Shown: piece by piece, positions 1-32,000 of the stretch | How positions within the stretch are numbered: position 1 is the first letter of the stretch | Layout of the letters: each line of letters opens with the position of its first letter | Origin: Formosa sp. Hel1_33_131 | GTDB taxonomy: Bacteria; Bacteroidota; Bacteroidia; Flavobacteriales; Flavobacteriaceae | Assembly (NCBI RefSeq): GCF_001735745.1 | Contig: NZ_CP017260.1 | Coordinates: forward strand, 1,380,001-1,412,000 | Length of the DNA: 32,000 nt | Reading direction: 5' to 3' | Program-made: the position numbers and the translations under genes | The notes under the pieces: model-generated | Databases searched by the model: none | What the model saw: the letters and a program-made list of their open reading frames with translations, nothing else | Told to the model about the DNA's origin: nothing

Positions 1-538
1 CAATGATTTTGTGCCTCCAAACAGAACTGCTCTAAGATGTTTTGAAGAGAGTGAAAACTCTTTGTTAAAAAAAGCTTTGTTTACAGAAATTCATGTAGGA
101 CAATATATTGTTCATGGCGTTTATGAAATGGATTATATGGTTTCTAAGCATGATAAGCACACCTATGGTATGTTCAACTTTTATCTTTTAATAAAGTTTT
201 TTAATAAACTAGGAATAACAAAAGTCGATTTAGACAACCTCAACAATCCAACGGGAAGGATTACATACATCACTTTTTTTGGCGGACTATTTAACGACTT
301 TGGATGGTTTTCCTTGATCGCAATGTTTTTACTAGGGTGGATTCAAAGACAATTATTTATACTGCGTAAAAGAAACTTTCTTGTAGAACCCTTAATTGTT
401 ATCTTCCTTTTTGCAAATATATTTTTATTAATATTTAATTTCATCAGAGCTAATCTATTGTTGGCAATAGGAGTGTATTTATTGTTTTTAATTATTCTTC
501 AAATATTTTTAAAATTAAGGAGCATTCAAAGTGAATAA
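1..538 (+). CDS. Polytopic membrane protein, probable polysaccharide repeat-unit polymerase (Wzy/EpsG-like); 5' end lies outside the window
   Basis: The frame is open from nt 2 (NDFVPPNRT...), so the GTG at 11 need not be the start. The C-terminal half is a run of hydrophobic helices (FGWFSLIAMFLLGW, LIVIFLFANIFLLIFNF, LLLAIGVYLLFLIILQIF). Function is inferred only from topology and from its position at the head of an epimerase/glycosyltransferase block. Confidence 0.45.
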   Translation, partial: NDFVPPNRTALRCFEESENSLLKKALFTEIHVGQYIVHGVYEMDYMVSKHDKHTYGMFNFYLLIKFFNKLGITKVDLDNLNNPTGRITYITFFGGLFNDFGWFSLIAMFLLGWIQRQLFILRKRNFLVEPLIVIFLFANIFLLIFNFIRANLLLAIGVYLLFLIILQIFLKLRSIQSE

Positions 539-569
539 TTATTATTGAAGTCAATTCAAAATAATATAG

Positions 570-577
570 TAAATTTG
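570..577 (+). promoter_or_regulatory. Candidate Bacteroidota sigma-A -7 box (TAAATTTG)
   Basis: Exact match to the TAnnTTTG -7 consensus, 27 nt upstream of the ATG at 604, in a 65-nt AT-rich gap. Confidence 0.3.
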
Positions 578-603
578 AGTTTTAATATTTTAGGGATCAA
601 TTA

Positions 604-1602
604 ATGAATAAAATAGCTATAATTTTTGGAGGTGCCGGATACATTGGGACAAATCTCCTTAAGTTTTTAATAGAAAAAAAAGCATTCGAAAAATATTTTA
701 TATGTGACATCAAACCATTAGTTAGTTTTGAAGACGAAATTAAGAAAGGCAAAGTTGAGTATTTGCAATTAGATGTAAGAAATAACATTGATATTAAAAT
801 AAACGATATCAATGGTGCAACAAGTTGGATTTTTAATTTTGCAGCCATTCACAGAGAGCCAGGGCACAATTACTATGAGTATTTTGACACCAATGTCTCT
901 GGCACGGAAAATGTAAATGACTTTGCTCGACGTACAGGAATAAAGAATATTTTTTTCACAAGCAGTATAGCTCCCTATGGGAAATCCATGGAGCAAAGAA
1001 CAGAACAATCAGCTTTATACCCAGAAACTCCTTACGGCATATCAAAAGCATTTGCCGAAAAAACACACCAACAATGGCTAGCTGAAGATAATGACAGAAG
1101 ATTAATAATTGTTAGACCCAGTGTGATTTATGGACCGAAGGATCCAGGTAATGTTTATAGAATGATAAAGGCCTTGAAAAAAGGAACATTTGTTTTGCCT
1201 GATGGAGGAAAGGTGATTAAGTCTTATGGGTATATTTATGGGCTCATAGAAAGCATGTTGTTTACAATTGAACAAAAGAACCATATGATTATTTATAATT
1301 ATGCAGAAAACCCTGTAATCCCTTTGCATAAAATGACAACTGTTGTAAAAAAAGAATTAAACATAAAGAAACCGACTTTAAAATTACCGGTATGGTTATT
1401 AGCAATCATTGCAGGTGTCTTTCAAATAGGATTTAAACTTATAGGAAAGAAAAGTGACATCCACCCTGTCCGAGTTAGGAAAGCTGGGTTTCCTACGAAT
1501 ATTAAACCTCAATATTTGATAGATAATGGGTTCAAGTTTAAATATGAATTTCAAGAATCATTAAAGCATTGGAGGAAAGTTTCACCTAAAGATTTTGAAT
1601 AA
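604..1602 (+). CDS. NAD-dependent epimerase/dehydratase (SDR family)
   Basis: N-terminal Rossmann motif IIFGGAGYIGTNL. Catalytic YxxxK present as PYGISKAFAEK. The length (332 aa) and sugar-cluster context fit the family. Confidence 0.85.
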   Translation: MNKIAIIFGGAGYIGTNLLKFLIEKKAFEKYFICDIKPLVSFEDEIKKGKVEYLQLDVRNNIDIKINDINGATSWIFNFAAIHREPGHNYYEYFDTNVSGTENVNDFARRTGIKNIFFTSSIAPYGKSMEQRTEQSALYPETPYGISKAFAEKTHQQWLAEDNDRRLIIVRPSVIYGPKDPGNVYRMIKALKKGTFVLPDGGKVIKSYGYIYGLIESMLFTIEQKNHMIIYNYAENPVIPLHKMTTVVKKELNIKKPTLKLPVWLLAIIAGVFQIGFKLIGKKSDIHPVRVRKAGFPTNIKPQYLIDNGFKFKYEFQESLKHWRKVSPKDFE

Positions 1603-1603
1603 T

Positions 1604-2755
1604 ATGAAAATTGCAATTGTACACGAATGGGTGACTGTTATTGCAGGCTCTGAAAGTTGTTTTAAGGAGTTTACTGAGATATATCCTGACGCAGATATAT
1701 TTCTTTTAGTTTCTGATGAAAAAAGCTTAGAGAAATTAAATATAGACCCGTCTAGAGTTACTAATTCTTTTGTGCAAAAACTCCCTAAAGCAAAAACGAA
1801 ATGGAAAAACTATCTACCGCTTTTCCCATACGCTATTGAGCAGTTTGATTTAAGTGAGTATGATGTAATAATTTCTTCATCACACTCAGTTGCCAAAGGC
1901 GTAATAACTAACGCAAGTCAAATACATATATGTTACATTCATTCCCCAATCAGATATGCATGGGATTTATATCATCAGTATATAAAAGAATCCAATTTAG
2001 CAAAAGGTATTAAAGGGGTTTTTGCAAAAGGTATTTTGCACTACATAAGAAGATGGGATCTTGGTACAGCTAATGGTGTTGATGAATTTATACCAAATTC
2101 AAACTATATTAAAAAAAGAGTATGGCGCACCTATAGAAGAGAATCTTATAAAGTAATTTATCCGCCTGTAGCTGTTTATGATTTCACATTAAATGAAGAT
2201 AAAGAGGATTTTTACTTGGCTGCATCACGGCTCGTACCCTACAAGAAAATTGATCTTATAGTTGATGCATTCTCCAAAATGCCAAATAAAAAATTAGTAG
2301 TTATTGGGGATGGCCCCGAGTCTAAAAAGATTAAAAGTAAAGCAGGTACGAATGTTAAAGTTTTGGGCCATCAGGAATTTGAGGTGCTTAAAGACTATAT
2401 GCAAAGAGCAAAGGCTTTTGTTTTTGCAGCTGAAGAAGATTTTGGAATTATTCCTATTGAAGCGCAAGCGTGTGGAACGCCCGTGATTGCCTTTGGGAAA
2501 GGAGGGTCATTAGAAACGGTTAAAGGGAAGTTTATAACCCAATCCATTGAAGCCAATGACACAGGGGTTTATTTTGATAAACAAAATATTGATTCATTGA
2601 CGGATGCTATTTATTATTTTGAAGAAAATTACACCAAGTTCAACCCGATTAAAATTAGAGAGTTTGCTTTAACATTTGATAAAAATATATTTAAAGACAA
2701 TATCAAAAGAACCTTTGCTGAGATAATAGAAAAATACAAGGCACAAAAAAATTAA
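1604..2755 (+). CDS. Glycosyltransferase, GT4 (GT-B fold) family
   Basis: Starts MKIAIVHEW. C-terminal EX7E-type motif AAEEDFGIIPIEAQACGTPVIA is typical of GT4 retaining transferases. The ATG at 1604 lies 2 nt after the epimerase stop and is preferred over the TTG at 1595. Confidence 0.85.
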   Translation: MKIAIVHEWVTVIAGSESCFKEFTEIYPDADIFLLVSDEKSLEKLNIDPSRVTNSFVQKLPKAKTKWKNYLPLFPYAIEQFDLSEYDVIISSSHSVAKGVITNASQIHICYIHSPIRYAWDLYHQYIKESNLAKGIKGVFAKGILHYIRRWDLGTANGVDEFIPNSNYIKKRVWRTYRRESYKVIYPPVAVYDFTLNEDKEDFYLAASRLVPYKKIDLIVDAFSKMPNKKLVVIGDGPESKKIKSKAGTNVKVLGHQEFEVLKDYMQRAKAFVFAAEEDFGIIPIEAQACGTPVIAFGKGGSLETVKGKFITQSIEANDTGVYFDKQNIDSLTDAIYYFEENYTKFNPIKIREFALTFDKNIFKDNIKRTFAEIIEKYKAQKN

Positions 2756-2931
2756 CAACCTTTAACCTAAAATTGGCAGTAATCAATTTAACCAATCTAA
2801 AACCAAAGTAGGGTTTTTTCTAATTTGGTTGTTTATTACTTGTGATAAGATACTAAGCTATTATCGCTTCATTTTTAAAGCTAGTAATCTTTCTTTTTTA
2901 AAGTCATTTCAATCTTGGAACAATATTTGCT

Positions 2932-2939
2932 TACCTTTG
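2932..2939 (+). promoter_or_regulatory. Candidate -7 box (TACCTTTG)
   Basis: Exact TAnnTTTG match 21 nt upstream of the ATG at 2960, at the end of a 204-nt non-coding gap. It lies downstream of the TTG at 2915, which argues against that upstream start. Confidence 0.35.
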
Positions 2940-2959
2940 CAAACTATGTAACTAATTTT

Positions 2960-3949
2960 ATGCCCAAAACCATACTTATTACCGGAGCTGCAGGATTTTT
3001 AGGATCCCATTTATGTGATCGCTTTATTGGCGAAGGATTCAGGGTTTTAGGGGTAGATAACTTCATCACGGGCGATAAGGATAATATCCAACATTTATTT
3101 GACCACTCTAACTTTCATTTTATAGAACACGATGTGACGGTTCATATAGATATTGAAGAACCCATAGACTATATTTTACACTTTGCTTCTCCAGCCAGTC
3201 CCATTGATTATCTAAAAATCCCCATTCAAACCCTTAAGGTTGGCTCTCTGGGAACTCATAACCTACTAGGGTTGGCAAAGGCTAAAAAGGCACGTATTCT
3301 CATTGCCTCAACGTCTGAGGTTTATGGAGATCCATTGGTACATCCACAATCTGAGGATTATTTTGGAAATGTGAATTCTATTGGACCTCGTGGTGTTTAC
3401 GATGAAGCCAAACGATTCCAAGAAGCCATCACAATGGCGTATCACCGATTTCACGGATTGGAAACACGCATTGCCCGCATATTTAATACGTATGGTCCTC
3501 GGATGCGTCTGAACGATGGACGTGTCATTCCAGCCTTTATGGGGCAAGCACTTAGAGGTGAAGATCTCTCCGTATTTGGAAAAGGAGCCCAAACACGTTC
3601 CTTTTGTTATGTGGACGATTTAGTTGAAGGGATTTATCGATTGTTATTTAGTGACTATTCAAATCCTGTCAATTTAGGAAACCCAGATGAAATTACAATT
3701 ATTGAATTTGCAGATGAAATTTTAAAATTAACAAACTCTGATCAAAAAATAAGTTTCAAAACTTTACCAGAGGATGACCCCTTAAAACGACAACCGGATA
3801 TTACATTAGCTAAAAAAGTGTTAAATTGGTCACCTCAAATAGCCCGAAAAGAGGGAATGAAGATAACTTTTAATTATTTTCAGAACTTATCCGATGAAAA
3901 ATTAACCAAGATTGATCATAAAGATTTCTCGAAACATATAAAACAGTAA
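2960..3949 (+). CDS. UDP-glucuronate decarboxylase (UDP-xylose synthase, extended SDR)
   Basis: [17 protein letters not shown] glycine-rich motif. Also [37 protein letters not shown] and [13 protein letters not shown]...DGRV, which match the conserved blocks I recall for UXS enzymes. Start placed at the ATG at 2960 (MPKTILITG). Confidence 0.85.
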
Positions 3950-5308
3950 GTGAGTTTATTTAAGCAAGGTCGATATTCAGGATTTATAAAACCCATTTCA
4001 TACGCAGCCGATTTGGTGCTTATAAATGCGCTTGGGATTTTTTGTTTTTTCACAGAGATCCCCCCTCTAAACTTTATATTATTTCTTTCTTTTGGGTGGC
4101 TTGTAACGACTTTTGTATCTGGTTTTTATGAAGTTCATAGATATTCTACCGTTATAAGAATAGCTAAATTACTTTTTAGACAAATTCTCCTTTTTAGCTT
4201 ATTAATGTTTGCGTATTCAGGGATTAACTTCAATCTTAATCTTAGTCCGACACTTATCATTAAATATATTTTAGCATCGTTTTTTTGCATTGCGATTTTC
4301 AAATATCTAATGTTTTTCTTACTAAAAAGGTATCGATCAATTTTTAAAGGAAATATTCGTAAAACGATTATTTTAGGTGAAACCCCTCAGTCTAAATCGC
4401 TGGAAAAATTTCTTATAGAGACCCCTGCCTATGGCTTTCTAAATAAAAAAATTGTTTGTTTCAAAGACCGATCCAAACTAGACTTAGAAGCCACTTTTGA
4501 TTACATTACAAACGAAGAAATTGATGAGATTTTTTGTTCAATATCAGAACTTAACAATGAAGATCTTTTAGCAGTCGTAAACTACGCAGACAACAACCTT
4601 AAAGTCGTTAAGTTTATTCCAGATAGAACCAAAGTATTGTCCAAAAAATTGCAACATGATTACTATGGAATCATTCCAATCCTAACCTTCAGGACGATTC
4701 CTCTTGACGACCCCTTGAGTTCACTCCTAAAGCGAGCATTTGATATCGTATTTTCTTTGGCAGTAATTGTATTAATTTTGTCTTGGCTTACTCCACTGAT
4801 CGCACTTGTCATTAAAGTAGAATCCAAAGGCCCCGTGTTTTTTACGCAACTAAGAAATGGATATAATTTCAAATCTTTCAATTGTTTCAAGTTTAGATCC
4901 ATGGTTACCAATCCAAGGGCAGACTTAGAACAAGTCACCCGCGGGGATGATCGTATTACTAGATTTGGACAACTATTACGTAAAACAAGTATGGACGAGA
5001 TGCCACAGTTTTTCAATGTACTTGTAGGAGACATGTCAGTAGTGGGGCCACGACCTCATATGTTGAGCCATACAGATATGTACGCCAAAAAAATAGATAA
5101 ATTTATGGTGCGACATTTTGTGAAACCTGGAATCACTGGTTTGGCTCAAGTGAGTGGATTTAGAGGTGAGGTAGAAACTGATAATGACATCATAGGACGT
5201 GTGCAACACGATATTTTTTATATCGAAAACTGGTCCTTCTTCTTAGATTTAAAAATTATTTTTCAAACACTTTTCAATACGATCAAAGGAGAAGAAAAAG
5301 CATATTAA
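3950..5308 (+). CDS. Polyprenyl-phosphate hexose-1-phosphate transferase (WcaJ/WbaP-type priming sugar transferase)
   Basis: N-terminal TM helices. C-terminal bacterial sugar-transferase domain: KRAFDIVFSLAVIVLILSWLTPLIALVIKVESKGPVFF, FKFRSM, DEMPQFFNVLVGDMSVVGPRP. The GTG start directly abuts the upstream stop. Confidence 0.85.
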   Translation: MSLFKQGRYSGFIKPISYAADLVLINALGIFCFFTEIPPLNFILFLSFGWLVTTFVSGFYEVHRYSTVIRIAKLLFRQILLFSLLMFAYSGINFNLNLSPTLIIKYILASFFCIAIFKYLMFFLLKRYRSIFKGNIRKTIILGETPQSKSLEKFLIETPAYGFLNKKIVCFKDRSKLDLEATFDYITNEEIDEIFCSISELNNEDLLAVVNYADNNLKVVKFIPDRTKVLSKKLQHDYYGIIPILTFRTIPLDDPLSSLLKRAFDIVFSLAVIVLILSWLTPLIALVIKVESKGPVFFTQLRNGYNFKSFNCFKFRSMVTNPRADLEQVTRGDDRITRFGQLLRKTSMDEMPQFFNVLVGDMSVVGPRPHMLSHTDMYAKKIDKFMVRHFVKPGITGLAQVSGFRGEVETDNDIIGRVQHDIFYIENWSFFLDLKIIFQTLFNTIKGEEKAY

Positions 5309-5321
5309 TTCAAACAGTATC

Positions 5322-6593
5322 ATGAATATTTTAATATTAGGTTCAGGAGGTAGAGAACATACCTTTGCCTGGAAAGTATCCCAAAGCCCATTGTGTAATG
5401 CGTTATTTGTCGCGCCAGGAAATTCTGGTACAGCATCCTTAGCCACCAATTTAGATGTTTCAGTCACCGATTTTGAAGGCATTAAAAAACAAGTTCTTGC
5501 ACACGCCATTTCAATGGTTGTTGTAGGTCCAGAAGACCCATTGGTAAATGGAATTTATGATTTCTTTATGGACGATACAGAATTACAGCACGTCGCTGTG
5601 ATTGGCCCTCAAAAAGCCGCTGCGCAACTTGAAGGTAGCAAAGAGTTTGCAAAAGAATTTTTATATCGACACAACATCCCAACAGCTGCTTATGAAAGTT
5701 TTACAAAAGACAATCTTGAGGCAGGCTATGCATTCCTTGAAACCCTAAAACCTCCGTATGTACTTAAAGCAGATGGTCTCGCTGCAGGGAAAGGCGTACT
5801 CATCTTGTCAGATATAAATGAAGCGAAGCAAGAGCTTAAAAACATGCTGGTAGATTCTAAATTTGGTGCTGCAAGCTCTAAGGTTGTCATCGAGGAGTTT
5901 TTAGATGGCATTGAATTAAGTTGTTTTGTTTTAACCGATGGAAAACATTACAAACTACTACCTACCGCCAAAGATTACAAGCGAATAGGAGAGGGCGATA
6001 CAGGCTTAAATACAGGAGGTATGGGCGCCATTTCCCCCGTTCCTTTTGCCGATGAGGTGTTGTTAAAAAAGATAGAAGACAGAATCGTGAAACCAACGGT
6101 TGACGGCCTTCTAAAAGATCAATTGCCGTATAAAGGATTTATTTTTATTGGGCTTATTATGGTGGACTCAGAACCCATTGTGATCGAGTATAACGTTCGA
6201 ATGGGCGATCCAGAAACCGAAGCTGTTTTACCAAGACTAAAAACAGACCTAGTTGAGATATTCCAAGCCATCGACAAACAATGTTTGAATGAAGTTGATA
6301 TTGAAATAGACCCTCAAACCGCAGTAACAGTCATGTTAGTTTCGGGGGGGTATCCAGAAGCCTACGAAAAAGGAAAGGAAATCACAGGTCTAGACAAAGT
6401 TGAAAACTCGATTGTATTCCATGCGGGAGCAAATAATAAAGATGGAAAAATTGTAACTTCAGGAGGGCGCGTGATGGCTGTCACATCTTTTGGAGCGGAT
6501 TTTAAATCGGCTTTAAACACCTCTTATAAATCAATAGAACACATCAAATTTGACGGCATGAACTATCGAAAAGATATTGGATTCGATCTATAG
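5322..6593 (+). CDS. purD: Phosphoribosylamine--glycine ligase
   Basis: MNILILGSGGREH start. ATP-grasp core (VLKADGLAAGKGV, EEFLDGIELS, NVRMGDPE). C-terminal GGRV. The full-length 423 aa is typical of PurD. Confidence 0.95.
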   Translation: MNILILGSGGREHTFAWKVSQSPLCNALFVAPGNSGTASLATNLDVSVTDFEGIKKQVLAHAISMVVVGPEDPLVNGIYDFFMDDTELQHVAVIGPQKAAAQLEGSKEFAKEFLYRHNIPTAAYESFTKDNLEAGYAFLETLKPPYVLKADGLAAGKGVLILSDINEAKQELKNMLVDSKFGAASSKVVIEEFLDGIELSCFVLTDGKHYKLLPTAKDYKRIGEGDTGLNTGGMGAISPVPFADEVLLKKIEDRIVKPTVDGLLKDQLPYKGFIFIGLIMVDSEPIVIEYNVRMGDPETEAVLPRLKTDLVEIFQAIDKQCLNEVDIEIDPQTAVTVMLVSGGYPEAYEKGKEITGLDKVENSIVFHAGANNKDGKIVTSGGRVMAVTSFGADFKSALNTSYKSIEHIKFDGMNYRKDIGFDL

Positions 6594-6815
6594 ATAAGAA
6601 TGGGAAGAGATACTTTTATCTTCTTCATTATTGTCACTAAAAGACTTCAATTGTAACATCCAATACACAAAGGCAACCAATCCAATACTCATAAATATCC
6701 AAGACATAATGTTGGCGCCAAACCAGTTTTCTACCTCAAGGACTCTTAAAGCATCAAAGGGTGCTAACAATACAGTTTCGAAAAGGTCTTGAATGGCATT
6801 AAAAAAATCTTTCAT
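6588..6815 (-). CDS. Small membrane protein of unknown function
   Basis: 75-aa ORF with one clear TM helix (IMSWIFMSIGLVAFVYWML). Convergent with purD and overlapping its 3' end by 6 nt. No motif recognised. Confidence 0.55.
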   Translation of the reverse strand: MKDFFNAIQDLFETVLLAPFDALRVLEVENWFGANIMSWIFMSIGLVAFVYWMLQLKSFSDNNEEDKSISSHSYL

Positions 6816-6893
6816 CGGTCTTTAGTTTAAAGTTTTTGGGTTATAAAATGTCAAATGATACTGTTCCTTGACAAAACATTTTTATAATAACCT

Positions 6894-6914
6894 TATATTT
6901 ACGTGGCAAATATA
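6894..6914. promoter_or_regulatory. Palindromic pair of opposed -7-like boxes (TATATTTA ... CAAATATA)
   Basis: tatatttacgtggcaaatata. The plus strand reads TATATTTA, 27 nt before the ATG at 6928. The minus strand reads TATATTTG, pointing at the gene ending at 6815. This is a divergent intergenic region. Confidence 0.3.
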
Positions 6915-6927
6915 GTCAACACTTTAT

Positions 6928-7872
6928 ATGATTACAAGCTTTTTTAAAACATCTAAACCAATTCACTATATAATTTTCTTAGTTGTACTGATTTGTATGT
7001 TTGTATTTCAACGAATTATTACAGTTGATTACGAAGTAAATCTCTCCAACACTCTAAGGGAAGTAGGCTATCTTTCAATACTCTTGGCGTCTTTTTTTAC
7101 CTTAATTTTTATCGTCACCAAAAACAACTTAACCCACAACAATAGTTACGCCGCACTTTACTTTTGTTTGTTTATTGGACTCATGCCATCTTGCCTAGAA
7201 ACGAATTCTGTACTCATTTCAAACTTTTTTATACTGCTCTCACTTCGAAGAATCGTGAGTTTAAAAACCAATTCAAACATCAAAAAGAAACTATTAGATG
7301 CTTCTATGTGGATTTGTCTAGCAGCTATTTATGAACCTTGGGCTATTTTGTTCTTTGCAGTCTTATTTTTGGGGATGGTATTTTACTCCGTTGCTCAAAC
7401 AAAAAACACCGTCATTCCTTTTTGTGGGATTTTAGCCGTTGGAATACTTTTGACCTGCTATCGATTACTCACAAAAAATATGTTTCCAAACCTTATCGAA
7501 TATTTACCCACCATTAGCTTTGACACCTTTTCATTCAATAACACAATAATAGAGGCACAGTCCCTTCTATTCCTAGCCTTTGTTTTATTTGGGATTGGCA
7601 GTTTTATTGCAAAAGGATTTCTTAAAAACAGAGTAGTGAACCCTAGTTTTTCAGTACTTATTTTAGCAATTCTTACAGGAATTACCATTGTGTTTCTAAG
7701 TTCGAATCACGGTCTTGCAGGTTATTTGTTTGCGTTTGCACCTTCCGCGATTGTGTTGGCAAATTTTTCTGAAACGACCAAATATCGTTGGTTATCAGAA
7801 TTTGTTTTAGGAGTGTTGCTTTTTGCAGTGCTGTTTCAAGTTGGGCTGAATATTCCATTTCCGCTAAACTAA
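6928..7872 (+). CDS. Polytopic integral membrane protein, unknown function
   Basis: 314 aa, hydrophobic almost throughout, with at least 8 predicted helices by eye. No catalytic motif recognised. Confidence 0.7.
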   Translation: MITSFFKTSKPIHYIIFLVVLICMFVFQRIITVDYEVNLSNTLREVGYLSILLASFFTLIFIVTKNNLTHNNSYAALYFCLFIGLMPSCLETNSVLISNFFILLSLRRIVSLKTNSNIKKKLLDASMWICLAAIYEPWAILFFAVLFLGMVFYSVAQTKNTVIPFCGILAVGILLTCYRLLTKNMFPNLIEYLPTISFDTFSFNNTIIEAQSLLFLAFVLFGIGSFIAKGFLKNRVVNPSFSVLILAILTGITIVFLSSNHGLAGYLFAFAPSAIVLANFSETTKYRWLSEFVLGVLLFAVLFQVGLNIPFPLN

Positions 7873-7888
7873 ACTAAAGAATTACTCT

Positions 7889-7896
7889 TATATTTG
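7889..7896 (+). promoter_or_regulatory. Candidate -7 box (TATATTTG)
   Basis: Exact TAnnTTTG match 19 nt upstream of the ATG at 7915. The extended 12-mer tatatttgccac also occurs on the minus strand at 6903-6914. Confidence 0.35.
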
Positions 7897-7914
7897 CCAC
7901 ATAAATAAAATAGC

Positions 7915-8523
7915 ATGTTTTCAAACAAAGCCAATTCCATTTTTCAAGACGTTATAGCAACCTATAAAGTTTTAAATTCAGTTGATCAACCGTTTCAGAA
8001 TAAACACGATAAAGGCGAAGACCTTATCGGACATTTACTCTATAGAAAAAGTTGGATTGATACCGTTCAATGGGCTTATGAAGATATTATTAGAGATCCA
8101 AATATTGATCCTGTAGCAGCCTTAAAATTAAAACGAAAGATTGATGCTTCTAACCAAGATAGAACAGACACCGTTGAGTTTATCGACAGTTATTTTTTAG
8201 AGACCTACAAAAACGTTCAGGCGAAACCAACGGCCAAAATCAACTCTGAAAGTCCAGCATGGGTAATCGATCGCTTATCGATTTTAGCCCTTAAGATTTA
8301 CCACATGCAGCTTGAAACAGTTCGTGAGGATGCCACGGAAGCCCATAAACAAAGCTGTCAAACAAAGCTAAATACACTTTTAGAACAACGTACGGACTTG
8401 TCTACTGCCATTGACGATTTGCTAGAAGACATTGCCAACGGCGACAAATACATGAAGGTTTATAAGCAAATGAAAATGTATAATGACGATGAACTAAACC
8501 CCGTTTTAAGAGGAATTAAATAA
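7915..8523 (+). CDS. Soluble protein, probably DUF4254 family
   Basis: 202-aa hydrophilic ORF immediately upstream of a GT9 gene. From memory, DUF4254 proteins of about 200 aa are the usual neighbour of GT9 genes in Bacteroidota. The family name has not been verified by search. Confidence 0.65.
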   Translation: MFSNKANSIFQDVIATYKVLNSVDQPFQNKHDKGEDLIGHLLYRKSWIDTVQWAYEDIIRDPNIDPVAALKLKRKIDASNQDRTDTVEFIDSYFLETYKNVQAKPTAKINSESPAWVIDRLSILALKIYHMQLETVREDATEAHKQSCQTKLNTLLEQRTDLSTAIDDLLEDIANGDKYMKVYKQMKMYNDDELNPVLRGIK

Positions 8524-8532
8524 TTTATTTTA

Positions 8533-9549
8533 GTGTCGGATCTCAAACACATACTTGTCATAAGACTCTCCTCCATGGGAGATGTTGCAATGACCGTTCC
8601 GGTACTGACCGCTTTCTCAAACGCAAATCCCACTATTAAACTCACGGTGTTGACCAAAAAACAGTTTACACCACTGTTTAAAGATTTGAAAATGGTGACC
8701 GTTCTTTCTGCAGATTTTAACACCACTCACAAAGGAGTTCTTGGATTATATCGACTTTCAAAAACAGTGCGAAACACCCACATAGACGCTGTTGCAGACT
8801 TGCACAACGTATTGCGAACAAAGGTTCTAAAACTCTTTTTGCCAGGTCTTAAGTTTACTCAAATAGACAAAGGCCGCGCTGAAAAAAAGGCATTAATCAC
8901 AGGAAAAATAAGCACGCCATTACGCACAACGCCACAACGCTATGCGGATGTTTTTAGAAATCTAGGTTTTGAATTTGAAATAGACACCCCTTCTTTTCCC
9001 ACCCCCAAACCATTAGATACTGAAATCACAAAAGTACTTGGAGATTTTTCAAAACCCGTTATTGGAATTGCGCCTTTTGCGGCCTATGCTTCCAAAACCT
9101 ATCCCATTTCAAAAATGGACAAAGTCATTTTTGAACTCCAAAAAGAGTCGAAAATTTTATTATTCGGAGGGGGACCAACTGAAACCAAACAATTAGAAAC
9201 CATCGCGTCTAAATATTCAAACGTAGGTTGTGTGGCGGGGAAGTTCAGCTTAGATCAAGAATTAGATATTATTTCTAATTTAAAAGTAATGCTCTCTATG
9301 GATTCTAGTAATGGACACATGGCAGCAATGCTTGGGGTAAAAGTAGTGACGCTTTGGGGAGTCACACATCCCTTTGCGGGATTTGCACCGTTTCATCAAT
9401 TGGCGACCCATAACCTACTATCCGATTTAGGAAAATATCCTAAAATCCCAACATCAATTTACGGAAACAACTATCCAGAAGGGTATGAGTTAGCGATGCA
9501 AACCATTTCAGTTGAGAGTATTATAAAAACGGTTCAAGACACGCTTTAA
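8533..9549 (+). CDS. Glycosyltransferase family 9 (heptosyltransferase-like)
   Basis: N-terminal ILVIRLSSMGDVAMTVPVL resembles the RxxxxGD motif of GT9. C-terminal block ISNLKVMLSMDSSNGHMAAMLGVKVVTLWG. GTG start. Confidence 0.8.
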   Translation: MSDLKHILVIRLSSMGDVAMTVPVLTAFSNANPTIKLTVLTKKQFTPLFKDLKMVTVLSADFNTTHKGVLGLYRLSKTVRNTHIDAVADLHNVLRTKVLKLFLPGLKFTQIDKGRAEKKALITGKISTPLRTTPQRYADVFRNLGFEFEIDTPSFPTPKPLDTEITKVLGDFSKPVIGIAPFAAYASKTYPISKMDKVIFELQKESKILLFGGGPTETKQLETIASKYSNVGCVAGKFSLDQELDIISNLKVMLSMDSSNGHMAAMLGVKVVTLWGVTHPFAGFAPFHQLATHNLLSDLGKYPKIPTSIYGNNYPEGYELAMQTISVESIIKTVQDTL

Positions 9550-10598
9550 ATATCGTCAAAATCAACTTTGATCGTCGATGAGGTTGGCTCTGCTTGACAG
9601 CTTAAAACCAGTCCTTCCGCAACTTCATTATCTGTTAAAATGTTATTTTGTCGCATCGTAGCAGTCCCTTCAGTCACCCGACAGATACAACTACTACAAA
9701 CACCCCCTTGACACGAATAAGGCACATCAATATCATTGGCGAGTGCCGCTTCTAAAATGGTTTGTTTTTGAGACATTACTAAAGTCATTTCTTCCTCATC
9801 TACAAGAATCGTGACTTCTGACTCCCCTTCATTCGTACTTGTACTGGTTGATTTTACCGCGGAAGCTGTAAACAATTCAAATAGAATTTGAGAAGCTTCA
9901 ATCCCTTTTTCAGTTAGAATACTATTTACGGAGTTGATCATTCCTTCGGGGCCACACAAATAAAACTTCTGAGAATCATCAACAGTAATATTGTTTTTAA
10001 GAATATAATTAACGTTGCCGCTATCAATACGACCAAATAATGCACCCTCTTCATCGGTTTCACTATAAATAAATTGTACCTTAAAACGGTCGGTATAAAG
10101 TGTTTGTAGTTTTAAAATTTCTTCGTGGAAAATAGTTTCTTTAGGGCTCTTATTTCCGTAAATCAACACAAACGTGCTGTCGGTCTTCGTTTCCAAGACG
10201 GTTCTAGCAATACTCATTATCGGCGTAATTCCACTTCCTGCAGCAAAGGCTACAATAGTATTTGCCTTATTGGTTTCTGAGTCATAAACAAAACGTCCGT
10301 TAGGGGTGCCAACCTCTAGAGTATCGCCAGTTTTTAACTGTCTATTGGCATGGGACGAAAACACACCACCTTCAATTTCCTTAACAGTCACCGTCAGTGA
10401 TTCACTTTGAGGACTTGAACTTAAAGAATAATCCCTTCGAACTTCTTTAGCATCAATCACTGTTTTTAAGGTAATGTATTGACCGGCCGTAAAAGTATAT
10501 TCAGTTTTTAAGGTCGTTGGAACCTCAAAAGTGATGCTCACCGCTTTATCGGTTTGCCTTAAAATGGATTTTATTTTTAAAGAATGAAATTGAGCCAT
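9546..10598 (-). CDS. Ferredoxin-NAD(P) reductase fused to a plant-type 2Fe-2S ferredoxin (PaaE/FNR-like)
   Basis: FAD-binding RRDYSLSS (RxYS). NAD-binding AAGSGITP. C-terminal cluster motif C-QGGV-C-SS-C ... C (SCQGGVCSSCICRV...LSCQA). Confidence 0.85.
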   Translation of the reverse strand: MAQFHSLKIKSILRQTDKAVSITFEVPTTLKTEYTFTAGQYITLKTVIDAKEVRRDYSLSSSPQSESLTVTVKEIEGGVFSSHANRQLKTGDTLEVGTPNGRFVYDSETNKANTIVAFAAGSGITPIMSIARTVLETKTDSTFVLIYGNKSPKETIFHEEILKLQTLYTDRFKVQFIYSETDEEGALFGRIDSGNVNYILKNNITVDDSQKFYLCGPEGMINSVNSILTEKGIEASQILFELFTASAVKSTSTSTNEGESEVTILVDEEEMTLVMSQKQTILEAALANDIDVPYSCQGGVCSSCICRVTEGTATMRQNNILTDNEVAEGLVLSCQAEPTSSTIKVDFDDI

Positions 10599-10795
10599 GA
10601 AAGTTTTTTCAACAAAAATAAGAAAGATTTAAGATAATCATCTGTTAAGACTTCCCCAAAATTAGAACGGTTATTACTATAATTTTAGGCAAATCACTAT
10701 ATTTTGTTAGTTTTGTACAAAAAGATGGTTATTTTTACAACCTTGCATACGATAATGTGCTATCTTTTAGTTATGAATAAACAAAGACATCTCTG

Positions 10796-13321
10796 TTGAA
10801 AAACATTTTTAATTATATAGTTGTTGGGATTATAATAGTCTTAACTGTTACAAGTTGTTCTAGGAAAAAAGATAGATTCCTGAACCGTGCTTGGCATTCC
10901 GTAAACACAAAGTACAATATCCTCTATAATGGGAATGTAGCTTTGGAATCGGGAAAAACTTCTGTCATTGCTGCATATAAAGACAATTATTGGGAAATTC
11001 TTCCTGTGGAGCGTTTACAAATCACCGATGACATTGATTTCAGGAACAAAGCAAAAAACCTAAGCATTGAACTTGCGGAAGTAAAAGCCGTGAAAGCCAT
11101 CCAAAAACACGGGATGAATATTAAGGGAAAAGAAAAAAATCCTCAAATTGATGAAGCTTTTATGTTATTGGGCAAAGCCCGTTATTTCGACAATCGTTTT
11201 ATTCCCGCATTAGAGGCGTTTAATTATATTTTGTTTAAATACCCTGCAAGTAACAATATTAACTTAGCAAAAATTTGGCGAGCCAAAACCAATCTTCGCC
11301 TCCAAAACGAAGACATAGCGATTAAAAACCTGAAGAGACTTATTGAATTAGAAGACTTGTCCAAATACGATATCGTTGAAGCATCCTCGACCTTAGCACA
11401 AGCTTACATTACAACCAAAGCCTTGGACAGTGCGATTACCCAGTTACAAGTGGCATCGCAGCTGACGAAAAATAACGAACAACGTGGGCGTTTACATTTT
11501 ATAGAAGGTCAGCTCTATTCCGCTTTAGGGAAAAAAGACAGTGCCAACCTTGCGTTTGATAAAGTGATTGACCTCAATCGGAGATCACCAAGAGCCTATA
11601 TGATTAGTGCGCATTTAGAGAAAGTCAAAAATTTTGACCTCAAAAACGGTGATAAACTTGAACTTCAAGAGCTGTTAGAAGATTTGGAAACCAACAGAGA
11701 AAACAGACCTTTCTTAGATAAAATCTACCATCAAATCGCGAAGTATCAACTTCAGAACGAATCGGATTCAACAGCCATATCCTATTTCAATAAATCGCTG
11801 CGAACCAATTCCGAAGATGACTATTTGAAAGCGGTAAACTATCAAACCTTAGGAGATTTAAACTTTGATTATTCGGAGTACAGTTTGGCAGGATCTTATT
11901 ATGACAGCACCTTATTAAGCCTTAAAGAAAACAGCAAATCGTTTCGCGCCATTAAACGTAAACGAGAGAATTTAGAGGATGTCATTTATTACGAATCCAT
12001 TGCTCAAGATAATGACAGTATTTTAAGTGTTGTAGCCATGTCAGACGCTGATAAAGAAGTGTACTTCCAATCCTATATTGAGACCTTAAAACTAGAAGAA
12101 GAAGTATCAGAAAAAGTAGCTGCTTCCACTGGAAATTCTTTTGGAGCCTCTCAAAATGCAGTCACAAAAAAGGGAAAATCCTTTTATTTTTACAACCCAA
12201 CAACTGTGGCATTTGGCAAAAATGAATTTATTAGAATATGGGGCGATCGCGCTTTAGAAACCAATTGGCGTTGGTCTAGTAAATCTGCACAATCTGACAC
12301 AGAAACAACGGATGAAATAGAAAAGGCTGCAGAAGCCGCGGAAGAGGAAGAACAAAAACGTTATTCAGTGGATTATTATCTAGCGCAAATCCCAACCGAA
12401 GAAAAAGTATTGGACAGCATCGCTAAAGAACGCAATTTTGCCTATTACCAATTGGGACTTATATATAAAGACAAGTTTAAGGAGTATAAACGCGCACAGA
12501 ATAAGCTCGAATACTTATTGAAACAAAACCCTGAAGAGCGCCTTGTGTTGCCAGCAAAATACAACCTCTACAAATTATATGCGCTGTTAGATTTGAAGCG
12601 CTTGCAAGCACTTGCCAAAAGCGATATTATTGAGAACTTCCCAGATTCTCGATATGCTGAAATTTTGTTAAACCCAGAATCAGCCTTGTTAAATAACGAA
12701 AATAGCCCCGAAACACTTTACAATAATTTATATGCGCAGTTTGAGTTGGGAGAATACCAACAGGTCATTGATGGGTGCGATCTACAAATTATTAGACTTG
12801 ATGGCGATCAAATTGTACCCAAGCTAGAACTTTTAAAAGTAACCTCCAAAGCTCGGTTGTTTGGTTTTGAGGCTTATAAAGAAGGACTCAACTTTGTAGC
12901 CTTAAACTACCCAAGCAGCATCGAAGGGAAAAAAGCCGCTCAAATGTACGAAACAGTCATTCCACAGCTAGAAAGTGTGGAGTTTGTTCAGGACTCAACC
13001 CAAACGAATTTCAAAACTATTTTTAAATTTGAAGCGTCAGAAACCGATGAAATCAAGGCGTTTGATGAATCCTTAAGCACTGCTATTGAAGATATTGACT
13101 ATTTTAAATTGAGCATTTCAAAAGACCGTTACGATACAAACACTATATTTGTAGTGGTTCATGGACTAAAAAGTGTCCAAGGTGCCTTTGGATTTGCTGA
13201 AATATTAAAAAACAAAAATGACTTTATAATATCTAAACCATTTTTTGGAATTTCTTCCAAAAATTATCAAACCGTTCAAATACATAAAAACCTAGAAGCC
13301 TACCTAGAAACCATTAATTAA
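10796..13321 (+). CDS. sprE: Type IX secretion/gliding lipoprotein PorW/SprE-like (TPR-containing)
   Basis: Lipoprotein signal (IIIVLTVTSC). 841 aa with TPR-like helical repeats and an acidic linker (EKAAEAAEEEEQK). From memory, sprE lies just upstream of a bactofilin gene and the atp operon in Flavobacterium johnsoniae, as it does here. TTG start. Confidence 0.7.
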   Translation: MKNIFNYIVVGIIIVLTVTSCSRKKDRFLNRAWHSVNTKYNILYNGNVALESGKTSVIAAYKDNYWEILPVERLQITDDIDFRNKAKNLSIELAEVKAVKAIQKHGMNIKGKEKNPQIDEAFMLLGKARYFDNRFIPALEAFNYILFKYPASNNINLAKIWRAKTNLRLQNEDIAIKNLKRLIELEDLSKYDIVEASSTLAQAYITTKALDSAITQLQVASQLTKNNEQRGRLHFIEGQLYSALGKKDSANLAFDKVIDLNRRSPRAYMISAHLEKVKNFDLKNGDKLELQELLEDLETNRENRPFLDKIYHQIAKYQLQNESDSTAISYFNKSLRTNSEDDYLKAVNYQTLGDLNFDYSEYSLAGSYYDSTLLSLKENSKSFRAIKRKRENLEDVIYYESIAQDNDSILSVVAMSDADKEVYFQSYIETLKLEEEVSEKVAASTGNSFGASQNAVTKKGKSFYFYNPTTVAFGKNEFIRIWGDRALETNWRWSSKSAQSDTETTDEIEKAAEAAEEEEQKRYSVDYYLAQIPTEEKVLDSIAKERNFAYYQLGLIYKDKFKEYKRAQNKLEYLLKQNPEERLVLPAKYNLYKLYALLDLKRLQALAKSDIIENFPDSRYAEILLNPESALLNNENSPETLYNNLYAQFELGEYQQVIDGCDLQIIRLDGDQIVPKLELLKVTSKARLFGFEAYKEGLNFVALNYPSSIEGKKAAQMYETVIPQLESVEFVQDSTQTNFKTIFKFEASETDEIKAFDESLSTAIEDIDYFKLSISKDRYDTNTIFVVVHGLKSVQGAFGFAEILKNKNDFIISKPFFGISSKNYQTVQIHKNLEAYLETIN

Positions 13322-13333
13322 AACACGACAGCT

Positions 13334-13759
13334 ATGTTTACAGAGAACAAAAAATCAAATTCGAATACATTTTCGCAACAAAATACCATCGCTCAAGGGA
13401 CCACCTTTACGGGCGATTTAATCAGCGAAGGCGACTTTCGTATCGAAGGGATTATCAACGGATCATTGAATACTTCAGGGAAAGTTGTCATCGGGAAAAC
13501 AGGTTCGGTTGAAGGCTTTTTAACTTGTGCTAATGCGGATGTGGAAGGGAAGTTCAAAGGGACGTTAAACGTTTCCGACACGCTTAACTTACGTTCTTCT
13601 GCATATATAGATGGGGAAGTGCAAATAGGGAAACTATCTGTGGAGCCTGGTGCAACCTTTAACGCAAGCTGTCTTATGAAAGGTTCTGTAAAAGAATTGA
13701 AAAACGAAACAAAAGTAGACACATCTCAAAACAATTCAAAAAGTGGACAATCCGCTTAA
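13334..13759 (+). CDS. Bactofilin (polymer-forming cytoskeletal protein)
   Basis: Repetitive beta-helix pattern of G-x-hydrophobic turns (GDLISEGDFRIEGIINGSLNTSGKVVIGKTGSVEGFL...VEGKFKGTLNV...IDGEVQIGKLSV). Confidence 0.8.
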   Translation: MFTENKKSNSNTFSQQNTIAQGTTFTGDLISEGDFRIEGIINGSLNTSGKVVIGKTGSVEGFLTCANADVEGKFKGTLNVSDTLNLRSSAYIDGEVQIGKLSVEPGATFNASCLMKGSVKELKNETKVDTSQNNSKSGQSA

Positions 13760-13958
13760 ACAACTCGGAATTCTATCTGCGATAGGTGTTCAGATGGCAG
13801 CAATCATTGCTGTAGGGACATTTGTAGGGGTCAAGCTCGATGAAAAACACCCTAACGACACTAATCTTTTTACGTTAATAGGCACTTTATTTTCAGTAAT
13901 CCTATCAATTTATTTTGTGATAAGACGTGTTATTTCGGCTTCAAAAGATGATAAATAA
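13743..13958 (+). CDS. AtpZ/AtpI-like small membrane protein
   Basis: 71 aa with two TM helices (ILSAIGVQMAAIIAVGTFVG; LFTLIGTLFSVILSIYFVI), at the head of the atp operon. The GTG start overlaps the bactofilin 3' end by 17 nt. Confidence 0.6.
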   Translation: MDNPLKQLGILSAIGVQMAAIIAVGTFVGVKLDEKHPNDTNLFTLIGTLFSVILSIYFVIRRVISASKDDK

Positions 13959-14390
13959 ATGAATACACTCTTTAAAAAAAGAGAATTAGACTTTCTCATT
14001 AAATTGTCGGTAATAAGTATATTGCTCTTTGGAGTGCATAGCTATCTAAATTACCATTTCGCACAAGATATCTTACTTTTTTTCCCACTCTGGCATATTT
14101 ATTTATTTCATGTGGTGACCGTTTTGTTGATTTATTCTTTCATAAATTACCGCGACTCCATAGGAAAAACAGAAGTGTTTAATGTCTTTATGCTTGGGAT
14201 GCTTTTAAAAATGATTCTAGTTATTGTTTTTCTATTGCCATGGCTTTTATCTAAGCCTGAACAACAAGGATATGATTTAACGAACTTTTTCGTTCCATAT
14301 TTTATTTTATTGGCTTTTGAAGTGTATTCTGTGACGGAATTTCTTCAAAAAAACGAACCACTTGATACCACTCCAAAAGGCGACAAATAA
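13959..14390 (+). CDS. Membrane protein of unknown function preceding atpB
   Basis: 143 aa with four hydrophobic helices. The ATG abuts the upstream stop. The position corresponds to an ATP synthase protein-I-like slot. Confidence 0.6.
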   Translation: MNTLFKKRELDFLIKLSVISILLFGVHSYLNYHFAQDILLFFPLWHIYLFHVVTVLLIYSFINYRDSIGKTEVFNVFMLGMLLKMILVIVFLLPWLLSKPEQQGYDLTNFFVPYFILLAFEVYSVTEFLQKNEPLDTTPKGDK

Positions 14391-14422
14391 TCATTTAAAT
14401 ATTATTTGTCATTTCATTAAAT

Positions 14423-15553
14423 GTGTGTACATTTGCAGCAAAATTAATCAAGGTATTTTTAATTAAAAGCAGCGTATTGAACTCCTTTAGAACCGTATTA
14501 TTCTCAACATTATTTTTAGCAATTTCTTTTGTGGGTTTTGCCAAGGAAAACGAACCAACTCAAGATGATGCGCCTTTTGATCCAAAAGCGATGATTTTAC
14601 ATCACGTAAAGGATGCGCATGAGTTTCATTTATGGGACTGGAAAGGAACCCCTGTATCACTATCATTACCAATTATATTGTGGACAGACAATGGGATAAC
14701 AACATTTTCTTCAAGTCAATTTCACCATGATGATGAAGGTAAAACAATTGTGCAAGCAAACGGTGGGAGCTTTGTTAAATTACACGAAAAAATTTATCAA
14801 TTAGAGGCCGGCGCTACTGCCGTCGCTTATGATGCAGAACACCACCCAACAAATGCACATAAACCTCTAAATTTTTCAATTACCAGAAACGTATTTATGA
14901 TGTGGGTTTCTGTGGCACTGCTATTATTGATATTCTTAACAACTGCAAGAAGCTACAAAAAGTCTAAAGATGGTGTCCCAACAGGGATTGCTGGATTTAT
15001 GGAGCCCTTAATTGTATTTGTAAGAGATGAAATTGGCAAACCAATGATTGGTGAGCACAAGTATAAAAAATACATGCCTTATTTGTTAACCATCTTTTTC
15101 TTTATTTGGATCAATAACATTTTTGGGTTGATTCCAATTTTAAATGGAGCCAACTTAAGTGGTAACATAGCCTTTACGTTTACACTCGCAATGTTTACAT
15201 TTATAATTACAACGTTTAGTGGTAACAAAAATTACTGGAAACACATCTTTTGGATGCCAGGAGTTCCTGTGCCAATGAAAATATTTTTAATGCCTATTGA
15301 GATTATTGGAATGTTCGTCAAACCAATCTCGTTAATGATTCGTTTGTTTGCCAACATTACAGCAGGACACGTTATCATATTGGCATTGATGTCATTAATA
15401 TTTGTATTTAAGTCGGTTGCGATTGCTCCCGTCTCTGTAGCGTTTTCGTTATTTATTACAGTAATCGAAATTATTGTTACAGCAATACAAGCGTATATAT
15501 TTACAATATTGTCAGCCCTCTATTTTGGAATGGCAACAGAAGAAGAACATTAA
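14423..15553 (+). CDS. atpB: F0F1 ATP synthase subunit a
   Basis: C-terminal core with the conserved Arg helix (LMIRLFANITAGHVIILAL). Long N-terminal extension with a signal-like segment. The start is uncertain: a TACATTTG -7 box at 14428-14435 lies inside the ORF, so the in-frame TTG at 14477 (MNSFRTVLF...) may be the real start. Confidence 0.9.
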   Translation: MCTFAAKLIKVFLIKSSVLNSFRTVLFSTLFLAISFVGFAKENEPTQDDAPFDPKAMILHHVKDAHEFHLWDWKGTPVSLSLPIILWTDNGITTFSSSQFHHDDEGKTIVQANGGSFVKLHEKIYQLEAGATAVAYDAEHHPTNAHKPLNFSITRNVFMMWVSVALLLLIFLTTARSYKKSKDGVPTGIAGFMEPLIVFVRDEIGKPMIGEHKYKKYMPYLLTIFFFIWINNIFGLIPILNGANLSGNIAFTFTLAMFTFIITTFSGNKNYWKHIFWMPGVPVPMKIFLMPIEIIGMFVKPISLMIRLFANITAGHVIILALMSLIFVFKSVAIAPVSVAFSLFITVIEIIVTAIQAYIFTILSALYFGMATEEEH

Positions 15554-15557
15554 TTAA

Positions 15558-15785
<228 letters not shown>

Positions 15786-15795
15786 AAACACAAAG

Positions 15796-15832
15796 AATAC
15801 TGAAGTGACGGTTGGTTGCTTCAGTATTTTTT
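15796..15832 (+). terminator. Stem-loop plus T-run after atpE (terminator or attenuator-like)
   Basis: aatactgaag (15796-15805) is perfectly complementary to cttcagtatt (15819-15828). The loop is 13 nt and the stem is followed by tttt(15829-15832)aaattt. Confidence 0.4.
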
Positions 15833-15862
15833 AAATTTAAGTTATTTAAAAAAAACAAAGAA

Positions 15863-16357
15863 ATGGATTTAATTACACCGGAATTTGGATTGGTATTTTG
15901 GACGGCAATAACGTTCATTATTCTATTAGTGATTTTAAGAAAATTTGCTTGGAATCCAATTTTAGGAGCTGTTAGCGAGCGTGAAGAAGGTATCAAAACC
16001 GCTCTAGCATCTGCTGAAAATGCGCGTAAAGAAATGGAGAATCTTACTGCAGATAACGACCGTATTTTGCAAGAAGCCCGTGCCGAACGTCAAGCCATGC
16101 TTAAAGAAGCACGTGAGTTAAAAAGCAGTATGATTGAATCTGCAAAAACAGAAGCAAAAGAAGAAGCTAATAAATTAGTAGCACAAGCACAAGCCGCTAT
16201 CGAATCTGAAAAGAAAGCCGCTATTGCCGATTTAAAATCAGTGGTTGCAGAACTTTCAATTTCTATTGCAGAAGCAGTGGTTCGTGAAGAGCTTTCAGAC
16301 AAAGCGAAACAAGAAAAATTAGTGGAATCAATGTTGGAAAACGCTACCCTAAACTAA
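15863..16357 (+). CDS. atpF: F0F1 ATP synthase subunit b
   Basis: MDLITPEFGLVFWTAITFIILLVIL TM anchor, then a long charged coiled coil. The ATG at 15863 is preferred because the upstream GTG at 15812 lies inside the atpE-distal hairpin. Confidence 0.9.
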   Translation: MDLITPEFGLVFWTAITFIILLVILRKFAWNPILGAVSEREEGIKTALASAENARKEMENLTADNDRILQEARAERQAMLKEARELKSSMIESAKTEAKEEANKLVAQAQAAIESEKKAAIADLKSVVAELSISIAEAVVREELSDKAKQEKLVESMLENATLN

Positions 16358-16363
16358 TTAATC

Positions 16364-16900
16364 ATGGCAGGAACAAGAGCAGCAATAAGATATGCAAAAG
16401 CCGTATTAAGCTTAGCATCAGATAACAAACAAGCAGCGGCAGTCCAGGCAGATATGACCCTTATCGGTCAAGCAATTGCAGACAATGCTTCTTTGGAAGC
16501 AGCGCTCAAAAGCCCTGTGGTCAAACTATCTGAAAAAGCAGATGTATTGAAAGCTGTATTTCCTTCTGTAAGTTCAGAAAGTAAATCGTTGTTTAATATT
16601 CTTGTAACCAACAAAAGAGTCGATATTCTAGGTCAAGTAGCTACCCAATTCGGGATTCTATACGATCTAGCAAACAATAAAGAAAATGCCTTTGTAACCA
16701 CCGCCATCCCGATGACTTCTGAATTAGAAGCCAAAGTCATGGCAAAGCTTAAAACCTTAACCACAAAGGAAGTGACCCTTAGCAATTCTGTAGATGAAAA
16801 CATCCTTGGTGGGTTCATTTTACGAGTTGGAGATCAACAATACGATGCGAGTGTTTCGAATCAATTAAATACGTTAAAACGTAAATTTACAATTAACTAA
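16364..16900 (+). CDS. atpH: F0F1 ATP synthase subunit delta
   Basis: 178 aa starting RYAKAVLSLA. C-terminal ILGGFILRVGDQQYDASV, typical of OSCP/delta. Its position between atpF and atpA also fits. Confidence 0.9.
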   Translation: MAGTRAAIRYAKAVLSLASDNKQAAAVQADMTLIGQAIADNASLEAALKSPVVKLSEKADVLKAVFPSVSSESKSLFNILVTNKRVDILGQVATQFGILYDLANNKENAFVTTAIPMTSELEAKVMAKLKTLTTKEVTLSNSVDENILGGFILRVGDQQYDASVSNQLNTLKRKFTIN

Positions 16901-16941
16901 AACTATACTGAGATTCAATCAGAGGTATAAAATAAATTAAG

Positions 16942-18522
16942 ATGGCAGAAGTAAAAGCAGCTGAAATATCAGCAATTTTAAAACAACAACTTTCAGGTTT
17001 CGAAGCAACAGCTTCCTTAGATGAGGTAGGAACTGTATTAACTGTAGGGGATGGTATTGTGCGTGCATACGGACTTTCCAATGCAGAATATGGCGAACTT
17101 GTACAATTTGAAGGCGATCTTGAAGGGATTGTATTAAACCTTGAAGAAGACAATGTTGGTATCGTACTTTTAGGCGCTTCTAACGTCATAAAAGAAGGTT
17201 CTATTGTAAAACGTACCGGACGTATTGCTTCCATCAATGTTGGTGAAGGAATTGTTGGCCGTGTGGTAGATACACTTGGTGCACCGATTGACGGTAAAGG
17301 CCCTATTGAAGGGAAACTTTACGAAATGCCTTTAGAGCGTAAAGCACCCGGGGTTATTTTTCGTGAGCCTGTAACTGAGCCTTTACAAACAGGTATCAAA
17401 TCCATTGACGCCATGATCCCAGTAGGACGTGGACAACGTGAGTTGGTGATTGGTGACAGACAAACCGGTAAAACGGCCGTTTGTATTGATACCATCTTAA
17501 ATCAAAAAGAATTTTACGATGCAGGGGAACCTGTATATTGTATCTATGTAGCTGTTGGACAAAAAGCGTCAACAGTGGCATTGATTGCTAAAACATTGGA
17601 AGAAAAAGGAGCCTTAGCATACACGACAATTGTCGCAGCAAATGCTTCGGATCCAGCACCAATGCAAGTATATGCACCCTTTGCAGGCGCCGCTATTGGT
17701 GAATTTTTCAGAGATACGGGTCGTCCAGCATTGATTGTCTATGACGATTTATCAAAACAAGCCGTTGCTTACCGTGAAGTATCACTTTTATTACGTCGTC
17801 CTCCGGGACGTGAGGCGTATCCAGGAGATGTATTTTACTTACACTCCCGTTTATTAGAGCGTGCAGCAAAAGTCATCAACAACGATGAAATTGCAAAAGA
17901 CATGAACGACTTACCAGACTCCTTAAAGCCAATTGTAAAAGGAGGAGGTTCTTTAACAGCCCTTCCAATTATTGAAACACAAGCAGGCGATGTATCTGCT
18001 TATATTCCAACCAACGTAATTTCGATTACGGATGGTCAGATTTTCTTAGATGGTGATTTGTTTAATTCTGGTGTTCGTCCAGCAATTAACGTCGGTATTT
18101 CGGTATCTCGTGTGGGTGGAAATGCACAGATTAAAGCGATGAAAAAAGTATCTGGAACCTTAAAATTAGACCAGGCTCAATTCCGTGAATTGGAAGCCTT
18201 TGCTAAGTTTGGATCTGATTTAGATGCCGTCACTTTAAATGTGATTGAAAAAGGAAGACGTAACGTTGAAATTTTGAAGCAAGCACAAAACGATCCTTTC
18301 AAAGTAGAAGATCAAGTTGCAATTATTTTTGCAGGATCTAAAAACTTGTTAAGAGCCGTGCCTGTCAACAAAGTAAAAGAATTTGAAACGGAATACATCG
18401 AGTTTTTAAGAGCCAAGCACAGCGATGTGTTAGCAACCTTAAAATCAGGTAAATTAACAGACGAAGTTACAGATACGTTAACAGCAGTTGCAAAAGAATT
18501 ATCAGGAAAGTATAAAGATTAA
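16942..18522 (+). CDS. atpA: F0F1 ATP synthase subunit alpha
   Basis: Walker A GDRQTGKT. Also the alpha blocks [46 protein letters not shown]. 526 aa. Confidence 0.97.
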
Positions 18523-18538
18523 ATAGTTAGGAGTTTAG

Positions 18539-18563
18539 AGTGATGAGTTCAGAGTTATAAGCT
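18539..18563. repeat. Left arm of the inverted repeat flanking the four-helix-bundle cassette
   Basis: agtgatgagttcagagttataagct pairs with 18925-18949 at 21 of 25 positions (hand alignment). The arm is built of GAGTT-like short units. Confidence 0.6.
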
Positions 18564-18598
18564 CATTTCTTTAACTTCATATTAATAGCTTAAAAAAA

Positions 18599-18933
18599 AT
18601 GTCTTTAAATAACAGTCCTATACGAGTAAAGAGTTTTTAGTTTGCTTGTGAGATTGTTCATTTTACGGATAAATTAAAAAAAATAAGGATTTTGAGTTAG
18701 CTTCTCAATTGCTAAAAAGCGGAACGAGTATTGGAGCCAATACAAGAGAAGCTCAAAGAGGAGTTAGTAAAAAGGACTTTAAAAATAAATTTGGAATTGC
18801 TTTAAAGGAAGCTGATGAGACCAAATATTGGTTAGAAATTCTTGAAGCTACAGGAAGAGAAGTTCCAACAGAAATGATGAATAAGTGTGAAGAGTTAATA
18901 AGAATTTTAGTAGCAATCATTAAAAACTCATAA
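18599..18933 (+). pseudogene. Four-helix-bundle protein (23S rRNA intervening-sequence protein family), disrupted
   Basis: The 3' part (ORF 18709-18933) reads QLLKSGTSIGANTREAQRGVSKKDFKNKFGIALKEADETKYWLEIL, the hallmark core of this family. The 5' part is in another frame from the ATG at 18599 (MSLNNSPIRVKSF*FACEIVHFTDKLKK). There is an in-frame TAG at 18638-18640 where family members have SFEFA. A frame change in the A8 run (18676-18683) is also needed. Confidence 0.7.
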
Positions 18934-18949
18934 CTCTGCACTCATAACT
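18925..18949. repeat. Right arm of the inverted repeat flanking the four-helix-bundle cassette
   Basis: aactcataactctgcactcataact is the reverse complement partner of 18539-18563. It overlaps the stop codon of the pseudogene and ends 6 nt before the atpG ATG. Confidence 0.6.
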
Positions 18950-18955
18950 TGAAAC

Positions 18956-19810
18956 ATGGCAAATTTAAAAGAAATCCGAAATAGAATAGCATCCGTATCT
19001 TCAACGATGCAGATTACAAGTGCCATGAAAATGGTATCGGCTGCTAAGTTGAAAAAAGCACAAGATGCCATCACAGCGATGCGTCCTTATGCTAATAAAT
19101 TAACGGAGCTTTTACAAAACCTAAGTGCCACTTTGGACGCCGATTCTGGTAGTAAATATTCAGAACAACGCGAAATCAAAAACGTGCTTATTGTAGCCAT
19201 TACTTCCAACAGAGGGTTGTGTGGTGCGTTCAATTCCAATATTATCAAGAGAGCAACGGCAGTAGCGGAAAGTTACGATGCCAATGTATCTGTGGTAGCC
19301 ATTGGAAAAAAAGCGAATGATGCCCTCTCAAAAAACTTTGAGATCATTTCCAATCAGAGTCCTGTTTATGACGATTTAACATTTGACAATGTTGCTGCAA
19401 TTGCAGAGATGCTCATGGAGCAATTTGAATCCAAAGCATTTGACAAGATTGAAGTTATTTATAATAAATTCAAAAATGCAGCGACTCAAGAAATCATGAC
19501 CGAGCAGTTTTTGCCAATTGAGCCCTTAGAAGGGGATACCAATGGAAACCTCGATTATATTTTTGAACCGTCTAAAGAAGAGATTGTAGAGACCTTAATT
19601 CCAAAGTCGTTAAAGACACAATTGTACAAGTCCATACGTGACAGTTTTGCAAGCGAGCACGGCGCCCGAATGACTGCGATGCACAAAGCAACCGACAATG
19701 CTACGGAGCTCAGAGATCAGCTTAAATTGACGTACAACAAAGCACGTCAAGCATCCATTACCAATGAGATTTTAGAAATTGTTGGTGGGGCGGAAGCTTT
19801 GAATGGCTAG
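18956..19810 (+). CDS. atpG: F0F1 ATP synthase subunit gamma
   Basis: MANLKEIRNRIASVSSTMQITSAMKMVSAAKL N-terminus. C-terminal NKARQASITNEILEIVGGAEAL. Both are canonical gamma helices. Confidence 0.95.
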   Translation: MANLKEIRNRIASVSSTMQITSAMKMVSAAKLKKAQDAITAMRPYANKLTELLQNLSATLDADSGSKYSEQREIKNVLIVAITSNRGLCGAFNSNIIKRATAVAESYDANVSVVAIGKKANDALSKNFEIISNQSPVYDDLTFDNVAAIAEMLMEQFESKAFDKIEVIYNKFKNAATQEIMTEQFLPIEPLEGDTNGNLDYIFEPSKEEIVETLIPKSLKTQLYKSIRDSFASEHGARMTAMHKATDNATELRDQLKLTYNKARQASITNEILEIVGGAEALNG

Positions 19811-19861
19811 TGGTTTAATTTATACTTATAAACAAGTCGCCTAAAAAGCCTTGTACTTGTC

Positions 19862-19882
19862 AAGCTGAACTCGTTTCAGCTT
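19862..19882. terminator. Hairpin between convergent genes (possible bidirectional terminator)
   Basis: aagctgaa (19862-19869) and ttcagctt (19875-19882) form a perfect 8-bp stem with a 5-nt loop. It sits between the atpG stop and the stop of the minus-strand gene at 19907. The flanking T/A tracts are modest. Confidence 0.4.
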
Positions 19883-19906
19883 CCCATGTTTTGTTTATAA
19901 CGAACA

Positions 19907-20473
19907 TTAAAAAGTATACCCAACCCTTAAATGGAGGTCCAAAGCCGTTTCAGTTTTATTAGAAGTAAATCCATATTGTTTTAAGAAATACTTCCTAAAA
20001 CCGATTCCAATGCCCAACTCATAAGTGAAATGGTTCCCAACAGTTCTTTTAATTCCCCACTTAGGGATTAATGAAAAATTTTCAGCTATAGAAACGCTTT
20101 CAATGCTTGAAATCACAAACGCATCAGGCGTGTAATTTAATTTTAAACTTAAGAAATTCCCTGAGTTCTTTAAAATCGATTGGTCGTTATTGAAGCGTTT
20201 ATTCAAATTGTAATAGAACCGAGGTTCTAAATTCAACGTTGGAAACAAAATAAAATTTACATTCTTATAATAATCACCTCCAAAAAGACCGGTATCTAAG
20301 CCTATTTCACTTCTTAAAGCGATGCTATTGGACAGTCTTGTTTCATTATGAATCCAAACACCGAAAAACCCTGTTTGAATTCCATTAATTGATTTTTCAA
20401 CACTGGCATTTTTTTGTGCTTCTGTTGTAACTGAAAATAGAATTACAGAAAGTATTAGATATAGATGTTTCAT
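19907..20473 (-). CDS. Outer-membrane beta-barrel protein (small porin-like)
   Basis: Signal peptide MKHLYLILSVILFSVTTEAQ. Alternating amphipathic strands. C-terminal LHLRVGYTF, ending in Phe as is typical for OMPs. Confidence 0.65.
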   Translation of the reverse strand: MKHLYLILSVILFSVTTEAQKNASVEKSINGIQTGFFGVWIHNETRLSNSIALRSEIGLDTGLFGGDYYKNVNFILFPTLNLEPRFYYNLNKRFNNDQSILKNSGNFLSLKLNYTPDAFVISSIESVSIAENFSLIPKWGIKRTVGNHFTYELGIGIGFRKYFLKQYGFTSNKTETALDLHLRVGYTF

Positions 20474-20488
20474 GTGTTTGTATTTTAG

Positions 20489-21022
20489 TTATAATTTAAA
20501 CCCTAGTGACAGTCCGATACTAGAGATGAGATAATTTGAATTTGTTTCCTCGATCATTAAAAACTCCTTGCTTTTCACAAAGGCTTCAACCACATATTGA
20601 ACACGATAATCACTTTCAAAAGTATAGCCAATCCCTAATTTTGAGCTGTATCCTTTTGAGAATCCACTTATATTCAAGCTTTTCCCTGCGTTTAATAAAA
20701 CATAAGGACTGTTGATCCCATATTCTTTCAAATACCATTTTACATCTCCAACAATTGGGATGGACTTATAGTCGTCTTTAACATTAAAAGCGATGCCAAC
20801 CCCCAGAGAAATACTGAGCGTCTTAAAAACAAATACACCATTGAATGTACTTAATTCAATACCAAATCCTTCATTGACAACGATGGCTTGGTTGGAGTAA
20901 TTACTTTCTTTATTGGCAAAAATCTCTAAGGTGGTTGTGTTCGTAAACACGCTTTGATTCGCTTCACCTTGAGAGAGACAAAGGGAAGGGAAAATTAAAA
21001 ATAAGAGATATACGGTTTTCAT
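20489..21022 (-). CDS. Outer-membrane beta-barrel protein (small porin-like)
   Basis: Signal peptide MKTVYLLFLIFPSLCLSQ. Beta-strand-rich sequence ending GLSLGFKL. The start is placed at the ATG at 21022; the upstream TTG extension is encoded by the repeat. Confidence 0.6.
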   Translation of the reverse strand: MKTVYLLFLIFPSLCLSQGEANQSVFTNTTTLEIFANKESNYSNQAIVVNEGFGIELSTFNGVFVFKTLSISLGVGIAFNVKDDYKSIPIVGDVKWYLKEYGINSPYVLLNAGKSLNISGFSKGYSSKLGIGYTFESDYRVQYVVEAFVKSKEFLMIEETNSNYLISSIGLSLGFKL

Positions 21023-21065
21023 GACGTAGAATAGATTTGGGATCAATTCTTAATGCAAAGTAAGA
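21016..21065. repeat. Direct repeat copy A (promoter/5'UTR/start-codon module)
   Basis: ttttcatgacgtagaatagatttgggatcaattcttaatgcaaagtaaga. It differs from 24225-24275 by 2 substitutions and one 1-nt indel. It contains the CAT (ATG on the minus strand) of the OMP gene and a near-consensus -7 box (TTACTTTG on the minus strand). Confidence 0.85.
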
Positions 21066-21079
21066 TAACGATTTAGATT

Positions 21080-21889
21080 TCACCATCGTACTTGATAAGG
21101 ATAGGGTTCATAAATTTCGTTGGCTTCATTTATAGTATTGCCCAGTTGAGCATCGCGTTTAGCCGCTTCCATAGTTGTTTTTGATTCTTTATATTTTTCC
21201 AAACGCATCAAGCAAATTGCTTTATAATATTTCGCATCGGAAAAATTAGGGTACTGTTCAAGGGATTTATCAAACTGAAATATAGCGTCCTCCCACATCC
21301 CTTGTTCATACATACTTATACCATAATAGAAAATATCTAAAAAATGCGCCTCTCCCCATTGTTTTTCTTGCGCTATAATGTCCGTTTTAAAAATAGCTTC
21401 TGCCTTTTTGTATTCATTTAACTGTAAATAGCACAGTGCAATATGAAATTGATAGGTGTGATCCTGCACATAGCTATAGCCATCCATTTGAACACATAAC
21501 TCAAAATCTTTAAGAGCTTCTTTATACTGTTTAGAAAAAATACACTTGATAAATGCTCTATAGCTTAACCAGCGTTCTGGCTTATAAAAAACGGCTTTAT
21601 CTAAATATGCCATACCAACTTCATACTTTCTTGCTTTAAAATAAGGCATTGCTTTTTGCTGCCAAAAATAAGCGACAGTACTATCGACTTTGATTCCCTC
21701 ATCTAAGCAATTTTGCCACTCCTGCATCTGATAATTATAGTTGAATTTTTCAGCACAATTGTAAACATATTTTTCAATGAGTCCTTCTTGTCGTAATTCT
21801 TTTTCTTTTGCGGTTTCAGTATGAGAATCCTTTTGCCCTTCACATTGCATAAAAATAAAGGACAGGATAATTAGTGTTAATTTATTCAT
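21080..21889 (-). CDS. TPR-repeat lipoprotein
   Basis: Lipobox LSFIFMQC. At least three or four TPR-like units (AYFWQQKAMPYFKARKYEVGMAYLDKAV; YQFHIALCYLQLNEYKKAEAIF; FYYGISMYEQGMWEDAIFQFDKSL; AKYYKAICLMRLEKYKES). The ATG overlaps the end of the upstream ORF by 8 nt. Confidence 0.75.
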   Translation of the reverse strand: MNKLTLIILSFIFMQCEGQKDSHTETAKEKELRQEGLIEKYVYNCAEKFNYNYQMQEWQNCLDEGIKVDSTVAYFWQQKAMPYFKARKYEVGMAYLDKAVFYKPERWLSYRAFIKCIFSKQYKEALKDFELCVQMDGYSYVQDHTYQFHIALCYLQLNEYKKAEAIFKTDIIAQEKQWGEAHFLDIFYYGISMYEQGMWEDAIFQFDKSLEQYPNFSDAKYYKAICLMRLEKYKESKTTMEAAKRDAQLGNTINEANEIYEPYPYQVRW

Positions 21890-22760
21890 TAGTTTTGAGT
21901 GGGTTTAATTTGGTGAATTCTTTGTAAGTAAAATTATAGGGTTGATTTCGGTATGAAAATTCTGTAAACGTATAGCCATATTTTTTGCAACTTCTAACAC
22001 ACATATCACTGATCGTTTCAAAAACAGAAATACTGTTTTTAGTTAACACCTTTTCTATACCACCATAGTGTTTTATAACATTATTAAAAGTGTTTATATC
22101 TAAGTTGTATTTTATTAAATAAAAGCCAATTCTCCCTATTGCTTCATGTGCTTGTCGCTTATCAAAACAGTTATTAGAAATACAATTATCTAAACAGAGA
22201 ATAGTGGTGTAGTACGTATATAGGGCATGAAAAAGAATATAGAAACTTCTATATTCTTTGGGGTTGTTTACGATGCTTTTAATATTTAAATTTTCATCAA
22301 TTAGAAAATAGTCTTTTCTTTTAAAGGTAATAGTGGTCATAATAATATGACCGGTTTGATGCGCAATGTCATCCACAAAAAAAACTTCATCATACTCTTT
22401 TTGAAATACATTTAAAAAAGCCATGCCATGGGCATTAATAGTAGCAAATGAATTTGTATTTTTTGGGTCTGTTTTAAATAGGAGTATTTTTTTACAACAT
22501 TGTTCAATTAAATTATAATGATTGGAGGAGTATTTTTTTATATATGACAAGGCAATTGTTAAGGACTCTTCGTGAACTTCTACTAATTCCTTTGATATAG
22601 TTATTTTACGTTCCTCAATTGGCTGTTCATTAAAATCTCTGAAAATATATTTCAAGTAGATTATAGGGTATTGTATCAGTTCAATGTTGGTATGTGCTAT
22701 GAATTTTATTTTCTCAAATGGAATAGATTCATTAACTTTAAAATATCCAATATTTGGCAC
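21882..22760 (-). CDS. Unknown protein with HQTGH...H motif (possible HExxH-type peptide-modification domain); probably the C-terminal part of a split gene
   Basis: 292-aa ORF with a GTG start. FVDDIAHQTGHIIMT (H134/H138, nt 22347-22361) is followed about 40 aa later by NNPKEYRSFYILFHALYTYY. This resembles my recollection of the HExxH-domain family layout, but with Gln in place of Glu. The frame is open upstream as far as the A7 tract shared with the 75-aa ORF. Confidence 0.55.
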   Translation of the reverse strand: MPNIGYFKVNESIPFEKIKFIAHTNIELIQYPIIYLKYIFRDFNEQPIEERKITISKELVEVHEESLTIALSYIKKYSSNHYNLIEQCCKKILLFKTDPKNTNSFATINAHGMAFLNVFQKEYDEVFFVDDIAHQTGHIIMTTITFKRKDYFLIDENLNIKSIVNNPKEYRSFYILFHALYTYYTTILCLDNCISNNCFDKRQAHEAIGRIGFYLIKYNLDINTFNNVIKHYGGIEKVLTKNSISVFETISDMCVRSCKKYGYTFTEFSYRNQPYNFTYKEFTKLNPLKTNE

Positions 22761-22776
22761 ATAAGCTATCCCATCC

Positions 22777-23004
22777 CTACTGTATGAATGGGTTAATTTC
22801 TTCTTTTTTTATAAAATAGCCCTGTAGCATCTCCTCTAGAGCTTCTTTAGGGTACGAATTGTAGCTTTTTGAGTTAAAATAAGCAAATAATAATGGCTCT
22901 AAAAAAACTTCATCATCATCAAAATTTAGTTTTTTAAAAACACTTGTATTCTCTTTATATAATAACAGTTTAATGGTATTAATAATTTCGTCTCTATTTT
23001 TCAT
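22777..23004 (-). CDS. 75-aa ORF, probably the N-terminal fragment of the gene continuing at 22760
   Basis: The ATG at 23004 lies 12 nt after the CPBP stop. The ORF ends 18 nt past an A7 run (plus-strand T7 at 22804-22810). The downstream ORF's frame opens exactly at that run. No motif recognised. Confidence 0.45.
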   Translation of the reverse strand: MKNRDEIINTIKLLLYKENTSVFKKLNFDDDEVFLEPLLFAYFNSKSYNSYPKEALEEMLQGYFIKKEEINPFIQ

Positions 23005-23016
23005 TTTTTTTAATCC

Positions 23017-23610
23017 TTAAATTAAATTAAACACAATTATCGACATATTATAAAATGAGTGAATTAGAATCGTCTGAATTAAATTTTTATTTCTGAAATA
23101 AATAAAAGTAGTTACCAATCCAAACACAAAATGGGTAATATAAATATCAGGTAGATGAGATATAGCAAAATATGATGCTGACAGTAAAATAGCCAAATAT
23201 GGCTTTAACTTAAGTTGCAAAAGGTTTTTAAAGACAATTTTTTTATTAAAAATCTCTTCTATAATTGGAACCGCAAATAAAACATAAATAAGCCTTGAAA
23301 AATCAAAGGTTGGTTTTTCTAATGGTTTAAAAAGATGAAATTCTGAATAGTAACTAAAAAACAACACTACACTTATACCAAGGGAAAAAAGGATTTCATT
23401 GAAACTGATTTTGTTACTTTCTAATTTAAAAATATTTATTTTAAAAGCTATATAGAACACAATAATATGAGAAATTATAACCCCGAAATAAGATAATAAA
23501 TTTGTTGTTTTTATGTTTTCATTGCCAAAATGAACACTTAAAAGGACACTCAAAACACTTAGAAATGGAAGTAGTAAGCATAGTGTCAATATTTTAAAAG
23601 ACAATTTCAT
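23017..23610 (-). CDS. CPBP family intramembrane glutamic endopeptidase (CAAX protease/Abi, bacteriocin-immunity-type)
   Basis: Six or more TM helices. Motif 1 PIIEEIFNK (EExxxR-like). Motif 2 YFAISH (FxxxH). Motif 3 IHSFYN (HxxxN). Confidence 0.8.
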   Translation of the reverse strand: MKLSFKILTLCLLLPFLSVLSVLLSVHFGNENIKTTNLLSYFGVIISHIIVFYIAFKINIFKLESNKISFNEILFSLGISVVLFFSYYSEFHLFKPLEKPTFDFSRLIYVLFAVPIIEEIFNKKIVFKNLLQLKLKPYLAILLSASYFAISHLPDIYITHFVFGLVTTFIYFRNKNLIQTILIHSFYNMSIIVFNLI

Positions 23611-23626
23611 ATAAATGTTTTTATAA

Positions 23627-23658
23627 AAAAAGATGATTTAATAAAAAACCATCTTTTT
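23627..23658 (-). terminator. AT-rich hairpin plus T-run between the peptide gene and the CPBP gene (possible attenuator)
   Basis: On the minus strand: AAAAAGATG-14 nt loop-CATCTTTTT, running into TTTTTTTAT. Plus-strand arms are 23627-23635 and 23650-23658. The stem is weak (mostly A-T). Confidence 0.3.
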
Positions 23659-23669
23659 ATTTAACTTAT

Positions 23670-23876
23670 CTACATACATTGAAAATAATGGGCTATTGCA
23701 TTACCAAGTTTTAGCCACGAAGAAGCCATTCCATCTCCTGGTGCACTAGTGTCTGCATTTTGGTGACTACAAGGATGACAATCGTTTGCTGTTCCACCAG
23801 AAATGGTGTTCAATAATTCTTCTGAAGCTACTGCTCCAGCTCTTTCTTTGAGAGCGTCTAATGATAATTTACTCAC
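23670..23876 (-). CDS. Candidate precursor peptide with double-glycine-type leader (bacteriocin/RiPP-like)
   Basis: 68 aa with a GTG start. Leader MSKLSLDALKERAGAVASEELLNTISGG, with hydrophobic residues at -4 and -7, Glu at -9/-10 and Ser at -11 relative to the GG. The 40-aa core is TANDCHPCSHQNADTSAPGDGMASSWLKLGNAIAHYFQCM. The gene is followed by a protease-family gene. Confidence 0.55.
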   Translation of the reverse strand: MSKLSLDALKERAGAVASEELLNTISGGTANDCHPCSHQNADTSAPGDGMASSWLKLGNAIAHYFQCM

Positions 23877-24009
23877 AACATAATAAATTTTATTTAGTGC
23901 CTACTCTTTAGTTTTTCGGCGACCACTAGTCAATAAGCTTTTCCTAACCAACCAATTACAAAATAAAAACATCTCAATCTCATTTTATGACATTGTCTAT
24001 TTTTTATAA

Positions 24010-24231
24010 TTAAATCTCAAAATTGTAACCTGCCTCTGTATATATATAACACTGAGAATGTTTACAATATAGGATGGGTGCGCCCCGATCTCTTAATTCA
24101 GCGATCAGCCTGTAAACAGTGGCAACAGAAACATTCAATTTTTCAGCTAATTGTAAAGGCGTACCAGTTGCTTCCCTTTGGATCAATGAATGAAGGCATT
24201 TTATTCTTTCTATGTGCGTGTATATTTTCAT
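24010..24231 (-). CDS. Small helix-turn-helix DNA-binding protein (HTH_11/DeoR-N-like)
   Basis: 73 aa. GTPLQLAEKLNVSVATVYRLIAELRDRGAPI is a classic winged-HTH segment of the kind found at the N-terminus of WYL/DeoR-type regulators. Confidence 0.7.
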   Translation of the reverse strand: MKIYTHIERIKCLHSLIQREATGTPLQLAEKLNVSVATVYRLIAELRDRGAPILYCKHSQCYIYTEAGYNFEI

Positions 24232-24275
24232 GGTGTAGAATAGATTTGGGAGTCAATTCTTAATGCAAAGTAAGA
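24225..24275. repeat. Direct repeat copy B (promoter/5'UTR/start-codon module)
   Basis: ttttcatggtgtagaatagatttgggagtcaattcttaatgcaaagtaaga. It contains the CAT (ATG on the minus strand) of the HTH gene. See copy A. Confidence 0.85.
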
Positions 24276-24338
24276 AATTTTTTCAAATCGGCTTTTTTTA
24301 TGGCATAAAACTTGTAGAAGAAAAACAAATCCAAAACT

Positions 24339-24962
24339 ATGAATACCTACAAAAGATTAATTATTGGTTCTCTTATCTTATTTTCAAACATATCATTTTC
24401 GCAAACTCAAGGAACATCCGAAATTAATGTGAGTTTGGGGGTCGCAACTTTTGAGGACTTTAGAGTTGCACTTGACGATGTTGTATCCTCGATAGTGACG
24501 ACTGTAATTTCTGGACAAGAATTAACTTACTCCGATGGAGGTAGATTAACAGGATATACGGCTCACTATGGTTACGCAGTAAAGGATCGATGGATGTTAG
24601 GAGCCTCATTAGCATACCAAACCGTAAATCGAAAGTTATTTTTAGACAATAAAGAATCAGGGAAAAGTTCAAGTGCAGTCTATTCTTTTGGGATCGAAAC
24701 AAATTACCGCTACATTTCAAATCCAATATTTCAAATGTATTCTGGTTTAGGTGCAGGCTATGCTTTTGGGAAATCATCATTTACCTTAGAAGACGCTAAT
24801 TTGGAGTTTAAAGATAAGAACAAGACTGATTATAAAATTAATTATTTTACATTTCATGTGACAGCGCTTGGTTTTCGAGTAGGAAAGAAATTAGCGGCCT
24901 TCGCAGAAATCGGGTTTGGTTATAAAGGGATCTTAAATGGGGGAATTTCTTATCAATTTTAG
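24339..24962 (+). CDS. Outer-membrane beta-barrel protein (OmpW/porin-like)
   Basis: Signal peptide LIIGSLILFSNISFSQTQ. Alternating strands. C-terminal GGISYQF. Confidence 0.7.
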   Translation: MNTYKRLIIGSLILFSNISFSQTQGTSEINVSLGVATFEDFRVALDDVVSSIVTTVISGQELTYSDGGRLTGYTAHYGYAVKDRWMLGASLAYQTVNRKLFLDNKESGKSSSAVYSFGIETNYRYISNPIFQMYSGLGAGYAFGKSSFTLEDANLEFKDKNKTDYKINYFTFHVTALGFRVGKKLAAFAEIGFGYKGILNGGISYQF

Positions 24963-25098
24963 AATGTCTTTAAGGGTATAAAATCTACTCAAAATAGCAC
25001 CATCAACGAATCAGTGGCTTCAGGGGTTGCCGTATTTTTAGGCTTTAATTTCAAACTCAATTAAAATCCGTATGTTTATAAATCTAAACTCAATCCAA

Positions 25099-25602
25099 AT
25101 GAAACTCACTACCCCCCATATTTTAGGACTCGTTTTTTTAAGCATTGTCAATTGTAAGACCTCACAAGAGCCGGTATTACAATTCCAATCCACTGCGCCT
25201 TTAGGAATCACAGCACCCTATTACAACTCTTGGGTTGCGGGGGTTCAAGGAGGCGGCTCGGGGACCAATGTGTTTTTACCCCTCAAAGAAAATGGAAACA
25301 TTGTCGTTGACAGTCTTCATTTTAGAGGTGAAAAGTCTGCCGTAGAAACAAGAGATAAATTGATTATTGGTCGGTTTAGACATTCTACCAATCAGAAAAA
25401 AGACATCATAATGAGCTCCAATCCACAAGACGAATACAACAACAAGCGGGTCTTGATACGAGACACCTCTCCTTTTAAGCTCACTCAAAACGAGTGTGTT
25501 ATCAGTTACAGTGTCAACGGAAAACGTCTTTATTATAAGATTTCAAACCTCAAAAAAGGGGAAGTGATTGCCTATCCTTCTGCACCTCCAAAAAACCGCT
25601 AA
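25099..25602 (+). CDS. Lipoprotein of unknown function
   Basis: MKLTTPHILGLVFLSIVNC lipobox. The remainder is hydrophilic. The start is placed at the ATG at 25099 rather than the upstream ATG at 25072. Confidence 0.6.
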   Translation: MKLTTPHILGLVFLSIVNCKTSQEPVLQFQSTAPLGITAPYYNSWVAGVQGGGSGTNVFLPLKENGNIVVDSLHFRGEKSAVETRDKLIIGRFRHSTNQKKDIIMSSNPQDEYNNKRVLIRDTSPFKLTQNECVISYSVNGKRLYYKISNLKKGEVIAYPSAPPKNR

Positions 25603-25661
25603 ACAACAATTATAGATTGTTCGTTAAAATGTGTATTTTTATAGGATAAAATAAGAGAGTC

Positions 25662-27134
25662 GTGAGCGTCCTAAAAACAGTATATAAACAAACCTTCATT
25701 TACGGACTGGCAACGGTGGTTCCCAGAATGTTGAGCTTTCTTTTGGTGCGTTTGCATACCGATAAATCGGTGTTAGAAAACGTCTCCGACTACGGCGAAG
25801 TATCTATCGTATTTGCCTATTTTGTGCTGTTTAACGTGGTGCTTGCTTATGGAATGGAAACCGCTTTTTTCCGTTTTTTCAATAAAGAACCTTCCAAAGC
25901 CAAAGTGCTCAGTACTGCCACAATTTCAATTTTAGGATCCTCTTTAGGATTTTTAGCACTCGGTTTGCTGTTTCAACAACAGATCGCCGATCTCACACAT
26001 ATCCATGTCAACTACATCACCCTCGTTGTGTGGACTCTGTTTTTTGATGCCATGGTCATTATTCCCTTTGCCTATTTGAGAGCGCAAGGAAAGCCGGTGA
26101 AATATACAGCGGTAAAACTCACCAATGTAGTGGTCAATCTGGCTTTAAATGTTTTCTTACTCGTGTATTTAAAAGCACTGTCGGTTGACAACAGTCTCTG
26201 GGATTCCATCTATATCGCTAATTTTGAAGTGAGTTATATTTTCATCGCCAATCTAGTCGCGAGTGGAGTTACTTTGTTGATTCTGTTGCCGTTTTATTTT
26301 AAAATCAATTATAAAATAGATACCGTTCTTTGGAAAAAAATGCTGCGGTATGCCTTGCCAGTCTTGGTGGCTGGGGTCGCATTTTCCATCAACGAAACCT
26401 TTGATCGGGTGTTATTGGAGCGTCTCCTTCCGGAGTCCATTGCCAAAACGGCCGTAGGAATGTACTCCGGCTGTTACAAGCTCGCCCTTTTTATGATGTT
26501 GTTTGCAACCGCCTACCGCTTGGGAATAGAACCTTTCTTTTTCAGTCAATCCAAAACAAAAGACGCTACCAAAAACTATGCAAAAATATTGGAATTTTTT
26601 GTCATCTGTGGCGCTCTTATTTTGCTCGTTGTTGTGGTGTTTGTCGATGTTTTAAAACTCATTCTCATTCCAAATGAAGATTACTGGGAAGCCATGAAAG
26701 TCGTGCCGATTTTATTATTGGCGTATCTTTTTCTTGGGATATATCATAATTTATCTGTGTGGTACAAAATCACAGACCGCACCAAGTTTGGGGCTTATAT
26801 ATCGGTGATTGGTGCGGGAATCACCCTTTTAGTCAATCTAATTTTCATCCCTTCGTTTAGTTATATGGCTTCTGCCATAGCCACCTTAGTGGCGTATGTT
26901 TCAATGACCGTATTATCATATTATTTTGGACGCAAGCATTACCCGATACCTTACAACATAAAAAAAATAGGCATCTATTTAGTCCTTGCCATCAGTTTAT
27001 CAGCCCTGTCGTTTTATCAATTCAGAGCCCAGTATTTCATCGGGTCTGCCTTGATAGGAATTTTAGTACTTATTATCTGGTCCAATGAAAAAGCGACTAT
27101 TAAACAATTTTTAAAACCCTCCCATGACCATTAA
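25662..27134 (+). CDS. Polysaccharide/oligosaccharide flippase (MOP/Wzx-like superfamily)
   Basis: 490 aa with about 14 TM helices. The N-terminus [23 protein letters not shown] is typical of this superfamily. GTG start. Confidence 0.75.
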
Positions 27135-27555
27135 AATTATAAACAAATCAGCCCATCAACTTCCTGAATACGAAACAGGCGCATCCGCAGGAATGGACCT
27201 TCGCGCGAATATTTTAGAAGCGGTTATTTTAAAACCATTAGCCCGTGCAATTATCAAAACAGGCTTGTTTATAGAGCTCCCTGTGGGGTTCGAAGCACAA
27301 GTGCGACCCAGAAGTGGTCTGGCAGCAAAACATGGCTTAACAGTCCTGAACAGCCCTGGCACTGTGGATGCAGATTACCGTGGTGAAATAGGCGTTATTT
27401 TAGTGAACCTATCCAATACAGATTTCAAAATAGAAAATGGTGAACGCATCGCGCAATTGGTCATCGCAAAACACGAACGGGCAGATTGGCTCGAAGTAGA
27501 ACAACTCACCGAAACCGCTCGTGGCCAAGGTGGATTTGGAAGCACTGGAAAATAA
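27124..27555 (+). CDS. dut: dUTP diphosphatase
   Basis: [30 protein letters not shown] and a C-terminal [10 protein letters not shown]: all five dUTPase motifs are recognisable. Confidence 0.95.
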
Positions 27556-28910
27556 TGAAGAGAACACGACATGGTTTTGTAGTTTTTTGTATCCTGATAA
27601 GTTCGTTTGGGATACAAGCACAAGCTGAGACAGACAATCTTTTGTCAGTTTCAAACGACAGTACCCATGTCAAATTTCAAAATCATTTTTATGATGCGAT
27701 GAAACAAAAAGCACTTGAAAATTATTCCAAAGCGATTGATGAATTAATAATTTGTAAGTCCTTAAAACCAACGGAATCGGTGGTGTTTCATGAGTTGGGT
27801 ATTAATTATTTCAAGTTGAAACAATACGAAAGTGCCGAATATAATTTCCAAAAAGCCATCGCATTAGATGCTGATAATTTTTGGTATAGAGAAAGTTTGT
27901 ACCATTTGTATATAGATCAAAAACGTTTTGATGAGGCTATTTTAGCGCTCCAACCAATGCTGTCGCGCCATCCAGATTATAAACAAGATTTAGTGAATCT
28001 CTACCTAGAAGCGGGACGTTACGACGACGCACTCACCGTTTTGGATGATTTAGATAATACACTAGGAATAAAGGCATCTAGAGATCAAATCCGAAAGGAG
28101 CTATACGATTTAAGCGGGGCTGAAGACAAGCGGATTGCGCACCTTCAAAAACGCTTGCAAGAAACACCCGAAGAACCCACTAATTTTTTGAATCTCATTT
28201 ACGCCTATAGCAAGTTAGATCAAAAAAAGGAAGCGTTTGAAACCGCTCTGGAATTTTTGAAACAACATCCAAAATCTCATTTGGTTCATGTGGCCTTGTA
28301 TAAATTTTATTTAGATGCGAAAGAGTATGATAAGGCGATCGCCTCCATGAAAATTGTCACGACCAGTACCGTTGTGGTGCCCAGTCTTAAAGTGAAAGTG
28401 TTGAATGATTTTATGCGGTTTATAGCCGAGTTTCCAGAGTATGAATTCGCTTTGGCAGACGTTACCAATACCGTCAGTGAAAACACCCCGAGCCGCTCCG
28501 ACTTAGAATGGGCGGATTATTATTACAATCAAAAAGCCTATTTAAAAGCAATTTCTTCGTATTCAAAAGCCTTGGAATTTGACCCTGATAATTTTACAAT
28601 TATTAAAAACCTAGCTCTGCTATATTTGGAAACCAATCAATTTGAAACGGCCGTCTTATTCACCGATGATCAGATGGAGTTATACCCTTCTCAACCTCTA
28701 TTATATTTAGTCAATGGCACTGCAAACAGACAGCTTAACAACTTAGATTTGGCGGTTGAATCCCTCACCACAGGATTGGATTATTTGTTCGATAATAAAA
28801 AACTTGAACACGATTTTTACAAACAACTCAGCACTGCCTTTGAGCTACAAGGTAATATTGAAGAGTCAGAAGCGTTTACTAAAAAAGCAATGGCATTAGA
28901 AAATAATTAA
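27555..28910 (+). CDS. TPR-repeat protein (secreted)
   Basis: Signal peptide [24 protein letters not shown]. Multiple TPR units (e.g. HELGINYFKLKQYESAEYNFQKAIALD). The ATG overlaps the dut stop (TAATG). The upstream ORF extension is rejected. Confidence 0.75.
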   Translation: MKRTRHGFVVFCILISSFGIQAQAETDNLLSVSNDSTHVKFQNHFYDAMKQKALENYSKAIDELIICKSLKPTESVVFHELGINYFKLKQYESAEYNFQKAIALDADNFWYRESLYHLYIDQKRFDEAILALQPMLSRHPDYKQDLVNLYLEAGRYDDALTVLDDLDNTLGIKASRDQIRKELYDLSGAEDKRIAHLQKRLQETPEEPTNFLNLIYAYSKLDQKKEAFETALEFLKQHPKSHLVHVALYKFYLDAKEYDKAIASMKIVTTSTVVVPSLKVKVLNDFMRFIAEFPEYEFALADVTNTVSENTPSRSDLEWADYYYNQKAYLKAISSYSKALEFDPDNFTIIKNLALLYLETNQFETAVLFTDDQMELYPSQPLLYLVNGTANRQLNNLDLAVESLTTGLDYLFDNKKLEHDFYKQLSTAFELQGNIEESEAFTKKAMALENN

Positions 28911-29686
28911 TGAAACAGTTGAAAAATTTTACATACAGCATCGTTTTAACCCTTCTTTTTTTGGGGTGTAAAAGCACGAAAATAGTTCAGTCTTCTGAGA
29001 CCTTGGATTCAAAGATGTCCGTGAAGCAAATCGTTAAAAACCACAATAAACTTCAGTCTAAATTTAACACCTTACAGGGCCGATTAAAAGTGGAGTACAT
29101 CCAAGGCGACCGTTCTGAAACACACACCTTGACACTGCGAATGGAGAATGATAAGACCATTTGGGTCAATGCATTTCTGAATATGGTACGGGTTAAAATA
29201 ACCCCAGACCGTGTGCGTTTTTACAACAAATTAGACAACACCTATTTTGATGGTGACTATGCCTTAATTAGTGAGTTTTTAGGAGCCGACCTTCAGTTTG
29301 AAAATCTTCAAAATTTACTTTTAGGCGAAGCCATTTTTAATTTGAAACCCAAGGAATTCAAAAAGAAGACCCATCCAAATTCGTATATGCTAACACCCAA
29401 ACAGCCCAATGCACTTTTTGATTTGTTATATTTAATCAACCCCACGTATTTTAAATTGGATGCTCAGTTATTAAGTCAATCATTGAAACAAAACGTCTTA
29501 AAAATTCAGTACCAATCCTATCAGAAAGTAGCGGGATTGGTTCTTCCTGAAAATATGGCGATCACGGCAACCAATACGAATGAACAAACGACCTTAAATT
29601 TGAATATAAAATCCGTAAGTTTGGATCAACCATTACGATTTCCTTTTAACATCCCAAAAGGATTTAAAGCTATTGAATTAAAATGA
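28910..29686 (+). CDS. Lipoprotein, probably DUF4292 family
   Basis: Lipobox LLFLGC. LolA-like size. From memory, the TPR - DUF4292 - M23 gene order after dut is conserved in Flavobacteriia. The family name has not been verified. Confidence 0.6.
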   Translation: MKQLKNFTYSIVLTLLFLGCKSTKIVQSSETLDSKMSVKQIVKNHNKLQSKFNTLQGRLKVEYIQGDRSETHTLTLRMENDKTIWVNAFLNMVRVKITPDRVRFYNKLDNTYFDGDYALISEFLGADLQFENLQNLLLGEAIFNLKPKEFKKKTHPNSYMLTPKQPNALFDLLYLINPTYFKLDAQLLSQSLKQNVLKIQYQSYQKVAGLVLPENMAITATNTNEQTTLNLNIKSVSLDQPLRFPFNIPKGFKAIELK

Positions 29687-30912
29687 AACCAACCAGCGCA
29701 CGTTTTACCTTAAGCATCCTTTTACTGACGTTAATGCTGCATTTTAGTGGCTTTTCTCAAAGTAAGAAGCAGCAAGAATTAGAAGAACGCCGCCGCGAAC
29801 TGACCCGTGAGATTCAACAAATAGGTGCCTTGTTGTTTGAAGGTAAAAAGGAACAAAAATCGGTGCTATCGGTTGTGGAAGATTTGGATTTTAAGATTAA
29901 AGTGAGAAAAAATCTTATCAGTATTACCAACCAACAAGCCAATTTATTAACGCGAGAAATTAACAGCAATCAAACAAAAATCACGAAACTAAGAGCGAAG
30001 CTCAAAGCTTTGAAAGCTGATTACGCGAAAATGATTGTCAAGTCCTATAAGAGCCGAGCCGATCAAAGTAAGCTTATGTTTTTACTGTCGTCCGCCAATT
30101 TTCAACAAGCTTATAAACGCTTACAGTATATAAAACAATACGCCAATTATCAAAAGCTTCAAGCGGAGTTGATCAAGACAGAAACGGCTAAAATGCAACA
30201 GCTAAACATTGAACTTGTCACTCAAAAAAAGAACAAGCAAACGCTTATTGAAGAGAATAAAATGGCTAAGTCGATTTTTGACAAAGAACGCACACAGCAA
30301 AACACCTTGATTAAAGACATTAAAAATAATTTATCCAAGTTTACGGCGCAGATAAAAACCAAACAACGGGAATCGAATAAGATTGATAAAGAAATTCGGA
30401 AAATTATTCAAGCCGCTATCGCAGCTTCCAATAAAAAAGCAGGGAAATCTTCAAAATCAAAAGTGTTTTCATTGACTCCTGAGCAAAAGATTTTAGCTGC
30501 AAATTTCACCTCTAATAAAGGCAAGCTTCCATGGCCTGTTGCCAATGGAGTGGTCAAATTAAGGTATGGAAATAATCCGTCTCCGATCGATCGATCTTTA
30601 ACGATTAAAAGTAATGGCGTCCGAATTGCAACTAATATAGGCGAGGAAGTCCGTGCCGTGTTTGAAGGCGTTGTACAGGGTATTATGACCCCAAAAAACG
30701 GAAACAACACCATCATGATTAGACACGGAAATTACATTACCGTCTATAAAAACCTGTCTAAATTTTATGTTCAAAAAGGAGATAAGGTGACCACAAAACA
30801 AGTGATTGGAGAGGTGATTACCAACAAAGCCTCAGGGGAATCCATTCTTAGTTTTGGGATCTATAAGGACAGTTCGATACAAAACCCTTCACAGTGGATT
30901 TACCGTTTATAA
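29683..30912 (+). CDS. EnvC-like murein hydrolase activator (coiled coil plus degenerate LytM/M23 domain)
   Basis: Signal peptide, then about 230 aa of coiled coil (QQELEERRRELTREIQQ...), then a C-terminal LytM-like domain (LPWPV, GNNTIMIRHGNYITVYKNL, VQKGDKVTTKQVIGEV). The expected HxxxD and HxH metal ligands are not visible (SNGVRIAT; ESILSFGIY). Confidence 0.8.
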   Translation: MKPTSARFTLSILLLTLMLHFSGFSQSKKQQELEERRRELTREIQQIGALLFEGKKEQKSVLSVVEDLDFKIKVRKNLISITNQQANLLTREINSNQTKITKLRAKLKALKADYAKMIVKSYKSRADQSKLMFLLSSANFQQAYKRLQYIKQYANYQKLQAELIKTETAKMQQLNIELVTQKKNKQTLIEENKMAKSIFDKERTQQNTLIKDIKNNLSKFTAQIKTKQRESNKIDKEIRKIIQAAIAASNKKAGKSSKSKVFSLTPEQKILAANFTSNKGKLPWPVANGVVKLRYGNNPSPIDRSLTIKSNGVRIATNIGEEVRAVFEGVVQGIMTPKNGNNTIMIRHGNYITVYKNLSKFYVQKGDKVTTKQVIGEVITNKASGESILSFGIYKDSSIQNPSQWIYRL

Positions 30913-30916
30913 GCTC

Positions 30917-31426
30917 TTAGCTAAAAAGGGCTTTTAGTTCCGTTGCCTCTTGTGCCTTCATTTTTCCGGCTAAGACCAAACTCAATTGTTTGCGTCTCAA
31001 AGCACCTTCAAAACGTTGAATTTCTTCTTTCGTCTCAGGCACCAATTGTGGAATTGAAACAGGAACTCCGTGACCATCTACAGCCACAAACGTGAAAATA
31101 GCTTCGTTTACTTTTACAGATGTTTCAGTCTTCTTGTCATCTACCCAAACATCAATGTACACTTCCATCGAACTTTTAAATGCACGTGTGACTTTGGCTG
31201 CAACGGTTACGATACTTCCCAAAGGAACGGCATGTTTAAATGCTACATGATTCACAGAAGCTGTCACTACAATTTCACCGGAATGACGCTCCGCAGCAAT
31301 GCTGGCCGCACGGTCCATTCGCGCTAACAATTCGCCTCCAAACAGGGTGTGAATTGCATTTGTTTCGCTTGGCAGTACCAAGTCGGTCATGGTTGTTTTT
31401 GAGTCTTTAGGATGTTTAGATTCCAT
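30917..31426 (-). CDS. Acyl-CoA thioesterase (hotdog fold, YciA/BFIT-like)
   Basis: LVLPSETNAIHTLFGGELLARMDRAASIAA is the characteristic N-terminal block. 169 aa. Confidence 0.85.
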   Translation of the reverse strand: MESKHPKDSKTTMTDLVLPSETNAIHTLFGGELLARMDRAASIAAERHSGEIVVTASVNHVAFKHAVPLGSIVTVAAKVTRAFKSSMEVYIDVWVDDKKTETSVKVNEAIFTFVAVDGHGVPVSIPQLVPETKEEIQRFEGALRRKQLSLVLAGKMKAQEATELKALFS

Positions 31427-31498
31427 AGAGTTAAAATGTATAAGGGTGTAAAGTACAGAAGGCTGTACGGAATTGAATATTAATAAAATTGAAGTGTA

Positions 31499-32000
31499 TT
31501 ACGGAATGTCTTTTATCAACAACCATGCGGCACGATTTTCTGCCTTTCTAATTTTGAACAATGCTTTTTCAGCGTCTTTTCGAGTTTCAAAGCTTTCATA
31601 CACAACCTGATGTAAACCGTATCTATTGACACCGATCAAACGTGCATTATAGCCCAAAGCTTTCAGTTGTTGTAATTTTCGTTCGCTATTTGCTTTCACT
31701 CTAAACGCTCCAGCTACGATATGAAAATCGCCACTTTGTTTTTTTAAACTCACCATGACAGCAGGCAATGGATTGTCAATTACAAAAGTAGCTTCTTGTA
31801 TTTTAGTGTCTAAGGTTGCATTGGCGGTAGATTGTGCTACATTGTTTTGCTGCTCAATTTGAGAAAGGTATATATTAGATCCAATAGATCCACCCAAGCC
31901 AAGTGCCAGTACTGCAATGGCTGCATATTTCATGTATAATCCAGACTTACGTCTAGGAGCCAAGGCAATCGCACCCGAAGCTTCTAGTTTCTGAACAACC
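31499..32000 (-). CDS. SPOR domain protein; 5' end probably outside the window
   Basis: C-terminal SPOR domain (FHIVAGAFRVKANSERKLQQLKALGYNARLIGVNRYGLHQVVYESFETRKDAEKAL). TM helix YAAIAVLALGLGGSIG. The frame remains open from 31963 to the window end (VVQKLEASGAIALAPRRK...). Confidence 0.7.
   Translation of the reverse strand, partial: VVQKLEASGAIALAPRRKSGLYMKYAAIAVLALGLGGSIGSNIYLSQIEQQNNVAQSTANATLDTKIQEATFVIDNPLPAVMVSLKKQSGDFHIVAGAFRVKANSERKLQQLKALGYNARLIGVNRYGLHQVVYESFETRKDAEKALFKIRKAENRAAWLLIKDIP

What the first reader, a model, noticed from the sequence alone, without database searches (positions are those of the whole stretch)
21016..24275. Compact peptide-centred cassette (HTH - GG-leader peptide - CPBP protease - HQxxH protein - TPR lipoprotein) that fits no RiPP/bacteriocin class I recognise
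All five genes are on the minus strand. Downstream of the peptide gene they are tightly packed: a 12-nt CPBP-to-ORF75 gap, then ORF75/ORF292 contiguous across a frameshift site, then an 8-nt overlap into the TPR lipoprotein gene. The lead structural gene encodes a 68-aa peptide with a double-glycine-type leader, which is the usual signature of an exported or modified peptide. I see none of the usual partners anywhere in the window: no LanB/C/M, radical SAM, YcaO, or C39-peptidase ABC exporter. The partners present are a CPBP intramembrane protease, a protein with an HxxxH...H metal-site-like motif, and a TPR lipoprotein. That combination would be an undescribed maturation/immunity architecture in Flavobacteriia. 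The cassette is also delimited by a long direct repeat and has mosaic base composition (see separate findings), so it looks accessory rather than core.
Basis: partly seen in the sequence, partly recalled or inferred. Interest (0 to 1): 0.82.

Follow-up and report, generated by a model that had tools for sequence, protein, structure and literature searches.

The report
Eroded remnant of a peptide-modification cluster
The five genes are real, but they are a broken, exporter-less leftover of a gene cluster widespread in Bacteroidota, which pairs an exported peptide carrying an invariant Cys-His motif with a divergent member of a recently described family of iron-dependent peptide oxygenases.

Summary
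HTH, 68-aa GG-leader peptide, CPBP, ORF75+ORF292 and the TPR gene lie as described, flanked by a 50-nt direct repeat in a low-GC patch.

- ORF75+ORF292 is one ~374-aa gene broken by a 2-bp deletion. Three 98-99% identical relatives have it intact.
- Its AlphaFold model matches only the aKG-dependent HExxH peptide oxygenases in the PDB (8S5F, SjiH). 58 of 123 diverse relatives hit TIGR04267. It is therefore a divergent HQxGH branch of a known RiPP tailoring family, not an unknown protein.
- Across about 60 Bacteroidota loci the conserved order is peptide, optional CPBP or other genes, this enzyme, an extracytoplasmic TPR protein, a C39-peptidase ABC exporter, then HlyD. The "missing" exporter is normally present.
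- A near-identical relative (L065) carries the exporter pair. In the window it has been replaced by two small outer-membrane-like genes, and another relative (L068) has lost still more.
- All 79 distinct precursors share GG-x4-10-Cys-His. The five loci with two enzyme copies flanking one peptide have peptides with two CH motifs.

The window copy is most likely a decaying, non-producing remnant. The family itself looks like an uncharacterised RiPP class.

The parts
24010..24231 (-). Small HTH_11 regulator gene (73 aa)
   Evidence: PF08279, E 4.4e-8. The same gene sits upstream of the precursor in L003-5, L023, L065 and L067. Other loci carry a response regulator in its place.
24225..24275 (-). 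Direct repeat, copy A: the 5'UTR and first two codons of the HTH gene
   Evidence: A 17-nt core of it also lies just upstream of the HTH gene in L003-5 and L065 and occurs twice in L068, so this copy is native to the HTH gene.
23670..23876 (-). Precursor peptide gene (68 aa). Leader MSKLSLDALKERAGAVASEELLNTISGG occupies nt 23793-23876. The invariant Cys33-His34 codons are at 23775-23780.
   Evidence: Leader HMM hits 82 ORFs next to the enzyme gene in related loci. All 79 unique peptides carry GG-x4-10-CH. No NCBIfam or Pfam model matches them.
23620..23658 (-). Terminator/attenuator-like hairpin with a U-run, directly after the precursor gene
   Evidence: 13-bp stem, -14.1 kcal/mol, z = -3.5 against shuffles. 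Its function is inferred.
23017..23610 (-). CPBP (Rce1-like) intramembrane protease-family gene (197 aa). Motifs EEIFNK, FAISH and HSFYN are present.
   Evidence: PF02517, 57.4 bits. CPBP-like genes sit between precursor and enzyme in 17 of 51 loci.
21882..23004 (-). Disrupted gene (ORF75+ORF292) for a divergent aKG-HExxH-type (HQTGH) oxygenase. The 2-bp deletion lies between 22795 and 22796.
   Evidence: frameshift. (model pLDDT 92.8). (Foldseek hits only 8S5F and SjiH). (TIGR04267 hits among relatives). (conserved H216, Q217, H220, R253, H260, R292).
21080..21889 (-). TPR protein gene (269 aa) with an N-terminal signal peptide and Cys16; extracytoplasmic, possibly a lipoprotein
   Evidence: TPR Pfam hits. 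Follows the enzyme gene in 34 of 41 loci. All homologues carry a signal peptide, lipobox or membrane anchor.
21016..21065 (-). Direct repeat, copy B: a copy of the HTH 5'UTR and start codon fused to the ORF185 gene. It marks the junction where the exporter genes were replaced.
   Evidence: Homology with L065 ends at window 21067.
19847..21067 (-). Replacement segment: two small outer-membrane-like genes (ORF185, true start ATG 21022; ORF188, 19907-20473). It occupies the place of C39-ABC and HlyD.
   Evidence: the 3.5 kb PCAT+HlyD stretch of L065 (11942-15442) corresponds to this 1.2 kb; the same pair occurs in L068, and outside any such cluster in L069.

Best explanation
The cassette is a partly eroded copy of a conserved Bacteroidota cluster for a ribosomal peptide exported by a peptidase-containing ABC transporter (PCAT).

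How the intact system is proposed to work:
1. A precursor is made with a conserved double-glycine leader (KLSLdALKeRA...ELL..IsGG) and a hypervariable core. The core begins with an invariant Cys-His, usually 4 residues after GG.
2. In the cytoplasm it is bound by a ~375-aa enzyme. This is a divergent, HQxGH-motif member of the Fe(II)/alpha-ketoglutarate 'HExxH' peptide oxygenase superfamily.
3. That enzyme oxidatively modifies the Cys-His site. The likeliest reaction is beta-hydroxylation of the His, a known activity of the family. A Cys-His-centred oxidation or cross-link is the alternative.
4. A C39-peptidase ABC transporter with its HlyD partner cuts after GG and exports the peptide.
5. An extracytoplasmic TPR protein acts after export, in a role that is unknown.
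6. Optional genes add immunity or further tailoring: CPBP, ThiF plus alpha/beta-hydrolase, a metallo-beta-lactamase-fold protein, and a small lipoprotein.
7. A small HTH protein or a response regulator controls expression.

In this window the exporter pair has been replaced by two unrelated small outer-membrane-like genes, and the enzyme gene carries a 2-bp frameshift. The locus most likely no longer makes a mature exported product. It may still give CPBP-type immunity.

Shown: gene identities, synteny, the fold and family link, motif invariance, the frameshift and the population alleles.
Inferred: the chemistry, CH as the target site, the CPBP immunity role and the TPR role.
For: Enzyme identity:
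- Full-length homologues cover the fused ORF75+292.
- The AlphaFold model is confident: pLDDT 92.8, pTM 0.92.
- The only significant Foldseek PDB matches are the ChlBHExxH aKG-dependent oxygenase 8S5F (E 1.8e-6, probability 1.0, TM 0.51-0.64) and SjiH (E 6.8e-5). The next hit has E 0.3.
- 12 of 69 close and 58 of 123 diverse family members hit TIGR04267.2, 'aKG-HExxH-type peptide beta-hydroxylase'. The best E is 1.1e-13, and P0235 scores 39.4 bits over model positions 1-176.
- H216, Q217, H220, R253, H260 and R292 are at least 90% conserved down to 25% identity. HQxGH is present in 61 of 67 locus-encoded homologues.

Synteny:
- Of 41 loci with enough flanking sequence, 39 have the precursor, 34 TPR, 33 C39-ABC and 29 HlyD.

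Target site:
- All 79 distinct precursors have GG-x4-10-CH.
- 5 of 5 loci arranged enzyme-peptide-enzyme have peptides with two CH motifs, against 2 of 72 other peptides (Fisher p = 1e-6).

Erosion:
- The 2-bp deletion is absent from three 98-99% identical assemblies.
- L065, at 97-98% identity, has TPR-C39ABC-HlyD-atpG where the window has TPR-repeat-ORF185-ORF188-atpG.
- L068, at 99% identity, has lost HTH through the enzyme gene as well.

Published activities of the enzyme family: PMC12636437 and PMC13060819, both citing Morishita et al., Nat Chem 2024.
Against: - The window's own protein and its closest intact relative P0001 do not reach any TIGR04267 score.
- The Glu of HExxH is replaced by Gln in every family member in which the motif was found (61 of 67).
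- PDB sequence-profile searches find nothing relevant.
- I could not obtain a residue-level superposition on 8S5F, so equivalence of the metal ligands is inferred.
- No experiment shows that the peptide is modified at all, or at CH.
- The 2-bp deletion could be an assembly error.
- A PCAT elsewhere in the genome could serve in trans. 8 of 41 related loci also lack an adjacent ABC gene.
- The five double-CH loci are phylogenetically clustered (three Kordia, one Aureivirga, one Mucilaginibacter), so the Fisher p overstates independence.
Confidence: 0.7

Rival explanations
1. One reading: the five genes form a self-sufficient, undescribed maturation and immunity cassette that works without a PCAT exporter. 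CPBP would be the leader protease, the HQxxH protein the modifier and the TPR lipoprotein a partner.
For: The genes are tightly packed and co-oriented. CPBP retains its catalytic motifs (sequence). CPBP and the enzyme are read as a single fused ORF in P0003. 8 of 41 related loci lack an adjacent ABC gene.
Against: The enzyme gene is frameshifted here but intact in relatives. A 97-98% identical relative has C39-ABC and HlyD at exactly the point where the window carries foreign genes. CPBP is present in only 17 of 51 loci, so it cannot be the general leader protease. The GG leader matches the C39 cleavage-site logic, and PCAT is present in 33 of 41 loci.
Confidence: 0.08
2. The locus is functional. 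The 2-bp deletion is an assembly error, and export uses a PCAT/HlyD pair encoded elsewhere in the genome.
For: Only 1 synonymous and 3 non-synonymous codon differences separate the window gene from intact L066/L067 copies, so any inactivation is very recent or artefactual. All the other cassette genes are intact.
Against: The ORFs examined elsewhere in the window, such as the atp operon, are full length and show no frameshifts, which argues against a noisy assembly. The indel is 2 bp, not a homopolymer slip. L068 shows that the lineage is actively losing this cluster.
Confidence: 0.17
3. The peptide is an unmodified class II-type bacteriocin or signalling peptide. The HQxGH protein is then not a peptide-modifying enzyme but, for example, an inactive zincin-like or scaffolding protein, and CH is a functional motif of the mature peptide such as a metal-binding site.
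For: The catalytic Glu of HExxH is replaced by Gln in all 61 family proteins where the motif was found. No chemistry has been demonstrated. The cores are hypervariable, as in unmodified bacteriocins.
Against: Foldseek returns no zincin protease, only aKG-HExxH oxygenases. Both His, a third His and two Arg are conserved to 25% identity. The number of enzyme genes tracks the number of CH motifs. The CH motif lies at a fixed distance from the leader, as expected for a leader-guided enzyme site.
Confidence: 0.1

Closest known systems
aKG-dependent HExxH peptide oxygenases (TIGR04267 / IPR026337): ChlBH (PDB 8S5F), PflC/PosC, PesO, BpmH
   Same: Same distinctive fold by Foldseek. Weak to moderate TIGR04267 hits in over 40% of diverse relatives. 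The two-His helix motif plus a further conserved His and Arg residues are present. The gene sits next to a leader-bearing precursor peptide, as in published RiPP clusters (PMC12636437, PMC13060819).
   Different: The motif is HQxGH, not HExxH. The window protein and its close relatives fall below the model cut-off. The family is confined to Bacteroidota and paired with PCAT/HlyD and a TPR protein. The conserved substrate motif is Cys-His; published substrates are His, Asp, Phe, Gln and Pro hydroxylation and ARMD backbone cleavage.
Double-glycine-leader peptides exported by C39-peptidase ABC transporters with HlyD-type partners (class II bacteriocins, colicin V, class II lanthipeptides)
   Same: The leader ends in ELLxxIxGG. 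Related loci carry a 730-aa C39 + ABC_membrane + ABC_tran protein and a 430-aa HlyD/AprE-type protein.
   Different: In this window the exporter pair is missing. The family adds an oxygenase-like enzyme and an extracytoplasmic TPR protein.
CPBP/Abi-family bacteriocin self-immunity proteins of Gram-positive class II bacteriocin loci (from my own knowledge: Kjos et al., J Bacteriol 2010)
   Same: A small polytopic PF02517 protein with the EExxx(R/K), FxxxH and HxxxN motifs, encoded directly beside the peptide gene.
   Different: Immunity has not been tested. The organism is Bacteroidota. The gene is optional within the family (17 of 51 loci).
Bacteroidota GG-leader RiPP precursor families (TIGR04149 rSAM-modified, pinensin and Chryseobacterium leader models)
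   Same: Short precursors with a GG-terminated leader from the same phylum.
   Different: Matches are only marginal (E 0.2-0.4, one peptide each). No rSAM, LanB/C or MNIO gene is present. The CH motif is unique to this set.

Membership tests
aKG-HExxH peptide oxygenase (TIGR04267 / IPR026337) | Scores at or above the curated TIGR04267.2 cut-off (40 bits) | tested here: not met
   ORF292, ORF75 and the intact P0001 give no hit. Relatives score 18-39.4 bits in the ten scanned individually, and the best E among 123 is 1.1e-13. The family straddles the cut-off and the window protein lies below it.
aKG-HExxH peptide oxygenase (TIGR04267 / IPR026337) | The distinctive fold of the ChlBH HExxH domain | tested here: met
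   Foldseek against the PDB: 8S5F chains at E 1.8e-6 to 5.8e-6, probability 1.0, TM 0.51-0.64. SjiH (22ob) at E 6.8e-5. Nothing else below E 0.3. The model has pLDDT 92.8.
aKG-HExxH peptide oxygenase (TIGR04267 / IPR026337) | An HExxH iron-binding motif | tested here: inconclusive
   Both His are conserved (H216, H220), but Glu is replaced by Gln in all 61 of 67 proteins where the motif was found. Positional equivalence to the 8S5F ligands could not be checked because no residue-level superposition was available.
aKG-HExxH peptide oxygenase (TIGR04267 / IPR026337) | Fe(II)- and aKG-dependent oxidation of a precursor peptide | not testable with these tools
   Needs biochemistry.
aKG-HExxH peptide oxygenase (TIGR04267 / IPR026337) | Encoded beside a leader-bearing precursor peptide | tested here: met
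   49 of 51 loci with at least 2.5 kb of upstream sequence have the precursor within 3.5 kb.
PCAT-exported double-glycine peptide system | A double-glycine leader on the precursor | tested here: met
   GG is invariant and the leader reads ELLxxIsGG.
PCAT-exported double-glycine peptide system | A C39-peptidase ABC transporter and HlyD partner in the locus | tested here: not met
   Absent from the whole 32-kb window. Present in 33 and 29 of 41 related loci respectively, and in the 97-98% identical L065.
CPBP (Rce1-like) intramembrane protease family | PF02517 above the gathering score, plus the catalytic motifs | tested here: met
   57.4 bits against a cut-off of 22.4. EEIFNK, FAISH and HSFYN are visible in the sequence, with Arg replaced by Lys in motif 1.
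Lanthipeptide, radical-SAM, YcaO or MNIO RiPP classes | Presence of the class-defining enzyme | tested here: not met
   No such domain was found in the cassette proteins or the other window ORFs scanned, or in the related clusters whose gene tables were inspected.

The most novel reading that the evidence does not exclude
The GG-x4-Cys-His peptides, together with the HQxGH oxygenase-like enzyme, TPR protein and PCAT, form an uncharacterised RiPP class spread across Bacteroidota, with about 700 enzyme clusters at 50% identity. Its class-defining step would be new chemistry on an adjacent Cys-His pair, for example an oxidative Cys-His C-S cross-link or thio-imidazole formation rather than plain beta-hydroxylation, carried out by a Gln-for-Glu variant of the aKG-HExxH fold.
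Probability: 0.3. Interest if true: 0.75.

Novelty: new variant of a known kind. Interest (0 to 1): 0.5.

Why it matters
For this window the result is deflationary. The compact cassette with no exporter is a decaying copy, not a new minimal architecture.

The family behind it is still a concrete genome-mining lead:
- It is a large Bacteroidota-specific branch of the recently discovered aKG-HExxH peptide oxygenases.
- Much of it escapes the current curated TIGR04267 model: 65 of 123 diverse representatives gave no hit at E <= 1, and of ten scanned individually none reached the 40-bit cut-off.
- It has an invariant two-residue target motif, and the number of enzyme copies tracks the number of motifs.

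That makes the enzyme's chemistry directly testable by co-expression and mass spectrometry.

The three population alleles (full cluster, exporter lost plus frameshift, almost everything lost) also give a clean natural series of bacteriocin-like cluster decay at one chromosomal site.

Tried and rejected
Searches that gave nothing:
- NCBIfam and Pfam on ORF292, ORF75 and intact P0001 gave no meaningful hit.
- PDB sequence searches with the profiles A1 and A3 and with P0235 gave nothing relevant. The haemagglutinin hits at E of about 0.03-0.9 are coiled-coil noise.
- Peptides against NCBIfam gave only marginal generic GG-leader hits.
- Rfam over the whole window gave no match, so the repeat is not a known RNA element.
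- The sigma-70 promoter scan was not above shuffle expectation and is not suited to Bacteroidota promoters.
- A rough codon-difference count against close relatives had too few differences to say anything about relaxed selection.

Tools unavailable:

Literature:
- No paper was found combining HExxH, Flavobacterium and precursor peptide.
- No text on SjiH was found.
- CoiH sulfoxide synthase was examined and is unrelated.
- The primary ChlBH paper could not be read, so its metal ligands could not be compared.

Ideas rejected:
- Programmed frameshifting, because the frameshift is absent from relatives.
- A zincin protease, because there is no fold match and Glu is replaced by Gln.
- CPBP as the universal leader protease, because it is present in only about a third of loci.

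Full report
**1. Observation.**

The six minus-strand ORFs exist exactly as described:
- HTH, 24010-24231
- 68-aa peptide, 23670-23876 (GTG start)
- CPBP, 23017-23610
- ORF75, 22777-23004
- ORF292, 21882-22760
- TPR, 21080-21889

The CPBP-to-ORF75 gap is 12 nt, and ORF292 overlaps the TPR gene by 8 nt.

Pfam confirms HTH_11, Rce1-like/CPBP (57 bits) and TPR repeats. ORF75, ORF292 and the peptide hit nothing in Pfam or NCBIfam.

GC drops to 0.25-0.28 over 22-24 kb, against 0.33-0.43 around it.

A direct repeat of about 50 nt, 90% identical, lies at 21016-21065 and 24225-24275.

An AU-rich 13-bp hairpin with a U-run follows the peptide gene, with z = -3.5.

No ABC or HlyD homologue occurs in the window. 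Most of the larger remaining window ORFs were scanned against Pfam and are housekeeping genes. They include polysaccharide and LPS genes, purD, dUTPase, LolB-like and M23 genes. The precomputed Pfam tables of the near-identical contigs L065 and L068 cover the atp operon and the rest of window 10484-28304.

**2. ORF75 and ORF292 are one broken gene.**

The two ORFs lie in adjacent frames with an open read-through. A fused query finds 436 homologues, and nearly all of those listed are 366-383 aa long and cover 97-100% of the query. P0001 is 98% identical and intact.

Alignment with three 98-99% identical assemblies shows a 2-bp deletion in the window. It reads GAAAT--TAACCC against GAAATAATAACCC, between window positions 22795 and 22796. 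This is not a homopolymer slip, and the other window ORFs examined are full length. I therefore treat it as a probable real and very recent inactivation. Only 1 synonymous and 3 non-synonymous codon differences separate the gene from the intact copies. An assembly error cannot be excluded.

**3. What the protein is.**

An AlphaFold2 model of P0001, built from a 69-sequence alignment, is confident: pLDDT 92.8 and pTM 0.92.

Foldseek against the PDB returns only two significant targets:
- the HExxH domain of ChlBHExxH, described as "a novel alpha-ketoglutarate dependent oxygenase" (8S5F; E 1.8e-6, probability 1.0, TM 0.51-0.64);
- SjiH (22ob; E 6.8e-5).

The next hit has E 0.3, and no zincin protease appears.

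At sequence level the link to TIGR04267.2 (aKG-HExxH-type peptide beta-hydroxylase) grows with divergence:
- 12 of 69 close relatives hit it weakly;
- 58 of 123 diverse representatives hit it, with best E 1.1e-13;
- P0235 scores 39.4 bits across the whole 177-position model, against a cut-off of 40 bits.

The family has 702 representatives at 50% clustering with E <= 1e-3.

Residues at least 90% conserved down to 25% identity include H216, Q217, H220, R253, H260 and R292. DDIAHQxGH is present in 61 of 67 locus-encoded homologues.

The protein is therefore a divergent Gln-for-Glu (HQxGH) branch of the aKG-HExxH superfamily. That family has recently been shown to tailor RiPPs. Reported reactions are beta-hydroxylation of His, Asp, Phe, Gln and Pro, and oxidative backbone cleavage (PMC12636437 and PMC13060819, citing Morishita et al., Nat Chem 2024).

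I could not obtain a residue-level superposition, so ligand equivalence is inferred.

**4. The conserved cluster.**

A scan of GTDB species representatives gave 59 loci. They come from MAGs and isolates named as Flavobacterium, Kordia, Chryseobacterium, Pedobacter, Mucilaginibacter, Dyadobacter, Runella, Emticicia, Taibaiella, Saprospiraceae and others.

HMM-based neighbourhood annotation shows one recurring order: regulator, one to six precursor genes, 0 to 1.5 kb of optional genes, enzyme, TPR, C39-peptidase ABC transporter (about 730 aa), then HlyD/AprE-type protein (about 430 aa).

Of 41 loci with enough flanking sequence:

| Component | Loci with it |
|---|---|
| Precursor | 39 |
| TPR | 34 |
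| C39-ABC | 33 |
| HlyD | 29 |
| CPBP | 14 |

Optional modules found:
- CPBP, in about 26 loci
- a lipoprotein-like protein of about 146 aa, in 20 loci
- a metallo-beta-lactamase-fold protein, in 9 loci
- a secreted protein of about 390 aa, in 7 loci
- an Asp-protease plus PDZ protein, in 3 loci
- ThiF plus alpha/beta-hydrolase, in 4 loci

All TPR homologues begin with a signal peptide, lipobox or membrane anchor, so they act outside the cytoplasm.

**5. The precursors.**

The 79 distinct peptides share the leader (M)(S)KLSLdALKeRAea..s.ELL..IsGG. All 79 then carry an invariant Cys-His 4-10 residues after GG, and in 62 of them the distance is exactly 4 residues. The rest of the core is hypervariable, with a median length of 26 residues. 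No curated precursor model matches them.

Five loci are arranged enzyme-peptide-enzyme: L015, L016, L019, L020 and L022. All five encode peptides with two CH motifs (CHxxxCH). Only 2 of the 72 other peptides have two CH motifs (Fisher p = 1e-6). These five loci are phylogenetically clustered, so the p-value overstates their independence.

The fixed distance of CH from the leader, together with this dosage relation, is the best evidence that CH is the enzyme's target.

**6. Why the window lacks an exporter.**

Three near-identical metagenomic relatives show different alleles at the same chromosomal site, between an OMP gene and atpG.

- **L065** (97-98% identical) has HTH, a 4.7-kb insertion, then peptide, CPBP, enzyme, TPR, C39-ABC, HlyD and atpG.
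- **The window** aligns with L065 up to position 21067, just past the TPR stop codon. The 3.5 kb holding the exporter genes is then replaced by 1.2 kb. That 1.2 kb starts with a copy of the HTH 5'UTR and start codon (repeat copy B), followed by ORF185 and ORF188.
- **L068** (99% identical) keeps TPR, the repeat, ORF185 and ORF188, but about 100 nt stand in place of HTH through the enzyme gene.

The ORF185/188 pair also occurs elsewhere with no such cluster (L069).

A 17-nt core of the repeat lies just upstream of the HTH gene in L003-5 and L065, so that copy is native to HTH.

The direct repeat therefore marks a recombination junction. The site is a variable accessory hotspot undergoing stepwise loss.

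**7. Mechanism proposed.**

For the intact system:
1. The leader-guided cytoplasmic enzyme oxidises the Cys-His site. Beta-hydroxylation of the invariant His is the most conservative guess. A Cys-His cross-link or a Cys oxidation is possible.
2. The C39 domain cleaves after GG, and the ABC transporter with HlyD exports the peptide.
3. The TPR protein acts in the periplasm or at the outer membrane.
4. CPBP, where present, most plausibly gives self-immunity, by analogy with Abi/CPBP immunity proteins.
5. The HTH protein or a response regulator controls expression, and the hairpin after the precursor gene sets the precursor-to-enzyme ratio.

For the window, export and modification are both disabled. 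What remains are the regulator, peptide, CPBP and TPR genes. This fits an "immunity retained, production lost" state, or simply recent decay.

Only identities, synteny and motif statistics are shown. All chemistry and roles are inferred.

**8. Comparison and novelty.**

The enzyme works like, and is structurally related to, the aKG-HExxH oxygenases. It fails the curated sequence cut-off and the literal HExxH motif, so I call it a divergent branch rather than a member in good standing.

The export logic is that of a standard double-glycine/PCAT system, although this particular locus fails that membership test because the exporter is absent.

I found no paper describing this Bacteroidota family or the CH motif. 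The library is incomplete, however.

Verdict: the window instance is an ordinary decaying accessory cluster. The family is a new variant of a known kind and a good experimental lead.

Noticed in passing
L003:5840-6001 and L056:1135-1284, with the ThiF and alpha/beta-hydrolase genes beside them: The loci that carry ThiF-like and alpha/beta-hydrolase genes between precursor and enzyme have precursors ending in ...CDNI or ...CDNV. This suggests a second, C-terminal modification tied to that module.
   Followed up: partly
L065:4263-8985; window 23881-24012 matches both ends: In the near-identical relative, a 4.7-kb block of small unannotated ORFs, one with a weak DUF6624 hit, is inserted between HTH and the precursor gene. 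It is flanked by a duplication of about 130 nt of the HTH-precursor intergenic region.
   Followed up: partly
window 24315-24988 (OMP_b-brl gene 24339-24962, + strand): This outer-membrane beta-barrel gene next to the cassette does not align with its counterpart in L065 (183 aa against 207 aa), although both flanks are 91-98% identical. This is a second hypervariable gene at the same site. L068 carries the window's allele.
   Followed up: partly
P0003 (626 aa, JGI metagenome): A CPBP domain and the HQxGH enzyme are read as one fused ORF at 81% identity to the window enzyme. This is either a real fusion or a lost stop codon. Either way it supports a functional link between the two.
   Followed up: no
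window 19907-21046 (ORF188 and ORF185, minus strand): These are two paralogous small signal-peptide proteins with beta-barrel-like C-termini; their C-terminal coding regions share a repeat (D1). ORF188 weakly hits DUF6705. ORF185 has acquired the HTH gene's 5'UTR, so it may now be under the same control as the HTH gene.
   Followed up: partly
Alignment A1 (close relatives of the enzyme): 37 of 69 close family members give weak NCBIfam hits to NeuB/N-acetylneuraminate synthase (TIGR03569, best E 5e-4). Only 1 of 123 diverse representatives does so, so this is probably a local compositional match.
   Followed up: no
L009, L011, L012 and L049, upstream of the enzyme gene: Some Flavobacterium and Paludibacter loci carry 4-6 tandem precursor genes with the same leader and CH motif but unrelated cores. 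This resembles the combinatorial multi-precursor arrangement of prochlorosin-type clusters.
   Followed up: no
window 23620-23658 (minus strand): A strong AU-rich hairpin with a U-run lies between the precursor gene and CPBP (z = -3.5). It is likely an attenuator that sets the precursor-to-enzyme ratio.
   Followed up: partly

Follow-up and report, generated by a model that had tools for sequence, protein, structure and literature searches.

Organization of the locus

The locus lies in the genome of Formosa sp. Hel1_33_131 (contig NZ_CP017260.1), in a 32,000-nucleotide stretch that was analysed as a whole and is referred to as the window. A repeat of about 50 nt occurs here in two copies, A and B, and each copy provides the start codon of a different gene. 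The features are listed below with their window coordinates. The -7 boxes were read from the sequence with the consensus of PMC9723704 and PMC6847099, and the cores were located by an exact 17-mer search.

19907..20473, minus strand: OMP-like gene, 188 aa, constant partner of the 177-aa gene
20489..21022, minus strand: OMP-like gene, 177 aa, with signal peptide; start codon within copy A
21016..21065, minus strand: repeat copy A (rep2), the same module as copy B, ending in ATG + AAAA of the 177-aa OMP-like gene
21026..21042, minus strand: conserved core TCCCAAATCTATTCTAC of copy A
21055..21062, minus strand: predicted -7 box TACTTTGC of copy A
21080..21889, minus strand: TPR lipoprotein gene, 269 aa, resident between both copies in haplotypes B and C
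21897..24224, minus strand: HTH-to-292-aa block, 2,328 nt, with HTH73, a 68-aa GG-leader peptide, a CPBP protease and 75-aa and 292-aa ORFs
24010..24231, minus strand: HTH_11 regulator gene, 73 aa (PF08279, E 4.4e-8); start codon within copy B
24225..24275, minus strand: repeat copy B (rep1), with -7 box, leader and ATG + AAAA of the HTH gene
24235..24251, minus strand: conserved core TCCCAAATCTATTCTAC of copy B
24265..24272, minus strand: predicted -7 box TACTTTGC of copy B
24290..24314, plus strand: ancestral atpG terminator tail GGCTTTTTTTATGGCATAAAACTTG, at the edge of the inserted island
24339..24962, plus strand: OMP_b-brl gene, 207 aa, divergent, in the left flank

In four other species (G006, G009, G013 and G018), atpG, the hairpin and the terminator tail run straight into the downstream genes, and no insert is present. 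The OMP177/188 gene set was absent from the 18 other genus species searched, and distant homologues of the 177-aa protein have no MK start and have unrelated upstream DNA. Homologues of the HTH_11 regulator that stand behind the same module lead other peptide-modification cassettes. A search for terminator-like sites from the TPR stop codon to copy A found none. Therefore, the OMP genes could be transcribed by read-through from copy B, and copy A would then be redundant.

The two repeat copies are near-identical and the only ones in the genome

Copies A and B were aligned with MAFFT, both in the minus-strand sense. Between 21016-21065 and 24225-24275 the alignment shows two substitutions and a single indel, with 47 of 50 positions matching (94% over 50 nt). 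The repeat finder recovered the same pair, as D4 and D6. This bore out the claim of the earlier note that a near-identical direct repeat of ~50 nt is present. The identical block spans TCTTACTTTGCATTAAGAATTGA to ATGAAAA and has two interruptions: copy B has one more C (GA[C]TCCC), and the two copies differ (GT versus AC) directly 5' of CATG. Beyond the 50-nt block, the likeness ends at once on either side. The repeat heads two unrelated genes, as had also been claimed, since the HTH_11 regulator and the OMP-like protein show no similarity after Met-Lys.

A pattern search of the 2.74-Mb genome with up to three mismatches returned copies A and B only, and the reversed control pattern gave zero matches at the same threshold. 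With the nhmmer family profile, both copies were recovered at E ~1e-13, and no other genomic match was better than E 0.01. The proposed search for further copies thus showed that the repeat is not a generic genome-wide element. Rfam covariance models gave no match to copies A and B at E up to 1, nor to eight related loci at gathering thresholds.

The repeat carries a predicted -7 box, a leader and a conserved core

The -7 consensus of Bacteroidota is TAnnTTTG or TAnnTTGY at positions -12 to -5 (PMC9723704, PMC6847099). The box TACTTTGC fits TAnnTTGY exactly (motif SM5, PMC9723704) and TAnnTTTG with one mismatch. From this match, we infer that the repeat has promoter activity, and transcription would start about 5 nt downstream of the box, near AAGAATTGA. 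The window copies have the -7 box match but no TTTG near -33 (~19-nt spacing), whereas pyrH-type members of the family do have TTTG at this spacing. Of the earlier reading of a -7 box, a leader and an ATG, the Bacteroidota-type box, the leader and the ATG of two unrelated genes stood, but the box reads TACTTTGC.

The leader is ~32 nt long and holds a strictly conserved core, YCCCAAATCTATTCTAC. It contains no G between GAT and the AUG, and copy B has an A at -3. The exact 17-mer core was found in 6 of the 19 genus genomes, and a one-mismatch form was present in two more; its occurrence in 120-150 other genera was not above chance. An inverted repeat AGAAT-N13/14-ATTCT had been described as a possible operator. 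This was corrected to AGAATTGA / TCTATTCT, with 7 of 8 positions paired and the loop (C)TCCCAAA. As RNA, these arms fold weakly (-2.8 and -3.8 kcal/mol, z ~ -1). The conserved core may be bound by a regulator.

Four more promoters in this genome have a shorter core 11 nt past the -7 box, and each genus genome has 2-7 such promoters. At this spacing, the core covers the predicted transcript start in two promoter families. The promoters with the shorter core include those of genes for Dps-like, SIMPL-like and lectin-like proteins. A genus-specific promoter-proximal motif, YCCCAAATCT(N)ATTCT, was defined, and a small group of accessory and stress-type genes carries it.

The module forms a family with a sharp ATGAA(A) boundary

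The repeat belongs to a family that consists of a -7 box, the conserved core CCCAAATCTATTCTAC and ATGAAA. The family is restricted to the genus ("uncultured Formosa"-like MAGs). Among 34 distinct modules, taken from marine metagenomes and from genomes of the genus, the upstream part has diverged, the core is kept and no homology extends past ATGAA(A); the metagenome set was gathered by an exact 22-base pattern, so that its core identity and ATGAA boundary partly reflect how it was collected. A conserved core and an ATGAA boundary were likewise seen in the 17-mer search of the genus, which is less biased. By comparison, ATGAAA begins only ~25% of the long ORFs in this genome.

Across several loci, six or more unrelated types of gene follow ATGAA(A), where homology stops. 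The downstream types include HTH regulators, a macro-domain protein, the OMP-like gene, a 135-aa protein and a 107-aa protein, and further types are a long non-coding leader, GNAT genes and integrase genes. HTH-led cassettes follow the same module at other loci, including one downstream of argH, and one such cassette elsewhere carries an ATP-grasp and SPASM pair.

Population haplotypes at the locus

The earlier note had suggested a search for an empty site, and such a site was found with a single hybrid repeat copy in three independent metagenome contigs (L111, L112 and L113). In these contigs the OMP genes are directly divergent from the neighbouring OMP gene. The single copy is a B-5'/A-3' hybrid, with the upstream flank of copy B on one side and the copy A OMP gene on the other. 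The three assemblies came from different samples, and one was made at k=119, which is longer than the repeat.

Haplotype B (L110 and L203) has both copies and the TPR gene, and a 99-nt relic leader replaces the 2,328-nt block. In its flanks it matches the window at 99.2% and 98.2% identity, and copy A of L110 is identical and unchanged in position. The relic leader has its ortholog in the more distant haplotype D (G003); therefore, B is probably the older state. The 2.3-kb block would then be a later swap-in and the duplication would be older, although three about equidistant lineages fit insertion as well as deletion (A versus B and C). Contigs with an identical OMP207 protein show B, C and F, the last with other cargo after the HTH gene. 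Two contigs with identical OMP207 end inside the module, one of them exactly at ...CATGAAAA, as expected at an assembly-graph branch point. Haplotypes A to D and F were all observed directly.

The segment between the copies is not one mobile unit, because haplotype B keeps both copies and the TPR gene without the HTH-to-292-aa block. The earlier view of 3.2 kb as one inserted cassette was rejected on these grounds; both B and F alter the content between the repeats and keep both flanks. For the attL/attR-like interpretation, the direct repeats and the one-copy empty site agree, but the variable content in B and F does not.

Interpretation of the repeat

The repeat is probably a portable promoter-leader-start codon module that is reused, with gain and loss by homologous recombination. 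From 5' to 3', the module would comprise the -7 box, the predicted start, the ~32-nt leader and the start codon with a Lys codon (ATGAAA). It would be fused in frame to unrelated genes and would head small accessory-gene cassettes in a few hypervariable spots, among them one beside pyrH and, at the present locus, one within the atpG terminator tail. Copy B would drive the HTH-led peptide cassette and the TPR gene, and copy A would drive the two OMP-like genes. The module may double as a homology arm, since it is a near-identical direct repeat of ~50 nt that lies in the same place in sister strains. A crossover between copies A and B would delete or add the intervening genes and would give the single-copy hybrid haplotype. 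Recombination between strains would swap the stretch from the module ATGAAA to the next conserved gene, which could account for the 2.3-kb HTH-to-292-aa block versus the 99-nt relic. We infer that the recombination is homologous and not site-specific. However, homology breaks off at ATGAA(A) more uniformly and abruptly than would be expected from plain homologous or illegitimate recombination, which may hint at a directed mechanism.

Under directed insertion, which we regard as unlikely, the module or its ATGAA end would be a docking site, and cassettes without a start codon of their own would be inserted just 3' of the module ATGAA, each bringing a new module copy that ends in ATGAA and thereby restores the downstream gene. 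The agent could be the Y1/HUH transposase-like machinery of the ~90-nt ATGAA elements, or another recombinase acting on the core. In every context homology ends exactly at ATGAA(A), but ATGAAA starts about a quarter of the genes anyway, and directly past ATGAAAA the DNA is normal coding sequence with conservation at the protein level. Tandem arrays in which each unit is module-led were found in the window and at two other loci (L057 and L062), whereas other loci have the module at the cassette 5' end only, with no second copy. The 5' limit of the duplicated segment also varies, from ~14 nt past the TPR stop codon here to at least 75 nt in L057, and this argues against a directed process. The hybrid single-copy haplotype fits a crossover inside the 17-nt core, and the 2.3-kb block is flanked by ATGAAAA on one side and, on the other, by the ATGAAT with which the TPR gene starts. 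The stretch from one ATGAAAA to the other is formally 3' of ATGAA and ends in ATGAA, and a duplicated promoter-start unit predicts the same.

The genome contains 19 of the ~90-nt elements, all bounded by ATGAA...ATGAA and including a triple tandem array, and six PF01797 (Y1_Tnp) matches. In L058 and L071, a ~90-nt element follows directly after the module ATGAA, and ATGAA is recreated behind the element. These observations favor directed insertion, but an nhmmer profile of the 19 elements found nothing in the window, the module, the relic or the long leaders, and the cassettes have no hairpin-bearing ends. The sole integrase behind a module-like motif (G012) has homologues without the motif, the nearest ~100 kb away.

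In a related reading that we hold to be quite unlikely, the module would be the docking site of a new cassette system in marine Flavobacteriaceae, with arrays growing at ATGAA. Each cassette would add a promoter-leader-start unit, and every gene would keep a start codon. The insertions might be carried out by the ATGAA-directed machinery behind the spread of the ~90-nt elements.

It is likewise improbable that the copies represent a shared operator only, that is, independent regulon members kept alike through selection for one regulator, possibly HTH73. The OMP genes would then be coupled to the peptide cassette, and the repeat would have no role in recombination. The core lies at a fixed 11 nt from the -7 box in two promoter families, and the module is often followed by HTH genes. 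Nevertheless, all 50 nt are alike, including positions that are free to vary in other family members, which indicates recent common descent of copies A and B; in addition, sequence has been physically gained and lost at the module, as seen in the single-copy haplotype and the others. The imperfect palindrome AGAATTGA-N7-TCTATTCT, with half-sites each one nucleotide longer in the second family, is consistent with an operator, but changes in its left half-site are not mirrored in the right one. Most genus genomes with the exact core gave no HTH73 homologue; therefore, the local HTH protein is not a general core binder. The shared cis-regulatory module of the earlier note thus gains from the fixed distance between core and -7 box in other genus promoters, but not with HTH73 as its general binder.

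A classical integrative element, a 3.2-kb island with attL/attR and an integrase since lost, is very improbable. In its favor, the genes are flanked by direct repeats and there is an empty site. However, no recombinase was detected among the ten locus genes with Pfam and NCBIfam, haplotype B makes the inter-repeat segment a composite that changes independently of the repeats, and the repeats are promoter-leader-start codon units that stand singly before many genes. No terminal inverted repeats or target duplication were found to accompany the unit.

Comparison with known systems

Promoter reuse before unrelated genes has been catalogued but seldom caught with intermediate states. In one marine flavobacterial lineage, natural populations show no insert (other species), a single-copy site, a two-copy array, a recent 2.3-kb cassette swap and alternative cargo. 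All junctions fall on a single module, the predicted source of promoter, leader and start codon. The portable module provides a testable model for how newly acquired genes gain expression in bacteria without Shine-Dalgarno sequences, with a peptide-modification cluster and outer-membrane proteins limited to one searched species as examples. If the ATGAA boundary is mechanistic, cassette traffic would be linked to the ATGAAA-targeting repeats of Bacteroidota.

Integrons consist of the IntI integrase with an adjacent attI, and their promoterless cassettes carry a 3' attC recombination site. Similar to integron arrays, the locus has small accessory cassettes in tandem at a fixed chromosomal spot with strain-variable content. 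Unlike integrons, it has neither IntI nor an attC structure, and each cassette has its own predicted 5' promoter and start codon. The module resembles the ~90-nt ATGAA elements of this genome in that it abuts ATGAA(A) and leaves the downstream gene a working start codon; it differs from them in having no profile similarity, no long hairpin, a predicted promoter and only two copies in this genome.

Putative mobile promoters (PMPs) and promoter reuse were catalogued by Matus-Garcia, Nijveen and van Passel 2012 (PMC3575422). As in a PMP, two upstream regions of one genome share at least 80% identity over at least 50 nt, here in the region -45 to +7, and the adjacent coding sequences, an HTH_11 regulator and a signal-peptide OMP-like protein, are non-paralogous. 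Further likenesses are that near-identical non-coding DNA precedes unrelated genes, is common to related species and matches no known IS element and no Rfam family. However, PMPs were defined on upstream positions -150 to -50 (PMC3575422), whereas the module at -45 to +7 includes the start and Lys codons, so that each new gene is a translational fusion. Gain and loss of the module are also documented by population haplotypes, including an empty site, and exchangeable cassettes stand behind the module at fixed hot spots.

Promoter capture by duplication or recombination is exemplified by the cit+ event of the E. coli long-term experiment, as far as it is described in PMC3575422. As in that account, a duplicated resident promoter fronts a second, otherwise promoterless set of genes (OMP177/188). 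In contrast to the one-off capture described there, the module belongs to a family found repeatedly in different species and at different loci, with a uniform ATGAAA junction throughout.

A predicted promoter-to-start-codon repeat in two copies

Two copies of a direct repeat lie at the locus, and both read on the minus strand as TCTTACTTTGCATTAAGAATTGA(C)TCCCAAATCTATTCTAC(GT/AC)CATGAAAA. Copies A and B are distinguished by an indel and two adjacent substitutions, with an abrupt loss of similarity at both ends, which confirmed the near-identical pair described in the earlier note. The search for further copies that it proposed covered the genome, a single contig of 2,735,158 bases. With up to three mismatches allowed, pattern matching found only copies A and B (reversed control, 0), and a profile search gave E ~1e-13 for each copy and nothing better than E 0.01 elsewhere. 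A generic promoter element was ruled out by the presence of only two genomic copies and by the background-level occurrence of the core outside the genus. Rfam showed no match on the repeat or related leaders, which argues against a known RNA family. The ATG of the gene behind each copy lies inside the repeat, hereafter called the module:

Copy B, 24225-24275, minus strand: module with the start of the gene for an HTH_11 protein of 73 aa (HTH73; PF08279, E 4.4e-8)
Copy A, 21016-21065, minus strand: module with the start of the gene for a 177-aa protein with the signal peptide MKTVYLLFLIFPSLCLSQ

As had been proposed, the HTH_11 protein and the signal-peptide protein are unrelated past Met-Lys. 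The genes behind copy B on the minus strand encode HTH73, a 68-aa peptide with a GG-type leader, a CPBP/Rce1-like intramembrane protease, ORFs of 75 aa and 292 aa, and a 269-aa TPR lipoprotein. Copy A begins 14 bases past the TPR stop codon and is followed on the same strand by the 177-aa and 188-aa OMP-like genes. No terminator-like site was found between the TPR gene and copy A, so that read-through from copy B is possible. The block is flanked by the converging atpG on one side and by a diverging gene for a 207-aa OMP_b-brl protein (OMP207; 24339-24962, plus strand) on the other. No recombinase is encoded at the locus.

Three further observations were made on these genes. A match to the DUF805b RNA motif (RF02914) at 23898-23929 (minus strand) scored 33.5 bits (E 1.2e-6; gathering score, 35.6), and 22 nt separate it from the GTG start of the downstream gene for the 68-aa peptide. 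The 75-aa and 292-aa ORFs (21882-23004, minus strand) form a single ORF of 374 aa in contig L200 (3541-4665), which carries other likely indel errors; the split seen in the window recurs in contigs L199, L201, and L208. A paralogue of the TPR lipoprotein with 49% protein identity lies at genome position 137877-138698 (plus strand).

Predicted promoter, leader, and core

The box TACTTTGC is an exact match to TAnnTTGY, or a one-mismatch form of the sigma-A box TAnnTTTG. Since such boxes occupy positions -12 to -5 (PMC9723704, PMC6847099), the transcript start is predicted near AAGAATTGA, with a leader of ~32 nt. The leader has no G from GAT to AUG, and position -3 of copy B is occupied by an A, which favours initiation in Flavobacterium (PMC6847099).

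A shorter core, CCCAAATC(N1-2)ATTCT, was found at the same 11-nt distance from the -7 box in four other promoters of the window genome, those ahead of genes for a secreted protein and SIMPL-like, Dps-like, and lectin-like proteins, and occurred 2-7 times per genus genome compared to 0-1 times for the control. This suggests that a common factor acts where these transcripts begin. The shared cis-regulatory module suggested earlier is partly supported by the presence of the short core in other promoters, but HTH73 is not its general partner, since no HTH73 homologue was found in the majority of exact-core genomes of the genus.

We considered whether the leader acts as a structured RNA. In single-sequence folding, the palindrome AGAATTGA / TCTATTCT gave a weak fold in both window copies, and its left arm drifts with no matching change in the right arm. 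RNAalifold on eight long leaders of the pyrH-locus type, described below, gave two short hairpins only, with no compensatory changes. A structured leader was therefore rejected, and the weak fold together with the uncompensated left arm favours recognition of the core as primary sequence.

These four belong to a second promoter-leader family, with the sequence TTTCTTAAATTTA-N4-cAGACTTAGAYCCCAAATCT(R)ATTCTTCA and leaders 130-275 nt long behind it. The family has 2-7 members per genome across the genus and may mark a genus-specific regulon:

Genome 2137220, 2159568, 2325485, and 2327226 (-), outside the window: second family, before genes for a secreted protein and SIMPL-like, Dps-like, and lectin-like proteins

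Natural haplotypes of the locus

Among the genomes of 18 other species in the genus, none had a homologue of the 177-aa protein; near-identical proteins are present in marine metagenomes. Distant homologues start with MILL, MNKS, MRKY, MSAK, or MPFK and have unrelated upstream DNA, which indicates that the Met-Lys of the 177-aa gene comes with the module. An ATGAAA start is found in ~25% of the long ORFs of the window genome. Contigs found via the 177-aa protein and other proteins gave the following series:

Haplotype A (contigs L111, L112, L113): divergent OMP gene, upstream flank of copy B, single module, 177-aa and 188-aa genes, atpG
Haplotype B (L110, from a 113-kb contig; L203): OMP207, first module, 99-nt non-coding relic, TPR gene, second module, both OMP-like genes
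Haplotype C: the window; again in L069, L199, L201, L208
Haplotype D (species G003; contigs L067, L076): one module, the same relic, TPR gene, then atpG
Haplotype F (L207): identical OMP207 protein, module and HTH gene, then directly a different gene

Haplotype A is the empty site that the earlier note had proposed to look for, with one module copy directly before the OMP-like genes. Its contigs came from three samples and assemblers, one of them at k=119, which exceeds the repeat length. The single copy, ...GAATTGACTCC-AAATCTATTCTACGTCATGAAAACCGTATATC, is a hybrid, with the GAC form of copy B on the 5' side and the GT form and OMP gene of copy A on the 3' side. The second module of haplotype B is identical to copy A. 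Haplotype D has neither OMP-like gene.

Two contigs with an identical OMP207 protein end inside the module, one of them exactly at ...CATGAAAA; this is assembler behaviour where co-existing variants branch. Contig L077 (1.2 kb, 1.5x coverage) was rejected as a recombinant haplotype, since its match to contig L065 extends only 56 nt past the module and it is possibly an assembly chimera.

In four more distant species (G006, G009, G013, G018), atpG is followed by a terminator hairpin, the tail GGCTTTTTTTATGGCATAAAAGTTG, and then directly the downstream genes. Immediately upstream of copy B, this tail recurs at 24290-24314. These results indicate that the whole block is an island inside the atpG terminator. 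The flank upstream of copy B, considered as a second repeat in G003, is actually the T-tail of this ancestral terminator.

Order of events

Haplotypes B and C were 99.2% identical in the left flank (p176 to ATGAAAA) and 98.2% identical in the right flank (from 7 nt before the TPR start through atpG). The sole difference between them is 2,328 nt in the window (21897-24224, HTH to 292-aa ORF) against the 99-nt relic. The relic of haplotype B has an orthologue in the more distant haplotype D (~85-89% identity), and only a 56-nt stretch of the relic, ~71% identical, aligns to the 3' end of the 292-aa-type gene (score 31; shuffle mean 19, maximum 30). So slight a trace marks an old, diverged remnant and rules out a simple recent deletion of the window cassette. 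Because the relic is also shared with the distant haplotype D, it represents the older state in the lineage. Judged from this comparison, the intact HTH-to-292-aa block is a recent arrival by replacement, with junctions at the module ATGAAAA on the left and at the TPR start on the right.

The TPR gene was already bracketed by two module copies before the block was swapped. The view of the 3.2-kb segment as one inserted cassette was therefore not sustained: the segment is composite, as haplotype B has both modules and the TPR gene without the HTH-to-292-aa block. No pair among haplotypes A, B/C, and D is markedly closer than another (85-90%). Whether A lost the segment or B/C gained it, the two marker differences bound the exchange point and place it in the 17-nt core.

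The module in other genomes

In a DNA search of relatives, other species matched the 3' half of the repeat and nothing else. Of the 19 genus genomes, 6 carry the exact 17-mer TCCCAAATCTATTCTAC once or twice and 2 others carry it with one mismatch; in 120 to 150 further genera of the family it was at background level. Exact-pattern scans found the module in 34 contigs from marine metagenomes and in four species genomes (MAGs with the label Flavobacteriaceae or "uncultured Formosa sp."); these scans demanded the core and CATGAA, so that identity there is by construction. When the 17-mer was searched without demanding ATGAA, each occurrence was still followed by ATGAA or a one-base variant. The 34 distinct modules have a common plan of -7 box, ~11 variable bases, GA(Y)CCCAAATCTATTCTAC, two variable bases, and CATGAA(A), and have nothing in common past it.

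Behind the modules we found HTH73 homologues heading peptide cassettes (one downstream of argH, another with ATP-grasp and SPASM-domain enzymes), as well as genes for a macro-domain protein, a 135-aa protein, a 107-aa protein, and GNAT proteins. The ATP-grasp case, at L065 716-2907, is a different peptide cassette with an ATP-grasp enzyme (320 aa) and a SPASM-type radical-SAM-like enzyme (347 aa), 'grasp-with-spasm'-like by sequence reading. Two-module arrays were found in L057 and L062.

The commonest sequel to the module was a long non-coding leader, divergent from pyrH, before variable accessory genes. At the pyrH locus of the window genome, the promoter and most of the core are deleted and only TATTCTAC is left; the element is decayed in species G018 and deleted in G002 and G005. 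The short ORF MKNVWF after this module was rejected as coding, since its nucleotides are conserved across a 1-nt indel that changes the reading frame. A second hypervariable spot is formed by the pyrH-GH16 interval (L027, L032, L037, L038, L053, L054, L056, L057, L070, L074). There the module putatively drives the leader (ATGAAAAATGTATGGTTTACATAAGGGTTTTAGGAGGG...), with its AUG inside an ACCAUG...AUGGU hairpin, and the genes that follow vary (DUF1016-like, membrane protein and GNAT, macro-domain, others).

A core with one mismatch (TCCCAAATCGATTCTAC), followed by ATGAAAAA, lies directly before a 376-aa tyrosine-recombinase-like gene in species G012 (L035, 1500-2652); the gene adjoins a porphobilinogen-synthase (hemB)-like gene, judged from translated sequence.

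How the module moves

No terminal inverted repeats or target duplication were found for the module. At other loci it is present only at the cassette 5' end, and the upstream limit of the duplicated segment varies between arrays. Together with the lack of a recombinase at the locus, this is consistent with ordinary recombination. The observed haplotypes would result from exchange between the two 50-nt copies, or between sister strains that have in common the module at one end and a conserved gene at the other. Selection would then keep in-frame fusions only.

A directed mechanism that moves cassettes at the ATGAA boundary seems unlikely to us. The modules do share this uniform boundary, and in L058 and L071 a ~90-nt element lies directly after the module ATGAA. 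The window genome has 19 such copies bounded ATGAA...ATGAA, with one triple tandem array, and six Y1 transposase-type matches (Y1_Tnp, PF01797). However, the element profile had no match in the window, the module, or its leaders; the same search ruled out the repeat as a member of this family. The element reads ACATCCATAACTAAAACTTGATACCCAAGG...ATGGATGT...GTGACCNTTAAAAAACAATAAATANAAACACATGAA, always with ATGAA before it and at its end, ahead of unrelated genes, for example:

Genome 2084922-2085193: three ~90-nt elements in tandem
Genome 1653191-1653280: ~90-nt element
Genome 2358760-2358849: ~90-nt element

The G012 integrase was dismissed as the mover, as its homologues in G000 (the window genome), G004, G013, and G001 have unrelated upstream DNA without the motif.

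We compared the module with known systems. The locus showed neither the defining recombinase nor the unit-like behaviour of an integron or a classical integrative element and is therefore neither. The closest described phenomenon is promoter reuse, also termed "putative mobile promoters" (PMC3575422), together with promoter capture. Unlike putative mobile promoters, the module extends through the start codon and heads swappable cassettes at fixed hot spots, and its steps are documented by natural haplotypes.

Follow-up and report, generated by a model that had tools for sequence, protein, structure and literature searches.

Introduction

The aKG-HExxH oxygenases (TIGR04267 / IPR026337), among them ChlB (PDB 8s5f), BpmH/BipH, PflC/PosC and PesO, are recently recognised enzymes encoded beside ribosomal precursor peptides. 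Their reactions include hydroxylation of His, Asp, Phe, Gln and Pro as well as oxidative backbone cleavage. The targets described for the characterised members are cyclophane peptides, Phe, Gln/ARMD or Pro, and PflC is reported to have a peptidase side-activity. Iron is bound by the HExxH motif (PMC13060819) and alpha-ketoglutarate (aKG) by positively charged residues (PMC12614342), in a fold that has been likened to that of zincins (PMC12636437).

Here we analyse an interrupted gene in the window, that is, the whole 32-kb stretch of DNA under study. Its protein belongs to a clade that we call HQxGH and resembles the aKG-HExxH oxygenases in overall fold over ~370 residues. The blocks follow each other in the same order and in register: an HxxxH helix, R-x2-Y-x3-H and a conserved Arg. 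HQxGH proteins are likewise encoded next to precursor peptides, and part of the clade matches the family HMM end to end. However, the clade carries Gln for the motif Glu (109/113), and the window protein and many of its relatives lie below or outside the curated model. The cassette partners (CPBP, TPR lipoprotein, C39-ABC/HlyD) and a GG-x4-Cys-His motif also differ from those of the described members. To our knowledge, no activity has been reported for HQxGH proteins and no member of the clade has been studied. Literature searches on HQxxH and on this Flavobacterium cassette type found nothing relevant.

Three other kinds of system invite comparison. Zincin (HExxH) metallopeptidases show a distant fold likeness, with an HxxxH helix followed by a helix bearing a further ligand, but the HQxGH protein lacks the catalytic Glu and has no significant peptidase match. 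From the established role of that Glu, zincin-type hydrolysis is not expected. Class II-type GG-leader systems are alike in the GG-terminated leader, in the C39-ABC and HlyD-like genes of complete cassettes and in a CPBP protein, a kind often linked to bacteriocin loci; the HQxGH cassette adds a dedicated modifying enzyme and an invariant Cys-His after the GG. Bufferins are MNIO-modified, Cys-containing, exported copper-binding RiPPs (PMC12452194). They serve as no more than an analogy: there too an enzyme of the non-haem-iron type goes with a small peptide that is exported and bears a conserved Cys-containing motif, and the Tat-like signal and conserved tail of the Rhizomicrobium-type precursor (see below) add to the likeness. 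The enzyme family (MNIO/DUF692) is unrelated, and the likeness says nothing about metal binding by an HQxGH product.

Results

One gene in two pieces

The 75-aa ORF and the 292-aa ORF belong to a single gene (Table 1), as a sequence-only reading of this DNA had proposed. A homologue search returned 436 proteins, nearly all of them single chains of 366-383 aa covering 97-100% of the joined sequence. In a representative search the 292-aa part was always aligned from about residue 90-140 of proteins of ~370-415 aa, and across the searches the homologues numbered in the hundreds, as single proteins of ~370-410 aa. The ORF positions given in the sequence-only reading, together with the TAA at 22811-22809 that closes the 292-aa frame and the plus-strand T7 at 22804-22810, agree with the coordinates; the 75-aa frame stops 18 nt past GAA GAA. 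The intact product is 374 aa long, with the junction ...GYFIKKEEIITHSYSRDG.... Its N-terminal part is conserved (P37 in 110/113 homologues) and belongs to one confident predicted fold.

Table 1. Positions of the features discussed, in window coordinates
Feature	Position	Strand	Remarks
Segment in place of L003's C39-ABC exporter and HlyD-like genes	19848..21066	.	two ORFs (185, 188 aa)
TPR protein, 269 aa, lipoprotein-type N-terminus (...FMQC)	21080..21889	-	start overlaps enzyme stop by 8 nt; kept in cassette
292-aa ORF	21882..22760	-	first possible start of the 3' part is the GTG at 22760
3' part of enzyme gene, other frame	21882..22808	-	open from 22808; encodes residues 73-374 of the intact protein
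HEAIGR block, E288 (104/113) and R292 (113/113)	22131..22148	-	R292 pairs with PesO Arg
Second conserved block RSFYILFH (R253...Y256...H260)	22227..22250	-	aligns with RPLYGIYH of PesO
HQTGH motif, H216-H220 of the intact protein	22347..22361	-	aligns with the iron-binding HExxH of aKG-HExxH enzymes
5' fragment of enzyme gene (75-aa ORF)	22777..23004	-	residues 1-70 authentic; last 5 (NPFIQ) out of frame past the deletion
Site of frame-breaking 2-nt deletion	22795..22796	-	relatives read GAAATAATAACC; window reads GAAAT--TAACC
A7 tract (plus-strand T7)	22804..22810	-	wild-type length, identical in intact alleles
CPBP / Rce1-like intramembrane protease, 197 aa	23017..23610	-	ends 12 nt ahead of enzyme gene start
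68-aa precursor peptide, leader SKLSLDALKERAGAVASEELLNTISGG	23670..23876	-	GG at 23793-23798; core TAND-Cys-His, CH at 23775-23780
Small HTH_11 regulator	24010..24231	-	upstream of precursor

The lesion and the A7 tract

Alignment of the DNA with that of relatives located the break. Between 22796 and 22795 the window lacks 'AA' (GAAATAATAACC -> GAAATTAACC), and this deletion, 8 nt 3' of the A7 tract and outside any homopolymer run, is the sole frame-breaking difference. Three relatives (L001, L002 and L003) are 97-99% identical; two of them, L001 and L002, are intact and encode 374 aa. These intact alleles (protein P0001 on both) are 98-99% identical and come from two independent short-read metagenomes. 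The interruption had earlier been placed at the A7 tract itself, with a repaired product of 373 aa (...IKKKKLTHSY...); both proposals fall with the position of the deletion and with the junction of the intact relatives. An ancestral state with one A fewer was also rejected, as the intact alleles carry A7 and the extra 'AA'.

The tract reads A7 in the window, L001, L002 and L003. Being of the same length in intact and broken alleles, it is neither the lesion nor a variable switch. The comparison of tract lengths that the sequence-only reading had called for thus turned against its on/off switch; the other two options it had offered, a pseudogenising lesion or a sequencing artefact, are kept, at another site and as a 2-nt deletion. 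Runs of A7 or longer occur 38 times in the window, three of them within the enzyme gene alone. With a constant tract length and a break found in no close relative, the locus shows neither hallmark of a phase-variable gene or programmed frameshift.

The gene has features expected of a recent pseudogene: near-identical relatives are intact, and the lesion disrupts a conserved single-domain protein. It falls between the N-terminal 70 residues, which are conserved, and the catalytic part of what is a single fold, and the enzyme left to the window lacks its first 82 residues or else all that follows residue 70. All other sizeable ORFs of the window have full-length domain matches, and comparison with L002 revealed one other indel in 2.5 kb, which is intergenic.

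Fold and enzyme family

Structure prediction and a Foldseek search, both suggested by the sequence-only reading, connected the intact protein with solved structures. The AlphaFold (AF2) model has a pLDDT of 96.8 and a pTM of 0.94. Against the PDB, its best match was 8s5f, the HExxH domain of the aKG oxygenase ChlB (E 7e-9, probability 1.0, TM 0.57-0.63 over ~370 columns), with a sequence identity of ~12%. SjiH (22ob) followed at E 2e-7, and the next match had E 0.2. The model thus has the ChlB HExxH-domain fold, and nothing beyond 8s5f and 22ob was significant; matches to true peptidases stayed at E >= 0.2 and TM <= 0.3. A literature search on SjiH found no relevant paper. The PDB was also searched by sequence, using the full family profile, the single member P0254 or a domain-only profile of the subgroup nearest to TIGR04267. 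These searches gave chance-level matches and did not reach 8s5f, so that it is the fold search that ties the protein to solved structures.

A profile search of the repaired protein had been proposed as a check on its kinship with the mod_HExxH family (TIGR04267). The window protein itself, under either repair, and P0001 gave no TIGR04267 match at E <= 10 or E <= 1, and the repaired protein had no match in Pfam or NCBIfam, peptidase families included. The homologues did make the connection: 61 of 113 matched TIGR04267 at E <= 1, the best at E 1.1e-13, and one subgroup matches the model end to end with 17-36 bits. Among 20 members scanned singly the maximum was 36 bits, against a curated cut-off of 40 bits. 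As the best E-value corresponds to about 52 bits by scaling, at least one clade member passes that cut-off; the window protein fails it, and most clade members are also below it. An hhalign comparison with PesO gave 96.4% probability and E 1.4e-9, placing HQTGH on HEASH and pairing R253, Y256, H260 and R292; the PesO sequence used is approximate, since it was stitched from machine-read supplementary DNA (PMC13060819) with frame errors. Homologues, profile alignment and fold together support the enzyme as a divergent relative of the aKG-HExxH (TIGR04267 mod_HExxH) peptide-modification enzymes, and the family guess made from sequence was a good one.

Conserved motifs

The window protein does not carry a literal H-E-x-x-H but HQTGH. 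As Gln stands in place of the motif Glu in 109 of 113 members (Glu in 1/113), HQxGH marks a clade; the protein P0268 reads HEGAH. The placement of this motif on the HExxH position, proposed from the letters alone, is confirmed by the profile alignment, and the Arg...His stretch pointed out there is indeed the second conserved block of the family, RSFYILFH falling on RPLYGIYH. The three histidines numbered H134, H138 and H178 in the 292-aa ORF (H216, H220 and H260 of the intact protein) were singled out for a conservation check, which they pass: H216 and H220 are each kept in 110/113 homologues and H260 in 109/113. R253 is likewise kept in 109/113, and R292 is the sole invariant residue (113/113). 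The downstream Arg/His block and the further Arg of the family are therefore present, R253, H260 and R292 pairing with R, H and R of PesO. R292 is a candidate aKG-binding residue by analogy with the positively charged residues of the family (PMC12614342).

Cassette and precursor peptides

The clade comprises 523 clusters at 50% identity. Across Bacteroidota its cassette consists of one or more precursors, sometimes a CPBP protease, the enzyme, a TPR lipoprotein, a C39-ABC exporter and an HlyD-like protein, in a gene order common to F. okayamense, a Flavobacterium MAG and Paludibacter. The C39-ABC exporter is found in 34/48 species loci. In 40 loci the enzyme gene is accompanied by one to seven small ORFs with the leader, which makes these RiPP-type clusters. 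The window follows suit, as had been predicted, with a 68-aa GG-leader precursor in the same cassette.

All 67 matches to the leader HMM carry GG-x(3-10)-Cys-His, and a leader-only HMM in which the Cys-His columns were left out gave the same result. Three non-Bacteroidota loci (one of them Rhizomicrobium) share the GG...Cys-His motif, with other partners. The precursor of the Rhizomicrobium type bears a Tat-like signal and its tail is conserved; in the proteobacterial type the peptide motif is NGG-xxM-DCH. Loci without any C39 exporter retain the GG-x4-CH motif, suggesting that the GG may be part of enzyme recognition and not only a cleavage site.

The window locus has no C39-ABC/HlyD exporter pair. 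Where L003 carries its exporter segment, the window has one whose 185- and 188-aa ORFs have no homologue in any other cassette. The L001 and L002 contigs end short of the exporter position, and an exporter could lie elsewhere in the genome. The precursor start codon, ATG in the three relatives, is GTG in the window. GTG is a usable start codon.

Discussion

We think that 21882-23004 on the minus strand is probably one oxygenase-like gene of the HQxGH clade, inactivated by the 2-nt deletion within a decaying GG-peptide cassette, and that recent inactivation is its most likely history. This would make the lesion a real mutation in the organism. The deletion could also have arisen in sequencing or assembly, in which case the organism would carry the 374-aa gene whole and its enzyme would work. 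Such an error would fit a lone lesion in a gene that is near-identical elsewhere, AT-rich and of low complexity, and frame breaks, maybe errors, occur in the related metagenome assemblies L003, L042 and L051 (in the last two at homopolymer runs). However, the missing bases lie outside a homopolymer run and two are gone, not one; no other gene of the window is broken, and the one further indel against L002 is intergenic. The same locus moreover shows two more changes that would suit a loss of function, the missing exporter pair and the GTG start. We consider an artefact unlikely, though worth keeping in mind.

Two further readings would leave the window with an active enzyme. The break might be bypassed in the cell, by loss of an A in the A7 tract (through RNA polymerase slippage or mutation) or by a +1 ribosomal shift within 22780-22808, giving a low-level or switchable gene. 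The tract does lie inside a 29-nt zone open in both frames, and loss of one A would offset the deletion (net -3 nt), yielding a 373-aa protein with residues 68-71 alone changed, in what the predicted model shows as a loop. Yet the tract is A7 in all four alleles, the intact ones included, and does not vary in length; seven A's are short for efficient slippage, and this genome has many A7 runs. A -1 shift on A_AAA_AAA, considered as a rescue, was rejected, as the frame it enters stops at once. As the break is confined to the window allele and none of the close relatives shares it, there is no reason to expect a selected recoding signal, and we find a bypass very improbable. Still harder to credit, to the point of being barely tenable, is an enzyme that is naturally in two parts, with a 75-aa and a 292-aa polypeptide coming together in the active form. 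The ORFs do lie on the same strand and overlap by a few codons, but essentially all homologues are single chains and the 98%-identical relatives are unbroken. The start of the 292-aa ORF is an internal Val codon 11 residues past the break, at the cost of residues 71-82, and the break falls inside one compact predicted fold.

A different objection concerns the clade as a whole. HQxGH proteins might not be oxygenases: while keeping a zincin-like fold, they could be catalytically inert or work without redox chemistry, for instance as chaperones or scaffolds that bind peptides, or as Lewis-acid enzymes. The clade as a whole has given up the motif Glu, its matches to the family HMM are weak, and among zincin proteases HQxxH variants are usually regarded as inactive. 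On the other hand, both motif His residues, H260, R253 and R292 are kept in 96-100% of the homologues and are matched by identical residues in an active hydroxylase, which argues for a retained metal and co-substrate site. The reported role of the motif is iron binding (PMC13060819), and its His residues are plausible ligands. The strict co-occurrence with an invariant substrate Cys-His also fits catalysis at a defined site, and we judge loss of oxygenase activity across the clade decidedly unlikely. It may nevertheless be that the chemistry differs from hydroxylation, or that the cofactor set differs, given the Gln in nearly all members.

In its intact form the gene encodes a 374-aa cytoplasmic enzyme of a large clade that is kin, by fold and by sequence, to the Fe(II)/alpha-ketoglutarate 'aKG-HExxH' peptide oxygenases. 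Taking HQxGH proteins as oxygenases, and judging from residue conservation, H216 and H220, probably with H260, would hold a mononuclear metal, and R253 and/or R292 would bind alpha-ketoglutarate. We hypothesize that the enzyme identifies its substrate, the adjacent GG-type precursor, by the conserved leader and oxidises it on or beside the invariant Cys-His, ~4 residues past the GG, so that Cys-His (Cys33/His34 in the 68-aa precursor) would be the site of modification. In complete cassettes the product would then be cut after the GG and exported by the C39-peptidase ABC transporter with its HlyD-like partner, while the CPBP membrane protein and the TPR lipoprotein may serve processing or immunity.

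It is tempting to go further and propose that HQxGH proteins together with GG-x(3-10)-Cys-His peptides make up a class of ribosomal peptide modification that has not been described before, reaching from Bacteroidota to Alphaproteobacteria, in which a Glu-less enzyme of zincin fold would bring about a transformation at Cys-His not yet reported for the aKG-HExxH family. We advance this tentatively, putting its chances a little short of even. For instance, Cys, His or both might be oxidised or cross-linked, which could give rise to a metal-binding site. Product roles would then differ through variable tails (in Bacteroidota, with C39-ABC export) or conserved tails (in the proteobacterial type, with an aldo-keto reductase).

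A Glu-less branch with a conserved target of its own is a lead to further chemistry and bears on the role of the motif Glu in aKG-HExxH oxygenases. It also offers a simple, testable substrate rule, an invariant Cys-His soon after the GG leader, for which natural variants exist. Since the curated aKG-HExxH model mostly misses the clade and Pfam gives no coverage, genome mining with that model would under-sample it.

For the window, reading the locus as a decaying cassette corrects its annotation: one gene, inactivated by a 2-nt deletion and not governed by a homopolymer switch, at a locus from which the exporter has been lost. With a broken enzyme, no exporter pair at the locus and a GTG start on the precursor, we propose that the pathway is dead or dying there. 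Damaged copies are also found in other species (loci L019, L042, L045 and L051).

The enzyme gene and the site of its interruption

The two ORFs of 75 and 292 aa (see table) are parts of one gene, as the sequence-only reading had proposed. Its ORFs, its position of the A7 run, the TAA (22811-22809) that closes the large-ORF frame, which is open beyond, and the stop of the small ORF 18 nt after GAA GAA all match the sequence. With one A removed, a reading frame of 373 aa results. The joined protein, used as a query, returned 436 homologues, nearly all of them single chains of 366-383 aa with 97-100% query coverage. In a separate scan of 1.8 billion representatives, which gave 523 clusters, the 292-aa part always aligned from about residue 90-140 of proteins of about 370-415 aa.

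The interruption had been placed at the A7 tract, and this placement did not hold. The closest relative, P0001 (374 aa, 98% identical), is encoded by loci L001 and L002, short-read metagenome contigs from different samples, and its junction reads ...GYFIKKEEIITHSYSRDG..., so that the small-ORF frame is kept through A7 and the large-ORF sequence is entered only afterwards. When the window was aligned with its three closest loci (L001, L002 and L003), the A7 length was identical in all four sequences, and two bases were missing in the window alone (relatives GAAGAAATAATAACCC, window GAAGAAAT--TAACCC). The gap lies between 22796 and 22795, 8 nt 3' of the tract, and no alternative placement yields the window sequence. 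The junction IKKKKLTHSY of the earlier reading is thus not that of the ancestral protein; it is what would arise if the 2-nt deletion were compensated by the further loss of an A. L003 carries frame errors of its own near the 3' end, and ATP synthase genes are fragmented in its source assembly.

Coordinates of features in the window and in related loci
Locus	Feature	Position	Strand	Remark
Window	Regulator	24010..24231		
Window	Precursor	23670..23876		
Window	CPBP (Rce1-like intramembrane protease)	23017..23610		
Window	Small ORF, 75 aa	22777..23004	-	ORF calling
Window	A7 run	22804-22810	-	sequence
Window	Large ORF, 292 aa	21882..22760	-	ORF calling
Window	TPR lipoprotein	21080..21889		start overlaps enzyme stop by 8 nt
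Window	1.2 kb in place of exporter segment	19848-21066		
Window	74-aa ORF	18709-18933	+	
L003	Exporter segment, 3.5 kb	11943-15441		
L003	4.7-kb insert	4264-8994		
L042 (MAG)	Damaged enzyme gene	about 4155-4200		frame break at A-run, same loop
L051 (MAG)	Damaged enzyme gene	about 7105-7145		T-run frame break and internal deletion
L045, F. xanthum DSM 3661	Damaged enzyme gene	1-1081		5' half lost
L019, F. hercynium DSM 18292	Damaged enzyme gene	7013-8041		conserved C-terminus lost; no exporter nearby
L055	NGG-xxM-DCH peptide region	6262-6603		
L056	NGG-xxM-DCH peptide region	about 6225-6600		
L057	NGG-xxM-DCH peptide region	1983-2210		

A Glu-less branch of the aKG-HExxH family

The HQxxH motif first noticed in the product is a clade signature and no private substitution, since Glu occupies the second motif position in one member only (P0268) of an alignment of 113 diverse homologues. 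In this alignment, numbered as in P0001, H216, H220 and T264 are conserved in 110 sequences, Q217, R253 and H260 in 109, G219 and E288 in 104, and R292 in all 113; a C-terminal NQPYNF...F...N block is likewise conserved.

Neither the repaired protein, for which an HMM search had been suggested, nor P0001 matched Pfam or NCBIfam. Scanned singly, 61 of the 113 homologues matched TIGR04267 mod_HExxH ('aKG-HExxH-type peptide beta-hydroxylase'); the lowest E value was 1.1e-13. In the subgroup that is most distant, each of the ten members aligns over the full length of the 177-position model, scores 17-36 bits (cut-off 40) and places HQxGH at about model position 65-70. One of this subgroup, P0223, reads HQCGH, yet it bears the JGI label 'HEXXH motif-containing protein'.

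Structure prediction and Foldseek, also suggested earlier, led to the same family. The very confident AlphaFold2 model of the intact allele (pLDDT 96.8, pTM 0.94) has its N-terminal 70 residues folded with the rest. Only two PDB targets were significant: 8s5f, entitled 'HExxH domain of ChlB, a novel alpha-ketoglutarate dependent oxygenase' (E 7e-9, probability 1.0, TM 0.57-0.63, about 370 columns, 12% identity), and 22ob, SjiH-Ni (E 2e-7). Zincin peptidases came next in the list, at non-significant E values of 0.2 or more. The alignment was also compared by hhalign with PesO, a characterised aKG-HExxH proline beta-hydroxylase (PMC13060819), whose sequence is approximate because it was rebuilt from machine-read DNA with frame errors in the supplement of that paper. 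Against this approximate sequence (96.4% probability, E 1.4e-9, 170 columns), DDIAHQTGHII pairs with EWLIHEASHNR, EYRSFYILFHALYTY with ELRPLYGIYHGCFVS, and R292 with an Arg of PesO.

In enzymes of the aKG-HExxH family, the HExxH motif binds iron (PMC13060819) and positively charged residues bind aKG, the latter according to a statement in PMC12614342 that cites Morishita 2024. Their fold is reminiscent of zincins, and for one of them, PflC, any Lewis-acid metal enables the hydrolysis of truncated substrates (PMC12636437). The HQxGH clade would have kept the metal and co-substrate sites and lost the general base of zincin type. By strict membership, the window protein escapes the curated HMM and is devoid of the literal HExxH sequence. 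Its fold, the order of its conserved blocks and its genomic context place it with the aKG-HExxH family as a distinct Glu-less branch, and to that extent the kinship suggested in the sequence-only reading stands.

Precursor peptides and the Cys-His rule

The proposed pairing of the enzyme with a GG-leader peptide was borne out in the window and beyond. An HMM of the leader detected 61 non-redundant peptides, which come from 40 loci (1-7 per locus) and whose common leader has the form (M)SKLSLDALKERAEAxASEELLxTISGG. A Cys-His follows GG by 3-10 residues in all 61 (spacer of 4 in 41) and occurs twice in seven; the position before Cys is mostly taken by Asp, Ser, Gly or Glu, and the peptides have hypervariable tails. 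This first HMM took in the Cys-His columns; the search was redone with a leader-only model, and Cys-His was present in 67 of 67 matches at E <= 0.1, the single flagged exception reading GGGWSDCH. Pfam and NCBIfam recognise none of the precursors. At five loci (L017, L018, L021, L022 and L024; Kordia, Aureivirga, Mucilaginibacter), the precursor lies downstream of the enzyme, at about 8200-8400, and its motif is doubled (for example DCHTDDCH or SCHGNNCH).

Outside Bacteroidota, the subgroup nearest TIGR04267 is represented by L055 (Rhizomicrobium), L056 (unattributed metagenome contig) and L057 (unclassified bacterium), where an aldo-keto reductase follows the enzyme and no exporter is present. 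A small ORF upstream of the enzyme carries ...NGG(S/T)(L/F)MDCH... and then a conserved tail, FxEATGIWxPELxPVFxRxDAxLxF; in the Rhizomicrobium peptide, a Tat-like signal (SRRGTLK) precedes the motif. As the same peptide motif stands beside differing partners, the pairing of HQxGH enzyme and GG-x4-Cys-His predates the other cassette members, and Cys-His, perhaps with GG, is therefore likely to be the site of recognition and modification. The enzyme family is a variant of the known aKG-HExxH kind whose substrate rule is clear-cut and open to experiment. We found no description of an HQxGH/Cys-His family in the literature searched, which is no proof that none exists.

The cassette in related genomes

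The scan of species-representative genomes gave 48 loci, all in Bacteroidota (Flavobacterium, Kordia, Aquimarina, Chryseobacterium, Pedobacter, Mucilaginibacter, Saprospiraceae, Taibaiella, Chryseolinea, Polaribacter and Paludibacter among them). The best match was just 57% identical, so the species of the window is absent from the scanned set. L004 (F. okayamense), L005 (Flavobacterium MAG) and L006 (Paludibacter) share one gene order: regulator, small peptide(s), (CPBP), enzyme, TPR protein, C39-peptidase ABC exporter, HlyD-like. The exporter gene lies in the fetched flank of 34 of the 48 loci, several others ending too early to tell; none was found in the flanks of the three Kordia loci. 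In P0003 (626 aa, from an 81% identical relative, on a 2348-nt JGI contig), CPBP protease and HQxGH enzyme read as one fusion, which, if true and no read-through error, would speak for joint action of the two at the membrane.

Damaged enzyme genes were found in at least 4 of the 48 species loci (see table). Loss of the accessory system seems to recur across species, although the breaks in L042 and L051 could be assembly errors.

Probable decay of the cassette in the window

In L003, which is 97-98% identical, a segment with C39-ABC exporter and HlyD-like genes follows the TPR gene. The window has in its place two ORFs (185 aa and 188 aa) without counterpart in any of 50+ related loci, and a C39-ABC gene is found nowhere in its 32 kb. 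The similarity between these two is only weak (25% identity, E 0.03), as is a match of the 188-aa ORF to DUF6705. The precursor start codon (23874-23876, minus strand) is GTG in the window versus ATG in L001, L002 and L003; this second alteration of the locus could reduce expression.

The indirect evidence speaks for a real 2-nt deletion rather than a sequencing artefact. Two bases were deleted outside any homopolymer run; only one other internal indel separates 2.5 kb of the window from L002, and it is intergenic (23632). The other sizeable ORFs of the window all have full-length domain matches, which leaves the enzyme gene as the only visibly broken one in 32 kb, and the exporter replacement and the GTG start are two further changes in the same direction. 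The A7 tract had also been offered as an on/off switch, a role that the alleles do not support. Its length is the same in broken and intact alleles, and relatives show no variation in it; runs of A7 or longer are ordinary for a window of 36% GC, which contains 38, three of them within the enzyme gene. A full-length product would require a +1 ribosomal shift or slippage loss of one A, and neither has support, while the frame reached by a -1 shift on A_AAA_AAA stops immediately. The local event is probably an ordinary pseudogene.

GC content is 0.23-0.29 in the cassette (enzyme and CPBP genes, 21900-23700), against about 0.36 for the window and 0.35-0.39 for flanking housekeeping genes, which fits an accessory, possibly transferred, island beside the atp operon. 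Between HTH regulator and precursor, L003 has an insert absent from the window, with two small Cys-rich ORFs of 46 aa (MNLFCGGSECCDEVQTYDNCGD...) and 69 aa (...MVMGGDGTSGSGRCNTQCDGESGPSDC...) that may belong to another peptide system. An odd insertion in the atp operon of the window, flanked by the genes for ATP synthase alpha and gamma, is a 74-aa ORF whose L003 counterpart is marked PF05635 (23S rRNA intervening-sequence protein); the window copy may be shortened.

Follow-up and report, generated by a model that had tools for sequence, protein, structure and literature searches.

Genes at the locus

The window analysed here is a stretch of 32,000 nucleotides from the complete 2.74-Mb genome of Formosa sp. 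Hel1_33_131. A candidate precursor peptide gene of 68 codons (23670..23876, minus strand; FORMB_13290 / AOR28373.1), annotated as a hypothetical protein, is read from a GTG, with an in-frame TAG 9 codons (27 nt) upstream and no ATG between the two. The encoded peptide was divided into a leader of 28 codons (23793..23876, minus strand) and a core of 40 aa. The leader (MSKLSLDALKERAGAVASEELLNTISGG, 28 aa; tail end ...ASEELLNTISGG) closes with Gly-Gly, encoded at 23793-23798, and is preserved among 104 homologues; counting back from its end, Ile is found at -4, Leu at -7 and -8, Glu at -9 and -10 and Ser at -11. The core (TANDCHPCSHQNADTSAPGDGMASSWLKLGNAIAHYFQCM) starts TANDCH, is anionic with a net charge of -2, and has Cys at positions 5, 8 and 39 and His at positions 6, 10 and 35. 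In the core, these residues lie exactly where the original prediction, made from the sequence, had placed them.

The Cys-His dipeptide of core residues 5-6 (23775..23780, minus strand), present in all 104 precursors collected, is the probable modification site. It is followed by the hypervariable part of the core (PCSHQ...AHYFQCM; 23673..23774, minus strand), which holds the lineage-specific Cys8, His10, His35 and Cys39 and an amphipathic C-terminal stretch. The amphipathicity predicted for the second half of the core was recovered in this stretch (SSWLKLGNAIAHYF), whose helical hydrophobic moment (muH 0.46) was equalled by 16/5000 shuffles.

The neighbouring genes lie on the same (minus) strand. 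Directly upstream of the precursor gene is the gene for an HTH_11 regulator of 73 aa (24010..24231), conserved in marine relatives. The same ~50-bp 5' region was seen ahead of this HTH gene and of a 177-aa gene that lies downstream of the cluster. The stop codon of the precursor is immediately followed by a 13-bp AU-rich hairpin and a U-run (23620..23658; dG -12 kcal/mol, z -2.3); the element is terminator- or attenuator-like and falls under the GC threshold of the terminator scan. The next gene encodes a CPBP / Rce1-like intramembrane protease of 197 aa (23017..23610; PF02517), a candidate immunity or processing protein. A putative modifying enzyme follows in two parts: an N-terminal fragment of 75 aa (22777..23004), truncated by the loss of 2 nt near 22796, and the predicted catalytic C-terminal part (21882..22799), with HQTGH, other conserved His and Arg residues and an aKG-HExxH-like fold, for which the mechanical ORF gave 292 aa from a GTG at 22760. 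The last conserved member of the cluster is a TPR protein of 269 aa (21080..21889) with a lipoprotein-type signal (MNKLTLIILSFIFMQC). A sigma-70 promoter scan, which does not model Bacteroidota promoters, gave 17 sites against 20 expected, and none of the FORMB_132xx tags was found in the supplements of the Formosa proteomics paper.

Homologues of the precursor were collected from a protein collection (46 proteins of 53-83 aa, with a conserved leader, a TxNxCH motif and divergent tails), and the exact peptide was present in 67 blocks of the assembly collection. Against a 75%-identical homologue on contig L004, dN/dS was 0.34 for the precursor, 0.33 for the leader and 0.30 for the core, so that the comparison of leader with core put forward earlier as a check gave purifying selection. 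The reading frame is conserved in relatives: the core lengths of the three closest homologues differ solely by a whole-codon insertion (4 aa more in P0004), the homologues keep the GG, and the peptide is unchanged across all contigs examined, with a stop or frameshift in none. A chance ORF was ruled out because of the homologues, the dN/dS and the conserved frame; as judged by sequence comparison, the ORF is a real gene under purifying selection. The start codon is ATG in all other precursor homologues and in two near-identical contigs (L008 and L009), and read across this alignment the GTG is an ATG/GTG polymorphism at the normal start codon of the family. GTG is usable as a bacterial start codon. 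The original prediction was right that no ATG precedes the core and that GTG is the sole start, but the doubt it attached to this start fell away with the polymorphism.

A leader-bearing peptide family and its gene cluster in Bacteroidota

Among 104 distinct precursors, the GG was present in 104/104, and Cys-His was found 4-10 residues past it in 104/104 and at +5/+6 in 91/104. The leaders are 26-30 aa long, with a mean pairwise identity of 0.61 across the 104 homologues. Their consensus is M(S)KLSLDALKERA.AVASEELL..ISGG, followed by a few residues and then Cys-His, beyond which the sequences are unrelated. The proposed division of the window peptide into a 28-aa GG leader and a 40-aa core was thereby confirmed, the leader being conserved and the core hypervariable. 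Cys-His is the sole core element conserved family-wide, a further Cys being present in the tail of 31/104 precursors and absent from that of 73/104.

These counts bear on two further claims about the core. The reading of its cysteines as a thioredoxin/DsbA-style CxxC was not sustained, given that CHPC occurs in a few close relatives only, the closest relative, P0004, has CHPQEC and a second Cys is missing from 73/104 precursors. As to the proposed disulfide or metal site, the six Cys/His positions are conserved together only in the four-member closest subfamily, where a lineage-specific site is possible.

The enzyme was also used as bait, independently of the peptide, and 48 genome loci were fetched from Flavobacterium, Kordia, Aureivirga, Aquimarina, Chryseobacterium, Pedobacter, Mucilaginibacter, Gaetbulibacter, Taibaiella, Saprospiraceae and others. 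The bait loci carry 1-6 leader-bearing small ORFs adjoining the enzyme. The tblastn query for precursors contained CH, and the loci where tblastn failed were re-scanned without the CH requirement, for any M-start ORF with GG near the enzyme. In 10 more loci this brought out a leader-like peptide immediately ahead of the enzyme, in each case with CH. Similar small ORFs near CPBP or HTH genes, the neighbourhood in which the original prediction had expected them, recur in the homologous loci.

The common gene order is HTH (where present), precursor(s), ~372-aa enzyme, TPR protein, C39-peptidase ABC transporter (PCAT) and HlyD; it is kept in metagenome contigs and in the 48 genome loci. The C39-peptidase ABC exporter of the homologous loci has 731 aa and is TIGR01193/TIGR03796-like, the HlyD-type adaptor has 430 aa, and PCAT and HlyD are found in most of these loci. 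In PCAT systems the cut after GG is coupled to export, and the C39-peptidase ABC transporter of the clusters therefore supports post-GG cleavage coupled to export in this family.

The family was compared with double-glycine/PCAT peptides (class II bacteriocins, some lanthipeptides, NHLP/Nif11). It shares with them a GG leader of ~28 aa with hydrophobic residues at -4/-7 and acidic residues or Ser from -9 to -11, as well as homologous loci that encode a C39-peptidase ABC transporter and HlyD. It differs in being conserved six residues past GG, to Cys-His, in a precursor that curated leader models do not match, and in the Hel1_33_131 locus, which is without the transporter. The window peptide had no NCBIfam/Pfam match at E <= 1 and none in NCBIfam at E <= 10, and it was thus unmatched by any curated leader or bacteriocin model of these libraries (e.g. 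TIGR01847). Seven other diverse precursors gave chance-level matches to NCBIfam only (E 0.13-0.38) or none, and no paper or curated model for the precursor family was found in the literature and family libraries searched. The arrangement by which RiPP precursors are recognized, a conserved leader and a variable core beside a modifying-enzyme gene, was found, the enzyme gene of the window being frameshifted.

The regulator and the strain-specific cores could also belong to a secreted pheromone (ComC/BlpC-like) that is exported and sensed, with the adjacent 73-aa HTH protein as its responder. The HTH_11 gene lies directly upstream in marine lineages, the cores resemble pherotypes, and the HTH gene shares its ~50-bp 5' region with the downstream 177-aa gene. 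However, outside the marine lineages an HTH gene was found in L031 only, among the loci obtained by leader-similarity tblastn; no receptor kinase or peptide-binding regulator domain was found; and up to six precursors per locus, together with co-varying CPBP, fit toxin and immunity better. We regard a pheromone as distinctly improbable.

The putative modifying enzyme and the Cys-His pair

The enzyme has no Pfam/NCBIfam match of its own, and its relationship surfaced only through structure prediction with Foldseek and through scans of many family members. When a profile was run against 1.84 billion representatives, 703 clusters came out at E <= 1e-3, which puts the family at about 700 clusters at 50% identity, from many Bacteroidota genera. 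The AlphaFold (AF2) model built from 46 sequences had a pLDDT of 91.9 and a pTM of 0.92. Its best Foldseek match in the PDB was the ChlB HExxH domain (8s5f; E 1.3e-6, probability 1.00, TM 0.54-0.60), described as "a novel alpha-ketoglutarate dependent oxygenase"; the second was SjiH-Ni (22ob; E 4.8e-5), and all others had E > 1. The model thus has the aKG-HExxH fold.

At the level of sequence, TIGR04267.2 (aKG-HExxH-type peptide beta-hydroxylase) was the sole NCBIfam family matched repeatedly, by 10/46 close members (below threshold) and by 9/64 diverse members; the distant member P0304 was the only one to reach the cut-off (40.3 bits, cut-off 40). Neither the window enzyme fragments nor an intact 380-aa homologue matched TIGR04267 (IPR026337) at E <= 1, and searching the PDB by sequence and by profile, with A1, P0304 and a broader profile (A3), gave nothing or noise (e.g. 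haemagglutinin at E ~0.07). The HExxH motif itself is replaced by HQTGH or HQCGH, with Gln for Glu throughout the clade, and 64 diverse members show almost no variation at H216, Q217, H220, H260, R253 and R292. According to the model, the enzyme would fold like the aKG/Fe HExxH peptide oxygenases, with HQxxH in place of HExxH, and its catalysis is a prediction.

The aKG-HExxH enzymes described in the literature act as hydroxylases on Asp, His, Gln or Pro and are capable of oxidative backbone cleavage: ChlBH beta-hydroxylates Asp/His, PflC/PosC carry out Gln hydroxylation and oxidative backbone cleavage, and BpmH and the nitrilobacillin Pro hydroxylase are further RiPP enzymes of this type (PMC12636437, PMC13060819). 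The system described here is like those pathways in its predicted fold (that of the ChlB HExxH domain and SjiH), in its weak-to-threshold TIGR04267 matches and in a stand-alone enzyme adjoining a leader-bearing precursor. It differs in that HQxxH runs throughout the clade and close members stay below the family cut-off, in that no radical SAM/MNIO partner is present here, and in that Cys-His is not, in these papers, a substrate of any of those enzymes (PMC12636437, PMC13060819). The cluster also adds a TPR lipoprotein, PCAT and HlyD, and its hosts are Bacteroidota. No paper on a system of HQxxH enzyme, Bacteroidota host and Cys-His was found in the literature searched. A GG leader with PCAT, an enzyme of the aKG-HExxH fold and CPBP are each of a known kind, but their combination seems undescribed in the libraries and literature searched. 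What seems to be new is the joining of an invariant Cys-His, an HQxxH clade that is mostly sub-threshold, a TPR lipoprotein and a Bacteroidota-wide spread.

The number of enzymes was compared with the number of Cys-His motifs. Two enzyme paralogues were present at 8 loci, and the precursors of 6/8 have two CH motifs; at these six (L020, L021, L023, L025, L026 and L027) the paralogues flank the precursor. The double motifs are CHTDNCH (L021, L025), CHTDDCH, CHGNNCH, CHLDSCH and CHNDSCH. The exceptions are L019 and L028, with two enzymes and one CH, and L054, where a single enzyme goes with two distant CH. The six double-CH loci probably share ancestry and stand for few independent events, so that the link to enzyme number is suggestive and not proof. 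Because two-CH precursors accompany 6/8 of the two-enzyme loci, the invariant Cys-His pair is probably what the enzyme modifies. That the core is modified at all we infer only from the invariance of Cys-His and its linkage to the enzyme.

MNIO/DUF692 systems (methanobactin, bufferins, chryseobasin) are alike in having an invariant Cys in a short motif beside a non-haem-iron-type enzyme, and some of them occur in Bacteroidota (PMC12636315). The enzyme here differs in having another fold and no DUF692 match. Domains of MNIO/DUF692, radical SAM, YcaO and lanthipeptide enzymes were all absent from the cluster, and these four routes were dropped for that reason.

The iron oxygenase-like partner nevertheless recalls the MNIO-made thiooxazole copper binders, and the peptide might be a metallophore or metal buffer in which Cys-His, native or enzyme-converted, would act with Cys8, His10, His35 and Cys39 as Cu/Zn/Fe ligands. 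The invariance of Cys-His, its doubling to CHxxxCH in some relatives and the conservation of the six Cys/His positions in the closest subfamily are in keeping with such a role. Against it, the tails are hypervariable, 73/104 precursors have no further Cys and a locus often holds several different precursors, a variability typical of antagonistic or signalling peptides and not of a conserved chelator. The cluster also lacks metal-uptake or efflux genes. A metal-binding peptide is, in our view, very unlikely.

The core and CPBP cassette and the state of the locus in Hel1_33_131

The CPBP gene matched PF02517 with an E of 1.8e-15 (57.4 bits, cut-off 22.4). The motifs that define the family (Glu-Glu, FxxxH and HxxxN) are intact in its translation as EEIFNK, FAISH and HSFYN. 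By comparison with L003, the variable core, the hairpin and the CPBP gene form a swappable cassette (23002..23771, minus strand). The DNA of the window and L003 is 81% identical through the HTH gene and the leader; this homology ends at 23772, one codon past Cys-His, and is back, at 92%, from 23001, the start of the enzyme gene. In place of the window cassette, L003 has a different core and no CPBP gene. The window core type is accompanied by two CPBP genes in L004-L006, and L060 combines another core type with a diverged CPBP. In two assemblies, a further core type comes with an ORF of 626-630 aa that fuses CPBP in frame to the enzyme (CPBP::enzyme); yet another lacks CPBP but has an extra amidohydrolase. 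CPBP content varies among core types and, on these alignments, CPBP is therefore tied to core type.

Abi/CPBP proteins are immunity proteins of class II bacteriocins. Like the PF02517 immunity genes of Gram-positive class II loci, the gene studied here lies directly after the peptide gene with its motifs intact, and its presence and copy number vary with core type. By analogy, the tie to core type fits cognate immunity. Unlike them, it belongs to a Bacteroidota host, its function here is that of a candidate, and two relatives have an in-frame fusion of CPBP to the enzyme, which points to a maturation role. Such fusions would fit core-specific processing, and a maturation role fits them better than pure immunity. 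The swapping of core and CPBP as one cassette suggests a toxin-immunity or a processing pair.

An Abi-type immunity protein would also be expected of an unmodified class II-type bacteriocin, held by a disulfide staple between Cys5/Cys8 and Cys39 and attacking membranes with its C-terminal helix. The four closest homologues keep Cys5, Cys8 and Cys39 as well as the amphipathic tail, CPBP genes travel with the window core type, the enzyme is broken in Hel1_33_131, and the part of Abi/CPBP proteins in class II bacteriocin immunity fits as well. However, across the family Cys-His is invariant and the enzyme strictly linked, which speaks for modification as the general case; a net charge of -2 makes the core anionic, and the locus is without an exporter. 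We consider an unmodified bacteriocin unlikely.

The condition of the locus in Hel1_33_131 was assessed by aligning the window with four near-identical contigs (L007-L010). Position 23876 is G (GTG) in the window, L007 and L010 and A (ATG) in L008 and L009. Two A's near 22796 are missing from the window, L007 and L010, so that the 374-aa enzyme is split into ORFs of 75 aa and 292 aa; the GTG start and the 2-nt enzyme frameshift are thus linked in the same haplotype. The split enzyme genes are annotated in the isolate genome (FORMB_13270 and FORMB_13260), and the split form is found on dozens of contigs, as are intact forms. Because it recurs in this way, the split-enzyme haplotype is, as far as sequences can tell, genuine and common and not an assembly error.

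PCAT and HlyD were found neither in the 32-kb window nor in L007-L010; in all five, what comes after the TPR gene is a pair of small unknown secreted proteins and the ATP synthase operon. A search with the cognate PCAT gave, as its best 120, orthologues of 78-100% identity from many named flavobacteria, and none of these best 120 was from Hel1_33_131, which for an indirect search is a weak negative. The precursor, CPBP, TPR and HTH genes are intact in Hel1_33_131, and the CPBP protein is 100% identical in the window and L007-L010. L008 and L009 have an intact enzyme and the ATG start, yet no local PCAT, and the system may work through an exporter encoded elsewhere. The two parts of the split enzyme could conceivably act as subunits. 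Because of the GTG start, the split enzyme and the missing PCAT and HlyD, maturation and export are probably impaired in Hel1_33_131; the strain looks set to make at most an unmodified or unexported peptide, and the locus looks partly decayed. The CPBP gene that is kept may provide orphan immunity.

These observations can be carried further, to a precursor gene that goes untranslated or has no use, left over from a bacteriocin/RiPP cluster since lost, with selection acting only on CPBP as orphan immunity against a peptide of neighbouring strains. The linkage of the GTG to the 2-nt enzyme frameshift would agree with such a remnant, as would the locus without PCAT/HlyD in the window and L007-L010, the lack of a close Hel1_33_131 PCAT orthologue among the best 120 matches and the CPBP protein that is 100% identical in five sequences. 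On the other hand, GTG can serve as a bacterial start, and none of the contigs examined shows a change, stop or frameshift in the peptide sequence. Haplotypes with an intact enzyme and ATG coexist with the split one, at a divergence too low to detect relaxed selection, and the enzyme loss is therefore recent or neutral. This view of the locus as a remnant is largely compatible with that of a RiPP precursor; we give it a real but minor share of the probability.

Taken together, we think it likely that this gene supplies the precursor (A-peptide) for ribosomally made and secreted peptides that depend on a leader and form a family widespread in Bacteroidota but so far uncharacterised, with the following outline of a mechanism, in each step of which our confidence is lower. 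The enzyme would bind the precursor leader in the cytoplasm and would oxidatively modify Cys-His, perhaps by hydroxylation, a Cys-centred cross-link or a heterocycle. PCAT would then cut after GG and export a product starting TANDCH, whose variable amphipathic tail would provide target specificity. CPBP, from the same cassette, would be the matching immunity or processing factor. Hel1_33_131 itself holds a damaged copy of this system, and the peptide is probably not matured there.

A wider reading is offered tentatively, as one we hold to be rather less probable than its negation. The HQxxH enzymes would be a new branch of the aKG-HExxH fold that acts on Cys-His and installs a modification undescribed in ribosomal peptides, which may for example be a thiohistidine-like thioether formed between Cys and His within the peptide, or some other oxidation centred on Cys. 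This would make a new RiPP class spread over hundreds of Bacteroidota lineages, with toxin cores and CPBP genes exchanged as cassettes between co-occurring marine strains.

The family is a lead for discovery, with a large group of enzymes and a modification site, Cys-His, that is simple to test, in a fold class for which new reactions continue to come to light. The host of the locus is an abundant flavobacterium associated with North Sea blooms. The swapping of core and CPBP and the coexistence of producer-type and degraded haplotypes are what would be expected from peptide antagonism and immunity "cheating" in bloom bacteria.

Genes at the exporter position

In the lineage of the window, the site of the PCAT (the C39-peptidase ABC exporter) and HlyD adaptor genes is taken by genes for two small, paralogous-looking secreted proteins of about 177 and 188 aa (19907-21046), with a weak match to DUF6705. 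The gene for the 177-aa protein comes after the TPR gene, at the PCAT position of the relatives. A direct repeat of about 50 bp (90-93% identical) was found at 24225-24275 and 21016-21065; the former copy takes in the start codon (ATG) of the HTH gene together with its 5' region, and the latter does the same for the 177-aa protein gene. The two copies may act as a common operator or promoter; alternatively, the repeat may be a scar from the rearrangement that deleted the PCAT and HlyD genes.

An insertion in the window and a gene within the ATP synthase operon

Relative to the homologous loci L003 and L004, a 728-bp insertion was detected at 24316-25043. Its outer-membrane beta-barrel gene (24339-24962, + strand; 207 aa; weak, sub-threshold PF13505 match) sits between the HTH gene and a conserved 167/176-aa gene. 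According to the annotation of the colinear, near-identical locus L007, from which its position (about 18545-18900) was taken, a gene for a 23S rRNA intervening-sequence-type protein (PF05635, 111 aa) is located within the ATP synthase operon, flanked by the genes for the alpha and gamma subunits.

Variants of the HQxxH enzyme

The site of the enzyme frameshift, at 22790-22800 in the window and at the corresponding position in L003, L008 and P0047, is indel-prone. The alleles read EEIKITHSY in L003, EEIKTHSY in L008/L009 and EEIITHSY in the homologous protein P0047; that of the window carries the 2-nt deletion. ORFs of 626-630 aa in which CPBP is fused in frame to the HQxxH enzyme were found in two independent assemblies (L059, 3530-5422, and protein P0048), standing after a related precursor with the core CHPCSDC...WLLHVLTH.

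Additional members of homologous clusters

Two CH-bearing precursors are accompanied in L044 (7066-10600) by four more GG-leader peptides without Cys-His, which may be unmodified peptides using the same exporter. In L062/L063, where the core is of the WEWIFGG type, an Amidohydro_1 gene (7449-8753) lies between the enzyme and TPR genes, and its product may provide an additional tailoring step.
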